From an uncultured Acidobacteriota bacterium (GTDB taxonomy: Bacteria > Acidobacteriota > Thermoanaerobaculia > Multivoradales > JAHEKO01): a DNA stretch of 50,586 nt. Position 1 is the first letter of the stretch. Each line of letters begins with the position of its first letter. The notes below the pieces were generated by a model. The model ran no database searches. It was not told the origin of the DNA and saw only the letters and a list, made by a program, of their open reading frames with translations. The stretch spans positions 1 to 50,586 of the forward strand of contig CAVQNG010000010.1 of assembly GCA_963713825.1 (NCBI GenBank). The letters run 5' to 3'. The position numbers and the translations under genes are program-made. Of the stretch, positions 1-50,586 are shown piece after piece.

Positions 1-113
1 CCAGCCGCCTGCACCCGGATCAGCACTTCGCCCTCTGCAACTTCGGGCCTATCGATCTCCCCGACTCGCAGGACCTCCGGCGACCCGTACTCGTCTTGGA
101 CAATGGCTTTCAT
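1..113 (-). CDS. 5' end of an MDR-family (Zn-binding alcohol dehydrogenase/quinone oxidoreductase-like) oxidoreductase; runs off the window
   Basis: Manual translation from ATG 113: MKAIVQDEYGSPEVLRVGEIDRPEVAEGEVLIRVQAA, a typical MDR N-terminus. Confidence 0.85.
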   Translation of the reverse strand, partial: MKAIVQDEYGSPEVLRVGEIDRPEVAEGEVLIRVQAA

Positions 114-155
114 GGTGTTCTCCCAGCTCGTCGGGACCGTCCCGCTGGCAGCGGT

Positions 156-383
156 TCAGCCCGTCGACAGCGCTGCCGCAGTGTCCGCTGATACGTCCAC
201 CGCAGCAAATAGCTCAGCCGGGTACAGATAGTCTTCGCCGGTCTCGTCCACGACGCGGATCAGGGATTGATCTTCCGCCTCCTCGTCCGCAAGAACGCGG
301 TAGAGCTTGCGCACAGCCAGCGAGGTCTCGAAGCCATCGTTGCGAACGCAGATCACGAACGATTGAGTGGGCTCGTTCCCCAT
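156..383 (-). CDS. Small conserved hypothetical protein (VVDETGEDYLYP motif)
   Basis: ORF 156..389 with ATG at 383; motif of a widespread small-protein family; directly downstream of 386..628. Confidence 0.75.
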   Translation of the reverse strand: MGNEPTQSFVICVRNDGFETSLAVRKLYRVLADEEAEDQSLIRVVDETGEDYLYPAELFAAVDVSADTAAALSTG

Positions 384-385
384 AT

Positions 386-628
386 TCAACTCAGCAATCT
401 CTTGATCTTGAGCTCTTTCATTCCTATCCCATGGGCTTCGTACGAGTGTACCTCAGCATCGACGATCGCTCCGTTCGGGAGCCTGACAGTCGCAAACCCT
501 TTGAGCTTCCGCCAGCGGCCTGGACCATGAGCTGAGACCAAGCACGGTAGTTCACGGATTCTCCTGCCGGTAGAGATGACCTCGACTCGCTCTACAATGC
601 CGACGATCTCGATTCTGGGACCCGTCAC
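386..628 (-). CDS. Small basic conserved hypothetical protein (GRWRKLKG...YEAHGIG motif)
   Basis: Real C-terminal part of ORF 386..1045; GTG at 628; the rest of that ORF is antisense shadow of the kinase. Confidence 0.7.
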   Translation of the reverse strand: MTGPRIEIVGIVERVEVISTGRRIRELPCLVSAHGPGRWRKLKGFATVRLPNGAIVDAEVHSYEAHGIGMKELKIKRLLS

Positions 629-784
629 AGTCCAAGAGACAGATTGCCTGCATGAGATCTGGCAACGTGCCCGACCAGATGCAGTACAATCCCTCACCTT
701 GATCGGCACAACCCATCGACACCCTGAAGCGGCCGTGCCCCTGTACCGGCCGTTCGCCGGCGCCCCTGCCGGCCGAACATCGGC

Positions 785-3781
785 ATGATTGGGACGACCC
801 TCTCCCATTTCAAAATCACCGCCAAGCTCGGCGAAGGCGGTATGGGTGAGGTGTATCTGGCCGAAGACACCAAGCTCGGGCGCGAGGTGGCGATCAAGGT
901 GCTGCCGGCTGCCCTGACTGCCGATCCGGAGCGCCGGCTGAGGTTCGAGCGCGAAGCTCAAGCAGCGGCGGCCCTCGACCATCCCAACATCGCCGTGATC
1001 CACGAGGTCGGCGAGGCCGACGGTCACCCGTTCCTGGTGATGCAACTGGTCAAGGGTCAGACCCTCCGCCAGATTCTTACCGATCGACGCCTGTCCCTGA
1101 AGGAGTGGCTACAGATCGCTACGGCAGTCTCCGACGGTCTGGCTCACGCGCACAAGAACGGCATCGTCCACCGGGATCTCAAGCCAGAGAATGTGATGCT
1201 CACCGACGAGGGCCAGGTCAAGCTGCTCGATTTCGGCCTCGCCAAACTCCTGGAACCCACTCCGACCGCGGCGGGTGGCACTTCCGATCTCGACTCGAAG
1301 CTGCAGACCATCAGCCGCGAGCTGACCATGGCGGGCAAGGTCCTGGGCACGGTGGCCTATATGTCCCCCGAGCAGGCCCGCGGCGAGACCGTCGACCATC
1401 GCAGCGACCTCTTCTCATTCGGAGTCATCCTCTACGAGATGGCGGGCGGGCAACGGCCGTTTCAAGGCGACACCGAGATCGAGAGCCTGCATGCGACTCT
1501 CAAGAGCGAGGCCCAGCCACTCTCCGACGTAGCCGGTGATATCCCTGCCGAGGCCGAACGAGTGGTGCGCAAAGCGCTGGAGAAAGAACGGGAACGGCGC
1601 TATCAGGACGCCGCCGATCTCGCGACCGACTTGCGCAACCTCGAGCGCGACCTCGACAGCGGCACCGCCCCGATCGTCAGCGGCCAGGCGCCCGTCCAGA
1701 CAGCATCTGCCACCCGTCGCTGGATGTTCCCGACGCTTGCCATCTTGGGCCTCGCACTCGCGGCCGCCATCCTGTGGTTCATGACCCGAGAGCCCAATGG
1801 GGACCCGACCGGGGTCGCCAAGGGCGCACCGGGTACGGTGGCAGTGGTGGGCTTCGAGAACCTCACCGATCCGGCAGATACCGAGAAGCTCGGGCGAATG
1901 CTGATGGGGCTGGTCACCACCGATCTGGCGGAGTCGGGCACCCTGCCGGTCGTCTCGGTGCCCCAGGTTCTGTCCGCGTTGCGCAAGGTCGGGGGCGACG
2001 GCGACACGTTTGATCCCGCACTGGCGTCGGAAGCAGCAAAGATTGCCGAGGCGTCGACCATGCTCGTCGGCCAGATCGGCAAGGCTGGCGAGAAGCTGAT
2101 TCTCACCGCCGACCTGATCGACGTGGACAGCGGCCGCACCCTCGGTTCGCAACGCCAGGAGGCCGATTCCTCCACCGAGCTCTTCGCCCTGGCCGGAGCC
2201 ATCGCCCAACAGACCCGCGAGCAACTCGGCATCGACTCGGACACCGCGTCGACCACCGCTTTCGACCTGGCCCACGCCCTGACCGACAATGAGGAGGCCT
2301 ACCGACGCTACGTGCTCGGCGAAACGGCCCTGCAACGTCTCGAAGTCGAGGACGCACTGGTCGAGTTCGAGGCCGCGATCGCCGAAGATCCCTCCTTCGC
2401 CCTTGCCTACTACAAGGCCGCGTCAGCCATCACTTGGGGAGCGCTCGGGGATGGACGAGCCCGGCTCGAGGCCGGTCTGCCTCACATCGGTCGTCTGCCT
2501 GAACACTGGCAAACCACCTACCGCGCCGTTTTGGAATCCGAGAAGGCCAACAATGACGAGGCCTGGAAGCTGTTCGATGAGCTGACACGCTCGGGCGTGA
2601 ACCTCCCCGACGCCTACTACTGGCAAGGAGAGATCGCGACCCACGACAGCCGCTACTGGGATCCACGCAAGGCGAACGAGCTCTTCGAGCGGGTCCTCGA
2701 CCTCGATCCGTCCTACCGATTGGTCTTTGTCCACCTCTTCGACGGCTATGTCATGGCGGGTGATCTGCCCACGGCACGCCGCCTGCTCGAGCGCTACAAG
2801 GAGGACTTTCCCGGGGATCCGACCGTCGATCGGGCCGCAGCGGTCCTGCTTGCCGCCGAAGGAGAGATCGACCAGGGCATCGCCATGCTGGAGGCCCTGG
2901 GTGAGTGGGACGTCCCGACACGATCGCGACTGGAGATCCTCCACCTAATGGCCGGCAACTGGCAGCGTGTTCGTGAGCTCGTGGCCCTCGACGAGGTCCA
3001 GGCCAGCCCGACCGACTGGCCGGACATGGCCGCCAAACGTGCACAAGCCGCAATCGGTGAGGGACAGCTTGGTGAGGCGATCGCCGAGCTCGAGGTGGCG
3101 GCGAATCTCGTCGAAGATACCTACCTGAGATCCAAAGCTCCCCATTGGATGGCCGTGGCTGGACGGCTGCAGGCCGTCACCGGACGCGTGGAGCCGGGGA
3201 TCGAGTCAGCCCGCCAAGGGATCGCGATCGATCCCTTCTGGGCCCAGACCTATTTCGACCTGGGGGAGCTTCAGATCGGCGTTGGAGATCTCGAAGGCGC
3301 GCGCCAGACCCTGGAGGAGCTCAGCCGGATCAACCAGGACGCGGTCACGGTGGCGGGCCGCTTCTGGGAATCGCTCCTGCGTGCCGAGATCGAACGCAGG
3401 GCGGGGAATCTGGATCTCGCCCAGAAGGCGATCAATCAGATCGATGCCATGGCACCGGAGTATCGCTGGGCACACTTCGAGCACGTTGGACGGGCCCGTC
3501 TTCTCGCCGCCTCCGGTGATACGGAGGGTGCTATCGCGGCCTATCGAGCGGCCCTCGACCCGCGCTCCTGGGAAGGCTGGCCGGCCGTCAGGTCGAGAAT
3601 CACCACCCTTCTGGAGTTGGCTGAGCTCGAGGATGGGTACGGTGACACCGAGAGCGCCCGGGTGCACTACCAGGAGTACCTCGACCTCTGGGGCGACGCC
3701 GACCCACCCGTGGTCGCAGTGCCTCAGGCCCGGGCCCGGCTCGCCGAGCTGTCCTTGAAAACAGCCAGCGAAACTCCCTAG
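785..3781 (+). CDS. Hanks-type Ser/Thr protein kinase with TM helix, TolB-N-like domain and TPR repeats
   Basis: [27 protein letters not shown] and YMSPEQ motifs; hydrophobic segment; VAVVGFENL domain; Ala/Leu-rich TPR-like C-terminus. Confidence 0.95.
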
Positions 3782-3898
3782 CGGCAGTGATCAGGACGTT
3801 CTGTTCGCAAGGACAAGTCCCTAAAATCCGTCAACACTGTTCAGGCTCCTAGTCCTCTTCGTCTGGAGAAAGACTGCCTTTCCCAGCATTCGAGAAGC

Positions 3899-3927
3899 TT
3901 GTTACGTATAACGTTATCCATTATAAT
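3899..3927 (+). promoter_or_regulatory. Sigma70 promoter of higBA with a palindromic operator in the spacer
   Basis: TTGTTA (3899-3904), 17 bp, TATAAT (3922-3927); perfect palindrome ATAACGTTAT at 3908-3917; ATG 5 nt after the -10 box. Confidence 0.8.
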
Positions 3928-3932
3928 CCCCG

Positions 3933-4229
3933 ATGATTCAGTCGTTCGCCAACCAAGGCACGCAGGATGTGTTTGATGGATCCTCGTCCAAGGTTGGCCG
4001 GCGAGTCTGCCCGGCGGGCCTCTGGAAGGTCGCCCAGCGCAAGCTCGACCAGCTGAATCAAGCGCTGAGGCTTAGTGATTTGAATGCCCCACCCGCGAAC
4101 CGCCTCGAGCGGCTCAAAGGGGATCGTCAGGGCCAGCACAGCATCCGAATCAACGATCGATATCGGATCTGCTTTGGCTGGACGCAGCACGGTCCAGAGG
4201 GCGTCGAGATCGTCGACTATCACGGCTGA
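3933..4229 (+). CDS. higB: HigB (RelE/ParE family) toxin
   Basis: MIQSF...PPANRLERLKGDRQGQHSIRINDRYRICF...VEIVDYH signature. Confidence 0.95.
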   Translation: MIQSFANQGTQDVFDGSSSKVGRRVCPAGLWKVAQRKLDQLNQALRLSDLNAPPANRLERLKGDRQGQHSIRINDRYRICFGWTQHGPEGVEIVDYHG

Positions 4230-4245
4230 GTGGAGGATTGGAGAG

Positions 4246-4551
4246 ATGGCTAACCTACCCAAGAATCGGCCGCCGACTCATCCCGGCGAGATGCTCCGCG
4301 AGGAGTTCCTCGCTCCTCTCGGCATGAGCCAGACCGAGCTGGCCCAACGCATCGGTGTCTCCTTCCCGAGAATCAACGAGATCATCAACGCAAAGCGTGG
4401 CGTGACGCCCGATACGGCACTTCGCCTCGCGAGGCTGTTCCGGACCACTCCGGAGCTCTGGCTGAACGGCCAGCGCAACTGGGACCTATGGCAGGCCATG
4501 CACTCGCCCAAGGCACGGGACATTCAGCGAATCAAACCCGTCGCCGCATGA
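4246..4551 (+). CDS. higA: HigA antitoxin (HTH-XRE)
   Basis: PTHPGEMLREEFL...TPDTALRLARLFRTTPELWLNGQ; ATG 4246 after GGAG-rich sequence. Confidence 0.95.
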   Translation: MANLPKNRPPTHPGEMLREEFLAPLGMSQTELAQRIGVSFPRINEIINAKRGVTPDTALRLARLFRTTPELWLNGQRNWDLWQAMHSPKARDIQRIKPVAA

Positions 4552-4631
4552 CCCGCGCTCCGGTCTGCCGTCCCTGTTGAAGCGGCCGCACCCGTGGCGG
4601 CCGAGTCCCCTATGCCCTATGCCCCTACTGC

Positions 4632-4695
4632 CACTGCCTCATTGCCCCACTGCCTCATTGCCTCACTACCCCACTGCCCCACTGCCTCACTGCCT
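4632..4695 (+). repeat. Tandem array of eight 8-bp units (CAYTGCCY consensus)
   Basis: cactgcct cattgccc cactgcct cattgcct cactaccc cactgccc cactgcct cactgcct. Confidence 0.9.
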
Positions 4696-4702
4696 CCCCT
4701 CA

Positions 4703-4735
4703 CTGACACCCCCTGACACTGCCCCCAGCTAGTCT
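4703..4735 (+). promoter_or_regulatory. CTGACA direct-repeat promoter/operator upstream of WYL gene 1
   Basis: CTGACA-N4-CTGACAC-N10-TAGTCT; same architecture as at 32992 and 44981. Confidence 0.55.
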
Positions 4736-4744
4736 CTCTGCCAG

Positions 4745-4811
4745 TTGAAGCGGCCGGCGCCTCTGCCGGCCGGGGCGGGCGGTGGCGTAGGGGCGGGGCT
4801 TGCCCCCGCCC
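4745..4811 (+). repeat. REP-like palindromes (a TGAAGCGGCCG hairpin plus a GTAG-type REP)
   Basis: TTGAAGCGGCCGGCGCCTCTGCCGGCCG and GTAGGGGCGGGGCTTGCCCCCGCCC (4787-4811); related copies elsewhere in the window. Confidence 0.75.
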
Positions 4812-4926
4812 GCTCGGTGTGGCTGGCGAACCCTGTGGCCCCCGCCATTGCGCCCCACCCCTTCGGGTGGCAGCCTAGCGCCACGGATTTGTTACCTTTT
4901 GGAGGTCACAACAAAGAGGGCCCTTT

Positions 4927-5874
4927 ATGGCAAAGATGCCCCGCTCCGCACGGCTCTTCGGGGTCGTGAATCTGCTGGCCGGCCGCAAGGCCCGCTCGAT
5001 CGATGAGATCGCCGATCGATTCGACATCTCCGTGCGCACTGCCTATCGCGACCTAGCCGACCTCTCCGAGCAGCACGTGCCCATCTACCACGACGAGCAC
5101 GGCTACAAGCTTATGGAGACGGCCACCCTGAAGCCACTCAACCTCACCACCGAGGAGCACGCCCTGCTCAAGGTCGCCCTCCACAACCCGGCTCTGCGGC
5201 ACCAGCCGGCCCTGCTCCAGCGCCTCGAAGCCCTGGAGATGAAGCTCGACGCCGCCATCGCCATGGCCGAGGAGTCGCCCCAGGCCCTGCAGCTCGCCCC
5301 GGTCGACCGCTCCGGCCCCCAGGCCAAGGATGCCCTCGAGCCCCTGCGCCTGGCCATCCAGAAGCGCCAGTCGGTGGAGATCCAGTACCACTCGCTCTCC
5401 GGCACACGTAAACGCTGGCGCGGCATCGACCCCTGGCAGGTCTTCCAGCGCTCCGAGGCCTGGTACCTGGTGGGCCACTGCCACGAGAACACCGAGCCCC
5501 GCACCTTCCGCCTCGACCGCATCGGCGGCGTCAAAGGCCTGGACACGACCTACGAGATCCCCGACGACTTCGACCTCGAAAGCCACCTCCAGGACTCCTG
5601 GAAACTCATCAAGGGCGAGGGCACCTACGACGTCGTCCTCCACTTCGACCCCTCCCTCGCCCCCCTCATCCTCAACGCCCGCCACCACCCCAGCGAAACC
5701 ACCCAAGAGCTCCCTAACGGCACAATCGAGTACCGCATTCAGCTCTCCAGCCTGGAGGAGATTTCCAGGTGGATTGTGGGATTTGGGGGGAAGTGTCGGG
5801 TGGTGGGGCCGATCACCCTTTCAGAATCGGTGGATTCCATCGCCAGGGCAGTGATTGCAGACAGAAACGAGTGA
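4927..5874 (+). CDS. HTH-WYL-WCX transcriptional regulator (YafY/PafB-C-like), copy 1
   Basis: wHTH SVRTAYRDLADL; WYL domain AWYLVGHC...RTFRLDRI; C-terminal WIVGFGGKCRVVGP. Confidence 0.95.
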   Translation: MAKMPRSARLFGVVNLLAGRKARSIDEIADRFDISVRTAYRDLADLSEQHVPIYHDEHGYKLMETATLKPLNLTTEEHALLKVALHNPALRHQPALLQRLEALEMKLDAAIAMAEESPQALQLAPVDRSGPQAKDALEPLRLAIQKRQSVEIQYHSLSGTRKRWRGIDPWQVFQRSEAWYLVGHCHENTEPRTFRLDRIGGVKGLDTTYEIPDDFDLESHLQDSWKLIKGEGTYDVVLHFDPSLAPLILNARHHPSETTQELPNGTIEYRIQLSSLEEISRWIVGFGGKCRVVGPITLSESVDSIARAVIADRNE

Positions 5875-5908
5875 TCAAGCAGGACTGGCACATTTTCCGA
5901 TCCAGAAG

Positions 5909-8122
5909 ATGTCAGAAACACAAGACACTTCGTTGACCTTGGGGGCCTGCTTCTCCTCAGTCGGGAGAGGACTCGAGCGGGCACTGAAGAAGGTGGGGAT
6001 GGCCCCTGACGTCCCAACAGACGATGTGTCTCGGCACTCTGTCGCTCGAGCTGTATCCAGCGTTATTGCTGATCAAAGACACCTAAGATTGGATCAGCTC
6101 CTGCCAGGTCTTGACCGCGTGCCCCACTCCAAGTTGCCTCTGATCGATCTGTCTATACGCGGTCAGAACATCCTGAAGAACGCTGGAATCAGGACTGTTG
6201 GTGCGCTTGCCGAGAAGACGATCGAGGAACTCTGGAAGCTCCGCAATTGTGGCGCTAAGACCGTTGATGAAATCTGCTCGATGGCGGTGGAAATCCATCT
6301 CGATCACTTCAAACCAGAATTCGACCAAGAATCGAGCGGTACTCAGCCGGCCAAGGCCAGCAGGCTAGCTGACGCTTCGGGAGCAAAGACTCGGCCGCAG
6401 CCGCGGAGAACCGAAGTCGTACTTGCCCAGTTGGGAGATTCCCTCGGCGTCGTTGCTAGTTGGGCAGCTGAGACACAAGAGGGGAAGGCTCTCGGTGACT
6501 TTCTCAGCCTCAGGGAGGGCGTTGGGCCTCTCCCGGACGATGTACAAGATGCACAATCCGCGTTCCTGTCCACGCGGTTGACCGCATTAATCAGCCAGCC
6601 GAGTGACGAGTGGGTCGGAGTCCTCCATAGGTTCTTCCAAGAGTTGGAGCCTCGAGAGCGCGAGGTGTTCGAGGAGCGCGAGTTAAGGAAGAACGGCAGG
6701 ACGCTCAACGAGCTCGGCGAGGAATTTGGGGTTACTCGAGAGCGGATACGTCAAGTCCAGAAGAGAATCGCCAGGAAGATCCGCAGGGCTCTAGCAGATC
6801 CCAAGCTGGCACCCTTTGGATGGCGCCTCTTCGAACTTTCATCAACCCTCAGAAACGGTGCTCCGGAGTGGAGTTCCCTACTTAGGAGTGCACTTGTCAA
6901 GGCACTACGCAGTCTTGACCAATCGATAGTGAATCCCGAGTTTCTGCTTTGGGCCGCCGGGCCGTACCGAATCCGCAATGGTTGGTGGCTGAGAGAAGAG
7001 GCGTCATTTCCGACGATCAGCCAGGATAGCGACTTGTTCACTAGTGGACTCACGATCAGCGAAGAAGCCGTTTCAGAATGGCTTGAGAGCAATGGCTTCG
7101 ATGCTCGATGGGCTGCCGCTGTCTTGGAAGAGTCCAAAGCAACGAGGCAGTTTGGCGATCGGTGGTTTAGGTGGGCCGGGTATGCCGCAGACAAGGCGGA
7201 AGTGATTCTCACCGTCCTCGGAAAGCCGACGGATTCGGACCAGATCGTGGAACGAATTGGCGAGGATTACAATTCAGTTAGCATCAGGAACCGACTCTTC
7301 GAGGATGATCGATTCGTCAGGGTCAACAAGCGCGAGTTCGCACTGGCATCCTGGGGACTTGAGGAGTACTCTGGTATCACCCAGGAGATCAGGGAGCGAA
7401 TCGAGCGGGAAGGTGGCTCCGTGGCCTTGTCCGCAGTAACGGAGGAGCTGGCGAAAACGTTCGACGTAGCCGAATCATCTGTCAAGGCTTATGCAGAGGC
7501 CCCGATGTTTGTGGTCGAGGGTGGCCGCGTTCGACTTCGAGGCCAAGATGAGCAGTATTCGGTCGATGATCGAATCGAGCTCGTGCCAGGTCTGTTTCCC
7601 GATCCCGACGCGAAGGAGGTTCACCTCCTTCATAGAGTAACCAAGGAGTCGATGCGGGGATCTGGTACCAGTATCAAGGAGCCGGTAGCAGCCGCCCTTG
7701 GCTGCTCACCAGGTGCTCAGGCTAGCTTCGCAGTAGGCTCAGACGAATCACTGGCCGTGACTTGGCCGCGAGCGAGCGCGACTGGTCCGTCGTTGGGGTC
7801 CGTACGCGCCCTCACCGATCTTACCCGGGCGAAAAAGGGCGAGGAAATTCGAATCACCTTCGATCTGGGAAATGGCACCGCCACGGCCTCTAGAGTTGAA
7901 GCCCGCGAGACCGACCTCGGCGCTTTGACAGGTTTGACCCTCGAAGAGGGAAACGAGTTAGGCACACTAGCCACCTCTCTCAACTGCTCTCGTTCAGCCG
8001 TTCGCGGGATACTGCGAGAGCGAGGCGATGGGCGAGTTGCGGATGTGCTACCAGACGAAGCCCCGGACCCAAAGCTGGATAAGGCCCTCGAGTCTCTAGG
8101 GGCTCTGCTTGACCGAGACTAG
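5909..8122 (+). CDS. Protein with RNA polymerase alpha-CTD-like and sigma70 region-4 HTH domains
   Basis: LSIRGQNILKNAGIRTVGAL...LWKLRNCGAKTVDEI (alpha-CTD); TLNELGEEFGVTRERIRQVQKR (sigma r4); start uncertain. Confidence 0.85.
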   Translation: MSETQDTSLTLGACFSSVGRGLERALKKVGMAPDVPTDDVSRHSVARAVSSVIADQRHLRLDQLLPGLDRVPHSKLPLIDLSIRGQNILKNAGIRTVGALAEKTIEELWKLRNCGAKTVDEICSMAVEIHLDHFKPEFDQESSGTQPAKASRLADASGAKTRPQPRRTEVVLAQLGDSLGVVASWAAETQEGKALGDFLSLREGVGPLPDDVQDAQSAFLSTRLTALISQPSDEWVGVLHRFFQELEPREREVFEERELRKNGRTLNELGEEFGVTRERIRQVQKRIARKIRRALADPKLAPFGWRLFELSSTLRNGAPEWSSLLRSALVKALRSLDQSIVNPEFLLWAAGPYRIRNGWWLREEASFPTISQDSDLFTSGLTISEEAVSEWLESNGFDARWAAAVLEESKATRQFGDRWFRWAGYAADKAEVILTVLGKPTDSDQIVERIGEDYNSVSIRNRLFEDDRFVRVNKREFALASWGLEEYSGITQEIRERIEREGGSVALSAVTEELAKTFDVAESSVKAYAEAPMFVVEGGRVRLRGQDEQYSVDDRIELVPGLFPDPDAKEVHLLHRVTKESMRGSGTSIKEPVAAALGCSPGAQASFAVGSDESLAVTWPRASATGPSLGSVRALTDLTRAKKGEEIRITFDLGNGTATASRVEARETDLGALTGLTLEEGNELGTLATSLNCSRSAVRGILRERGDGRVADVLPDEAPDPKLDKALESLGALLDRD

Positions 8123-8574
8123 TCTTTTGTAGGCGTTGATGATTCCACAAGAATTTCTTCTAGCGAGGTCATGAGCCTCACTGCCGGATGCGTTGCCCCT
8201 TGCAACTTGTCTCGCATCCAGTTGAGACCAGTCACAGCATATTGATGCGCCAGAGATGTCACTTCGCTGGGCTTGGAGAGACCTTTCTCGCCCAGCTCGG
8301 ACAAAGCTAGCAGCTCTAGGGCCGTCACACGCCAGGGCTCACGACCGAGAATCGCACCGCTATGGAACTTGATGAGGCTCTCCCGCGGGGGGACAGGTGA
8401 CTTGATGTCCAGTGTCGCGCCGATCATCACGGCCACCCACCAAAGGTCCACCTTTCGGCTGAAGGGTCGTGGGTCCTCAGCTGCTTGAGAGACCAACTGA
8501 TCGGAGAACTCCTCATCAAAGTCCTTCAGGAGGAATAGGTCCTGCGAGCTGTATGGCGCGACGATTTCTTCCAT
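8119..8574 (-). CDS. Small hypothetical protein, DndE-like by position
   Basis: 151-aa ORF directly after the DndD-like ATPase; DndE assignment is from context only. Confidence 0.6.
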   Translation of the reverse strand: MEEIVAPYSSQDLFLLKDFDEEFSDQLVSQAAEDPRPFSRKVDLWWVAVMIGATLDIKSPVPPRESLIKFHSGAILGREPWRVTALELLALSELGEKGLSKPSEVTSLAHQYAVTGLNWMRDKLQGATHPAVRLMTSLEEILVESSTPTKD

Positions 8575-8580
8575 TGTCAG

Positions 8581-10716
8581 CTATCCCTGGCTTGCCACGA
8601 GGCCATGATCTGCATCGTACTGCCTTTCGCAGATGTCACAGAATTCGAGATGACTGCACTCGCAGAGTCGAATGACCGGCCTGTCGACCTGCCAGTCGTG
8701 CACAAGATCCGCCGGATAGTCCTTATTGCAGGAAAGTGTCATCGAGGTGCCGGCTCTTTGCTCCAGAATACCCTCGATGTCTCGAAGTTCCGAGCGGGTC
8801 AGAAATAGAGCTACCTGGAATTTCGGGGCCTCCTCTTCGGCAGGCTGCGTAATGGCCTCGACGAGGCGCCGCTTGACACCTCCAGCCGTCATCCCGAGTG
8901 GCGTGTCGATCACGCGGGGGGCGACCGCATCGGAGACCTCCATCAGGGCCCAAATGAAAGACAGGGTTAGCGCTCGTCTGGACGCACCGTTGATCTCGAA
9001 GTCTGGATCGAGATGACCGTCCCCAGCCGTTTCCACTCTTACGTCAAAGTCCTTCGTCAGCCGAGCCCTTTGAAACACTGCTCCCGCGCTCTCGGGATCA
9101 CTTCCTACGATCTCCAAGAACATCTTGTTCATTCGTTCGGACACCCGCTCGAGGTACTCGTTCTCGAGGGTATGAAGAGTCCTCTCGAGAGCACCGCTCA
9201 GGTCATCCGCCACGCGCCGTTGATAACGAAGCTTGTTGTTGACCTTGGCGGCCTTTTCTTCCTTCTCGTAATCTGCCTTCTTGAGGGCTTGCCTCTCTTG
9301 TAGCTGCTGTACTTCCCGATCTAGAGCTCCTATCACCTCACTCTTGTCGCTCAGCTTGCCCTCGGCATTTCGGATCCGATCCGCGAGCATCCGGACTCTG
9401 TCCTCATCGATCCGAGCTCTCTTTTCTTTCGTCTTCTTGAGCCTTTCGCCCTTGTCCCGAAGCTCCTGCCGATTGTCGCGGAATCGAACAAGCAGCTTCC
9501 GGCGTCTCGAATCGAAATCCGTGCAGTCCTCTAAAGAGGCCTCGTAGGAGGCCTTCGCCATGCGCGCAGCGTGAAACGTTTGGGTCTGCCGTCTACGCGT
9601 CTCGCCAATCTTCCTCTGTTGTCCGCGAAGTTCTTCGACACGGTCCCTTGACTTGGTCCCTGGAGAGAGATCTACCCCGCAAATGCATTCATTGAGCTCG
9701 AGGCGATCCGTGAGGACCTCAATCGAGGCACCCGGGATCACACCGCGATCAGCCAACTCGTCCAGTAGTTGGAATCCACTGCTCAGCTTTTCGCTCGCTA
9801 GGAACCACGACGCCTTCTCCGAAGCCAGAAGGTCTCGAATCTCCCCTAGGATGACTGACTCGTTACCTTCCAACTGTACTCTGGTCTGCTCCAGATCCTT
9901 GATGAGAGCATTGAGCTCATCGATGTCGCCGATCCCCTTGAGATCCGAAAGTTCCTTGTCCCACGCCTCCTTCTGGCCGACGATGTTCAGTCGCTCTTCC
10001 CGCAGAGCTTCGAGCTTCTCTTTCTTCTCGGCAAGTTGCTCGCTAAGCTCTGCAAGCTGCTCCTCGAGTGCACCTAGCTTCGCACCTCCTGTCTTTGCAG
10101 CCTCTTTGCGAAGTCTCGAGCTGATGTTGTCGAGGTCCATTTTGGCGAGGCGGAGCTCATCGAGTCCTAGCAGGGCTTTGATCGCTTCATGAACGTTTTT
10201 CTGCCGCCCGTGTGCCGTCTCTCCGGAAATAAAGCGCTGAACATCGTCCCCATCCGTAAAGAAGACTTGCCGAAGCCGCAGCGGGAGAAACCGCCGGGCG
10301 GCAGCCTCCGCGTCGCCCTTGACGTCTTCGAAACCAGCGGCTGTCCGCCGAAGTAGGCGCAACTTCGTCGGGCCTCGCTCGAACTCGTCCCCACCCTTTG
10401 GCGTCTCCTGAACCGTCCGAATTAGCCGATACTCGCTTGCACCTTCATCATCGCTATGCTCGAAGTCGACCGTAATCTGGACCTCGACTGGCGTGTCCAC
10501 GGGAAGAGCTTTCGACGTCAGACGCTTTTCTCGAGAACCGCTCGGAAGACCTTCGTAGTCGTAGAACGCCCACTGCAGAGCCCACAAGAGTGACGTCTTA
10601 CCGCTACCGTTCTCGGCCCGGATCATCGTCAGAGGCTTCTCAGGATTGGTCGAAAACTCAACCGTAATGTCCTCGAGCAGCTTGAAGTTCCTTACGCTGG
10701 CCCTTAGCAGGCGCAT
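8581..10716 (-). CDS. Rad50/SbcC-like coiled-coil ABC ATPase, DndD-related (CxC hook)
   Basis: Walker A AENGSGKTS, FFTDGD, coiled coils, central ECICG, signature NGAS, Walker B VIDTPLG, Cys-rich tail. Confidence 0.85.
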   Translation of the reverse strand: MRLLRASVRNFKLLEDITVEFSTNPEKPLTMIRAENGSGKTSLLWALQWAFYDYEGLPSGSREKRLTSKALPVDTPVEVQITVDFEHSDDEGASEYRLIRTVQETPKGGDEFERGPTKLRLLRRTAAGFEDVKGDAEAAARRFLPLRLRQVFFTDGDDVQRFISGETAHGRQKNVHEAIKALLGLDELRLAKMDLDNISSRLRKEAAKTGGAKLGALEEQLAELSEQLAEKKEKLEALREERLNIVGQKEAWDKELSDLKGIGDIDELNALIKDLEQTRVQLEGNESVILGEIRDLLASEKASWFLASEKLSSGFQLLDELADRGVIPGASIEVLTDRLELNECICGVDLSPGTKSRDRVEELRGQQRKIGETRRRQTQTFHAARMAKASYEASLEDCTDFDSRRRKLLVRFRDNRQELRDKGERLKKTKEKRARIDEDRVRMLADRIRNAEGKLSDKSEVIGALDREVQQLQERQALKKADYEKEEKAAKVNNKLRYQRRVADDLSGALERTLHTLENEYLERVSERMNKMFLEIVGSDPESAGAVFQRARLTKDFDVRVETAGDGHLDPDFEINGASRRALTLSFIWALMEVSDAVAPRVIDTPLGMTAGGVKRRLVEAITQPAEEEAPKFQVALFLTRSELRDIEGILEQRAGTSMTLSCNKDYPADLVHDWQVDRPVIRLCECSHLEFCDICERQYDADHGLVASQG

Positions 10717-10719
10717 TTG

Positions 10720-10944
10720 TCAGTCGTCCTTGCTCTCTTTGGCCACTTTGGTACCGAGATTCCTGACGATGTCGAGAACCTGCAGGCGTCGTTTCTGAAG
10801 TGAGAGTCCTTGGTCCTGGACACTGATGATGGCTACCAGGGCCTCCACCAAGTCAGCCCGGTACTCGGGAATCAATTCCTCAATTTCTTGAACGCTTTCT
10901 TTCAGAATCGAAACGCTGCTAAGCCAGCTCACCGATGCCTCCAT
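10720..10944 (-). CDS. Small helical protein between the helicase and the ATPase
   Basis: 74-aa ORF overlapping the helicase stop and ending 3 bp before the ATPase start. Confidence 0.7.
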   Translation of the reverse strand: MEASVSWLSSVSILKESVQEIEELIPEYRADLVEALVAIISVQDQGLSLQKRRLQVLDIVRNLGTKVAKESKDD

Positions 10945-13115
10945 TTGCCGGACTCGATCTCTTTGACGATCTCCATCGGCCCGCGGGAAGCGAACTCGTT
11001 CGCAGACGACCGCGCGAAATGCTCTACGCGCGCGATCTCACTCCGTAAGAGGCGCTTACCGTCGTCAGTTGCCGGATCATCGGGCACTACCACAAAGTCG
11101 TGGAGATCGGCCCTTTCCTTACCCTCCGCGCTTCGCAGGATTCGGCCACGACGCTGAATCCACTCACGCTTCACGGTCGACGATGCAAGCAAGAAAGCCC
11201 GATCTGTTTGCGGAATGTCGATCCCTTCGTCAAGGACCTTCATGGCTGTCAGGACCTGGTACTCACCCCGTCCGAATTTTTCCAGCAGGCTTTCCGCAGC
11301 CGCCTTGGAGGTCTCTGCATTGGTGAATTGATGCGAGAGTATTCCAAGGTCTGACAGCAGCTCAGTGACGTGGTCGATCTGTCGACCTTCATGCGGAAAC
11401 CGCACCACTTTCGCAGAAGTGTAAACAAGGGTCCGACTGATTTTCTCCAGACCTAGCCTCGTCAACTGGGTCCTCAATGCCCCTACCTTACCATCCGCTT
11501 GCTCGATGAGTGCGCGACGCTCCCGCAGCAGGCTGTCGATCTTCAGCGTCGCGATCACGCGACCGTCGTCGTCGACGCGGAGTCCCGCTTTCCCAAGCCT
11601 CGCGGTCAGATCTCGGTATCGGTCCATCTCTTGGGTGCTGAAGAGCACTGGGTGAACCCAATAGTCATAAGGAACCAAGCATCCCGACGCAATCGCATCG
11701 TCGAGCGTAAACAGAAAGACCTGCTCTGATACCGAGCCGTCTGCGCTGAAGAAATCGAATAGGCGGTCAGTTCCGTCCGGATCGTATTGCCGAACCGGTG
11801 TTGCCGATAGTCCGATGCGAAAGCGGAACTCTTCTGGCAGCTCGGCCGCGTAAGATGGCGCCCCTAGATTGTGGACCTCGTCAGCTATGAGAATCGTCGT
11901 GGCTCGATCGGCTACCGACCGAAGTAGATGCCTGAGCTCGTCGTTTTGAAAGAAAAGCTGGTACGTGGCGACGATGACTTCGGTTCTCTCCTCGCCCTGT
12001 AGAGACGCAGCCACCTCTTCGAGGAGCTTGGCTCTCTCTTGCGGTGACGGTCCCGACAGCATGACCGAACTCAAGCCGAAGTCCTTTACATCCTCCTGCC
12101 ACTGGAGAGCAAGCGGTTTGGATGGCACTAGGACGATCAGCAAAGCGGGGTCCGTCGTTCTGTCTTGAAACTGCGTAGCGGCAATCAGTCCGGTGCTCGT
12201 TTTTCCACCTCCGGTGGCAATGGCGAGAATTCCAGATCCACCTGCCCCGTGAAGTGAGCTGACCGCCTCCGCTTGATGTGCAAACGGGCCAGAATCCCAA
12301 ACGAGCCAGGATGGAATCTGTAGCCGGCGAGGAACTGAAGGAATCAAGATCCCCGGCGGGAGCCTCGGTTCCAAGCCCCGGGCGTGGTCAGCCCGCCAGG
12401 CCGCCCAGAAATCCTCGACGGTGGGCGGACTCGAGTTCTCCTCCCCGCGATTGCGCAGGAACTCGAGCATCTCCTTGGGCTCAACAGTAAGCGAGACCTC
12501 GTGTTTGTTCTCCCACTGTTGGGTGAATTGACGCTCGAAGCTGGCTACGCGCCTCCGCGATGATTCGCCGTCCATCCAAGGGCGGTCGATAGTCATTTGC
12601 TCGCCGTTGACGAGCAGCCCCCTCGCGGTCGCGTTCCCCGAGCCGTGCACCGCGAGACAGGTCTGACCCTCTAGGAACAACCACAATTTCTTGTGGTAGG
12701 TCCCGATCGGCATAAGCACAAATCGAATTTCGAGTCGATTTCGCGCAACCAAATATCCGAGACAATCGGCGGTATGCCGAGCTAGCGCCGATTCCGCGTT
12801 CATTAAGAGGGACACGGCGAAGGAATCGACCGCTCGCTGCGGAGCTTTGAGTCCTTGCTCGATGGCTTCTCTGTCCTCGGGCTCCAATTCAGTTCCTGCG
12901 AGCACCTGAAGACGCCCCTCCTTTTGAATGTACTGCGCCAATCCAGGAGCGATCTGCGCCAAGCAATGGCTGGTGAAGAACCCTGCGCCCACCGAAACGT
13001 TCTCGGCAACTGACATCGCAGGAATCAGAACCTCGCCGACTAGGTCATCGACAGGGATCTCATAAGCGGGCTCTACGCCTGCAAGAAGCCGCTGGAGAGA
13101 GTCGCCTGAGCTCAT
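10929..13115 (-). CDS. PLD-nuclease/SF2 helicase fusion (phosphorothioation-associated restriction enzyme type)
   Basis: HKD-like YHKKLWLF...HGSGN; ATGGGKT, DEVH, GLSATP, LDEGIDIP, QRRGRILR. Confidence 0.85.
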   Translation of the reverse strand: MSSGDSLQRLLAGVEPAYEIPVDDLVGEVLIPAMSVAENVSVGAGFFTSHCLAQIAPGLAQYIQKEGRLQVLAGTELEPEDREAIEQGLKAPQRAVDSFAVSLLMNAESALARHTADCLGYLVARNRLEIRFVLMPIGTYHKKLWLFLEGQTCLAVHGSGNATARGLLVNGEQMTIDRPWMDGESSRRRVASFERQFTQQWENKHEVSLTVEPKEMLEFLRNRGEENSSPPTVEDFWAAWRADHARGLEPRLPPGILIPSVPRRLQIPSWLVWDSGPFAHQAEAVSSLHGAGGSGILAIATGGGKTSTGLIAATQFQDRTTDPALLIVLVPSKPLALQWQEDVKDFGLSSVMLSGPSPQERAKLLEEVAASLQGEERTEVIVATYQLFFQNDELRHLLRSVADRATTILIADEVHNLGAPSYAAELPEEFRFRIGLSATPVRQYDPDGTDRLFDFFSADGSVSEQVFLFTLDDAIASGCLVPYDYWVHPVLFSTQEMDRYRDLTARLGKAGLRVDDDGRVIATLKIDSLLRERRALIEQADGKVGALRTQLTRLGLEKISRTLVYTSAKVVRFPHEGRQIDHVTELLSDLGILSHQFTNAETSKAAAESLLEKFGRGEYQVLTAMKVLDEGIDIPQTDRAFLLASSTVKREWIQRRGRILRSAEGKERADLHDFVVVPDDPATDDGKRLLRSEIARVEHFARSSANEFASRGPMEIVKEIESGKWRHR

Positions 13116-13193
13116 CTCAATTCCAAGCAGCGAGGGCCTCGCTGCTCCCTCTCTCCCTGTGGGCAGTGAGCATCCGACAGTAGGACACGAGCC

Positions 13194-13591
13194 CTATAGA
13201 TGATAGATGGCGCAGCCGTGACTGTCGTTGGCTATGGGTCGTGGGTAACATTCCTTCAATTCCTTCAGCTCGTTAAGGGAGCGTGTTGCTCTTCAGGTGG
13301 ACCGTCTTCCAGACTCATCGTTCTCGTCTCCCTTAGCCTCCTCGAAGAGGACCAGGTGCTCCTCCCTGAGGCTATGCCACTACCCCACCTGTTGGAAGAA
13401 GCAGAAGTGCAAACCGAGCGCGAACGCCAACGGTAGTAATCTAGAATTTCCAGGCTCGAGTCCTCAAGAGTCTCGACGATATCTGCGAAACCCATCTCAT
13501 CGTCCCTGAAGTCGTAGATCGGGAAGATGTTGGATTCTTCCGAGTAGACAAGTGGCTTCTTCGCCACGTAGACGTCTCGATCCTCATCCCA
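13194..13591 (-). pseudogene. 3' half of a PAPS-reductase (SspD-like) gene, paralogous to 22470..23288
   Basis: DEDRDVYVAKKPLV...YYRWRSRSVC...RSLNELKELKECYPRP...GCAIYHL* aligns with the intact copy; frameshift and internal stops; 5' half missing. Confidence 0.85.
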
Positions 13592-13592
13592 G

Positions 13593-13820
13593 TGACCTGC
13601 CCCCCCCCCAGTGTTTGTAACACCCATTGTGTTGGGAACCCCGTTCATATTGAGGCATCGAGGCACCCCCAAAGCCTGGACCACCGGAAACTTGAAATTC
13701 TCAGTTCAATCTGCCTCCTCTAGCTCGGCTCCGGTCAGGAGCCGAGCGACGTATTCGACCGGAGCCAGGCCTCCCAGTGACTTGTGAAGCCGACTCACAT
13801 TGTAGTCCTCTTTCCATGCC
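13593..13820 (-). mobile_element. IS3-family remnants (terminal IR and transposase C-terminus)
   Basis: TGACCTGCCCCC...GTAACACC end at 13593; minus strand reads AWKEDYNVSRLHKSLGGLAPVEY (rve_3-like; stop at 13706), followed by a GTGGTCCA...GGGGG end. Confidence 0.75.
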
Positions 13821-13938
13821 GCCTGCAGTCCAGCTCCGCGGTCCATGTGACCTATGCCGCACCTCCCTACCCCTATGGGTGGCGTGCGCCCGTGGGGCCT
13901 TTGCTACCGTTCGGTGGTCGCGCCGCAGAAGGACCCTT

Positions 13939-14886
13939 ATGGCAACCATGAACCGCTCGACTCGGCTGTTCGGGGTCGTCCACTTGCTGGCCGGCCGCAA
14001 GGCCCGCTCCATCGATGAGATCGCCGACCGTTTCGACGTCTCCGTGCGCACCGCCTATCGCGACCTGGCCGATCTCTCCGAGCAGCACGTGCCCATCTAC
14101 CACGACGAGCACGGCTACAAGCTCATGGAGACGGCCACCTTGAAGCCGCTCAACTTGACCACCGAGGAGCACGCTCTCCTCAAGGTCGCCCTCCACAACC
14201 CGGCCCTCCGCCACCAGCCCGCCCTGCTCCATCGCCTCGAAGCCCTGGAGATGAAGCTCGGCGCCGCCATCGCCATGGCTGAAGAGTCGCCCCAGGCCCT
14301 GCAGCTCGCCCCCATCGACCGCTCCGGCCCCCAGGCCAAGGATGCCCTCGAGCCCCTGCGCCTGGCCATCCAGAAGCGCCAGTCGGTCCAGATCCAGTAC
14401 CACTCGCTCTCCGGCAGCAAGAAACGCTGGCGCGGCATCGATCCTTGGCAGGTCTTCCAGCGCTCCGAGGCCTGGTACCTGGTGGGCCACTGCCACGAGA
14501 ACTCCGAGCCCCGCACCTTCCGCCTCGACCGCATCGGCGGCGTCAAAGGCCTGGACACCACCTACGAGATCCCCAAAGACTTCGACCTCGACAGCCACCT
14601 CCAGGACTCCTGGAAGATCATCAAGGGCGAGGGCACCCACGACGTCGTCCTCCACTTCGACGCCTCGCTCGCCCCCCTCATCCTCAACGCCCGCCACCAC
14701 CCCGGCGAAACCACCCAACAACTCCCCGACGGCACCATCGAATACCGCCTCCAGCTCTCCAGCCTCGAGGAGATCTCGCGGTGGATAGTCGGGTTTGGAG
14801 GGAAGTGCAGGGTCGTGGGGCCGGATGTCCTAAAAGAGAAGACTCTCGCCCTTGCTCGGGCGGCACTGATTAGGATCGAGAGCTAG
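13939..14886 (+). CDS. HTH-WYL-WCX transcriptional regulator, copy 2
   Basis: ATG 13939 gives 315 aa, near-identical to 4927..5874 except for the last 20 aa. Confidence 0.95.
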   Translation: MATMNRSTRLFGVVHLLAGRKARSIDEIADRFDVSVRTAYRDLADLSEQHVPIYHDEHGYKLMETATLKPLNLTTEEHALLKVALHNPALRHQPALLHRLEALEMKLGAAIAMAEESPQALQLAPIDRSGPQAKDALEPLRLAIQKRQSVQIQYHSLSGSKKRWRGIDPWQVFQRSEAWYLVGHCHENSEPRTFRLDRIGGVKGLDTTYEIPKDFDLDSHLQDSWKIIKGEGTHDVVLHFDASLAPLILNARHHPGETTQQLPDGTIEYRLQLSSLEEISRWIVGFGGKCRVVGPDVLKEKTLALARAALIRIES

Positions 14887-14953
14887 AGATCATCCAAGGT
14901 CGCCACTCCATGATTAGCCGCTCCAACGGTAGAGTCGAAGGATCGGAACGCTG

Positions 14954-16594
14954 ATGGCCCGAATGATCCCAGCTCAGATAGGACCGGAGGCACCTCCTTC
15001 TGAAGCTGAGATCTTTAGGCGCTTCCGAGACCACACACCTTCGTCTTGGACCGTAATTCACTCGCAGTGCTTCGTCGCAGGTGGCGACAAGGACCATCCA
15101 GCTCGTGATGGGGAGATCGACTTCCTACTTCTCGATCCGGAACGGGGCTTCGTAGCACTTGAGGTCAAGGGTGGCGGCATTCGATTCGAAAGCGGCCAGT
15201 GGTACTCAACGGGTCAAGATCAAGTCGAGAAAGCCATCAAGGATCCTGCTAGCCAGGCTCGGAAGGCCGCACACGAAGTGGATTCGTTCCTGAGGAAGCA
15301 GCCCTGGTTCAAAAAGAACAAGGTGCGGCTCCACTTCGGATGGGGTGTTGTCTTTCCCGATGTGGATATCCCGCTCAGAACTGGGATGGGACTACCGCGC
15401 GATCACATACTAGATCGGATGGACTGCACCAAGTTCTTGGAGAAGCTGGAATGCGTTGCGAAAGCTCAGGGTCTCCGAAAGAGAAAGTACCCTGACCAAC
15501 TAACCAGGGCATTTCTCAGTACCATCTGCCCAGGCTTTGATGCCCGGGTTCCACTTGCGAGGTGGTTCAGAGACGAGAAGGAGATCCTGGACCACTTCAC
15601 ACATGAGCAAATCAGCCTGCTTGATCACCTTGAAAAGGTCACACGCCTTGCTGTCGAGGGTGCTGCTGGCACCGGTAAGACGGTTGTGGCCATGGAGAAA
15701 GCACGAAGGCTCGCCGAAGCGGGCAAGGAGGTTCTGTTCCTCTGCTTCAACGAGCCGCTCGCTGATGACCTAGACAAGCGCGCAGAAGGATTCCAGGTCT
15801 TTCCGTATCAGCGATTCTGCATCCAATTCGCTCAGCGAGCAGGGCTAAAAGTGGAGGTTCCGGACGACAGCCGATTCAAACACCAGTTCTACGAGCATGA
15901 ACTCCCTCTGCTGATGATGGAAGCGCTAGAGAAGCTTCCCGACGCTCGATTCGACGCAATCATTGTGGACGAAGGGCAGGATTTCAAGCCTGACTGGTGG
16001 GTGAGTATTGAGGACTTGTTCCGGAACGCGAAAGAGGACATTTGGTACGTCTTCTTCGATCCCCATCAGGACATCTACAAGAGGGGAATTCCAGAGATGC
16101 TTGTCACCTATCCATTTCCGCTCCGATACAACGTCCGCAACACAGGGAGAATTGCAGAGTTCTGTGGGCAATTGTGTGGCTCTGAAATGGAACCATTCCC
16201 TGGAATTCCGGAGGGCCTCGACGTAGAACGAATTAGCGCGAACGGGCCCAAACACCTAGTCAAGATCCTTGAGAAGAGGATCGGTCAGCTGGTGAAAAAG
16301 GAGCGGATCGCGGCTCACGATATGGTCCTACTATCAACGAGGAGCAGAAAGGCTAGCGTGCTGAGAAAAGTGAAGAAGCTTGGTTCGCTGACACTTGTTC
16401 CTCTCGGCTCTTCCAAGGTCGGTCATCAACTTCGGTTCGATTCGATCTTCCGCTTCAAGGGATTGGAAGCCGACGTCGTGCTACTGGTGGACGAGGGCAA
16501 CCCAAGGACCAGTACACCTAGGCATCTCTACGTCGGCGCTTCGCGGGCCCGTCATCTGCTTGTTCTCATAGAGCTCGAAGGCGCTGCCAGCTAA
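14954..16594 (+). CDS. NERD nuclease/SF1 (UvrD-like) helicase fusion
   Basis: GEIDFLLL...LEVKGG; GAAGTGKT; DEGQDF; FKGLEADVV; YVGASRAR. Confidence 0.9.
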   Translation: MARMIPAQIGPEAPPSEAEIFRRFRDHTPSSWTVIHSQCFVAGGDKDHPARDGEIDFLLLDPERGFVALEVKGGGIRFESGQWYSTGQDQVEKAIKDPASQARKAAHEVDSFLRKQPWFKKNKVRLHFGWGVVFPDVDIPLRTGMGLPRDHILDRMDCTKFLEKLECVAKAQGLRKRKYPDQLTRAFLSTICPGFDARVPLARWFRDEKEILDHFTHEQISLLDHLEKVTRLAVEGAAGTGKTVVAMEKARRLAEAGKEVLFLCFNEPLADDLDKRAEGFQVFPYQRFCIQFAQRAGLKVEVPDDSRFKHQFYEHELPLLMMEALEKLPDARFDAIIVDEGQDFKPDWWVSIEDLFRNAKEDIWYVFFDPHQDIYKRGIPEMLVTYPFPLRYNVRNTGRIAEFCGQLCGSEMEPFPGIPEGLDVERISANGPKHLVKILEKRIGQLVKKERIAAHDMVLLSTRSRKASVLRKVKKLGSLTLVPLGSSKVGHQLRFDSIFRFKGLEADVVLLVDEGNPRTSTPRHLYVGASRARHLLVLIELEGAAS

Positions 16595-16627
16595 TCTCAC
16601 ACTTAGGCATACGCACTGCTGCAAAGC

Positions 16628-16661
16628 ACTGTCAAATCCTGACAGTAATTCCAAGTAGCGT
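16628..16661 (+). promoter_or_regulatory. Palindromic operator/promoter upstream of the ssp-like operon
   Basis: ACTGTCA-N5-TGACAGT; TGACAG-N10-TAGCGT. Confidence 0.65.
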
Positions 16662-16749
16662 TCCTGGCGTAGCTGACCCGCGTCTGCTAGACGCAACGCC
16701 GTGTTACACTTCGGGACAACCATAACGGCCTGTAACGGGCGGATGCGCC

Positions 16750-17001
16750 ATGGCGGAGAAGATAGAGGGCATCGATTACGTCTCTAGTACCGAGATGACT
16801 GCAGAGCTTGGAATCTCCAGGCAAACGCTCTGGCGCTGGAGGACGGAGGGCAAGATCCCCCCAGGTCACAAGTTTCGGGACGGCCGGGTGCTCTTCACTC
16901 TAGGTGAAGTCGAAGAAATCCGGCGATTCTCTACCCATATCGAGCCGCTACAAGGAGTCCGCCACAGGCAAATTGGGTTGTTCCGAGGTGAAAGCGAGTG
17001 A
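16750..17001 (+). CDS. AlpA/MerR-like HTH DNA-binding protein
   Basis: ELGISRQTLWRWRTEGKIP. Confidence 0.8.
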   Translation: MAEKIEGIDYVSSTEMTAELGISRQTLWRWRTEGKIPPGHKFRDGRVLFTLGEVEEIRRFSTHIEPLQGVRHRQIGLFRGESE

Positions 17002-17028
17002 AATGGCCCGAGAGCTTACACCAGAAGA

Positions 17029-18195
17029 ATGAAAGAGATCTACCTAGACAACAACGCGACCACCCACACTCTTCCCGAAGTGCAAGAGGCGGTGCTGGAT
17101 GCTATGGGCCGAGGGTTCGGAAATGCCTCCAGCGCCCACGCAGCAGGTGATCGGGCACGGAGGCAGCTGGACGTAGCCCGCGATTGCCTAGCGGGCCTTC
17201 TTGGTGCAGAAGGTGATCAGTTGATTTTCACTAGCGGAGGTACCGAAGCAAACAACAACGTCTTATTCTCTCTCCTTCTTGAATCGAATGGACCAAGACG
17301 CCTCATAACCTCGACGGTTGAGCACTCTTCGATCCTAAAGGCCGCCGAATGGCTGGAGGAAAAGGGTGTCCAAGTTACCTATCTGCCAGTCGACTCAAAA
17401 GGTCAGATCTCCCCGAGAAATCTAGAAGAGGCGTTGGGGCAGGCAGCAAACCTCGTGTCAATCCAATGGGTCAACAATGAAACTGGAGTGATTCAGCCGG
17501 TTGAAGAGTTTGCAAGGATCTGCTGTGAGAAGGGTGTGCCACTCCACTCAGATGCCGCTCAGGCTGTTGGGAAGATCCCGATCAACCTCTTCGATTCGGG
17601 AATTGGGTTTCTTTCCCTAACCGCCCACAAGCTTCACGGGCCCCAAGGAGTCGGAGCTCTGTACTCGAGAAACCCCCGGCAGCTCTCCCCTCTTCTCAGA
17701 GGCGGACCCCAGGAGCGGAAGCTGAGAGCAGGGACAGAGAACATTTCCGGAATAGCTGGCCTGGGCGCTGCAGCCAAGCTTCGATCCCAGAACCTTGAAC
17801 AAACGATTGAGCAGCTCAGCGGTTTGAGAGACGACTTCGAGAAGAGACTGCAAGAAGCTGTGCCCAACACATTAGTGAACGGAAATGAATCAAGTCGGGT
17901 CTGCAATTCAACGAACATCCAGTTCGAAGGGATCGATGGGCAAGCACTCGTTGTGCGACTCGATCAAGCTGGGATACGTTGCTCCCAGAGCTCTGCTTGC
18001 ACCAATCAACGCCCTGAGCCATCGTACGTCCTTCGCGCGATGGGGTTGACCGAAGAGCAAGCCTACTCAAGTGTGCGATTCAGCTTCTCTGTCGAGAATA
18101 CTCATGAGGAAATCGATCGCACGGTTACAGAGATTGCGGCCCTCTGCGCCCTACTGGGGCCGGTGTCGTCGTCAACAATGGCCGCACACTCATAG
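17029..18195 (+). CDS. sspA: Cysteine desulfurase (IscS family; SspA/DndA role)
   Basis: IYLDNNATT, FTSGGTEANN, HSDAAQ, AHKLHGPQG, SQSSAC, PSYVL; first enzyme of the DUF4007/ATPase/PAPS-reductase operon. Confidence 0.9.
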   Translation: MKEIYLDNNATTHTLPEVQEAVLDAMGRGFGNASSAHAAGDRARRQLDVARDCLAGLLGAEGDQLIFTSGGTEANNNVLFSLLLESNGPRRLITSTVEHSSILKAAEWLEEKGVQVTYLPVDSKGQISPRNLEEALGQAANLVSIQWVNNETGVIQPVEEFARICCEKGVPLHSDAAQAVGKIPINLFDSGIGFLSLTAHKLHGPQGVGALYSRNPRQLSPLLRGGPQERKLRAGTENISGIAGLGAAAKLRSQNLEQTIEQLSGLRDDFEKRLQEAVPNTLVNGNESSRVCNSTNIQFEGIDGQALVVRLDQAGIRCSQSSACTNQRPEPSYVLRAMGLTEEQAYSSVRFSFSVENTHEEIDRTVTEIAALCALLGPVSSSTMAAHS

Positions 18196-18211
18196 GGGAG
18201 AGTTGGGGATT

Positions 18212-19126
18212 ATGCGTTTCGGAGGACATGAGACCTTTGCCATTCGCGAAGGTTGGCTCCACAAGGGACTCAAGCTCCTTGTTGAAGAGCCACAGAGGCT
18301 AGTGGACGAGCACTCTGCTGACTGGCTCGGGGTGGGCAAGAATATGGCCAAGTCCATCCGCCACTGGCTCCACGCAACCGGCCTCTCTCAGCCTTCCGGC
18401 AAAGATGGGAGGAAGGTACTCTTCGAGGCCACAGACTTTGGAGGGTTGATCTACGAGGCTGACCCATATTTCATGGAACCCGGCACCTGGTGGGCGATTC
18501 ACGTCCACCTGGTCAGCAACCCCAACCAGGCAGCCAGTTGGTCGTGGTTCTTCAATGGTTTCAACCTGCCTCGATTCGAGCGGGCCACTTGCTTCGGGGC
18601 CCTCCAGAATCACCTGGAACTCACTCAACGTCGACCACCAAGCCTTCGGACCCTCCAACGAGACATTGCCTGCCTCCTAAACACCTATTCCAAAACAGTG
18701 CCCATCGAGGTCACCGACCCGGAAGAAGGCAAGATTTGCCCGCTAACCGAACTGGGATTGCTTCGCCACTTCCGAGTATCGGGCTTCTATCAAGTCAATC
18801 GAAACAGGAAGGACATTCCGTCTCACCTACTTGGCTACTGTGTCTCAAGAGATGAAGGGCTACGCTCCCTTGCAGCGACTACAAAGTCGATTGAGCTTAC
18901 ATTTCAACAGGCCGCCCATCAGCCAAATTCTCCAGGACGTGTATTCGCCTTGTCTACCGAGTCGCTATTTGACTATGTCGTGAGTATTGAGGCCCAAGAC
19001 GATAGCGACATTTCGATCTCAGGGCTGGCAGGTGACCGAATCCTGAAAGTCCGTTCGCGACCCCCTCTCGAATGGCTCACCGCCTACTTTGAAGTCGCCA
19101 TCGCTGGAGAACGCGATGCGGCGTGA
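18212..19126 (+). CDS. sspB: DUF4007 protein (SspB-like)
   Basis: MRFGGHETFAIREGWLHKG...LGVGKNMAKSIRHWL...DPYF...CPLTELGL. Confidence 0.85.
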   Translation: MRFGGHETFAIREGWLHKGLKLLVEEPQRLVDEHSADWLGVGKNMAKSIRHWLHATGLSQPSGKDGRKVLFEATDFGGLIYEADPYFMEPGTWWAIHVHLVSNPNQAASWSWFFNGFNLPRFERATCFGALQNHLELTQRRPPSLRTLQRDIACLLNTYSKTVPIEVTDPEEGKICPLTELGLLRHFRVSGFYQVNRNRKDIPSHLLGYCVSRDEGLRSLAATTKSIELTFQQAAHQPNSPGRVFALSTESLFDYVVSIEAQDDSDISISGLAGDRILKVRSRPPLEWLTAYFEVAIAGERDAA

Positions 19127-22100
19127 AGTCCGCGAGACAAGAGGAACCTCCTCACCTCTGGAAGCGCAGGCCTTCCTGCGCTCGATCAATCTTCGCTACG
19201 ACGCAAAACATGCAGATCGAATAGGGCACTTCCAGCCTACAGCCAAGACAGTTGGCTTGGTTCGGCAACTCTTGGGAGAGGACTCATCCGAGAGAGCCCT
19301 TCTAGTAGTCGCCCCCTACGGTTCCGGGAAGTCATTAGCTGCGTCCTATGTGTTGCAGCTGACTGAGAACAGAATAGACGCAGAAAATTCACTCGTGGCA
19401 ATAGAGCAGAGGCTGAAGCCTGTAAGTCCAGACCTGGCGAAGTTCGCTAGAAGGCGACGAACTAAGAGGGGCGCAGGGTTCGTCCTCGCCTTGCATGGGT
19501 ATCAACCATCCATCGGAGAGGCACTTAAAGGGGCTGCCTCCGACAGCATGCGCCGTCAGAAGCAGGGTCGAAGGGCTAGAACAATTGAGGGTTTGCCGAC
19601 CGGGACCCCCGACGAGGTAGTCCACCTCCTGTCGGTACTGCAAAAGAAGGCTACAGATGCGGGGCGAGACCGCATTGTCATTCTTTGGGACGAGTTTGGA
19701 AGGCACCTAGAGGGGCTACTGGCCGACGGACGCGCCAGTGAACTTCTTCTAATTCAGCAACTCGCCGAGTTTGCCAGCCGGACCAGCAACCAAGTCCCCA
19801 TCACCTTGGGCCTTCTACTTCACCGAAACCTTCTGAACTACGCAGCAAGTTTGCCGCACTCCGTTCGGTCGGAGTGGAAGAAAATCGAGGGACGATTCCA
19901 CACGATTCAATACGTTGACGACAGCAAAGAGATCCATCGGTTGATCACGGAAATCCTCTCGTCAAGGTTCCGAAACGGCCAGGCTCCTCGACCCAAGGGC
20001 TTTTCGAGTCTTGCGAGGAGGGCGCGACAGCTTGGACTCTTCTCTGACTACTCGGAAAAGGAGTTGACCGATCTACTTGCCAAGGGTTACCCAATTGAGC
20101 CGACAACTCTTCATCTTCTCCCTCGACTATCGGCCCGGGTAGCACAGAACGAAAGAACACTCTTCAGCTTTCTTTTTGGGGTTGACCCCGACCGAGCTAT
20201 TACACCCTCAGTTCTATACGACTACTTTTCCAGCGAAATGCAGTCCGATTCCACTGTTGGAGGCACATACAAACAGTGGCTCGAGACGCAGAGTGCGATC
20301 TCGAAAACCGCCGATGACCCGAAGGCGGTTGCCGCCCTGAAGACAGCCTGCCTGCTCGGCCTCGGCTTGAGTGGAGAAAGATCCAGAGCGGGCAAGAATC
20401 ACCTGCTCTTTGCTCTTGGCGGCCTCGAGGCCACCTCCAGTGGTGAGGTGGTGGTGGAAAGCCTGATTGACAAGAAACTCCTGCTACACCGCCAACATAG
20501 TGATGAGGTTGCAGTTTGGCACGGTACCGATCTCGATCTTCGCGGCCGGCTTCAAGAAGAAGAGCATCGACTCAAAGAGCATTTCGAGATCATTGATTTC
20601 TTGACCCGAGAAGTCCCTCCACCGACCTGGAAGCCTCTGAGATACAACGACCAGTTCCACGTTCGCAGATACGCCACTTCAACGTACATCTCTCTGGGTG
20701 AGTTGAAGCGCAACCTGCAACTTGAGTCGCACAACCATGTGACGCCGCCGGGCTGCGACGCGAGAGTCCTGTACTTGGTGCCAACCTCTCCGGTGGAACT
20801 AGAGGAAGCCGAGTCGGTCATTCGAGATGGACTCAAGAACAATCGTCTTCTGGTAGCGATTCCACGAGGGGAGCTGAATCTGTTCGGAGCAGCGCTCGAG
20901 GTTGCTGCGATCCAACACATGCAGGTCGATTCAGAGTTGCTCGAGTCTGACCCGCTTGCTGCAGCTGAACTTCAGCAAATGAGCGACGACAGTCGTGATC
21001 ACCTGGACAGAATGGCGGAAGGCCTTACGAACCCCTCCGATACGGGTTGTCGGTGGTTCTACCAGGGCAACGAGTTGACCATACACTCGCCAAAGGCACT
21101 TCGTGGTCAGCTATCAGAGGTGATGGAGCAGGTATTTCCGAGCAGTCCCAAAATCCGCAACGAGATGATCGTTCGGCGAAACCCGTCAGCTATCTTGGTG
21201 AATGCTCGCAAGAAGCTCCTGCTTGGAATACTCGACCGGACAGGTGAGGAGAATCTAGGGATCATCGGGAACTTCCCTGATGCATCGATGTTCCGCACTG
21301 TGCTTTTCAACACCGGCATCTATAGGCAGTCAACCAATGGCCTCTGGGGCTACTCAATGCCGGAGTGCATTGAGGACGAAGGGTTGCAGGCCGTCTGGCA
21401 GGAGATCAGAGACTTCCTCTCTCTTCCAAACGAGCAATTCAAGAAATTCGAAGATCTCTTCGACAGACTTGCGAGCCCCCCCTTCGGAGTGCGCGCAGGG
21501 GTCCTTCCTATTCTCCTCGCCGCCGGGCTAAAGGCCTTCCCCTCAGCAACTACTCTCTTGCGAGGTGGAGAGTACGTGCCAGATATTCTTCCCTCAGTCA
21601 TCGAGCACCTCTGCAAGCACCCTCAGAGCTATAACCTGAAGGTCCTTGATCTTGATACATCCACCAAGTCATACCTTGGAGAGGTGAGCAAGATCCTAGG
21701 AGAGGGATCCGATGTTGAAACCTACGAATCGGATCTACTCAGAAGGGCTTTCGAAGCTTGGGAAAGCTGGAAAGCAACATTGCCTGTAGGTGCGCGAACC
21801 ACCCGCCTTATTTCAGAGCGAACCAGGAAGCTCCAGGATCTACTTGGTCGCCGACTAGAGCCAGCTGAGCTGTTCTTGGCAAGGTTTCCGGATGCGATGG
21901 GTTGTGACGGCAGCAGTGACCCGACACTAACCAAGAAAATCAAGATGTCGCTGCACGAACTAGAAACTATTGCTGATCAGTATGCCGCCGCCGCCTCGAC
22001 GACTCTAAAGAGAAAGCTCGGCATGGGCGAGGCTTCGGAGAAGGACTCTGCCAGGAGAGTAGCTGAGACATGGGCAGACCTCTTCCCCACCGATCTTGCG

Positions 22101-22466
22101 CCTATGCTTCCCGACCCATCGGCAAGAGCTCTCATGAATCTAAGCATGAGACCATACCGCTCAGACAGCCAACTTGTGAATGCTCTTTCCAGCGTATTAA
22201 TTGCCAAACCTCTGAGTGCTTGGGACGACAGGTCTCTTCTAGATTTCGAACAACAGCTCAATGCTGCGGTTCAAGGAATCGAAGACCACGCCCTCACGAT
22301 GGTATTGGAAGGACCGCAAGCAACAAGGCAAGAAGCACGATCTGCATTGGGGAATATCTTGAAGAGGCGAATTGCCCGATCCTTTGGTATCTTGGGTGAG
22401 ATCCTTGGCGAATCTGAGGCCAGGACCTTCATTCAATCACTCGACGACCACCCGTCAGAGGACTAG
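19116..22466 (+). CDS. sspC: Large P-loop ATPase (SspC/BrxC-like)
   Basis: APYGSGKS, ILWDEFGRHLE, QNERTLFSFL, PPFGVRAG; lies between DUF4007 and the PAPS reductase. Confidence 0.8.
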   Translation: MRREVRETRGTSSPLEAQAFLRSINLRYDAKHADRIGHFQPTAKTVGLVRQLLGEDSSERALLVVAPYGSGKSLAASYVLQLTENRIDAENSLVAIEQRLKPVSPDLAKFARRRRTKRGAGFVLALHGYQPSIGEALKGAASDSMRRQKQGRRARTIEGLPTGTPDEVVHLLSVLQKKATDAGRDRIVILWDEFGRHLEGLLADGRASELLLIQQLAEFASRTSNQVPITLGLLLHRNLLNYAASLPHSVRSEWKKIEGRFHTIQYVDDSKEIHRLITEILSSRFRNGQAPRPKGFSSLARRARQLGLFSDYSEKELTDLLAKGYPIEPTTLHLLPRLSARVAQNERTLFSFLFGVDPDRAITPSVLYDYFSSEMQSDSTVGGTYKQWLETQSAISKTADDPKAVAALKTACLLGLGLSGERSRAGKNHLLFALGGLEATSSGEVVVESLIDKKLLLHRQHSDEVAVWHGTDLDLRGRLQEEEHRLKEHFEIIDFLTREVPPPTWKPLRYNDQFHVRRYATSTYISLGELKRNLQLESHNHVTPPGCDARVLYLVPTSPVELEEAESVIRDGLKNNRLLVAIPRGELNLFGAALEVAAIQHMQVDSELLESDPLAAAELQQMSDDSRDHLDRMAEGLTNPSDTGCRWFYQGNELTIHSPKALRGQLSEVMEQVFPSSPKIRNEMIVRRNPSAILVNARKKLLLGILDRTGEENLGIIGNFPDASMFRTVLFNTGIYRQSTNGLWGYSMPECIEDEGLQAVWQEIRDFLSLPNEQFKKFEDLFDRLASPPFGVRAGVLPILLAAGLKAFPSATTLLRGGEYVPDILPSVIEHLCKHPQSYNLKVLDLDTSTKSYLGEVSKILGEGSDVETYESDLLRRAFEAWESWKATLPVGARTTRLISERTRKLQDLLGRRLEPAELFLARFPDAMGCDGSSDPTLTKKIKMSLHELETIADQYAAAASTTLKRKLGMGEASEKDSARRVAETWADLFPTDLAPMLPDPSARALMNLSMRPYRSDSQLVNALSSVLIAKPLSAWDDRSLLDFEQQLNAAVQGIEDHALTMVLEGPQATRQEARSALGNILKRRIARSFGILGEILGESEARTFIQSLDDHPSED

Positions 22467-22469
22467 TTC

Positions 22470-23288
22470 ATGGCATCACTCCAAGAAGCCCTCAATTCGG
22501 TGGGCGACGTCTCGATACGGCATATCGTCAGCCTGTCCGGTGGTAAGGACTCAGCGGCGCTTGCCGTCTACATGCAGGACAAGTACCCACAGATTTCTTC
22601 GGAGTATGTCTTCTGCGACACCGGGGCAGAGTTGGAAGAGACCTATGAGTATCTCGAACGACTTGAGGCAGTCCTGGGAGCCCCGATCAAGCGCCTTTCA
22701 GCGCTGGACCTTCCGAAAGTCGCAGCCATCAAGAAGCCTGGGAGGTCTGCTTTCGACATCGTACTCAATGAGATATACGGCGGTTATTTGCCCAACCCTC
22801 GGGCCCGCTGGTGCACACGGATTCTCAAGATCGAGCCGTTCGAGCACTATGTCGGAAGCGATAGGGCTTTCAGCTATATCGGAATACGCGGTGACGAGGA
22901 TAGAGACGGGTACTCTTCGAAAAAGCCCCCAGTCCTGTCACAGCGCCCCAACGTCCTTCCTGTCTATCCATTCAAAGACGATGGGATCGGCCTCTCAGAC
23001 GTAAGGATCTTGTTGGAGAACTCTGGCCTAGGCCTTCCAAGCTACTACCGCTGGAGGTCTCGATCAGGCTGTTACTTCTGCTTTTATCAGCAGATGGGAG
23101 AATGGCAGCGCCTCAAGGATAACCACCCAGATCTTTTTCAGTCCGCAAAGACCTATGAGAAGGAGTCCGGCGAACACCGATTCACCTGGATCGAACGTCG
23201 ATCCCTGTCTGAACTCGAGAAGATCGAAAAACGGTATCCACTCCCAGTGGTCGACGAAGCTGATGGCTGCGCAATATGTCACCTGTAG
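22470..23288 (+). CDS. sspD: PAPS-reductase family protein (SspD/DndC-like)
   Basis: PP-loop SLSGGKDS, FCDTG, RWCT, RSRSGCYFCFYQ, C-terminal CAICHL. Confidence 0.85.
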   Translation: MASLQEALNSVGDVSIRHIVSLSGGKDSAALAVYMQDKYPQISSEYVFCDTGAELEETYEYLERLEAVLGAPIKRLSALDLPKVAAIKKPGRSAFDIVLNEIYGGYLPNPRARWCTRILKIEPFEHYVGSDRAFSYIGIRGDEDRDGYSSKKPPVLSQRPNVLPVYPFKDDGIGLSDVRILLENSGLGLPSYYRWRSRSGCYFCFYQQMGEWQRLKDNHPDLFQSAKTYEKESGEHRFTWIERRSLSELEKIEKRYPLPVVDEADGCAICHL

Positions 23289-23328
23289 AGCTGAAAAGGA
23301 CGTTCTAATCTGAGCCGGACGTCTACTG

Positions 23329-23961
23329 ATGAACAATCCTGAACTCAAGACAAAGTGGCACCAAGTGCTGGGAGCTGACCTCGAGGACGCTTTTGACAGA
23401 GGGGAGGGCCTAGAGGAACTAATCCCCGCTTGCCAGGCGATCTATGTGTGGAGGAGGAGCTTCCGGCCTCCCACTGGAGTTACGAGGAGCCCGGCCCAGT
23501 TCGCTGAGTGGATCGAGAGGAACAACTCGATCCCCTTTGCTCTTATTCAAGATAAGGAGCTCACCCATTTCGCTCGCTTGACTGAGCTAGTTCTAGGTGG
23601 CGGGGGATTAACTCCTGATAAGACCGAGACTCTTGGAGAATTTCTAAGGACTGAGAAGAGAAGGCGCTGGATGGCTAGATTCATGCGATCACTCCGTGAA
23701 TTTGCACCACCACTTTATGTCGGAGAAACTCACGACCTTCAGCGCCGTGCAAGAGATCACCTCAAAGGGGAGACCAACCTTGGCAACGCCCTCTCTGAGG
23801 GCCTTGGCCTAACATGGGCCGATTTGGAGCTGCTCTACTGGAACTTGGGCTCAAGGAAGACGACTGATCAGGACAGCGCCTCACTCAAATCGCAACGCAC
23901 CCTTTTCGAGATGATCACTACAAGATCGACAGTGGCTGGATTCGTAATTCGATCTGGATAA
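23329..23961 (+). CDS. GIY-YIG-like nuclease
   Basis: AIYVW ... LYVGETHDLQRRARDH ... late conserved Glu; widely spaced motif halves. Confidence 0.6.
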   Translation: MNNPELKTKWHQVLGADLEDAFDRGEGLEELIPACQAIYVWRRSFRPPTGVTRSPAQFAEWIERNNSIPFALIQDKELTHFARLTELVLGGGGLTPDKTETLGEFLRTEKRRRWMARFMRSLREFAPPLYVGETHDLQRRARDHLKGETNLGNALSEGLGLTWADLELLYWNLGSRKTTDQDSASLKSQRTLFEMITTRSTVAGFVIRSG

Positions 23962-23979
23962 TCTGCAGGAGTGTCCATA

Positions 23980-26042
23980 ATGCCAACGCCATCAGCGTCA
24001 ATTGGAGTGCCAACCACACCCAGTTTCGACTTTCTCTTCGGAAAGTTTGACCTTCTCGGTTTGGACGATTCCGTATTTCTCGACAACGATGAGTCTGAAA
24101 CAGGCAGCAACGTACCTGAGACTCGTGAACGAGCTTGCTGGCGCTGAGAATCGATCGTGGCGGCTAGAAGAGCTGTTTCAGCGAGACCTGAACTGGCCGA
24201 GAGTAGAACGCCAGATTGTTCCATACCTCAATACAGTCGAACGCCCTCAGTTCTTCAACTCTTTGACTGTCGCTTTGCTGCCACAAAAGGGGAACGAGTT
24301 GCAGCCAAGCTTCGACGAGGATGGCTGGGCCCCTCCGGAAGTACCTGCCGTGAAGTACGGAAAGAACTTTCCCATAGGGCCAATTCTCTGCAGCTACTGG
24401 GAGGATTGGAGTCACGTGTCCGAACCTCAAGCCAAGCTCGGGCAAGTTCGTTGGAACCCAGATGAGGTTTTTAGCGTTGCCATAGATGGTCAACATCGCC
24501 TTGCTGCGATCCAAAGATTCGCAGAGACATCGGGTAACGAAGAGGGATTAACGCAGACTCATGTGCCGATAATCCTGCTAATACTCGATGAGCGCCTTGG
24601 ATATCGGAGTCCCACTGGTCAGTCGGTCATCGAGGTTCTTCGCACTCTCTTCATAGACCTAAATAAACACTCAGAGAAGGTTAGCCGAGCAAGACAGATT
24701 CTGCTCGACGATAGAGACCCTCATTCACTTTGTGTAAGGGCTCTTGTTGGTGAGGAACTCAAGGATGGATCGGATGAACTGCTTTGCGAACCTTCTAGTT
24801 TACCCTTGAATCTCATCGACTGGCATACGGAACAAGCTCGGTTCGACGATGGCCCATACATTTCCACGATCCTCGGCTTGGACTGGCTTGTTGCTCAAGC
24901 TCTTGGAAGCAAGCCGATTAGGGACTACATGGACTACAGTCAAATCAGGCGCCAGATTAGGTCGTTCCGCAAATCGCTGGGGGTTTCACTGAGTGAAGCT
25001 GAAAAACGACTCAAAGAGCTCGAAGAGCTTGAATGGAGGCCTTTTAGCTATCGGGGAGAATCGAATGAAAACGAGCTGAAGGTAATTCAGAAGGCCTTTT
25101 CGGAAGTGTGGGCTCCGGGAATCGTGCGGATTCTCACCACGTTCCTGCCCTATAGGACGCTAATTGCGGAACGAAAAACCAGCGGTTCCCTGACTAGCGA
25201 GTTCGTTAGCTGGTTCTACCTCTTCACAAGAAAGGAAGAGGAGAAGTTCGGTGGAGAGGCAACCGAAGAGTACAAGAGGATTCTCGGCCGACTTGCGAAT
25301 CGAGACATCCCGCTATCAGAGAATCAGATGGACTTCAAACTCGAACGAGCTGAGGGTGTGAAATCTGAGAACCTCGCGTTCAACGTTGTGTTTCAAAGGG
25401 CGCTATTCCTGGCATTCATCGAGTTCCTCAAGATCGACTCCGACCATTTGGAAGAGCTCGCACCTGAAGACGATGACGACGGGATCCTCGATGAGATCGA
25501 AGAGTATGAAGATGATGATGACACCGAGGAAGACCTCGATAATACCCTTTGGTCAACTGTCGGCGGCAAGGCCTCGCTCAACTACGAGAGGGCTGAGCAG
25601 TTTGTTGAGGCACTGAACCGGGTTGTAGAACACCGCCCTGAATTTCTTGATAAAGATTGCCCTTTCGATCGAGAAGACGGCAATGAAGATCCACTCTGGG
25701 CAGGGATGCTACGTTCCTCGGAGGGGCCGATTGATTTCACGCTAGGAGCCTCCAGACGATCGAAGGAGCCGATCTACTGGGCAGCGGTCTGCTGATCTAT
25801 GTTCCGACAGCGGCGACGAAGCGATGGAAAGTGAATTCGACGACTTCTGGGCGCAAGTTAGAGAAAGTGACAAACTGCTTCACAAGAAACTCCGTAGATC
25901 GATAGATAGGTTCTTTACCCACTCGGAGAGTTCTTCAGCGGCACGTATTCTTGCAGGTACTGGGAGAGAGTACTCTCAGGAACTTGCGGAAGATGAAGCA
26001 AGAGATCGACTGAGGTGGGTGTTTGAGGCAATCAGGGCGTAG
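23980..26042 (+). CDS. DGQHR/DndB-family (ParB-like) protein; frameshifts near 24050 and 25790
   Basis: LFQRDL, FFNSLTVAL, IDGQHR, LFIDLNK; AGGAG then ATG 23980; ORFs 24002..25795 and 25824..26042 join across a shift. Confidence 0.8.
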
Positions 26043-26113
26043 CTAGAACCTGACGTAGGTGTTGCACGCCCAGTCACTTCGCTGGGCTCTGCCATGAGTC
26101 CTGCATTCAACAA

Positions 26114-27495
26114 ATGCCTCCAAGAAGATCTGCCACGGATCACGACCGGTTTCTTAAAGGCCCTCTATCCAGGAGCAGCTTGAGCTCTGAGCAAGCGAGA
26201 GAGGACTACAGGTCCAGAAGAACTAAGCAGGGGAAGGTCAGCACTCAGCCATCAGATTCTGCGGACAGCTCTACGCTCCCGGCCGCTGTAGACCTTAAGC
26301 ACCCTGGGACAGGCTTCTTGTTCAAGTATCAAAGAGAGCTCGTCGATGTTGCTCTCGAGCTCCTCTCAGGAAAGCTCCCCAAGAAAGCCGGATTAATGGC
26401 TCTGCCTACAGGAGGAGGAAAGACCCGCACCGCTTCCTGGTCTGTGCTTGAAGGATTGAGAGCTGAACTCATTTCAAGTGTTCTCTGGACAGCTCCAACC
26501 CGAGAGCTGCTCGACCAGGCATTCGAGACCTTTCTAGAGCTGTGGGCGTTTTCCCAGCTGTTGATCAACTTCGAATAGAAAGGTGCTATGTCTCTCGAAA
26601 AATAGAAAGACATCCGTTCGCATCTGTCTACTTTGCCACCCCACAGATGATCGCCAGCCGATTGAGGAGCAAGAGAGGTTCCGCCTCCTGGCCGGAAATC
26701 GACCTCGTCGTCTTCGATGAGGCCCACCACGCATCTGCACCGCAGTTCATGGAAGCAATCAAGGCTGTGAGAGCATCAAAACAAGGATCCAGGGCAGTCA
26801 TGCTTGGGCTCTCCGCAACTCCTGGCCGGTCCCAAGAGGCCGAAACGGAGGGACTCGTAGCTCTGTTTCGGCGCCAACTAATCGTAAGCAAGCAACTGGG
26901 AAAGAGGCCCGTCGAAGCGCTGCAAGACCTCGGAGTGCTTGCAAGATTGGACTTCGAGAGGATCGAGCTTGAAAGGTCCTGGCCCGGCACGGTGATGGAG
27001 CATGCCAGTCAACGCCGCCTTCCTATTAGTGAACTTGAAACAAATGTATATCGTTTCGATGCCGCTGTGAGAGCAATACTGAAAGTCGGTTCTACCGACC
27101 GCGTATTGGTCTTCACTGGCAGCATCGATCATGCCGAAGCTCTGGGTGCAGTTCTTCGGTCGCACGGCTTGAAGGCGGAGGCGATTTCGTCACGAACGGG
27201 ATTGGATGAGCGAGACAGGATCCTGCGCAGTTTCCAGGCAGGAAAGATCCATGTCCTGCTGAACAAGAAACTCCTCGCTACGGGATACGACTGCCCTGCC
27301 GTGCGCCACGCTTTTCTAACAGTACCTATTGGGTCCGCCATACTCTTCGAACAAATAGTGGGGAGAGCTTCAAGGGGGCCTGCTGTTGGGGGAAACCCAC
27401 GCGGGACTATCTGGGAGATTGACAACAATCTTAGAATCAATGGCTACCCATCCTCATACTACAGATTCCGAGATTTTGACTGGCTTTCGGCATAA
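26114..27495 (+). CDS. SF2 DEAD/DEAH (ResIII-like) helicase; frameshift near 26560
   Basis: LPTGGGKT in ORF 26114..26578; DEAHH, GLSATP, LATGYDCP and QIVGRASR in ORF 26542..27495. Confidence 0.85.
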
Positions 27496-27568
27496 TCAAG
27501 CCATTTGAGCTTGGAAGCAAGGGGAGACACAGGTCATCGCCAAGCAGCGAGCAGCCAGCATTCAGCGA

Positions 27569-29001
27569 GTGAAGACCGCAATTAGGCGGTCTTCACTATC
27601 AAAACCAATACGAGCTGCTCTCGAATTGAATCTACTCTCGCAGGAACGCTCGGTCTTGGATTTCGGTTGTGGCAGAGGCGACGACGTCAAGGCTCTCCGA
27701 GCTCTCGGATATTCATGTGTTGGGTGGGATCCGGCCTACCCCGTAGAAGATGATCCGCAGCCTGCGGATATTGTAAATTTAGGATACGTTCTAAACGTAA
27801 TCGAGAACCCAGCAGAGCGGGAGGAGTCTTGCTCCGCGCTTGGGCGTTGGCCCGGAAGCTGCTGATAGTCGCGGTTAGAACAACTCTGGAACTCAAGAAG
27901 CAAGTTCTTTCGCCATATAGCGACGGCTTTCTGACCTCGACGGGCACATTTCAGAAGTTCTATTCACCAGGCGAGCTTGGACAATGGATTGAAAGCCGGC
28001 TGGGGCCCAACCTTGGCTCGCCAGCGGCCCCTGGTGTCTTTCTCGCATTCAAGGACAAAAGAGAGCGGCAGAGGTTCCTAGCGTCTCAGTTTAGGCGCAA
28101 GAGAGGACCTTCTCGTCGAGAGATAGAGAAGGCGGTATTTGAGCACCACAAGACCTTGCTTGAGCCCCTAATGCTCTTTGTTCAGGCGCGCGGCCGGCTT
28201 CCTGGTCCCAAGGAGATCCCTGAATCGATCAAGATTCAGAACATCTTTGGCTCAGTGGCAAGAGCCTTCTCAGCCGTGACGGCAGCTACTGGCCCCGAGA
28301 TTTGGGGACAGATTCGCGACGAGCGGATTGTTGACCTCGTCGTATATCTGGCACTTGACCGATTCGGTGGCCGCCCGCGGCTCTCTGACCTAGCGCCCGA
28401 GCTACAGTTAGACATTAGGGCACTGTTTAGCTCATACAAGCGAGCTTGCCAAATAGCCGACGAGGCCCTCTTTGCCGCAGGGAAGACATCGGCAATTGAT
28501 GCTGCATGCCGGCAAGCAACCCATGGAAAGATCACGCTAGAGGCTTTGTATGTGCACTCAGAGTCAATCGAGGAGCTTCCGCCAATCCTGCGGATCTACG
28601 AAGGGTGTGCTCGCGTTCTCGTTGGGAGTGTCGAAGGAGCGAATGTTCTGAAACTGAACAGAGTGAAGCCACGAGTCTCCTATCTCTCCTACAGGGACTT
28701 CGATCGCGACCCTCACCCACAGCTCCAAGGTTCCCTTGTCGTCGACCTTCGGAAGCTGGACCTCAACTACTGGGATTACACCGATTCAGAGAATCCATTC
28801 ATTCTGCATAGGAAGGACTTACTCGTCCCTGATAGCTATCCTTTGAAGAAGAGATTCGAACGCCTAACTCGTCAAGAAGAAAGGCGTGGGCTGTATGACT
28901 CTGGCACTCCAATTGGTACGGCTAAGGATTGGAGTGAGCTCCTCCGGAGTAAGGGGCTACAGCAACGAGGGCATCAGATTGTCAGGCTTTCGGGCCAATA
29001 G
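27569..29001 (+). CDS. DNA phosphorothioation-associated putative methyltransferase; frameshift near 27830
   Basis: KTAIRRSSLSKPI, LDFGCGRGDD, VNLGYVLNVIE, TGTFQKFY, LRIYEGCA, NPFILHRKD. Confidence 0.85.
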
Positions 29002-29046
29002 ATGTGCTACTCCGGACACTGAGCAATTAGTTGGGAAGCACAGCCG

Positions 29047-29496
29047 ATGAAAATATACATTGCCTCCCATTCGCGAGAGAACGCTCTGGAACTTGCTGAA
29101 AAGCTCAATGAGCGGGGACATACCGTCACTTCTCGCTGGATCTGGCTCGACACCAAGTTCCACATGGGGATGCGAGCCTACTCTGCCTCCGAGCGCTCAG
29201 ACCTTGCGACGATGGATGAAGAAGATGTAAGAGCAGCAGTTGATGGCGTGGTGGTGATTGCGGAACCTGAGGGCCGAATGGTGCCAGGCGGAAAGCACGT
29301 TGAATCGGGAATTGCCCTCGGCCTAGGACGATCATTGTGCGTGATCGGGCGACGAGAGAATGTCTTCCATTGGCACCCGAAGGTCAGGGTGTTTCGCGAT
29401 TCGGGGGAGTATCTGCGTCATCTGGTAGAGCTTCAGAAGACTCAGGATTCCGACTTGAATCAGGGATTGGAGCGGCCGGAATCCGCGCCTGACTGA
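29047..29496 (+). CDS. Nucleoside 2-deoxyribosyltransferase-like protein
   Basis: MKIYIAS...DEEDVRAA...GGKHVESGIALGLG...ENVFHW pattern. Confidence 0.7.
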   Translation: MKIYIASHSRENALELAEKLNERGHTVTSRWIWLDTKFHMGMRAYSASERSDLATMDEEDVRAAVDGVVVIAEPEGRMVPGGKHVESGIALGLGRSLCVIGRRENVFHWHPKVRVFRDSGEYLRHLVELQKTQDSDLNQGLERPESAPD

Positions 29497-30144
29497 GTAT
29501 GGGCTCACCCAGAGGGGCTTGTAAGACTTCAACCTCCCCGTTGGTTACCTCTGACCTGCCTTGATTGCACTTCAAAGACACTGTGCACGAAAGTACGATG
29601 CCTGCGATGAAACCCAGCAGGGCTGTGCCTTGGATCATCACTCGAATCCAGATCCACACCTTCGTCGCGCAATGAAGCCCTCGTCCCAGACCCCTCAGCG
29701 AGCGCTCAAGGTCTGGGTCGATTCTTGCCAGGCCGATTTGCTCCTTGAGCTCTCCCCCACCGACCACACGTGATCCCCATCGGGGAAGATGTACCGACGC
29801 TCCATGGTCTCTAGAACTCTGTTCGCCCTCTTGACAAAGGCCAACATTCGGTAGTCGAAGACTACAAACGCAAGGGTGGTTACAATACCGAAGGCGCACA
29901 GGCTAATGGCCAACGAGACTAGGCACTCTCTGAGCGCAACCGCATACCCACCTGCAAGCACTCCGACCAGAACGACGAAGTAGTTGAGAAAGAGCATCCT
30001 CTGCCGGGCTGCGGACTCGAAGTACTTCCAAGCGTAGTCGAGCTTGATCTCCAGAAGCCGATAGGGGTCCCCGCATGAACCCGAACTAGACCGGGCAGGG
30101 TCATCAGGTTTCTGCGAATCATGCAATCTTAAGCCTCCTCCCAA
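29384..30144 (-). CDS. Membrane protein (2-3 TM); frameshift near 29755
   Basis: DYAWKYFESAARQRMLFLNYFVVL plus two hydrophobic helices; third helix in ORF 29384..29899; start uncertain. Confidence 0.55.
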
Positions 30145-30220
30145 GCCACCGCACCTTCGTACCTGTATGTGGTCAGCGCTCCAAGCCTCAACCGTGTTCC
30201 TTCTCGGTTAGTGTCAAGCT

Positions 30221-31713
30221 TTAGCCAATCACCAGCGTTTCCTCAGGCAGCAACTTGATTACTCTCTCTTGAGGGACTTCAAGCATCGCCTCGATGCTGG
30301 ACCATCCCTCATCCAGAAGAATCCGGTTCCGTTCGTTGCGTGCCTCAATATTGAACCGACGGCGGTTGATCAGAGTCATCCTAGTCAGGGCGGCCATGCA
30401 GGCTGTGAGTTGAGGAAGGTTGAGCACCAGTGGATTGCCCACTACGATGACACGACCAACGTTCACGGCTGCCACCGTGGCATGCGCAACTGCTTGAAGT
30501 TCGGCGAGTTTCAGCCCGGGCACTCGAGAGCTTCCTACCTCTTGGCCTGCTACCTCCTTGCCTAGCCAATTGGGGAACGAATAGCGAATATGGTAGTAGA
30601 GCCATATTGCGAGTTGTGTAGTAGCGGGCGTCACGCTTTGACCGAGAACGTGCCGCAAATTGTAGCCACCGAACTCAGAGCCCGGCCTGCCCTTGCCACT
30701 CGGGCTCCAAGGGCTGTTGCCGTAGTACATCTCGCGGACAAAGGTCCTCAACTTTCGGCTAGGAAGCTCCTGCAACCAAGTAGCGCCGGGAACTGGGAGG
30801 CTAGTTTTTGTAAACAGGTCTGACACAACATGCAAAAGGTACTCTACGGCCGCAGTAGACCAATCGCCCCGAGGAGTGTAGGGAGTTCCACTAGCTGCAA
30901 GGGTCCGGATTTCCATCACGGCCTTCCCGTTTACATATCTTGTGCCAATGAACTGGCCGGTCTTTATCTGATGGATGCCACTCATGAACCTCAGCAGATC
31001 GTGACCGGAAGAGAGAATGCGGTGATAGACCCAACCGTGCCCGTCACCCACTCCGAATCCGGGCCCCCTGTGGTCGATTGGAAGTCCGCTGTGGGTCACC
31101 TTCATTCCCGATAGGTGACGGACCCAGTCGAATCGCTGCGCGAGGGCGCTCTTGCCGAGACTATGCTGGAACTCCCTGAAGGCTCGGTATATCCCAGACT
31201 CGTCATGGAGCTGTCCCCCATAACTCAGTAGCTTCCTGGAAAGCGGATTGCCAAGCGGCGCACAGAACCAATCTGTCAAGATACCAATCAGCGCCGAGGC
31301 AAATACAAACGAATAGTCCAGTCCATCCCACGGTTCGCGGGCCAGAGGGGAATCGAATCTGCTGTCAATTACCGCGATTTCTTCCGGTGTCAGGAGAGTA
31401 TCCAGCGAGACCTCGCATTCACCGGAGGGGTACGATTGAACGAGATCTTCCCACCGCATCTCGCTGCCCAACCTGCCCATTGCTCGCTTTGTTGCTGGCT
31501 CATCAGCAGGCTCAGGTCTTGCGCTCCCAGTAGGCCTCTCGGCGGCTCCAGTTTCCTCAAGGAGATTGGCTAGTTTCTCACTCTCTGCTCGACATCTTTC
31601 TTCTGAAGGAGAACCACGTCCTCTTCAATGTTGCTCAGGGTCCTGTCCTGCCCCGCCAGGACAGCGGCGATTTCCTTCAGAGGCTTTGCGGGCCCATCTG
31701 ACTTGTCACTCAT
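30221..31713 (-). CDS. Hypothetical protein (HRxxSxGHD...HxxSD...LPxPG motifs); frameshift near 31590
   Basis: ORF 30221..31480 plus an upstream segment MSDKSDGPAKPLKEIAAVL from ATG 31713, which overlaps the previous stop. Confidence 0.7.
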
Positions 31714-32248
31714 CGGCTAGCCGGACAGCTCGCAGCTGATACCGCTCCGCCTCGAGCATCTTGTTGAGCCTACAAACCACCTCTTCCAGTTGATCGATCT
31801 TTGTTTCGTTGGCATCCTGTCTCAGTCGCTCCTCCTCCAGATGAACCTGCAGATCGCGAATCCGCATTTCTTGCCCTTCGATTATCCGTTGTGCTTTGGC
31901 AATGTCCTTGTCAACATTGAGAGCAGTCTCGAATTGCTGAGCAGAGTCACGAAAGAAGTTTGCGAGCGAACCCATTCCCAGTCCCCCCAGCAGGGCCCCC
32001 GCACTAGCCAAAGCGGTCGTCACGAGCGATGCGCCTGCTGCCATTCCCCCGCCGCCGGCAGCAATCGCTCCACCTCCCAGGGCAGCTAGGCCCGCACTGG
32101 TTGCAGCAGCACCCGAGAGTCCCAAGAAATGGGTCCCCACAAAGGTCCCTACCACTGGCGCCAGCGCTCCAGCGGATATGATGCAGAGTCCGCCTCCGAT
32201 GGCAGTACCTCCTGCCACTATCGCGATTTTCTTCTTCGACCAGGCCAT
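31706..32248 (-). CDS. Glycine-zipper membrane protein with C-terminal coiled coil
   Basis: GLSGAAATSAGLAALGGGAIAAGGGGMAAG; heptad-rich tail; coupled to the TerB gene. Confidence 0.8.
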   Translation of the reverse strand: MAWSKKKIAIVAGGTAIGGGLCIISAGALAPVVGTFVGTHFLGLSGAAATSAGLAALGGGAIAAGGGGMAAGASLVTTALASAGALLGGLGMGSLANFFRDSAQQFETALNVDKDIAKAQRIIEGQEMRIRDLQVHLEEERLRQDANETKIDQLEEVVCRLNKMLEAERYQLRAVRLADE

Positions 32249-32682
32249 CAGGCTAGTTCCTCTGGCATTAGAAGCTCGGCCCCCGTTTGCCGCCAGCGCA
32301 TGCCGTCCTCAACCCAGCCCTCAATCGCCGTGAGTCTTGTGGGCGAGATTCCAAGCAACCTTGCTATCTCGGTCATGGCAAGTCGCTCCCTATCTGTGTA
32401 GGTACCGTCCAACTCGCAAAGAGTGATGAGCTCTTGCAGGAGCAGGTATTTGGCTTTCTTGGATCGGAACTCCTTCGCTAGCTCTGCCGCATCTGCCCCT
32501 CGCTCCATGACCTCCTGGATCTGGTTCGCCGTCTCTGCATTGAGATCCCACACCCGCACAGCGCTCTCTATGGCTTCTCTCTCCTCGTCGCCGACTACAC
32601 CATCGCTGTAGGCAACAAGAGCCATGAACTTCACAAACGCTCCTCTGTCCTCGACAGGAACCTCATACTCTCTGAGAATCAT
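32248..32682 (-). CDS. TerB-family protein
   Basis: VAYSDGVVGDEERE and CELDGTYTDRER repeats; AAGGAG RBS. Confidence 0.85.
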   Translation of the reverse strand: MILREYEVPVEDRGAFVKFMALVAYSDGVVGDEEREAIESAVRVWDLNAETANQIQEVMERGADAAELAKEFRSKKAKYLLLQELITLCELDGTYTDRERLAMTEIARLLGISPTRLTAIEGWVEDGMRWRQTGAELLMPEELA

Positions 32683-32843
32683 CGGTCTCTCCTTTGCAGG
32701 ACCCTCTTGGATCGCCCACTTCCCATCCTTGTTCTGAGCAACCTAGACACAACAAGCACCTCCCAGCGCTGCTGAACCACCAACCCCATGAACGAGGGAC
32801 TCCAAAGCCAAATTAGAGAGCTAGCACTGAACGGCTAGCTGCG

Positions 32844-32872
32844 AAACTAGTTTTGACCCTCGGACCTGTCAA
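32844..32872 (-). promoter_or_regulatory. Sigma70 promoter for the TerB operon
   Basis: TTGACA-17 bp-TAGTTT on the minus strand. Confidence 0.55.
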
Positions 32873-32944
32873 CAACGAACAGTGAGCTAACTCCAGTACG
32901 ACCTTGATCGTGACGCTCAACCTATCCGACTTCAACACTCAATA

Positions 32945-32974
32945 GGGTGGACTGAAGCTACCCCAATGGGTTGG
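32945..32974 (+). repeat. 30-bp direct repeat, copy 1 (copy 2 at 42734..42763)
   Basis: GGGTGGACTGAAGCTACCCCAATGGGTTGG vs GGGTGGACTGGAGCTACCCCAATGGGGTGG. Confidence 0.8.
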
Positions 32975-32991
32975 CGCTCAGGTCACCTCGA

Positions 32992-33023
32992 CTGACAGCA
33001 TCTGACAGTCTCCGGGCTACAAT
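32992..33023 (+). promoter_or_regulatory. CTGACA direct-repeat promoter of structured RNA copy 1
   Basis: CTGACA-N4-CTGACAG-N9-TACAAT. Confidence 0.65.
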
Positions 33024-33029
33024 GGGAAC

Positions 33030-33185
33030 AGCATCAGGAGTGGCCTGACACAACGTCGGGCCCGCCAACCTGGGACGGACACCCAAGGTGGTTCTCGCCG
33101 AGCGGGGATGCGGTCGCCCGAGAGGGTGACAACGAAGTGTCCAGCGAAGACCCGTTCTCCTGATGAAGGATGAACGGATTTTCTC
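33030..33185 (+). ncRNA. Candidate structured RNA/leader, copy 1 (closing stem, four hairpins, pseudoknot, terminator)
   Basis: CATCAGGAG/CTCCTGATG closing stem; internal hairpins; GGACAC/GTGTCC; conserved with compensatory changes at 45019..45177. Confidence 0.65.
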
Positions 33186-33266
33186 ATTTGCGGCCCTTCC
33201 GTTCTCTGCTCAAAGGCTTCACCGGCGGAGCCCTCCCACGACGAGGCGAGGAGAAATCCCATTCTG

Positions 33267-33370
33267 CCCTTGCCATCTCACCACCAAGAAAGCACAACTC
33301 AGCGCCTGAAATGTACAGCTGGGAGGCAAAAGTGACAACGCGCCAGAGTAAGAGTTGGACCGAGTTGGTT
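33267..33370 (+). pseudogene. Remnant of the LytTR gene upstream region and 5' end
   Basis: Similar to 45830-45930 (cttgcca.ctcacc...aagcacaactcagcgcct.aaatg.acagctgggagg...ttggaccgagt), then the similarity stops. Confidence 0.7.
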
Positions 33371-33476
33371 GAGTTCGACCGGGAGGTCGATGGGCAGACT
33401 CAGCCCCTGATGAATGGCGCTCTCCGTCTTTGCAAGCAGCCTGGGATTGAGAGTTAGAATCCGATACCCTGCGATC

Positions 33477-34781
33477 ATGGCAACATCTTTACCTCGAATC
33501 GTGGCAGATCGGCTCACTGGGTCCGAGCCGTTCAAAGACGCCGGTCGCGACCTGGGCTTCGATGTCCTCAGCTTCTGGCGCTGGAGTACCTCAGACCTTC
33601 TGAACAACGCAACTCGCGGAGTCATTGCAGAGTTCCTGGTAGCTCAAGCTCTTGGGATTGCCGGCGACTCCATCCGCGAGAGTTGGGATGCTTTCGACCT
33701 GACCGCCAGGGACGGAACCAAAATCGAAGTCAAGTCCGCCAGCTACGTTCAAAGTTGGTATCAGCGAGACTATTCACAGATCAGTTTCAATGTCCCAGAG
33801 ACTCGTGCCTGGGATGCACAAACCAATCGTCAGGCGGAAGAGCCGAAGCGCCATGCCGACGTCTATGTATTCTGCCTGCTTTCGAACCGAGACCAGACCA
33901 CAATCAATCCCTGCGACTTAGCACAATGGCAGTTCTACGTCCTGCCCACATCGGTTCTAGACAATCGGAAACGCAGTCAGCTTTCGATCACTCTGAAGTC
34001 CCTCGAAGCGCTCTGTCCTGCCGTTGCCTACAGCGGCCTGGCAACTTCAATTCGAGAGGCGGCTGCCCTTCAAGCTGTTCCGGACCGAAGGTCGAAGCTG
34101 AAACAACTTGTAGAAGCTCTGCGGCACAGAACTCCCGAGATGGAGCGGAAACTGGAGGAACTCAAGGAAGAAGGAAGAGGCATAGCTGCGCGGAAGGACA
34201 TGATCTGGTACCAATTGGTTCACAGTCTGGCAACTCTTCAAAGGAGCAGCGGCTGGGAGAATCTCAAAGCTGACCAGACGCTGCTCGACTCGATCTCGTC
34301 AGAGAACCTCAGCGCGCTCGATCGGGAGCGACGTCACTCGAGGCTGAAACAAGCCATGTGGCAGGCGAAGGTCCGAATGCCAGACAAGAAGGCCGACTGG
34401 CTGCTCGAGAACTTCGACAGGATCGAAGCAATGGGTGGTGCGGAAGCAGCAACCAGAACAGCTCTCGCATTGTCTTCTCCTGAAGAGAAAATCGACTTCA
34501 TGATGGCCTTCCGAGGCATCGGTGCAAAGTACGGTCGGAATTCCTGGATGGATCTCTACGATCCCGACTTCCGACAGAGTATTGCTATCGACACGAGGAT
34601 CAGCAGAATCACGGAGGCCTTGGGATTCGCGTTCAGGAAGAGCCAATATCGGGAACATGAGGCGTTCTTTCAGCAGGTCGCTGAAGAGGCTGACCTCGAG
34701 CCCTGGGAATTGGACAGGTTGCTTTATCAGTTCACTGATCATTTTCTGACCGCAATAGAGGGGCCTTCTCTTGACTCTTGA
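33477..34781 (+). CDS. PD-(D/E)XK-type nuclease fused to an HhH DNA-glycosylase-like domain
   Basis: RGVIAEFLV...FDL...IEVKSASY; C-terminal FRGIGAKYGRN...IAIDTRI...WELDRLLY. Confidence 0.7.
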   Translation: MATSLPRIVADRLTGSEPFKDAGRDLGFDVLSFWRWSTSDLLNNATRGVIAEFLVAQALGIAGDSIRESWDAFDLTARDGTKIEVKSASYVQSWYQRDYSQISFNVPETRAWDAQTNRQAEEPKRHADVYVFCLLSNRDQTTINPCDLAQWQFYVLPTSVLDNRKRSQLSITLKSLEALCPAVAYSGLATSIREAAALQAVPDRRSKLKQLVEALRHRTPEMERKLEELKEEGRGIAARKDMIWYQLVHSLATLQRSSGWENLKADQTLLDSISSENLSALDRERRHSRLKQAMWQAKVRMPDKKADWLLENFDRIEAMGGAEAATRTALALSSPEEKIDFMMAFRGIGAKYGRNSWMDLYDPDFRQSIAIDTRISRITEALGFAFRKSQYREHEAFFQQVAEEADLEPWELDRLLYQFTDHFLTAIEGPSLDS

Positions 34782-34956
34782 TGCGGAGTCAACTTGACCC
34801 ACTGCAAGCAGTGATGCGACCGGGCGAATCCAACGCCATGCTCAACAGGTCTTTGCCTGCCCGGATTCCGAGTTACCCGATTAGGTGGTTCTTGTACCGA
34901 AACGAGGTCAAGGTAAATACAAGGGCGCTGTCACTAGGGGGAGGTCTCAGGACGGA

Positions 34957-36861
34957 CTAGAAGATGATCCCGCTCGGGCCCGACCCAAGAACTCGCTTGC
35001 TGGACTCCGGCAGCCAAGAGCCTGCTTGATACCTGTCGGTATGGAGAATGAAGGTCTCCCGCCCAACTGGCTGGTGGGTTATGAACCGAACGGTAGCCCC
35101 TCCTCCATCACCAAGCTCCACACTCCAGCGCCAATCCACTGGTATCGGATCGCTCCATTGCCATTGATCGGGTTCACTGAGCTGTGACAGACGGGCGGGA
35201 GTGCTGTCCTCTGGCTCCGATCCAAGAGGGTTCGAATCAACAATCACATGAGGGCCCCAGCTCAGCCCGTGCCACCAGGCACCAAATTCAGAAATCTCCC
35301 GAATGAGAAGAGAGGCTTCGAGATAAGCCCGGAAGCACTGCTTTCCCTCGAAGGCTGAAATCGCCGGTGCAAGCTGTTCCAGTGTTGATTCTAGGTCTGG
35401 GTCTGTTGCCCGAATCGTCATACCTTCGGGAATCGCAAATAAAGTCCCATTTCCGCCCACTCCGGCTCGAAACACATGGCCTAGAAACGAGATTCCTTCT
35501 CGCACACTGAGCTCTCTGAGACAACGAGTGAGCCTTGCCGACTCAACGGGTACGAGGAAGTCACCGTAGCCCCTCTCGGCCGGACCGTTCCGAGTGATCT
35601 CCTGGGCACCTGGCAAAGCTGCGATTTCTGTCGTCTCTTCAGGAACATCCAGGGAACGCTGCAGGCAAGAGCGGAGTTTCCCAACGGTCGAACCAGCATA
35701 CTTTCGGATCGCGGCTTTTCGCTTAGAAGATGAGCCTGAAGCTCCACGCTTTTTGCGAGACTTTGACGTTCCAGCATTCTGAGCCCTCGCACACTCAGCG
35801 CTCTCCTCGATGAGCCATCGGAGGTGGAAACCCTCAGCGTAATATGCCGATATGTTGTCCTCGCCCCGCTGCCGATTCCTCTCCAGGGCCACCTCGACGT
35901 CGCATGTGAGAGTGTCAAACTTGATCTCGTACCCGCATGCTTTCAACTGCTTGAGCATCAATTCGAGTGGTTTGTTGTCTTGCCCGATGAGCTCGACCAC
36001 GATGTTGCGCCGCTCTTCGATTGCCCTGCGAGCCACTGACCGACCGAGGCCCTCCATTTTCTCTTCCAGCTCGCCCGGAAAGTCCAGTACCTGCCCGCGA
36101 CACATTGCGAGAAAGATGCGAGGTGCATCCAGGTGGACGTATCCCGAATTGAGCTGCTCCCGTATGAACCGAGATTTCCCGGTGCAGACCGCCCCGCTGA
36201 CGACTCGCAAGGTCGGGGAACCTGCCGGCATTAACGAACTCGGATCGAAGAACCGCGCGAGCACCTTCTCGGCTTCGCTCTCGAAGAGGCTATCCAGGGC
36301 TCGTTCGAGTCGATCAACGAGGTCCCGCGAGCCCGAAGGGGACTTTTCTCGATAGATCTCCAAGAGCCTCGCGTAATTCCAAAGAGGACCGTCTCTCCCT
36401 TCTTTAAACCGATCCCAGACCCCAGGGCCAAGAGTTCGCAAGTCCTCGGCCGTGGCTTCGGCGTTGTGCACTTTGTCCGCAACAGAAACCAGTAGGGCTG
36501 AAGCAGAGGCATTACGCAACTTCTCGTGGTATCCGAGCTTCCGGGTCCACCATTCTGGTTTCGGGTCTTCGAATGCATCTGTACAGTGCTCGACAATGTC
36601 CGCGACCCCATCGCCGAACTCTTCCCGAATCTCTTCGAGCGTCTGTCGCCCTCCCGCGTCTTCGGGTCCATCGTGCAGCAGAGCGGCAATGACTTCGTCT
36701 TCGTCACCACCGTTCTCGATGACGAGTGCCGTCACTGCCAGGATGTGCGACAAGTAGGAATTGGGTGTCCCCTTGCGGAGCTGATGCCTGTGAAGCTGGT
36801 GCGCCGTCTCGAACGCTCGGGTGAAGCGATCCGAATAGGGCTGAAAGCCTGACTCAGTCAT
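34957..36861 (-). CDS. RelA/SpoT-type HD hydrolase fused to a zeta-toxin-like P-loop kinase and an unknown domain
   Basis: HRHQLRKG...YLSH...AALLHDGPED...ADKVHN; GAVCTGKS...ALERNRQR. Confidence 0.8.
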   Translation of the reverse strand: MTESGFQPYSDRFTRAFETAHQLHRHQLRKGTPNSYLSHILAVTALVIENGGDEDEVIAALLHDGPEDAGGRQTLEEIREEFGDGVADIVEHCTDAFEDPKPEWWTRKLGYHEKLRNASASALLVSVADKVHNAEATAEDLRTLGPGVWDRFKEGRDGPLWNYARLLEIYREKSPSGSRDLVDRLERALDSLFESEAEKVLARFFDPSSLMPAGSPTLRVVSGAVCTGKSRFIREQLNSGYVHLDAPRIFLAMCRGQVLDFPGELEEKMEGLGRSVARRAIEERRNIVVELIGQDNKPLELMLKQLKACGYEIKFDTLTCDVEVALERNRQRGEDNISAYYAEGFHLRWLIEESAECARAQNAGTSKSRKKRGASGSSSKRKAAIRKYAGSTVGKLRSCLQRSLDVPEETTEIAALPGAQEITRNGPAERGYGDFLVPVESARLTRCLRELSVREGISFLGHVFRAGVGGNGTLFAIPEGMTIRATDPDLESTLEQLAPAISAFEGKQCFRAYLEASLLIREISEFGAWWHGLSWGPHVIVDSNPLGSEPEDSTPARLSQLSEPDQWQWSDPIPVDWRWSVELGDGGGATVRFITHQPVGRETFILHTDRYQAGSWLPESSKRVLGSGPSGIIF

Positions 36862-36876
36862 GATGCAACCTCCTCG

Positions 36877-39800
36877 CTAGAACTCCAGGCCAACCACGGA
36901 CCCCTCGAATGGCAAATGCACCCAGCTGCTGAGAAGCGGTAGGCGTGTGCTGGTGGCGATCGCGGCAGCGTACGCTCCCAGCTGACCGGCCAGGGCGGCG
37001 ATTCGTTCTTCGGACCAGCTCGAAGTCCGAAAACTCTTGTGATCGATGAGGGCGAAGCCGTTCTCGAGCTCGAGAACGAGGTCGGCCGAGCCGTGAATGA
37101 TCGTTCCCCCTTCAAGACGGTTTTGTAGAGGCCACTCACGGTGCCATCTCGCACCTGGCCACTGGCTTTCAATCCAACGGCAAAGGTCATCTCTACTTCG
37201 AACCAGACTCTCGCTCGACATCACTTCGTTCACGCCCCATCGTTTCAGCACGGACTCAGCCAGGTCGTGACGTTGCTCAGCGTCCAGATCCCGCAGGTCA
37301 GCTGCGAAGAAAGTGTGCACTGCCTCCCCCACTGCTCTCACGTCTGGTGAGCCCCGCAAGGCGATCCCTTCGCCGATCTGCTCAACTGGCCCCAATCGAC
37401 CCTCGGCCGTCAGAACGGATGGTGAGACTGAAGCCGGGGGATGTTCCCGAGGACCAGCCTTCACATAGCTCTTCCCCCCTGTGGGCTTCGGAGCCTCGGG
37501 CTCCACGGCTTCCAGTTCTCTCAGACACAGTTGGACCTTGCGACCCGCCCACGTCGTCCCATCGCCTTCAGGCTCGGTGATCAACGGCCCCTGCTTTCCA
37601 CGCACAAGGTGGGTCAGCTCTTCGAGCTGCTTCTTCGCGCGGGAGGCTGAGAACGACCCGATCTCGAGCCCGGGTCCAGCCGACGTAGAAGAGTCGCAAC
37701 CTCTCCCGGTTCTGCTGGTCCAGCACCTCTATATTGGTGGGATGTGCTTCCAGGGCTCTCGTGAAGAAAGCTCTTCTTGCGCTGCGTGTGAAAAGGATTC
37801 GGCCAGAATCGGATCCACCGATCGGCCAGAGGATTCTCGAACTCGAAATCCCTCGGTCCCCTGCTCCACATGAACACCGAGAGCGGTGTCGTCCTTGGAG
37901 AACTCCAACTCGAAGAGGACTGTGATTGGCCATTCGAGTCCCTTGGCCCCGTGCCAGGTGCTCACCTCGACGGCGTCGAGATCCGCCTGAACGGCGCGAG
38001 GATCTTCACCCTCAGCAGAAAGCTCGAGCAAATAGGGAACAAGGCTGCCAAGGGTCGCGGGACGCCCCTCGACAGAGCGCAAGCGCTCGTAGGCCACGAC
38101 AAGAGACCGTAGCGCGTCGAGATTGGCCAGCCGCTCCTCGGTCCGGCCCCACGAGCAGGCCAGATCGCGAGCACCTATCGCTTCAGCCGTTCGATCAAAG
38201 GCTTCAAGAAGACTCGCCCCAGGGTGAGCTCGTCGCACCGCATCGAGTCTCTGCACGGCGGGCGTCTCAACAAAGGCGCCGGCACGAGGACTTTCCAAGG
38301 CAGCCTCGAGCCACGCGGTGTCATCCCCAAGAGAACCGGCCAGGCGAGCAAGTGTCGCAGCTGCCAGAGCGTCTTGAGGGTCGACCCACCGCTGGAGCCC
38401 TGCCAAGACAAGTTGTCCCTCTGGTGTGCTGAGCAGCTCATTGCGGGGAAGGACGCTGGGAATTCCGAGCTCCGCCAGGGAGCCGGCTACTCGCAGCGCC
38501 GATTTGTTGGTGCGGCAGAGAACGGCCACGTCCCCGAAACGGACTGCTCGGACCTCCTTGGTCTGTCGGTCACGTACCCGCACTTCGGGGTCAGCCAGCA
38601 GCTCCTTGACTCCGGCTGCCAGCGCATCGGTGGCACTCTTGGCGGTTCGACCCGCCACCAAGCGCCAACGCTCGACGATCGCGCCCAGGCCTGTGGGCTC
38701 TTCCTTCAATTCCGGCTCCAGGCGGGTGCGGGAGCCGGGGATGCCGACCCGCTCGAAGGCGGGAGCAAAGACTTGGGACGTCAGGTGCACGAGCTCAGGA
38801 CGGCTGCGCCAGGAAAGTGGCAAGGTCTCGGGCTCCTCGTCCCCAAGGATGGCCTCGATGGCGGAGTCCATGAGAACGGGGTCCGTATCGATGAACCCAA
38901 AGATGGACTGCTTCTGATCGCCAACCCAGACACTTCGCGTCGCCAGCTCGGAGAGCTCGAGAAAGATGGCGAGCTGCAGAGGGTTGGTGTCTTGGAACTC
39001 ATCGACGAGCACGAGATCGATCTCACCTTCCAGCTGCTGGCGGATGGCCGGGGTGCGAAGGGCATCGAGGGCCATGGCTAGCTGGTCGGGAAAGTCGACC
39101 ACGCCACGCTCCTTCTTGTAGCGCTGGTAGGCATCGAGGGCACCGGCTGCGGCCTTGAAGACCAGCCGGATGGCCTGTTCCAGATCCGAACGAAGCTGAG
39201 GATGTCGGCGAAAGTCCGCAGCGGCCGCGGCGACCCGCTCAGCGGGTTCCCTGCAGCTCTTTCCGGCACTGAATTCAGCGAGCTTGGCCCAGTTGTTCCA
39301 ATCGAGGGTACGCCCGCTGGAGAGCCGGCTCAGCGCTGAGGTCGCGAACGCGCGAGCGTCCCTGGTCACCTTCGTGTCATCGCCCTCTTTCGTCTCCTCC
39401 AGGAACTTCCCGAGGGCTTTGGTTACCTGATTTTCAAATCGGCGGGCGTCGCCTAGGGGTTGGGGAAGGAGGCCGAGAAAGGTCGTCACGCTCCGGTCGC
39501 AAGAGCTCTCGAGGTCGTCCGCCGAGATGCCGTTGACCCGAGCCCGGTCGAGGATGTCCCGGATGAACTCATCGGGTTCGAAGAAGCGCATACGGGAGCC
39601 CAGCTCGGACAACTGTTCCAGGCCGTCAGTCGCTTCGAAGAGTGACCGTGCGCGGCGGAGCGCTGCTTCTGCGGCCGGATCGTCGAGCACGTTCTGTTCA
39701 GGAGAGAGGCCCAGATCAAACGCAAACTCGCTGAGGAGCCGGCCACAGACGGAGTTGACCGTGCCCATTCGTGAAGCACGCAGGCGCTGGGCGTCCTCAA

Positions 39801-39990
39801 AGCGCCCTTTTTCAATCAGGAAACGACGTGCACGTTCCTGCAATTCGGCGGCAGCCTTGGTCGTGAACGTGACGGCGACGATCGCCTCGGGTCTCGCTCG
39901 CTCCGACGCGAGAGCTTCGCGGAGGGTCTCGGCCAGGCGATAGGTTTTGCCGCTACCCGCCGAGGCCGAAATGATCTCGATTCGCCTCAC
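36877..39990 (-). CDS. AddA/UvrD-like helicase-nuclease; frameshifts near 37870 and 37600
   Basis: ASAGSGKT, VDEFQDT, VGDQKQSI, HGAKGLEW, LFYVGWTRARD, C-terminal GSADLV...IDHKS; GTG 39990 overlaps the upstream stop. Confidence 0.85.
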
Positions 39991-42579
39991 GCTGCTCCTT
40001 CCACGTAAGCCAGACCGCACAGAGCGGCGTAGTCGCAGTACTTGCAAGGTGCTGCCCGCACGAGCAGGCCATCGACAAGCTCGGACTTCAGCGGCTCGAC
40101 AACGCCCAGGCTGTTCTCAATGCCGGGGGCGCACAGACTGCCTCCAGCTAGCTCAGCGCGGCGAGCCTGAGCCGCCCGGTCCAGGGCCTCCCAGGTCGTC
40201 GCAGGGCCTGGGCCTTCGACGGCTTCAGCGCCAGGGAATCGCTCCGGCGAGACGGTAAGTAGTGCCTGCTCCGTCAGGATGTAGAAGCCCACCGGTGGAA
40301 AGTCCTTCTCGCCCTTGCGAAGAAGATGTGAATAGATCGCCAGGGACTCGGCAGTTCCGTTCTGGAGATCCTCGCGCCGACCGGTAACACCGCCGAGCTT
40401 GAGGTCCAAAACCGCCGCAGGCTCCCCAAGCACGAGATCGATCCGCCCACCGATCTCAGCATCGCGCCAGGGCCTGGTGAGCCAGACCTCAGCACCCTGC
40501 ACTTCGAGGCCGCTGTCGGCGAGGACACGAGTCAAATGAGCGGCGGCCTCTCCAGCCGCGCGCCGAATGCGATCACGCTGAGAGTCGGCGCCGGGCAGCA
40601 ACAGCATTGCGGCACGGCAAGCGACGATCTCATCGAAAAGCTCGAGCGCGGCCTGCCGAGCCCCCTCCTGAGAGGCCGGTTTGCCTAGAAGAACCTCTTC
40701 GACGATTTCGTGCAGGAGATTCCCGAGAACGATCGCATCGCCGGGTATTGCCACGCTGCGCCCAGTCCTGAGCTGCGCACCGTAGCGCAGGGCCCACTGA
40801 AAGGAGCAGCCCACTAGAGAGGCCAGGCCTGACGGAGACTCCACCTTTCGCCAGACCAAGAGCTCCGCTGGTACCTCCCACTCGCGCCGAGGGTGTGGTG
40901 GTGGGGACCAGGACCACTGTTTGGCCGCCGGTTGTTGAGTGAAGATCGGCCGAGCGGCCTGCAATCGGTCGAGCCCCGCCTGGTTGTGACGGCCAACCAA
41001 CTCATCCCAGAGAGGATGGGGGTGGAGATCCTCTCCATCCTCACCCTTTTGGGGGCAAACCAGGAGCAATGCCTCGGTTGCCTGGGTCAGCGGTCGGCTC
41101 CATCGCTCGGCAGCTCGTAGCGCCTCTCGCCCTGGATCAGGCAGTTGGATGCCCGCAGCGCCCAAGGCATCTCGCGTAGCTCGAGAAAAGGGCAGTCGCG
41201 GAATCGGCGGCGCGCTGCCGGAATTGAAAGACCACCAGATCACTCTCCGGGCCGGACCGACAACAGCCCCAGGCCGGTCAACTCGTGCTAGCCCGGCCTG
41301 CGCATTCAACACTGGGCTGAGGTCCACGCTCTGGGTTGCTGACTGTACGAACCGTTCGAGCTGAGCAGTCCCAAGCGAGCCAAGGCCGCTTCGATCGACC
41401 AGGGACAGAAGTGTCGAACATTGAGAGATGGGCGCCCACCAGGGAGTGCTGCCGCCATCGCTCGACTCGACACGAGACTGTAGCCACACCTGGAGAAGGT
41501 CAACTCGACGCCTCAACTCCTCTAGTGGGTACGGCTCAGATCTCTTGACTCTTGCGTCGAATAGTCCGGTGACACGCTCGTTTACAGTCTGGCGCAAGTC
41601 CTTGTCCTCGAGCATTTCCAGGCCCTCGTCGAGGGAGCTGCCCCAGGCCGGGCTACCCACGGCAGGCCACCGCGAGAGCGCGTCAGCCAGACGATTGGCA
41701 ACCACAGAAGGAAACGGCCGAAGAGGAAGAGTGAGGAGATCCAGAGCTATCTGGGGATCGGGTGGGTCCCAACCCAACTGCAGAACGAGAGGCAGGACTT
41801 GTAGAAGCGCCGAAGTGGAGCCATCCCCTGAAAGGCCGAGGGTAGGGAGCCCGTGACGCCTCAAGGCCTCATCCAACACCGGATCCCCGCCAATGATCAC
41901 GGTACCGCCCAGGACTTCAGGCGTGGCGAGCCAGGCAGCGACTTCCTCGGCCGTTGCCAATGGGCCGTATGGGCGTAGCAGCTGGAGGCTCCCGTCCAGC
42001 GAAGGATTGAAGGTTTCGGTCTGGACCGACTTCAGATCGCCCCTGGCTCGGGCAGGCAGCACGGCGCGCTCAGAGACCTTGGCTCCTCGAGCTTCAAGGA
42101 CATCGAGCACTTGCTGCCAAAGTGGAGGCAACTCGTCTCGGGGTTCACAAAGCTCAACGCTTTCAATGTCGGCACGGCGGTTGGCCAGAGCCTCCTGAAC
42201 GAGCTGCAACCGGTCTGGAAAGCCTGGCTTCGCCGATCCGGTGACCTGAGCCAGCTCACCCAGCCTGGCGAGTGAGGGCTTCGCCTCGCCAGCCATACAT
42301 CCACAGCAGGTCGCGCCAATGCAGCAGCGTGCGAGCGGCAGCCAGCGGATTATGCTCGGCAGACTCGCTCCAGAAGCCCTCAGTCTCCTGTACCGCTGGG
42401 ATGAGGTCACCAGCTCGCAGAATAGTCGGCTCGCTGGGCCCCCGAAGCCCGAGGGCGGTTTCGAGATGGCCGAGGAAGCCTCCGGGGCCCGCCCACGCTT
42501 CACCTACGGCTGCTTTCCGATCACCCAGAGCCCCTGGCCAGGATCCCTGATCGAAGTCGATGCCGAAGGTGATCTTCAA
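39987..42579 (-). CDS. AddB-like PD-(D/E)XK nuclease; frameshift near 42290
   Basis: SPSGL...CSFQW...GRIDL...LDLKLG...CKYCDYAALC; N-terminus is ORF 42256..42579. Confidence 0.85.
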
Positions 42580-42638
42580 GATTGAAGCTCCGGTGCTCGT
42601 CCAGCAAGTGGTTGCGCAGAAAACCCAGCTTCACAGAC

Positions 42639-42671
42639 AGGCTACCCAAGAGCCCTGTCAGGAGCTGACAG
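42639..42671 (-). promoter_or_regulatory. Palindromic operator/promoter of the addBA-like operon
   Basis: CTGTCA-N5-TGACAG-N10-TAGCCT on the minus strand. Confidence 0.65.
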
Positions 42672-42733
42672 CAACTGGACTCACTTTCCGGGCCAATCGT
42701 GGCTCTTATCGTGACTCCTCGCAATACTCCAAC

Positions 42734-42763
42734 GGGTGGACTGGAGCTACCCCAATGGGGTGG
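42734..42763 (+). repeat. 30-bp direct repeat, copy 2
   Basis: 28/30 match to 32945..32974. Confidence 0.8.
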
Positions 42764-42960
42764 AAGAGAGACGTCGCTCCAGCCCATTTCCTAGCCTGCA
42801 TCTGCGGCCTCTTCAGCACCCTCAAAACGAAGGGACGCCAGTGACTTCAAGAAGCCGGGCAGCTCGGAGACTTCCCGACGGCTCCTATGGAGTGGAGACC
42901 TATGTCGGAGTTCATTGCTCCACGGAGGCCACCGGGGCAGGATTGCTCTCAGGAGGCCCA

Positions 42961-43452
42961 ATGAAGACAACTGTCATCTGGCTCGCCCTACCCATTCTTC
43001 TCATTTCGACAGCGCTGTCCGCAGAAGAACTCTTCCTGGAAGCGGAAAAGTGCGGCGATGCAATTCGAAAGAAGCAGGTCACTGTTGTCGATGTTCGAGA
43101 GATGAGCGGCGACATCGACACTGTCTCGACCGCCCTCTGGGAGCAGCTGGGCCCTTTCAGCATGATCCGGGCCGGCGAAGTGACTCCGCAGGAGAATAGA
43201 TCCGCCTCGAAGACGTTCAAGAATGAGAGACGGTCCGCTGCTGATCTGGGTTGTGATGTCCTGATCATCTCGGATACGACTCGCCTGGCTTCCATGGCCA
43301 GCAACCGCAAGGGTGTAGCCAACCATGGTGACGATGAACAGATGGTCGCCCTCTACGGGTGCCGCTGGTCCGTCGAGATTCAGCCCGACTGCCCGATACC
43401 GGAAGAGGTGCTCGAGGAGTTCGAGCGACAGCAGATGAACAGGGCTGACTAG
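42961..43452 (+). CDS. Secreted hypothetical protein
   Basis: AGGAGG RBS; signal peptide MKTTVIWLALPILLISTALSA; four Cys. Confidence 0.75.
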   Translation: MKTTVIWLALPILLISTALSAEELFLEAEKCGDAIRKKQVTVVDVREMSGDIDTVSTALWEQLGPFSMIRAGEVTPQENRSASKTFKNERRSAADLGCDVLIISDTTRLASMASNRKGVANHGDDEQMVALYGCRWSVEIQPDCPIPEEVLEEFERQQMNRAD

Positions 43453-43577
43453 TCGCTAGTCCGCGGCCCAGTTGCCGCCGCTCCCAGCGACCCCCAAGCC
43501 CGCCGATCTAGTCGGATCCCGGATAGCTGGCAGCCCCTGTCAGGGCCCTGGTGCAAGATACCTTCGAGGAGGTGTCG

Positions 43578-43754
43578 ATGATCGCACTTGTCGAAGCGAT
43601 TTCCGTGATCGTGCGCAATGAGACCCTGGACGAGAAGTACCCTGGAGGGACAGTCGCCTACTGCCCCATATCCCCACCCGGACGTCTTGCACCGATGGTC
43701 GCCTGACCCGGGTGGGGTTCATGACGCCAGTCGACGTCGGCATCAGGGTCCTAG
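43578..43754 (+). pseudogene. Truncated, frameshifted paralogue of 47586..48128
   Basis: AGGAGG; MIALVEAISVIVRNETLDEKYPGGTVAYC/shift/CTDGRLTRVGFMTPVDVG vs MSVLIEGISVVVRTETLDEKFPGGVVAYC...CNDGRLTRVGFMVPNDVG. Confidence 0.8.
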
Positions 43755-44215
43755 CCAACAACCTGCTGGGCGGCTAGAGAGAAGCCATTCGCACCAGGCT
43801 GCTCGGGAATCGCCTCTCCCGAACAAGGGAACGCAACGGCCCACGCGCGAAGCGCGAGAGCGGTCCGATGCAGTTCCTGGACCTCGGGGTGATCTGCGGC
43901 ATAGTCGACGATCGGCTCGATGAGCTGCCACGCGGTCGCCGACGCTGGCGCGCAGTACGTCCCTGTATAGGCTGAAAGATCTTTGAGGCCGTCATTCAAC
44001 CCCACCACATAGCCAGCGCACCAGGAGATGCGGATCGCAGGCGTTGTCGGAACCTCGTCACTCGAGGTCTCCGTTTCCATGAACGCGACCGCGTCCTGGC
44101 ACATCTGTTCGAGAGTGGTGGCCGAGGTGAGGTTCCCGGGCAGCTCACCCGTGTCCGACGGACCGCCACAACCCAGAACCAGCAACAGGAGTGTCAGAAA
44201 TCCAAGGATCTTCAT
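43751..44215 (-). CDS. Rap1a/Tai-family immunity-like lipoprotein
   Basis: Lipobox VLGC; WCAGYVVG...YCAP...WQL...HPE...AFPC. Confidence 0.8.
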   Translation of the reverse strand: MKILGFLTLLLLVLGCGGPSDTGELPGNLTSATTLEQMCQDAVAFMETETSSDEVPTTPAIRISWCAGYVVGLNDGLKDLSAYTGTYCAPASATAWQLIEPIVDYAADHPEVQELHRTALALRAWAVAFPCSGEAIPEQPGANGFSLAAQQVVG

Positions 44216-44317
44216 TCGGTCCTCCTCGCAGAAAGTAGATCGTGCCGACCTGAGTGCCCGGTGGTCTGCCCTCTGGTGTCAGCCTTGTCCATCGCAGTCG
44301 AGTATGCGGGTTTCGAG

Positions 44318-44354
44318 TGTCAGCATTTGACAGCAATCCGAGCCAGGATAGGCT
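44318..44354 (+). promoter_or_regulatory. Palindromic operator/promoter of the HD gene
   Basis: TGTCA-N5-TGACAG-N10-CAGGAT; also reads TTGACA-N16-TAGGCT. Confidence 0.6.
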
Positions 44355-44368
44355 CGACGAGAGGCCAC

Positions 44369-44905
44369 ATGATCGACAACACCCTCATACAGAAGATCCT
44401 CCCCGGGTATCGCCTCCCTCTCCTCGGGGTGCATGGGCTCGCCCACTGGGGGCGAGTTCTCGAAACCGGTCTCAGGATTGCGCAACACAACGGTGCCGAC
44501 CCTCGGGTCGTCGAGCTGTTCGCGGTCTTTCACGATTCTCGCCGAGAGAACAAGAATGTAGACCCAGGACATGGACGGCGTGGAGCAGAGCTGGCAACAC
44601 TGCTTCGAGATGATCTACAGCTCGAAGTCGAGCAGCTCGAGCTACTGACATTCGCCTGTATCCATCACACGGGTGGTGCGACCGAGGGGGATGTGACGGT
44701 TCGAACTTGCTGGGATGCGGACCGGCTCGATTTGTGGCGCGTGGGAATCACACCTCGACCTTCCAAGCTGTGTACGGAGCCAGCGCGCGATTCCAACCTG
44801 CAATCGTGGGCGAAAGCGCGCAGCCTGACCGACTACACCCCACCCTTCGTGACGGAAGACTGGGTCGGAAACCGGTTGACCACCCGAGCCACTGCCGCGG
44901 AATAG
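44369..44905 (+). CDS. HD-domain phosphohydrolase
   Basis: HGLAHWGRV, FHDSRR, HGRRGA, HH, CWDADRLDL; ATG 44369 after GAGG. Confidence 0.9.
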   Translation: MIDNTLIQKILPGYRLPLLGVHGLAHWGRVLETGLRIAQHNGADPRVVELFAVFHDSRRENKNVDPGHGRRGAELATLLRDDLQLEVEQLELLTFACIHHTGGATEGDVTVRTCWDADRLDLWRVGITPRPSKLCTEPARDSNLQSWAKARSLTDYTPPFVTEDWVGNRLTTRATAAE

Positions 44906-44980
44906 GAGCACGAATTACCGGGGGCACCTCTACGGGGCGAGGAATGAGACAGCGATGGAGGGCTCGAGGGCCGCTTCTTA

Positions 44981-45012
44981 CTGACGGAATCTGACAGTCC
45001 CCGAGGTACAAT
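44981..45012 (+). promoter_or_regulatory. Direct-repeat promoter of structured RNA copy 2
   Basis: CTGACG-N4-CTGACAG-N9-TACAAT. Confidence 0.65.
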
Positions 45013-45018
45013 AGAGAC

Positions 45019-45177
45019 AGCATCAGGAGTGGTCCGGCACGCAAGCCGGGCCCGCCAACCTGGGACGGACACCCAAGGTGGTTCTCGCCAAGCGGGGATG
45101 CGGTTGCTCCCAAGAGGGTGACAACGAAGTGTCCAGCGACGACCCGTTTTCCTGATGCTCAGGTGAACGGGTTTTCT
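45019..45177 (+). ncRNA. Candidate structured RNA/leader, copy 2
   Basis: AGCATCAGGA/TCCTGATGCT closing stem; same hairpins and pseudoknot; terminator ACCCGTT..CCTGA-TGC-TCAGG..AACGGGT-TTTCT. Confidence 0.65.
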
Positions 45178-45253
45178 CATTTGCGGCCCTTCCCTCCCCC
45201 GCTTGCACCTCCGCTTGCGGCGTCCTCCCAAAACCGAGGAGGAGGAATTCACC

Positions 45254-45760
45254 ATGAGTGCTGACGACCGTCGCAAACCCGACAATGAAGCGATCATCGA
45301 GGAGCTCATGCAAGTGAAGGCTCGCGGGGTGCCTGCCGGCATCTGCGGGCGAGAGTGGTGCGAGGTGTGTGGCAACGAAGGGAGCTTCACCAGCTTCGGG
45401 GGTGCCATGTGCTCACATACCGCCGGTGGCCACTTCGTCTGTTGGAGTTGCCGTCAGGAACGAACCCGCGCCAGTTCCGAGGAGGGCACGCCGCCGACCC
45501 TGGGCAAGCTGATCCTCGAGCGCGGGTTCCGCTACTGCGAGGGCTGTGGTCGGAAGGTGGTCCTTCCGGAGAGCACCCTGGAGGAAGCCCTGAAGCTACC
45601 GTTTACCTGCCCGGCCTGTGAAGGGCTCGACCGAGGCCTGGCTGCCCGGAGGCGCTATCTCGAGCACGAAGCCACCAAGGAACGGGGCCTGGAGCGAGCC
45701 GCAGCCCGGATTCGCTGGGCGAAAGCAGGTATCGAAGAGATTCTCGAGGATGATGAGTGA
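45254..45760 (+). CDS. Cys-rich (multi-CxxC) putative zinc-finger protein
   Basis: GAGGAGGAGG RBS; CEVC, CSH, CWSC, CEGC, CPAC. Confidence 0.75.
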   Translation: MSADDRRKPDNEAIIEELMQVKARGVPAGICGREWCEVCGNEGSFTSFGGAMCSHTAGGHFVCWSCRQERTRASSEEGTPPTLGKLILERGFRYCEGCGRKVVLPESTLEEALKLPFTCPACEGLDRGLAARRRYLEHEATKERGLERAAARIRWAKAGIEEILEDDE

Positions 45761-45893
45761 AGGCCAAGCCGGGTCCCGGCCGGCAGGGGCGCCGGCCGCT
45801 TCAAATGTGGGGGCGCCGATGTCTGAGCGCCTTGCCACCTCACCGGCCAAAAAGCACAACTCAGCGCCTAAAATGGACAGCTGGGAGGCCAAA

Positions 45894-46263
45894 ATGACAA
45901 AGGCGCCAAAGCGAGTGTTGGACCGAGTCGTGCTGCACCTGGGCGATGGGGTGCGGCGAGTCGTGGATCCTGCCGATGTCTACTACCTGGAGGCCCAGGA
46001 TGAGGACACCCGGGTGCGGTTACGCTCGGCCCGGCCGCTGGTGGACATGCGGCCCATGGGTGAGCTCCTGCCCCATCTTCGTGCCCCATGGGTTCCTCCA
46101 GATCCATCGCGAGTACGTCGTCAACCTCAGGCAGATCCGTCAGATCCGCCGGCGGGACGACGGTCGCGACTGGGAGGTCAAGCTCGAGCCCCCGGTCAAC
46201 CGCATCCTGCCGGTGAGCCGAGGCGCCGTGGCGAAGTTGTGGAAGACCTTCGAGGCTGACTAG
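45894..46263 (+). CDS. Stand-alone LytTR DNA-binding domain protein; frameshift near 46078
   Basis: DVYYLEAQDEDT...GFLQIHREYVVNLRQI...LPVSR; GGAGG RBS. Confidence 0.85.
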
Positions 46264-46269
46264 GCACGC

Positions 46270-46294
46270 GGGAGGGCGCAAGGCCCTCCCCTAC
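46270..46294 (-). repeat. GTAG-type REP element
   Basis: GTAGGGGAGGGCCTTGCGCCCTCCC on the minus strand. Confidence 0.75.
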
Positions 46295-46374
46295 ATTCTC
46301 GTGCACCGATCCGGTCGGCCAGAAGGGGCACGGAGAGCGCGAGGCTTTCCTCTTGCATCAGGTTGAATCTCAAT

Positions 46375-46810
46375 TCAGCCCAGCAGCCGAGGCTGCGCAA
46401 TCGTCGACTCAGGGGAGCAGGGAAACGCTGCAGACCACGCCTGAATCGCCAGCGCGGACCTGTGCAAGCCCTGCGACTCGGGGTGCTCAATCGCATACTC
46501 GAACGATCGGCTCGATGAGCTGCCAGGAGGTCGCGGACGACGGCACGCAGAACAGCCCGGCTTGCGCTGAAACGACCGCGACGGTGTCCTTCAGGCCGAG
46601 CACATACCCCGCGCACCAGGAGATGTTTATCGTGGGAACGGTTGGCACATCCTCAGTCCAGGTCTCACCCTCGACCAACAGGGCAGCATCTCGACACATT
46701 TCCGTTAGAGAACCGCCCAACTGAGAGATCTCAGGCAACTCGTTCTGCTCGGGCCCTGAACTGCAAACCAACGTAAGCAACGGCAGCAACACCACTAGCG
46801 AGGTCTTCAT
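46375..46810 (-). CDS. Second Rap1a/Tai-family protein; frameshift near 46500
   Basis: WCAGYVLG...FCVP...WQLIEPIV, then EYAIEHPESQGLHRSALAIQAWSAAFPC in the shifted frame; paralogue of 43751..44215. Confidence 0.8.
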
Positions 46811-46861
46811 ACGCTCTCCTCCGTAATGCTTTTCCATTGGTCTTGAATCCTCACCCACACC

Positions 46862-46900
46862 ACTGTCAGCCGTTGACAGTCGAAGGATGCACAATAGGTT
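46862..46900. promoter_or_regulatory. Palindromic operator between divergent genes
   Basis: ACTGTCA-N5-TGACAGT; N10-CACAAT on plus, N10-GAGGAT on minus. Confidence 0.65.
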
Positions 46901-46946
46901 GGTGGAGTTGCGCTACGACGAACCGATCCAGCGACGGGAGGTCTGA

Positions 46947-47545
46947 ATGACACGCGACTCAGTGGCTGAAAGTGTTGAGCAGGAGTCTTCGTCTCGCAAC
47001 TTCATCGTCGGCGTGATTCTGTTTCTAGCCTTGCGCGCGATTATCCGGCAATGGAGTCAGACTCCCCCCGACCTGCTTCGCCCAGAGGTGCTGTTCGGCC
47101 TGGTCGGGATGGGAGCCGGCGCCGCTGCTCTCCTCTTGTGGTGGCGCGAAAACGCCTGGCAACGGAACCCGGTGACTGAGGTTCTCGAGTCGCCGACTGA
47201 ATTGGGTCGAAGTGGACGAGGTCGGCAGTCCGTCCCCCGACGAAGAAGCCGAGATCGTGGAGCACCTTGCCGCAAGCTTCGAAGAACAACTCGGCAGGGA
47301 GCTCGAATCTCGCCTGGGGGAGTTACCACCGCTGGGCCGAGACTCTCCCCTGGAGCCTTTCTTTCCGCTGGAGCCGGCGCTCCTGGGTCGCCAACACTGT
47401 TTGGGAGGAAGTGGAGCCTGCGCTGCGAAGGCGCATGGACAAAGCGGGGCTGTCGATGGACGCACAGTCGCTGCTGGAAAGCAGAGTGCGGCTTACCGCT
47501 TCTGCCCTTCTGGTCAGGCCCGACCGTGCGGCAGATGGCAATTGA
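46947..47545 (+). CDS. Hypothetical membrane protein, probably frameshifted
   Basis: GGAGG RBS; two TM helices; plausible continuation in ORFs 47212.. and 47267.. Confidence 0.5.
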
Positions 47546-47585
47546 GTAAGGCACGAACCAACCGACGCAAAGAACGGAGGATCTC

Positions 47586-48128
47586 ATGAGCGTTCTCATC
47601 GAAGGCATTTCGGTAGTCGTGCGGACTGAGACTCTGGACGAGAAGTTCCCCGGAGGTGTGGTCGCCTACTGCCTCGGTTGCCCCAACAAGACGTTCTGCA
47701 ACGATGGCCGACTGACCCGCGTGGGATTCATGGTGCCGAATGACGTCGGGTTCTTCGTTCGTTGCCTGCAGAAGCGGGGGCTCCTGTGGGTCGACTCCGA
47801 GAAGCGATTCCGCGATGTGGCGGTGGTCGATCAGCTCAGCGGGCCGACCTCGACCTGCGACTGGCTCGTCTATGAGCGCCAAATCGACGGCCCTGCCTAC
47901 GCCTGGCAGACCGGGACCGAGCCCGGGGAGTTGGCTGTGCCCCGTGACTGGTGCTACGAGGAGTCCCTGAGCAAGGATTTCGTGTATACCCCCAAGAAGG
48001 GGGCCGATCGGTGGCGGGCCGCAGAAGGTCACAGAGATGGCTGTGACCTCTACATCCATCCGAGGACCGGTCGGAAGAGCGCCTGTGCGCGGCCGTTCGG
48101 GCCGGATGTTGTCGGCATGCCGGACTGA
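47586..48128 (+). CDS. Conserved hypothetical protein
   Basis: GGAGG RBS; GC3-rich codon usage; paralogous fragment at 43578. Confidence 0.8.
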   Translation: MSVLIEGISVVVRTETLDEKFPGGVVAYCLGCPNKTFCNDGRLTRVGFMVPNDVGFFVRCLQKRGLLWVDSEKRFRDVAVVDQLSGPTSTCDWLVYERQIDGPAYAWQTGTEPGELAVPRDWCYEESLSKDFVYTPKKGADRWRAAEGHRDGCDLYIHPRTGRKSACARPFGPDVVGMPD

Positions 48129-48354
48129 CGCGAGGGTGCGTCGAGGCAGTGAATCGGTCCCACTGCGCAGATTACCTCTCATTCGCCTTGTCATGACCGA
48201 GCCGAGCAAACCACGAGGGCGCCGGCCGCTTCACGGATCTATTGGGCGAAAGCAGGAATCGAGAGAATTCTGGCGGAGACAGACAAGGACCCCGACGTCG
48301 ATGACTGAGCGCAGAGCCGAACCCGCAGCGACCGGGGTCCGATGGGATGATCTC

Positions 48355-48583
48355 TCAGGTGTTTTCTCGCACCCGGATTCGCCGTTCATCCACAACCCAC
48401 AGAGCACCTGTCAACACGTCGGTTTCCAGAGCAACCAAGAGACGCTTCGTTACATCAAGGACTGTCCGCTTGTCTTGGCGGGCCAATCGGAAAACGATGA
48501 TTCCTGGATGGGAGCCGGGGGGATACGCCTGGATGTCGGAAAAGTCGGTATCGAGGGAGGTTTTCGTCAATCTTGAAGAGCAC
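48355..48583 (-). pseudogene. DUF5615 PIN-like toxin with an internal deletion
   Basis: VLFKIDENLP joined out of frame to LDTDFSDIQAYPPGSHPGIIVFRL; the central part expected for this family is absent. Confidence 0.8.
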
Positions 48584-48590
48584 GGTTCTG

Positions 48591-48902
<312 letters not shown>

Positions 48903-49030
48903 CTAACTGGATTGCTTCTGAGCTCCACGGCATCTGGCGGAGAGAGACGAAGAATCCGGGTTTCAGCTCTACCATTCGGCCGCCACAGGTGCGGCCGCAT
49001 CAGCAAGTTGATCAGGTGCCAGGCACATTC

Positions 49031-49069
49031 ACTGTCGGAAATTGACAGCGAGTCGGTGCAGAATAGGCT
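49031..49069 (+). promoter_or_regulatory. Palindromic operator/promoter of the ADP-ribosylglycohydrolase gene
   Basis: ACTGTCG-N5-TGACAG-N10-CAGAAT; also reads TTGACA-N16-TAGGCT. Confidence 0.6.
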
Positions 49070-49081
49070 GGAGGAGCAACG

Positions 49082-50206
49082 ATGATGAGCTCGAGCACTG
49101 CTGAGACGGCGAACCGGACCGTTCTGAACGAGCTTCTGGAACGGGGGGCGATCGACATCCAGGCCTCGGAGCTGTTCGAGACCCAGCCTTCTCCGCTTCC
49201 GACTGCGGTTTCCTTTTCCAAGGTCGAGGGCATGCTGCTGGGGCTGGCGGTGGGTGATGCGTTGGGGATCACCTCCGAGGGCTTCTTGCCGGCCGATCGT
49301 AGAGAGTTCTTCGGGGAGATCCGCGATTACCTACCGAATCGATACAACGGCAGGGAGGAGGGCTACCCCTCCGACGATACGCAACTCGCCTTCTGGGCCC
49401 TGGAGCAGATGCTGGAGGACGATGGCTTCGACCCCGACCGGGTGGCGGCACGCTTCTGCCGAGGCAAGATCTTCGGCCTCGGGTCGACAGTGAGGGGTTT
49501 CCTCCGGAACTACAAGGGCGGCACACGACCCTGGTGGAAATGTGGACCCCAATCGGCCGGCAACGGGGCCCTGATGCGGATCGCCCCCATCCTGGTGCCG
49601 CACTTGCGAGAACCCTCGCCTGCGCTGTGGGCCGACACTGCCCTGTCTGCCGCAATCACCCACAACGACTCGGCCTCGATCGCTGCTTGCGTGGCCTTCG
49701 TCTCGATTCTCTGGGAGCTGCTGGGCAGGACCGCGGCCCCGGAGCCGCAGTGGTGGGTGGACTCTTACGTTCGGGTGGCGAGAGAGCTCGAGCACCGGCA
49801 GGACTACCGGCCGAGAGCCGGCGACTTTCCGGGCTATCAGGGCTCGCTGTGGCGGTTCGTCGAGGAGAAGGTGCCAGCCGCTTATGAGCGGGGCCTGTCG
49901 ACGCTGGAGGCCTGCGAAAGCTGGTACTCGGGCGCCTATCTGCTGGAGACCGTGCCCTGCGTGCTCTACATCTTGATGTGCCACGGGGACGATGCTGAGG
50001 CCGCGATGGTGCGGGCCGTCAACGACACCCGGGACAACGACACGATCGCAGCCATCGTCGGCGCGGCGGTCGGGGCGCTCCATGGCCGCGAGGCTCTGCC
50101 TGATCGTTGGACGAGCAAGCTCACCGGCCGCACGACGGACTCCGACGATGGCCGGGTCTTCGAGCTGATCGAGCAGGCCAGGCGGAGGTGGTGGGAATCG
50201 GCTTAA
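49082..50206 (+). CDS. ADP-ribosylglycohydrolase (DraG/ARH family)
   Basis: GLAVGDALG, SDDTQ, SAGNGALMRIAP, ITH, DNDTIAAIVGA. Confidence 0.93.
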   Translation: MMSSSTAETANRTVLNELLERGAIDIQASELFETQPSPLPTAVSFSKVEGMLLGLAVGDALGITSEGFLPADRREFFGEIRDYLPNRYNGREEGYPSDDTQLAFWALEQMLEDDGFDPDRVAARFCRGKIFGLGSTVRGFLRNYKGGTRPWWKCGPQSAGNGALMRIAPILVPHLREPSPALWADTALSAAITHNDSASIAACVAFVSILWELLGRTAAPEPQWWVDSYVRVARELEHRQDYRPRAGDFPGYQGSLWRFVEEKVPAAYERGLSTLEACESWYSGAYLLETVPCVLYILMCHGDDAEAAMVRAVNDTRDNDTIAAIVGAAVGALHGREALPDRWTSKLTGRTTDSDDGRVFELIEQARRRWWESA

Positions 50207-50290
50207 GTCCCATCGAATCATGTACATACGTCTATTGCGATAGTTCTAGCATGGCTCGCTGACGATCTATTGGACAGCTGACCCGCTACT

Positions 50291-50314
50291 GGCGGGGGCA
50301 AGCCTCGCCCCTAC
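50291..50314 (-). repeat. GTAG-type REP element
   Basis: GTAGGGGCGAGGCTTGCCCCCGCC, one mismatch to the 4787 copy. Confidence 0.8.
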
Positions 50315-50586
50315 GTCCCCACACTTCCCGAGATTGCTCGGGCCAGCGCCTTCCTCGACTTCCCCATCACGAGCAGAGACCATGCAAGTTGGTCGAGGGA
50401 GGCCTGCCCTCTTTCCATCTTCGACACCCGACCCTGACTTGTGCTGAGGATCTCTGCGGCCTTCTCCTGCGAGAGCTTCTTGCTGCGGCGGAGCGCCTTG
50501 AGCTCCTCACCGAGCTGAATCTTCATGTCGATGATGGCAACTTCCTCAGGAGACAGCTCCAGCCATTCTTCTACACCTGAAGAGAC
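50311..50586 (-). CDS. XRE-family HTH protein (probable antitoxin); 5' end outside the window
   Basis: ...VEEWLELSPEEVAIIDMKIQLGEELKALRRSKKLSQEKAAEILSTSQGRVSKMERG. Confidence 0.8.
   Translation of the reverse strand, partial: VSSGVEEWLELSPEEVAIIDMKIQLGEELKALRRSKKLSQEKAAEILSTSQGRVSKMERGQASLDQLAWSLLVMGKSRKALARAISGSVGT

Follow-up and report, generated by a model that had tools for sequence, protein, structure and literature searches.

The modification machinery of Ssp-type phosphorothioation (PT) is described as SspABCD alone, and PT does not need SspE (PMC12914056). The N-terminal domain of SspE has the DUF262 fold, and a DGQQR motif is essential for its PT-stimulated GTP hydrolysis (PMC9646914). 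The related DGQHR domain is defined by the motifs QR, DGQHR and FxxxN (PMC4619093), and SspE has been treated as the equivalent of DndB (PMC10853773). In Vibrio anguillarum FF-93, SspABCD is paired with SspFGH; according to PMC8092258, SspF carries a Walker A motif and the C-terminus of SspH is FtsK-like, with otherwise no detectable homology. The same source reports that 2,211 of 2,678 sspBCD modules are without sspE or sspFGH, and its authors expected further partners.

Here we describe an Ssp locus in a 50,586-nucleotide stretch of DNA from an uncultured Acidobacteriota bacterium, referred to below as the window. The reading that we favor, with some reservation, is that this locus combines an intact, HTH-headed SspABCD with a conserved and unnamed three-protein Ssp-associated effector module.

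The SspABCD core and its regulator

The window contains a full-length, intact SspABCD PT core with a small HTH gene in front of it (Table 1). All ten genes of the original prediction are present on the plus strand where they had been placed, and the core itself was borne out, with full-length PADLOC matches for SspA, SspB, SspC and SspD at E-values of 1e-91 to 1e-165. It is the same modification module as that of the SspABCD–SspE systems of Vibrio cyclitrophicus FF75, E. coli 3234/A and Streptomyces. The sspB ORF opens at 18071 and its profile match begins at ORF residue 48. SspC, which has no Pfam family match, is covered from position 4 to 1049 of the 1054 positions of its PADLOC profile, and a P-loop (GSGKS) is visible in its translation, as are an SGGKDS PP-loop and C-terminal Cys pairs in that of SspD. 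Homologues of the HTH gene were found by tblastn immediately 5' of sspA in five of 78 surveyed loci (L032, L035, L036, L057 and L061), all five of which have the SspABCD closest to that of the window.

The expected lack of a canonical SspE or SspFGH was confirmed by the PADLOC search. The SspE, PglZ and BrxL models gave no match among the proteins scanned across 4084-42503.

Table 1. Features of the locus and their positions in the window.
Feature	Position	Strand	Basis
PbeABCD-like (CxC ABC ATPase/DndE-type) operon, intact	8119..13115	-	PADLOC, ORF list
PbeD candidate, 151 aa	8119-8574	-	position only
PbeC	8581-10716	-	PADLOC PbeC 4.4e-60
Small PbeB-like ORF, 74 aa	10720-10944	-	position only
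PbeA	10929-13115	-	PADLOC PbeA 2.7e-169, profile positions 9-667 of 672
Second sspD remnant, C-terminal half, itself frameshifted	13197..13588	-	tblastn; PADLOC SspD 2.3e-9
HTH_17 small regulator, 5' of sspA	16750..17001	+	Pfam HTH_17 3e-8; PADLOC mad1 5.3e-9
sspA, cysteine desulfurase, intact	17029..18195	+	Aminotran_5 1.9e-73; PADLOC SspA 1.4e-128, DndA 2.8e-127
sspB (DUF4007), intact	18212..19126	+	DUF4007 1.3e-64; PADLOC SspB 1.6e-107, profile positions 1-291 of 293
sspC, BrxC-related ATPase of 1125 aa, intact	19089..22466	+	PADLOC SspC 1.7e-165; BrxC 8.1e-78
sspD, PAPS-reductase-type PP-loop enzyme, intact	22470..23288	+	PADLOC SspD 3.3e-91; PAPS_reduct 1.6e-8
g210, divergent GIY-YIG-like, 210 aa, first of trio, intact	23329..23961	+	Pfam, alignment, model
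Large DGQHR/ParB-fold gene, ~700 aa if intact, broken	24002..26042	+	Pfam DndB, TIGR03187, tblastn
SF2 DEAH-type helicase, ~435 aa if intact, broken	26114..27495	+	Pfam, tblastn
TIGR04096 'DNA phosphorothioation-associated putative methyltransferase', broken, variable accessory	27569..29001	+	NCBIfam, tblastn
149-aa protein, possibly nucleoside 2-deoxyribosyltransferase-like	29047..29496	+	language-model lead

A conserved three-gene module downstream of sspD

We surveyed the synteny of the 78 loci, which were chosen by relatives of the DGQHR protein, and of a close subset of 24 in which this relative is at least 38% identical. In the close loci, g210 adjoins the DGQHR gene in 22 of 24 cases, and 23 have the DEAH helicase downstream. 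A co-oriented sspD no more than 6 kb upstream is present in 20 of them, and 22 have sspD somewhere in the locus. The corresponding counts for all 78 loci are 53 for an adjacent g210, 58 for such an upstream sspD and 65 for sspD at any place. In the window, the stop codon of sspD and the start codon of g210 are 40 bp apart, and the operon-like spacing in related loci is comparably tight. The close loci come from both MAGs and isolates, with labels covering at least five phyla, and the record titles of the loci include Acidobacteriota/Vicinamibacterales, Actinomycetota (Mycobacterium, Rhodococcus, Acidimicrobiia), Planctomycetota, Pseudomonadota, Poribacteria and Desulfobacterota. Of the 24 close loci, L013 and L014 showed no ssp genes in the locus DNA examined, and L013 is also without g210. 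Hence, either the trio can stand apart from ssp or the ssp genes of these loci are off the contig.

None of the three proteins matched the PADLOC models of SspE, SspFGH, DndFGH or PbeB-D, and the literature searched gave no description of the trio. The genes for g210, the DGQHR protein and the helicase are a conserved, so far unnamed Ssp-associated module. The original prediction that the downstream genes are not an already described effector set of the Ssp, Dnd or Pbe type thus agrees with the PADLOC comparison, and conservation beside sspD in other genomes was seen for the trio. Of the five downstream genes that it had grouped together, only these three stay together. The methyltransferase, found in 16 of 78 loci and in differing positions, is an optional, variable accessory, and the originally suggested combination of PT with methylation is speculative. 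The 149-aa gene, found by tblastn in 0 of 78, lies outside the conserved module. Its product had no Pfam match even at E ≤ 10, and its Atlas feature score of 0.93, with 19 of 30 matches in the PF05014 set, is a lead only. In variant Ssp loci, the g210-type protein and the DGQHR protein are paired with other motors, which are a DndB-like protein with an SNF2 helicase in some variants and a MORC-like HATPase in others.

The match of g210 to Pfam GIY-YIG (E 0.006, 17.3 bits) is below the cutoff of 22.6 bits, and neither of two Foldseek searches with its AF2 model (pLDDT 91.7) gave a match at E ≤ 1e-3. Foldseek matches with a probability above 0.3, none of them significant, were to GIY-YIG domains only. 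The model has the order beta-beta-alpha-alpha-beta-alpha with an insert of ~85 residues. In hhalign, g210 aligned to the Pfam-positive GIY-YIG protein of L061 with a probability of 82.9% (E 9.3e-6). Residues Y39, W41, Y130, G132, R140, H144 and E194 are invariant in 28 sequences and give the conserved pattern Y...Y-x-G...R...H...E. The family, whose proteins are ~205 aa long, comprises 883 clusters at E ≤ 1e-3, and its HMM matched 59 loci, 27 of which had themselves supplied sequences to that HMM.

The DGQHR protein has an N-terminal DGQHR/ParB-fold domain, presumably nucleotide-binding, followed by a long helical part, and it carries the QR, DGQHR and FxxxN motifs, all three invariant across the family and common to DndB, the DndBCDE regulator. 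The translation of 24002-25795 scores 47.6 bits against Pfam DndB (cutoff 29.1), spanning profile positions 86-176 of 338 only, and 53.1 bits against TIGR03187 DGQHR (cutoff 58.85). With a TIGR03233 score of 21.4 bits, where the cutoff is 328, the protein is not a DndB orthologue. In contrast to DndB (~350 aa), the protein is ~700 aa long and travels with ssp and not with dnd; it is a distinct family in which only the ParB-like domain is common to DndB. To call the locus an Ssp/Dnd hybrid was therefore an overstatement. By sequence, the family profile gave no match at E ≤ 1 to solved structures, SspE included, and a model of the 707-aa protein matched none of the folds in the PDB at E ≤ 1e-3. 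As a result, the likeness to SspE rests on motifs and on the superfamily at the Pfam level.

Complex prediction weakly supports binding of g210 to the DGQHR protein. The median ipSAE was 0.47 (runs of 0.47, 0.56 and 0.00; best of three controls 0.00). Of 157 solved complexes, 116 reached the mark, as did 2 of 215 mismatched pairs; at values of 0.60 or less, it was reached by 18 of the 157 solved complexes only and by both passing mismatches. The runs had a contact agreement of at least 0% and a partner pLDDT of at least 75.

The first piece of the helicase (26114-26578) matches ResIII/DEAD and the second (26542-27495) matches Helicase_C at 2.9e-14, and an intact orthologue (L003:12003-13322) has ResIII (3e-20) and Helicase_C without a nuclease domain. 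Of the two methyltransferase pieces, 27569-27865 matches TIGR04096 (cutoff 150) over positions 6-91 with 125.2 bits, and 27829-29001 matches it over 93-477 with 387 bits.

Like SspE, the DGQHR protein belongs to the ParB superfamily and has a DGQ[Q/H]R signature, and its gene set follows sspD directly. However, it has neither DUF262 above cutoff (GmrSD_N 21.4 bits vs 33.2) nor a DUF1524/HNH domain; the nuclease candidate of the trio is a separate GIY-YIG-like protein, an SF2 helicase is added, and there are three genes instead of one. SspFGH is likewise a three-gene set downstream of sspBCD, whereas the trio consists of a GIY-YIG-like protein, a DGQHR protein and an SF2 helicase, none of which matched SspF, SspG or SspH in PADLOC. 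In its core, the helicase is similar to the SF2 portion of PbeA (E 1.9e-15 with the window piece, 2e-19 with the intact orthologue), and the setting is PT-associated in both cases. Unlike PbeABCD/CxC ABC-ATPase-DndE systems, however, the trio includes neither a CxC ATPase nor a DndE partner, and its helicase lacks an HKD/PLD nuclease domain. Against TIGR04095 'dnd_restrict_1' the helicase scores 38.4 bits vs 600. The Dpd 7-deazaguanine system has a ParB-like DpdB with the helicases DpdE and DpdF. There, too, a DndB-like ParB-fold protein and helicases of the SF2/SNF2 type accompany a modification module, and variant Ssp loci have a DndB-like protein and a helicase matching DpdE models at 1e-55. 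However, the modification chemistry is different, DpdA and DpdC genes are absent, and the trio helicase has weak DpdF matches only (2.3e-10).

Frameshifts and the upstream PbeABCD-like operon

The DGQHR gene runs in frame 2 to a stop at 25793-25795, and the C-terminal 72 aa are encoded in frame 3 at 25824-26042; tblastn with intact homologues placed the frame change between 25783 and 25830. This break was absent from the original prediction, and the 72-aa ORF is the C-terminus of the protein. By tblastn, the helicase gene changes from frame 2 to frame 1 between 26575 and 26599, and the methyltransferase gene changes frame between 27805 and 27838. Because these three genes have one frameshift each, the effector module is probably inactive in this genome; the modification genes read as intact.

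The PbeABCD-like operon and the adjoining sspD remnant (8119-13588), situated 4 kb upstream of the region first described, had been overlooked; Pbe is an effector type already known to be PT-associated. No model gave a match for the 151-aa and 74-aa ORFs, and their putative roles follow from position by analogy with the Pbe description in PMC10853773. On the minus strand, the remnant immediately precedes PbeA, and in tblastn it aligns to residues 142-210 (47.8% identity, frame -3) and 200-272 (42.5% identity, frame -2) of the window's SspD.

Proposed role of the trio

The trio probably replaces SspE as the anti-phage effector. Distinctly unlikely, in our view, is a modification accessory, in which a DndB-like controller would set the level or site choice of PT, and the helicase and a nickase would aid SspBCD on DNA. 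DndB, the best-known DGQHR protein, does regulate PT modification and is not an effector (PMC4507180; PMC12839542), and the trio shares its operon direction with sspBCD. However, an accessory is hard to reconcile with SspABCD being the whole machinery (PMC12914056) and with the presence of the trio in only a subset of ssp loci, different nuclease/helicase sets taking its place elsewhere beside a similar SspABCD; L061, with an SspD 74% identical, has such a different set. Decay of the trio beside an intact sspABCD is also what is expected of a dispensable or costly effector. That the trio is an independent defense system, merely located beside ssp in defense islands and without PT dependence, appears quite improbable. 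The whole window is a defense island, and L013 and L014 carry the DGQHR gene and helicase (L014 also g210) where ssp was not found, but the contig of L014 stops right after the helicase, and the ssp genes of L001 and L018 lie downstream of the trio. Moreover, the linkage to sspD, upstream on the same strand in several phyla and with near-zero gaps, is far tighter than loose co-location in islands.

As to this genome, we find it rather unlikely that faulty sequencing or assembly accounts for the three frameshifts and that the living organism carries intact versions of the effector module and methyltransferase. The record of the contig is of the metagenome type, and many genes are fragmented in L035 and L036, two related loci from long-read MAGs. 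However, no junction sits in a long homopolymer, nine further ORFs with a length of 500 aa or more (~21 kb) are unbroken, several with full-length profile matches, and all three breaks fall inside the 5 kb of 24002-29001, for which rough arithmetic gives a chance of ~(5/26)^3 = ~0.007. The island has other real decay as well, namely the truncated sspD remnant and a transposase fragment. Possible, if doubtful, is that the working PT-linked effector here is the PbeABCD-like operon, using the PT marks of SspABCD, and that the trio is a dead relic. Strong PbeA and PbeC matches in four closely packed intact ORFs, the sspD remnant next to PbeA, and Pbe-like genes in the ssp-bearing loci L052, L054, L056 and L061 (in L052 running sspD, PbeA, PbeC in order on one strand) speak for it, as does the reported PT-dependent partnership of PbeABCD with DndCDEA (cited in PMC10853773). 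Yet the same source describes CxC/Pbe systems as often independent of PT modules, and Ssp and Pbe occur together in just 4 of 78 loci, which were selected by the DGQHR protein and not by Pbe.

As an SspE replacement, the trio would be a three-protein functional analogue comprising a sensor NTPase, a translocase and a nuclease. Host DNA would be PT-marked by SspABCD, and the DGQHR protein would read the PT status via its ParB-fold NTPase domain, like the DGQQR DUF262 domain of SspE. The SF2 DEAH helicase would supply translocation or unwinding, and the GIY-YIG protein would nick or cut the invader DNA. We infer that the trio would depend on PT and that its proteins would associate physically. 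In this genome, the intact SspABCD may serve the neighboring PbeABCD-like operon.

The SspABCD operon and its genomic island

The modification genes sspA to sspD form a contiguous, co-oriented block on the forward strand (17029-23288), and all four products match their PADLOC models over nearly the full profile length, which confirms the SspABCD core of the original prediction. None of the four genes is interrupted, and the SGGKDS PP-loop and the Cys pairs of SspD as well as the P-loop of SspC are legible in the translations. Hence, the window appears to carry a standard, intact SspABCD module. Known SspABCD modules write single-strand phosphorothioate (PT) marks at C-ps-CA sites.

The operon is part of an island with a G+C content of about 55% (6-38 kb) that is densely filled with defence-type genes, whereas the flanks (1-6000 and 38000-50586) have about 63%. 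A tRNA scan of the window found no tRNA gene and therefore no tRNA-defined island boundary, and no integrase was seen in the window. A promoter and terminator scan of 14500-31800 gave fewer sites than shuffled sequence and was thus uninformative, and a GC3 frame plot of the 42.6-48.7 kb flank, made in search of frameshifts, was too noisy to read.

Two HTH-WYL-WCX regulators, paralogues with 85-90% protein identity, flank the Pbe cassette on both sides and form a direct gene repeat, with one of them at the head of each island half. The end of the first is overlapped by the start of the gene for a 755-aa protein. No reverse transcriptase was seen near the NERD/UvrD-like helicase gene, the product of which matches a model associated with DRT systems. 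Further candidate defence genes lie downstream of the operon.

Positions, strands and profile matches of the features of the window
Feature	Position	Strand	Match or remark
HTH-WYL-WCX regulator	4831-5871	+	
755-aa protein, RNA polymerase alpha-CTD-like and sigma-70 region 4 domains	5855-8122	+	weak PglW/MzaA matches
Pbe-like operon, four intact genes	8119-13115	-	PADLOC PbeA and PbeC
PbeA, 728 aa	within 8119-13115	-	2.7e-169, 562.9 bits, full profile
PbeC (CxC ABC ATPase type), 711 aa	within 8119-13115	-	4.4e-60, 202.2 bits
74-aa ORF, PbeB position	within 8119-13115	-	no model match
151-aa ORF, PbeD position	within 8119-13115	-	no model match
sspD remnant, C-terminal half, frameshifted	13197-13588	-	42-48% identity to intact sspD
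Transposase-like fragment, short	13706-13846	-	beside sspD remnant
HTH-WYL-WCX regulator	13777-14883	+	
NERD + UvrD-like helicase, 546 aa	14954-16594	+	PADLOC RTasNERD-Hel 3.8e-55
HTH_17 protein, 83 aa	16750-17001	+	
sspA (cysteine desulfurase)	17029-18195	+	PADLOC SspA 1.4e-128
sspB	18212-19126	+	DUF4007 1.3e-64; PADLOC SspB 1.6e-107
sspC, 1125 aa, BrxC-like ATPase	19089-22466	+	SspC 1.7e-165, profile positions 4-1049 of 1054; BrxC 8e-78
sspD (PAPS-reductase-type PP-loop enzyme)	22470-23288	+	PADLOC SspD 3.3e-91
g210, GIY-YIG-like, 210 aa	23329-23961	+	Pfam GIY-YIG E 0.006, 17.3 bits, below cutoff 22.6
DGQHR protein	24002-25795	+	Pfam DndB 47.6 bits (cutoff 29.1); TIGR03187 53.1 (cutoff 58.85)
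Frame change in DGQHR gene (2 to 3)	25783-25830		
SF2 helicase, two pieces	26114-26578 and 26542-27495	+	
Frame change in helicase gene (2 to 1)	26575-26599		
TIGR04096 methyltransferase, two pieces	27569-27865 and 27829-29001	+	profile positions 6-91 (125.2 bits) and 93-477 (387 bits) of 478; cutoff 150
Frame change in methyltransferase gene (2 to 1)	27805-27838		
149-aa protein	29047-29496	+	
Candidate defence genes	30221-37605	-/+	BnzB-like protein (1e-9); PDC-M09A (9e-15) beside TerB-domain protein; 634-aa HD_4 + AAA_33/zeta-like protein; PD-(D/E)XK protein

Genes conserved downstream of sspD

The first downstream gene, which encodes the GIY-YIG-like protein g210, follows sspD after a gap of forty bases, and the genes of the DGQHR protein and of the DEAH helicase complete a trio. 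A genome_contigs scan with alignment A1 of the DGQHR protein and its homologues resulted in 78 loci, whose neighbourhoods were scored by tblastn of all window proteins, a g210 HMM and a count script. Where the DGQHR relative is at least 38% identical (24 loci), g210 is adjacent in 22, the DEAH helicase lies downstream in 23 and the methyltransferase is found in 10, while sspD lies upstream on the same strand at less than 6 kb in 20 and anywhere in 22. The corresponding counts for all 78 loci are 53, 33 and 16, and 58 and 65 for sspD. The HMM matched 59 loci, of which 27 had contributed to it and 32 were independent. In two loci (L001 and L018) the ssp genes are downstream of the trio, and there are two further exceptions: L013 has neither g210 nor ssp genes, and L014 lacks ssp genes on a contig that ends right after the helicase. 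Judging by record titles, the loci span Vicinamibacterales/Acidobacteriota, Acidimicrobiia, Mycobacterium, Rhodococcus, Planctomycetota, Alphaproteobacteria, Poribacteria and Desulfobacterota. By these sequence comparisons the trio is conserved beside sspD, so the objection that the downstream genes might not be kept there in other genomes falls away for the trio. The gene encoding the 149-aa protein was found by tblastn in 0 of the 78 loci and is ruled out as a component of the system. Its product has zero Pfam matches at E<=10, and no more than a lead comes from a language-model search, in which it fell close to clusters of nucleoside 2-deoxyribosyltransferase (score 0.93, 199 of 256 features shared).

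The GIY-YIG signature comprises two Tyr-bearing strands, an Arg in helix 1 and a Glu in a later helix on a beta-beta-alpha-beta-alpha core. In the g210 family, residues Y39, W41, Y130, G132, R140, H144 and E194 are invariant among the 28 sequences of the g210 alignment A2. The confident AlphaFold model of g210 (pLDDT 91.7) has a first strand (35-43), separated from a second (128-134) by some 85 inserted residues, and then two helices (137-146 and 151-159), a strand (166-175) and a helix (180-201); the predicted fold order fits that of GIY-YIG proteins, with Tyr, Tyr, Arg and Glu in the expected places. A Foldseek comparison of the model with the PDB and BFVD gave nothing at E<=1e-3. The best match was a UvrC GIY-YIG domain with a probability of 0.69 and a TM(target) of 0.57, but an E-value of 0.6, and the matches with a probability above 0.3 (rmsd about 3.4-4.1 Å) were only UvrC GIY-YIG domains and a phage GIY-YIG protein. 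When A2 was compared by hhalign with a Pfam-positive GIY-YIG protein from locus L061, the probability was 82.9% (E 9.3e-6). A single-sequence word-index search with g210 matched only g210 itself and a profile search was needed to find relatives; in it the number of representative clusters was 883 at E<=1e-3, 482 at 1e-10 and 170 at 1e-30. Among the 150 matches listed, most are stand-alone proteins of about 200 aa, and the sole name given by their sources is 'hypothetical protein'.

Passages of PMC4619093 define the DGQHR domain by a QR pair, the DGQHR pentapeptide and an FxxxN motif. The translated window protein has all three, which are invariant in A1 (Q31 R32, D133-R137 and F188...N192) and likewise in two further alignments (A3 and A5), and on these motifs it classes as a DGQHR-domain protein (TIGR03187/PF14072). 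Its match to GmrSD_N (DUF262) is below the cutoff (21.4 versus 33.2 bits), and neither the window protein nor the intact copy from locus L003 has a DUF1524/HNH match. DndB itself was considered and ruled out, as its score with the TIGR03233 equivalog model, 21.4 bits, is below the cutoff (328). Homologues are typically 680-708 aa long. The structure predicted for an intact member (pLDDT 86, pTM 0.84) has four parts: it starts with an alpha/beta part at the N-terminus, continues with a helical middle and an acidic linker that is disordered (505-543), and finishes with a helical C-terminal part, the C-terminal half being all-helical. A whole-chain Foldseek search of the PDB with the 707-aa model had 0 matches at E<=1e-3 and its best-ranked ones were meaningless, and the A1 profile matched PDB sequences once, at chance level (a phage collar protein, E 0.16). 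In a protein search that scored 8,000 candidates, at least 476 relatives passed E<=1e-3. Identity is 43-52% in the 120 of them that were listed, and those with a name are called 'hypothetical protein' with one exception, 'DndB'.

The helicase has a plain SF2 core with legible GGGKT and DEAH motifs, and in PADLOC its pieces match PbeA, type IV restriction enzymes and DpdF in their helicase core only. The intact L003 helicase consists of ResIII/DEAD and Helicase_C alone, with no nuclease domain. PbeA/TIGR04095 dnd_restrict_1 (HKD + SF2) is ruled out as its identity, since TIGR04095 gives 38.4 bits against 600. The next gene belongs by profile match to TIGR04096, the PT-associated putative methyltransferases, but is broken across two frames.

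In more distant loci, the small GIY-YIG-like protein is kept after sspD together with a DGQHR-like protein about 600 aa long, and the remainder is changed. L045 and L054 have an extra DndB-like protein of about 450 aa, and L054 also a helicase of the SNF2 type, matched by ZorD/DpdE models at 1e-55 to 1e-73. The insert of L061 encodes a GIY-YIG protein of canonical type (148 aa; Pfam 27.1 bits versus a cutoff of 22.6), along with a DndB-like protein, an SNF2 helicase and a TIGR04096 methyltransferase; ORFs in L051 and L057 resemble this set by size and order alone. The Poribacteria-type loci L025 and L031 have an extra HATPase_c_3 protein of about 815 aa, which is MORC-like. The DEAH helicase is replaced by the MORC-like HATPase in L025 and L031 (at about 11.7-14.3 kb), and by a DndB-like protein with an SNF2 helicase in L054 and L061 (the variant modules of L045, L054 and L061 lie at about 11.7-15.3 kb of each locus). 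The SspABCD proteins of L061 are the closest to those of the window (59-74% identity), yet its effector set is different, so modification and effector modules are shuffled against one another.

Frameshifts in the downstream genes, and an intact Pbe-like operon

The DGQHR, helicase and methyltransferase genes of the window each change frame once, as mapped by tblastn with intact homologues from L003, L005 and L006. The window copy of the DGQHR protein stops at 25795, and a 72-aa ORF at 25824-26042 aligns with the C-terminus of its homologues in A1. Caution is called for when frameshifts are judged in records like L035 and L036, which have the closest SspABCD relatives among the loci with the same trio: nearly all of their genes are fragmented (the SspC of L035 is in three ORFs), and they resemble error-rich long-read assemblies. 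In the window, none of the three sites is within a long homopolymer, and a further nine ORFs, each 500 aa or longer (about 21 kb), are unbroken, several of them with full-length profile matches. By a rough estimate, the chance of all three breaks falling inside 5 kb is about 0.007. Because the breaks are confined in this way while the nine long ORFs are uninterrupted, they look like real decay, and we regard an assembly error as rather unlikely.

An intact Pbe-like operon, which the original listing of genes had missed, lies on the reverse strand upstream of SspABCD. PbeABCD, or CxC-DndE, systems are made up of an HKD-SF2 PbeA, a small PbeB, a CxC ABC ATPase PbeC and a DndE-like PbeD. The sspD remnant directly upstream of PbeA on the minus strand is a second, different sspD allele. 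Together with the transposase-like fragment beside it, it points to an earlier ssp-pbe cassette whose modification genes have since been lost. As Pbe-like genes are also found in the ssp-bearing loci L052, L054, L056 and L061, one may speculate that the SspABCD of the window works for the Pbe-like effector during the decay of the trio. Parts of PMC10853773 express doubt that Pbe systems depend on PT.

Comparison with known effectors and a proposed mechanism

Four types of PT defence effector are known: DndFGH, PbeABCD, SspE and SspFGH. SspFGH restricts unmodified DNA and SspE is activated by PT. No PADLOC model (2023 release) of SspE, SspFGH, DndFGH or PbeB-D matched the proteins of the five downstream genes at E<=0.01, in keeping with the non-canonical effector set originally proposed. 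The SspF, SspG and SspH models, which are included in PADLOC v2, had no match at E<=0.01 among 15 window and 21 locus proteins. A known Ssp, Pbe or Dnd effector is ruled out as the identity of the trio, no PADLOC model matching it. Domain content differs too. SspE combines DUF262 with DGQQR, where the trio protein has DGQHR, and a DUF1524 HNH-type nickase in one polypeptide, whereas the DGQHR protein is without DUF1524/HNH; SspFGH includes a Walker A protein and an FtsK-like C-terminus, unlike the trio; and PbeA, an HKD (PLD) nuclease fused to SF2, shares with the trio helicase the helicase core only.

Four published observations underlie the mechanism we propose. According to passages of PMC9646914, the N-terminal DUF262 domain of SspE, which bears DGQQR, hydrolyses GTP on meeting PT-DNA, and nicking is carried out by the HNH domain at the C-terminus. 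PMC4619093 describes the DUF262 and DGQHR domains as related ParB/Srx folds of the same ParB superfamily, SspE is equated with DndB in a section of PMC10853773, and bioRxiv 10.1101/2025.10.10.680097 describes ATP and GTP binding by a DndB-like protein. By analogy, SspABCD would mark self DNA, the DGQHR protein would read PT status through its NTPase domain, the helicase would translocate or unwind, and g210 would cut. The target might be unmodified DNA, as for SspFGH, or PT might activate the trio in the manner of SspE. The predicted complex of the L003 pair, DGQHR protein and g210 homologue, had a median ipSAE of 0.47 (runs 0.47, 0.56 and 0.00) versus 0.00 for the best of three controls, with the runs agreeing in at least 0% of contacts and a partner pLDDT of at least 75. 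Among solved complexes 116 of 157 reach the ipSAE mark, against 2 of 215 mismatched pairs, but at values up to 0.60 only 18 of those 157 complexes do so, together with both mismatches that passed. The prediction thus gives a slight hint that g210 may bind the DGQHR protein.

We tentatively read the trio as a new, multi-phylum class of PT-dependent restriction effectors, a 'split SspE' with sensing, motor and cutting on three proteins, to which we give a little less than an even chance. The pair of small protein and DGQHR protein would be a portable core for different motors (the DEAH helicase, a DndB-like protein with an SNF2 helicase, or a MORC-like ATPase), and the class would explain some of the sspBCD modules, roughly 84% of the total, for which no partner is known.

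The SspABCD core is known; the trio would be a new effector set in PT-based defence, and the window copy appears to be decayed. No description of the trio was found in openly searchable full text or in passages of the SspFGH paper, the two Krishnan/Aravind surveys and the BREX type 4 paper. Passages of PMC8092258 report that 2,211 of 2,678 sspBCD modules are without sspE or sspFGH and anticipate further partners. If the conserved trio is such a partner, it would fill part of this gap, provide a natural experiment on separating PT sensing from cutting, and show GIY-YIG nucleases and the ParB/DGQHR NTPase fold in a new immune role. The window itself combines an apparently decaying effector, retained modification genes and a second PT-associated effector alongside, and is relevant to the exchange and loss of such systems.

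Follow-up and report, generated by a model that had tools for sequence, protein, structure and literature searches.

Contig C10 of an uncultured member of the Acidobacteriota carries an intergenic block of about 155 nt in two copies, which the original prediction read as a pseudoknotted RNA of a family that it did not recognise. The locus raises the question of which RNA is encoded by this block and what it might control among the genes that surround it. The window analysed here is the whole of contig C10 (50,586 nt), in a genome of 5.42 Mb distributed over 38 contigs. All window features described below lie on the forward strand.

Assignment of the duplicated block

Comparison by blastn aligned positions 32991-33200 with 44980-45193 at 87.4% identity over 215 columns, and the mean column identity of copy 1 and copy 2 in a MAFFT alignment was 87%. 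The recurrence of the block is thereby borne out. Its start had been placed at 33030, but the conserved block begins at about 32991 and includes the promoter. The TACAAT hexamer that had been noted ahead of both copies is found at 33018-33023 and 45007-45012, 6-7 nt 5' of AGCAUC, and reads as a -10 box, from which transcription of copy 1 would start near 33030. Operator-like tandem half-sites, CTGACAG-N3-CTGACAG, are located 9 nt 5' of the -10 box of copy 1 (32992-33008); the pattern scan detected the corresponding repeat of copy 2 with one mismatch (CTGACGG-N3-CTGACAG, 44981-44997). A TAnnnT hexamer at the matching distance ahead of AGCAUC was present in 13 of 14 aligned leaders, the sole exception being the metH copy, which features TTGACA-N17-TAACCT.

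When the entire window was scanned with Rfam 15 at gathering cut-offs, exactly two matches were obtained, both to RF01725 (SAM-I/IV) and both covering model positions 1-99 of 99. Copy 1 (33026-33146) scored 52.4 bits (E 7.9e-06) and copy 2 (45015-45138) 48.0 bits (E 7.4e-05). These values are above the gathering threshold of 41.1 bits. Folding z-scores of the two copies were -3.3 and -2.6, respectively. A match to a known Rfam family had been named beforehand as refuting an unrecognised or new family, and this part of the original prediction has to be given up. Both blocks are real, selected RNA structures of a known and structurally solved riboswitch class. Since the RNA belongs to a textbook family, no new RNA class is at stake; the element is a further SAM-I/IV riboswitch, and what is unusual is the gene context.

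Every complementarity described earlier was re-checked by script, and the hairpins noted at the time are P2, P3, P4 and P5 of the SAM-I/IV aptamer. In copy 1, the aptamer (33026-33146) is delimited by the RF01725 match, the script-checked pairs and covariation over 39 sequences. P1 is formed by GCAUC/GAUGC (33031-33035 / 33107-33111) according to the Rfam alignment. P2 (33040-33063) consists of nine pairs with one bulged U and without an internal loop; its strands are GGCCUGAC/GUCGGGCC in copy 1 and GGUCCGGC/GCCGGGCC in copy 2, and the changes between the copies are compensatory, as had been claimed. P3 (33064-33092) and the short hairpin P4 within the junction (33094-33106) were both taken from the Rfam alignment and the script check; P3 and the stem of P4 are identical in the two copies. 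P5 (33113-33130), obtained in the same way, has the sequence GUCGCCC-GAGA-GGGUGAC given for it before and lies outside P1. The suggested pseudoknot corresponds to PK-2: GGACAC (33077-33082) is complementary to GUGUCC (33137-33142), with GGACA in the P3 loop (33077-33081) and UGUCC (33138-33142) as the script-checked core. In copy 2, the aptamer (45015-45138) was assigned from the RF01725 match, and the minimum free energy (MFE) fold reproduces P1-P5. Its P1 (45020-45024 / 45097-45101) and PK-2 (45067-45071 / 45130-45134, within a complementarity of 45067-45072 to 45129-45134) follow from the Rfam alignment.

Classes of SAM riboswitches that share a ligand-binding core differ in helix arrangement. 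Weinberg et al. 2010 (PMC2864571) present SAM-I/IV as a SAM-I/SAM-IV variant without an internal loop in P2. A second source (PMC6890682) ascribes to SAM-I/IV a continuous P2, no PK-1, a P4, and P5 and PK-2 in common with SAM-IV, and to SAM-IV a split P2a/P2b, a PK-1 and no P4. In both window copies, the P1-P2-P3-P4 junction has a continuous P2 and features neither a kink-turn nor PK-1, and the Rfam alignment places P5 as well as the 3' strand of PK-2, which links the P3 loop to the 3' tail, outside and 3' of P1. The window element has the ligand-binding core and the arrangement of PK-2 and P5 in common with SAM-IV, but differs from it by its P4, its continuous P2 and the absence of PK-1. With members of SAM-I/IV it shares the full-length model match, the continuous P2, P4, P5 outside P1, PK-2 and the conserved core. 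A minor difference from this family is that P2 and P4 exceed the Rfam consensus by a few pairs, the additional positions being treated as insertions.

With one exception, an A to G change in J1/2 (AAGAG to AGGAG), every upper-case consensus position was matched when the copies were aligned by cmscan. The conserved core of the predicted SAM pocket appears to be retained. The island copies might still be a specificity variant for a ligand other than SAM, e.g. SAH or another adenosyl compound, given that their gene context is outside methionine metabolism, that the P2/P3 junction reads CCCGCC instead of the CUCGGC found in the metH copies of the clade, and that the first P3 pairs differ. At these positions, however, the island copies deviate less from the Rfam consensus than the metH copies do, and their scores are also higher. 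All but one of the highly conserved positions are kept, and the clade's metH leaders likewise vary at the one exception in J1/2. We therefore regard a change of ligand as very improbable and treat the element as a SAM-I/IV riboswitch for SAM.

Expression platform and covariation across 39 leaders

A long-range stem had been proposed to close the element. The pairing itself is present in both copies: in copy 1, CAUCAGGAG (33032-33040) pairs with CUCCUGAUG (33157-33165) over 9 bp, and in copy 2, AGCAUCAGGA (45019-45028) pairs with UCCUGAUGCU (45150-45159) over 10 bp with a duplex energy of -20.4 kcal/mol. Closure of the aptamer is, however, the role of P1 (GCAUC/GAUGC) and not of this stem. The 5' strand of the long-range helix consists of the 5' strand of P1 and J1/2, and its 3' strand in copy 1 coincides with the left arm and loop of an intrinsic terminator (33157-33165). 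Because the helix shares strands with both P1 and the terminator, it is an antiterminator.

The terminator of copy 1 (33152-33189) is a bulged 10-bp hairpin (33152-33177) followed by AUUUUCUCAUUU, that of copy 2 (45141-45182) a hairpin (45141-45173) followed by a T-rich tail. Both hairpins are part of the MFE structure calculated with RNAfold, which agrees with the claim that the 3' strand of the long-range stem also belongs to a terminator hairpin with a T-run. The description of the block as a riboswitch-like leader, with this 3' strand in competition with a terminator, was correct. A simple terminator scan of the window flagged neither hairpin, probably because the stem is bulged. Defined as a T-run or at least 5 T within 9 nt after the hairpin, a T-rich tail was found in 29 of 39 leaders.

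Besides copy 1 and copy 2 of the window, these 39 aligned leaders comprise the contig C3 copy and the genome's own metH copy, together with 29 loci of relatives and six riboswitches from five metagenome loci. For the SAM-bound structure including the terminator, 92.9% of 1894 cells are standard pairs, and sliding the 3' partner by 1-3 columns lowers this value to 38-47%. Changes on both sides were observed for 29 of 50 pairs, and none of 500 shuffles reached any of five measures; as the sequences are related, such shuffle and permutation counts overstate the significance and are not to be read as probabilities. The aptamer helices are 95-100% paired. PK-2 is paired in 95.4% of cases, yet it is almost invariant, so that covariation says little about it. 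For the terminator helix, pairing amounts to 82.3%, with changes on both sides in 8 of 10 pairs.

The antiterminator helix is 85.2% paired, compared to 30-54% when slid. Its covariation is modest: two of nine pairs change on both sides, one position being GC in 14, CG in 10 and GU in 6 leaders, and two of the five covariation measures fail to exceed shuffles. As bulges blur column-wise pair counts, duplexes were additionally computed for each leader with RNAduplex. The 5' segment and the left arm of the same leader yielded a mean of -18.2 kcal/mol, compared to -9.2 ± 2.8 kcal/mol for shuffled arms, and none of 5000 permutations of partners among the 39 leaders equalled the true duplex energy.

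The long-range stem is thus real and conserved, and it is the one feature that favours the initial reading of a new pseudoknotted RNA family closed by such a stem. That reading has an almost negligible probability in view of the full-length match to a curated, structurally solved family. Moreover, P1 uses the 5' strand of the stem and the terminator its 3' strand, which marks the stem as the alternative and not as the ligand-bound state.

Sequence and covariation indicate for both copies that the terminator and a helix built in part from P1 are mutually exclusive. When the respective pairs were forced, the state with P1 and terminator had -70.0 and -71.5 kcal/mol in the two copies, compared to -65.3 and -66.8 kcal/mol for the antiterminator. 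In the nearest-neighbour model, the former state is hence about 5 kcal/mol more stable in both copies. With the antiterminator energetically poorer, read-through without SAM must be kinetic and co-transcriptional.

Very probably, the two blocks are mRNA 5' leaders in which a SAM-I/IV riboswitch with a termination platform serves as the OFF switch of an island cassette. The competing helices are supported directly, and the dependence on SAM is predicted from family membership. Transcription would begin about 7 nt past the TACAAT box, and the first ~115 nt would fold into P1, the continuous P2, P3 and P4, followed by P5 and the L3-to-tail PK-2. Bound SAM would hold P1 (GCAUC/GAUGC) shut. The left arm of the terminator would then pair with the right arm, and the bulged hairpin with its U-run would cause the polymerase to terminate. 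At low SAM levels, the weak 5-bp P1 would be displaced in favour of the 9-10-bp helix between the terminator left arm and the 5' strand of P1 with J1/2. This antiterminator would block the terminator in a presumably kinetic competition and permit read-through, such that the downstream genes would be made when SAM is scarce.

The predicted regulation is comparable to that of SAM-I (S-box) riboswitches, which are SAM-dependent OFF switches acting via intrinsic termination and in which the ligand-stabilised P1 permits terminator formation. The antiterminator of the textbook S-box includes the 3' strand of P1. In the window element, in contrast, the 5' strand of P1 with J1/2 pairs directly with the left arm of the terminator, which leaves only two competing partners for that arm. 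The window element also differs from the S-box in that it has PK-2 and P5, and neither a kink-turn nor PK-1.

Gene context of the riboswitch copies

The genome features four RF01725 matches above gathering. Besides the window copies, these are located on contig C3 (1898069-1898191) and at the very start of contig C2, the latter with one mismatch in PK-2. Terminator and leader of the C2 copy continue at the end of C3, which shows that the assembly breaks inside the repeat. A fifth, weaker match of 35.4 bits on contig C5 lies directly upstream of the gene for a 1164-aa cobalamin-dependent methionine synthase (metH). This is the housekeeping copy, and it is outscored by all four accessory copies.

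Among 151 related genomes, a tally that includes one unpublished genome (G006) used nowhere else, 73 have RF01725 at E ≤ 0.001, 42 of them above gathering, and 64 of the 73 harbour a single match. The first long downstream ORF was metH-type in 21 of 29 loci of relatives (20 by Pfam and L036 by tblastn), MTHFR in one and a Cys/Met PLP enzyme in another, i.e. a methionine or SAM gene follows in 23 of 29; the first long ORF of the other six (L008, L011, L014, L020, L024, L029) is without any family. A pattern scan of GTDB species representatives yielded 84 stretches, of which 80 were analysed and 75 had an ORF by a crude rule for choosing it. Pfam families of methionine- or SAM-pathway type were found in 42 of these 75 ORFs: 28 Abhydrolase_1 of about 400 aa, which by inference are MetX-type, 7 Cys_Met_Meta_PP, 3 S-methyl_trans, 2 SAM synthetases, 1 homoserine dehydrogenase/aspartokinase and 1 PALP. 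Three ORFs had other families and 30 had none at E ≤ 1e-8. The riboswitch core pattern gave no matches in IMG/VR viral contigs.

The clade therefore employs RF01725 as expected, ahead of methionine genes, and the window copies are exceptions. The genes that follow them code for zinc-ribbon, LytTR and nuclease-like proteins, and methionine or SAM metabolism is not represented. Occurrence of the family ahead of metH, MTHFR and Cys/Met PLP genes in the same clade is typical for SAM-I/IV, whereas the window copies precede non-methionine genes, are part of a multi-copy set, lie in a defence island and are preceded by an operator-like repeat. Such a context is atypical for SAM-I/IV, but it is an association and not a structural criterion.

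Copy 2 is separated by 115 nt from the ORF of a 168-aa protein (45254-45760), which features a pair of CxxC...CxxC zinc ribbons and, at its C-terminus, a helical hairpin. A second gene (45946-46263) codes for a 105-aa protein with a LytTR DNA-binding domain (Pfam LytTR, 3.1e-08). In the leader of copy 2, UCCUCCC (45223-45229) faces the Shine-Dalgarno run GAGGAGGAGGA (45237-45247) in the predicted fold, and the same arrangement was seen in other cassette leaders. A hairpin sequestering the Shine-Dalgarno sequence is thus possible according to the model, although it was predicted no better than for shuffles (z -1.55 and +0.73).

The zinc-ribbon protein has 36 homologues with 44-95% identity in a collection of 5.8 billion proteins, none of which is informatively named or comes with a precomputed Pfam domain. 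Searches of the protein itself against Pfam, NCBIfam and PADLOC gave no family, and tblastn searches of phage and plasmid collections gave no match. Its AF2 model has a pLDDT of 89.5; Foldseek returned nothing from the PDB at E ≤ 0.001, the best VIA-align Z was 5.0 and concerned helical rows only, and the Atlas contained only unnamed clusters (0.90-0.91) with low recognition. Among the 151 genomes, the gene was detected in its own genome only, besides two weak partial matches.

The link between riboswitch and zinc-ribbon gene is conserved. In the genome itself, both zinc-ribbon genes (2/2) are located downstream of a riboswitch, the C3 copy preceding a paralogue that is 75% identical and has a sub-threshold Pfam DZR match. 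A scan of metagenome contigs for the gene yielded 11 loci, of which eight matched strongly; the three weak ones (L050-L052), with matches of 30 residues, were excluded, and two loci that start inside the gene are uninformative. In all five loci with at least 241 nt upstream, RF01725 was found above gathering (44.4-55.6 bits), and a sixth locus (L044) begins inside the riboswitch. The gap between riboswitch and gene is 89-119 nt, and the link is kept down to 53% protein identity. A LytTR homologue likewise follows the zinc-ribbon gene in L047, where a second riboswitch lies ahead of a different small ORF. In L011, from the same genus, a LytTR-like ORF follows the riboswitch and the zinc-ribbon gene is absent. 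Both arrangements indicate that promoter, riboswitch and leader constitute a cassette with exchangeable cargo. The window copies would accordingly belong to a multi-copy island cassette that consists of operator-bearing promoter, riboswitch and conserved leader and usually carries the gene of the 168-aa double zinc-ribbon protein and, behind it, that of a LytTR-domain protein.

Copy 1 deviates from this pattern. Alignments to the other copies reveal a remnant of the conserved cassette leader at 33190-33274, and the similarity stops at the ribosome-binding site of the others, which means that the zinc-ribbon gene is missing. The first long ORF (33414-34781, 455 aa; 434 aa from 33477 in the database version) starts about 225-290 nt past the terminator, and no ORF is nearer. 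Residues 20-220 in its N-terminal half are 57-58% identical to a family labelled PF26887 at the source, which elsewhere is fused to Mrr_N or HIT domains. This family holds a D...EVK motif that would fit a nuclease of the PD-(D/E)XK type. The C-terminal half has a weak match to an N-glycosylase/DNA-lyase (NCBIfam PRK01229, E 0.0024). The ORF had no match in the local Pfam, which has no PF26887, and no usable match in the Atlas. Copy 1 has lost its zinc-ribbon cargo and now faces a nuclease-like gene.

It could be argued that the island copies, and copy 1 above all, are hitch-hiking relics of duplicated island DNA that regulate nothing. The end of similarity at the former ribosome-binding site of copy 1 and the distance of 225-290 nt to the next long ORF would fit this explanation, as would the PK-2 mismatch of the C2-start copy and the presence in the same genome of a decayed copy (C2:8031-8189) and a terminator-only fragment (C2:5027-5101). 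The decayed copy, however, no longer gives any RF01725 score and illustrates what loss of selection leads to, whereas copy 1, at 52.4 bits, scores above both copy 2 and the metH copy and has all helices and the terminator intact. The differences between the copies are compensatory, and the persistence of the riboswitch/zinc-ribbon link down to 53% protein identity also argues for function. An origin of the copies as mere relics is thus unlikely.

Alternatively, the terminated leader of ~155 nt could act in trans as a small RNA, beside or instead of control in cis. SreA and SreB, two transcripts of SAM riboswitches in Listeria, reportedly have such a role. In the SAM-bound state, no fewer than four loci would give rise to a stable, structured and terminated RNA that accumulates, and copy 1 has no adjacent cargo. 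The conserved downstream gene at a fixed distance, on the other hand, points to control in cis, and we consider a trans-acting role quite improbable. Regulation of the adjacent cassette genes in cis is therefore the preferred reading.

Defence island and operator-like repeat

Two HTH_11-WYL-WCX regulators (4927-5871 and 13777-14883) are encoded in the window, as are an AAA_23 ATPase and several helicases. It also features a set of cysteine desulfurase, DUF4007, a 1125-aa protein and PAPS reductase, which we take to resemble the SspABCD phosphorothioation genes. Further genes code for a DndB-like protein, a phosphorothioation-associated methyltransferase (TIGR04096, 1.2e-115), TerB, an HD_4/AAA_33 protein, an AddAB-like helicase-nuclease pair and an ADP-ribosylglycohydrolase. 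Its gene content identifies the window as a defence island, in which real ORFs could not be told from spurious ones by GC3 frame analysis. Literature searches, which extended to a minority of subscription journals, turned up no natural SAM riboswitch described from such an island.

In both riboswitch promoters, two half-sites of 7 bp, each nearly palindromic, form the repeat CTGWCAS-N3-CTGWCAS 9 nt 5' of the -10 box. A search that tolerated one mismatch gave 14 matches of the pattern CTGWCASNNNCTGWCAS at 8 sites of the window, compared to 0.32 expected, and 14 matches were attained in none of 100 shuffles. Of the sites outside the riboswitch promoters, one precedes a WYL gene (4703), one falls between the genes of the NERD helicase and the desulfurase (16629) and one is part of the divergent region adjoining the AddAB-like genes (42655); the others are at 43527, 44317 and 46863. 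The genome has three WYL genes, two of which have exact repeats about 200 nt upstream. The repeat is conserved ahead of accessory riboswitch copies in other loci: its exact form was found in 15 of 136 loci, all 15 with the accessory cassette and none with metH.

For the damage- or phage-responsive control that had been suggested for the block, this repeat is the sole and a circumstantial support. BrxR and CapW are WYL-domain regulators of defence or DNA-damage genes. The island resembles WYL-regulated systems in that it encodes two HTH_11-WYL-WCX proteins and in that the repeat lies shortly 5' of a -10 box, without a canonical -35 box, at 8 island sites including both riboswitch promoters. Presumably, this promoter layout is similar to the PafBC promoter motif. 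The host is here an acidobacterium and not, as for PafBC, an actinobacterium. WYL regulators (PafBC, DriD, SiwR) control DNA-damage and phage-defence genes, and PafBC acts via a promoter motif (PMC6789036). The LytTR protein or another factor could be the binder of the repeat equally well as the WYL proteins.

DUF222-HNH and PafBC-like proteins had raised the possibility of an actinobacterial origin, but a search of the genome for WhiB found none, and this origin was rejected.

The island copies thus lie together with phosphorothioation genes, WYL regulators and AddAB-like nucleases, and the repeat ahead of them is common to other island promoters. This combination invites the idea that a mobile defence-island cassette has taken over the riboswitch as its metabolic sensor, a proposal that we regard as rather unlikely at present. 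It would combine a CTGWCAS-gated promoter with a SAM-gated leader, such that the zinc-ribbon and LytTR proteins would be made upon a collapse of SAM and would reprogramme expression of the island. An island-wide regulator acting via the CTGWCAS repeats may then be one of the WYL proteins. Such a collapse could be caused e.g. by a phage SAM lyase or by methionine starvation, and would threaten the SAM-dependent methylation or DNA modification of the island.

Taken together, the 39 leaders document a SAM-I/IV expression platform, typical of the clade, in which the left arm of the terminator and the 3' strand of P1 compete for the same partner, the 5' strand of P1. Linkage of a riboswitch to a gene is a classic route to function assignment, and the conserved link found here marks the double zinc-ribbon family and its LytTR partner as SAM-responsive, as predicted from the riboswitch. 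If the SAM level gates genes of the island, depletion of this cofactor by phages would be connected to the regulation of defence, and the proposed sensor, if true, would represent riboswitch-based sensing of phage counter-defence.

Fourth riboswitch copy and cassette remnants

The fourth SAM-I/IV riboswitch copy of the genome is split by an assembly break, its aptamer opening contig C2 (G000:C2:1-167), a contig of 52 kb with low GC, and its terminator and leader closing contig C3 (G000:C3:1903029-1903115). Because the assembly breaks inside this copy, C2 and the chromosome contig C3 are probably adjacent. A Gp49/HigB-like and HTH pair was found 3' of the copy.

Two minus-strand elements of C2 are traces of cassette turnover. 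One is a decayed riboswitch copy (G000:C2:8031-8189), in which the P1 5' strand and J1/2 are replaced and for which an Rfam search gave no match; the other is a fragment with terminator and leader only (G000:C2:5027-5101). Island segments of approximately 90% identity are duplicated between contig C10 (window 46360-50280) and C2 (G000:C2:2450-7200), and both segments harbour ADP-ribosylglycohydrolase genes (window 49082-50206; C2:2523-3800).

Leaders and neighbours of the cassettes

In the leader of the second window copy (45223-45247), the motif UCCUCCC is located 8-15 nt 5' of the Shine-Dalgarno run GGAGGAGG, and other cassette leaders carry it at the corresponding position. This arrangement is kept across cassettes with different cargo and was also observed in SAM-I/IV leaders of Aminicenantes MAGs. 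The predicted folds between the two elements did not score above shuffles. UCCUCCC facing the Shine-Dalgarno run may provide additional control at the level of translation.

Matches to the c-di-GMP-I-GGC riboswitch variant (RF03167), both below the gathering threshold of 59 bits, were obtained on the minus strand of the C3 cassette locus (L006:2712-2806, corresponding to G000:C3:1892711-1892805; 53.1 bits, E 5.5e-10) and of locus L014 from a relative (2395-2495; 36 bits). In these two different genomes, an accessory SAM-I/IV copy lies within a few kb on the same strand.

The zinc-ribbon gene faces a convergent ORF of 104-113 aa without a Pfam family. This ORF is present in L006 (7020-7334, plus strand) and, on the minus strand, in the metagenome loci L044 (654-968), L045 (1672-1986), L046 (1226-1540) and, twice, L047 (2805-3146 and 4947-5285). 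Its identity across the metagenome loci is 82-97%, and its conservation exceeds that of the zinc-ribbon gene. At several loci, the CTGWCAS repeat adjoins this ORF.

Island genes and the operator-like repeat

The window carries a DNA phosphorothioation gene set (17029-29001), resembling an Ssp-type system, that encodes a cysteine desulfurase, a DUF4007 protein, a 1125-aa protein, a PAPS-reductase-like protein, a DndB-like protein, a split helicase and a TIGR04096 methyltransferase. A 634-aa protein (34957-36861, minus strand) fuses an HD_4 (RelA/SpoT-type hydrolase) domain to an AAA_33/Zeta-like kinase domain; the cassette of L047 is adjoined by an HD_4 protein, too. Both the island and the C3 cassette region are flanked by large proteins of the Ser/Thr protein kinase and TPR types (window 785-3778 and L006:11-2074, both plus strand).

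The operator-like repeat CTGWCAS-N3-CTGWCAS yielded 14 matches at 8 window sites (4703-4719, 16629-16645, 32992-33008, 42655-42671, 43527-43543, 44317-44333, 44981-44997 and 46863-46879) against 0.32 expected, and at several of these a TAnnnT box follows 9-10 nt 3'. The repeats look like the mark of an island-wide regulon, which would include a WYL regulator gene along with the phosphorothioation and AddAB-like genes.
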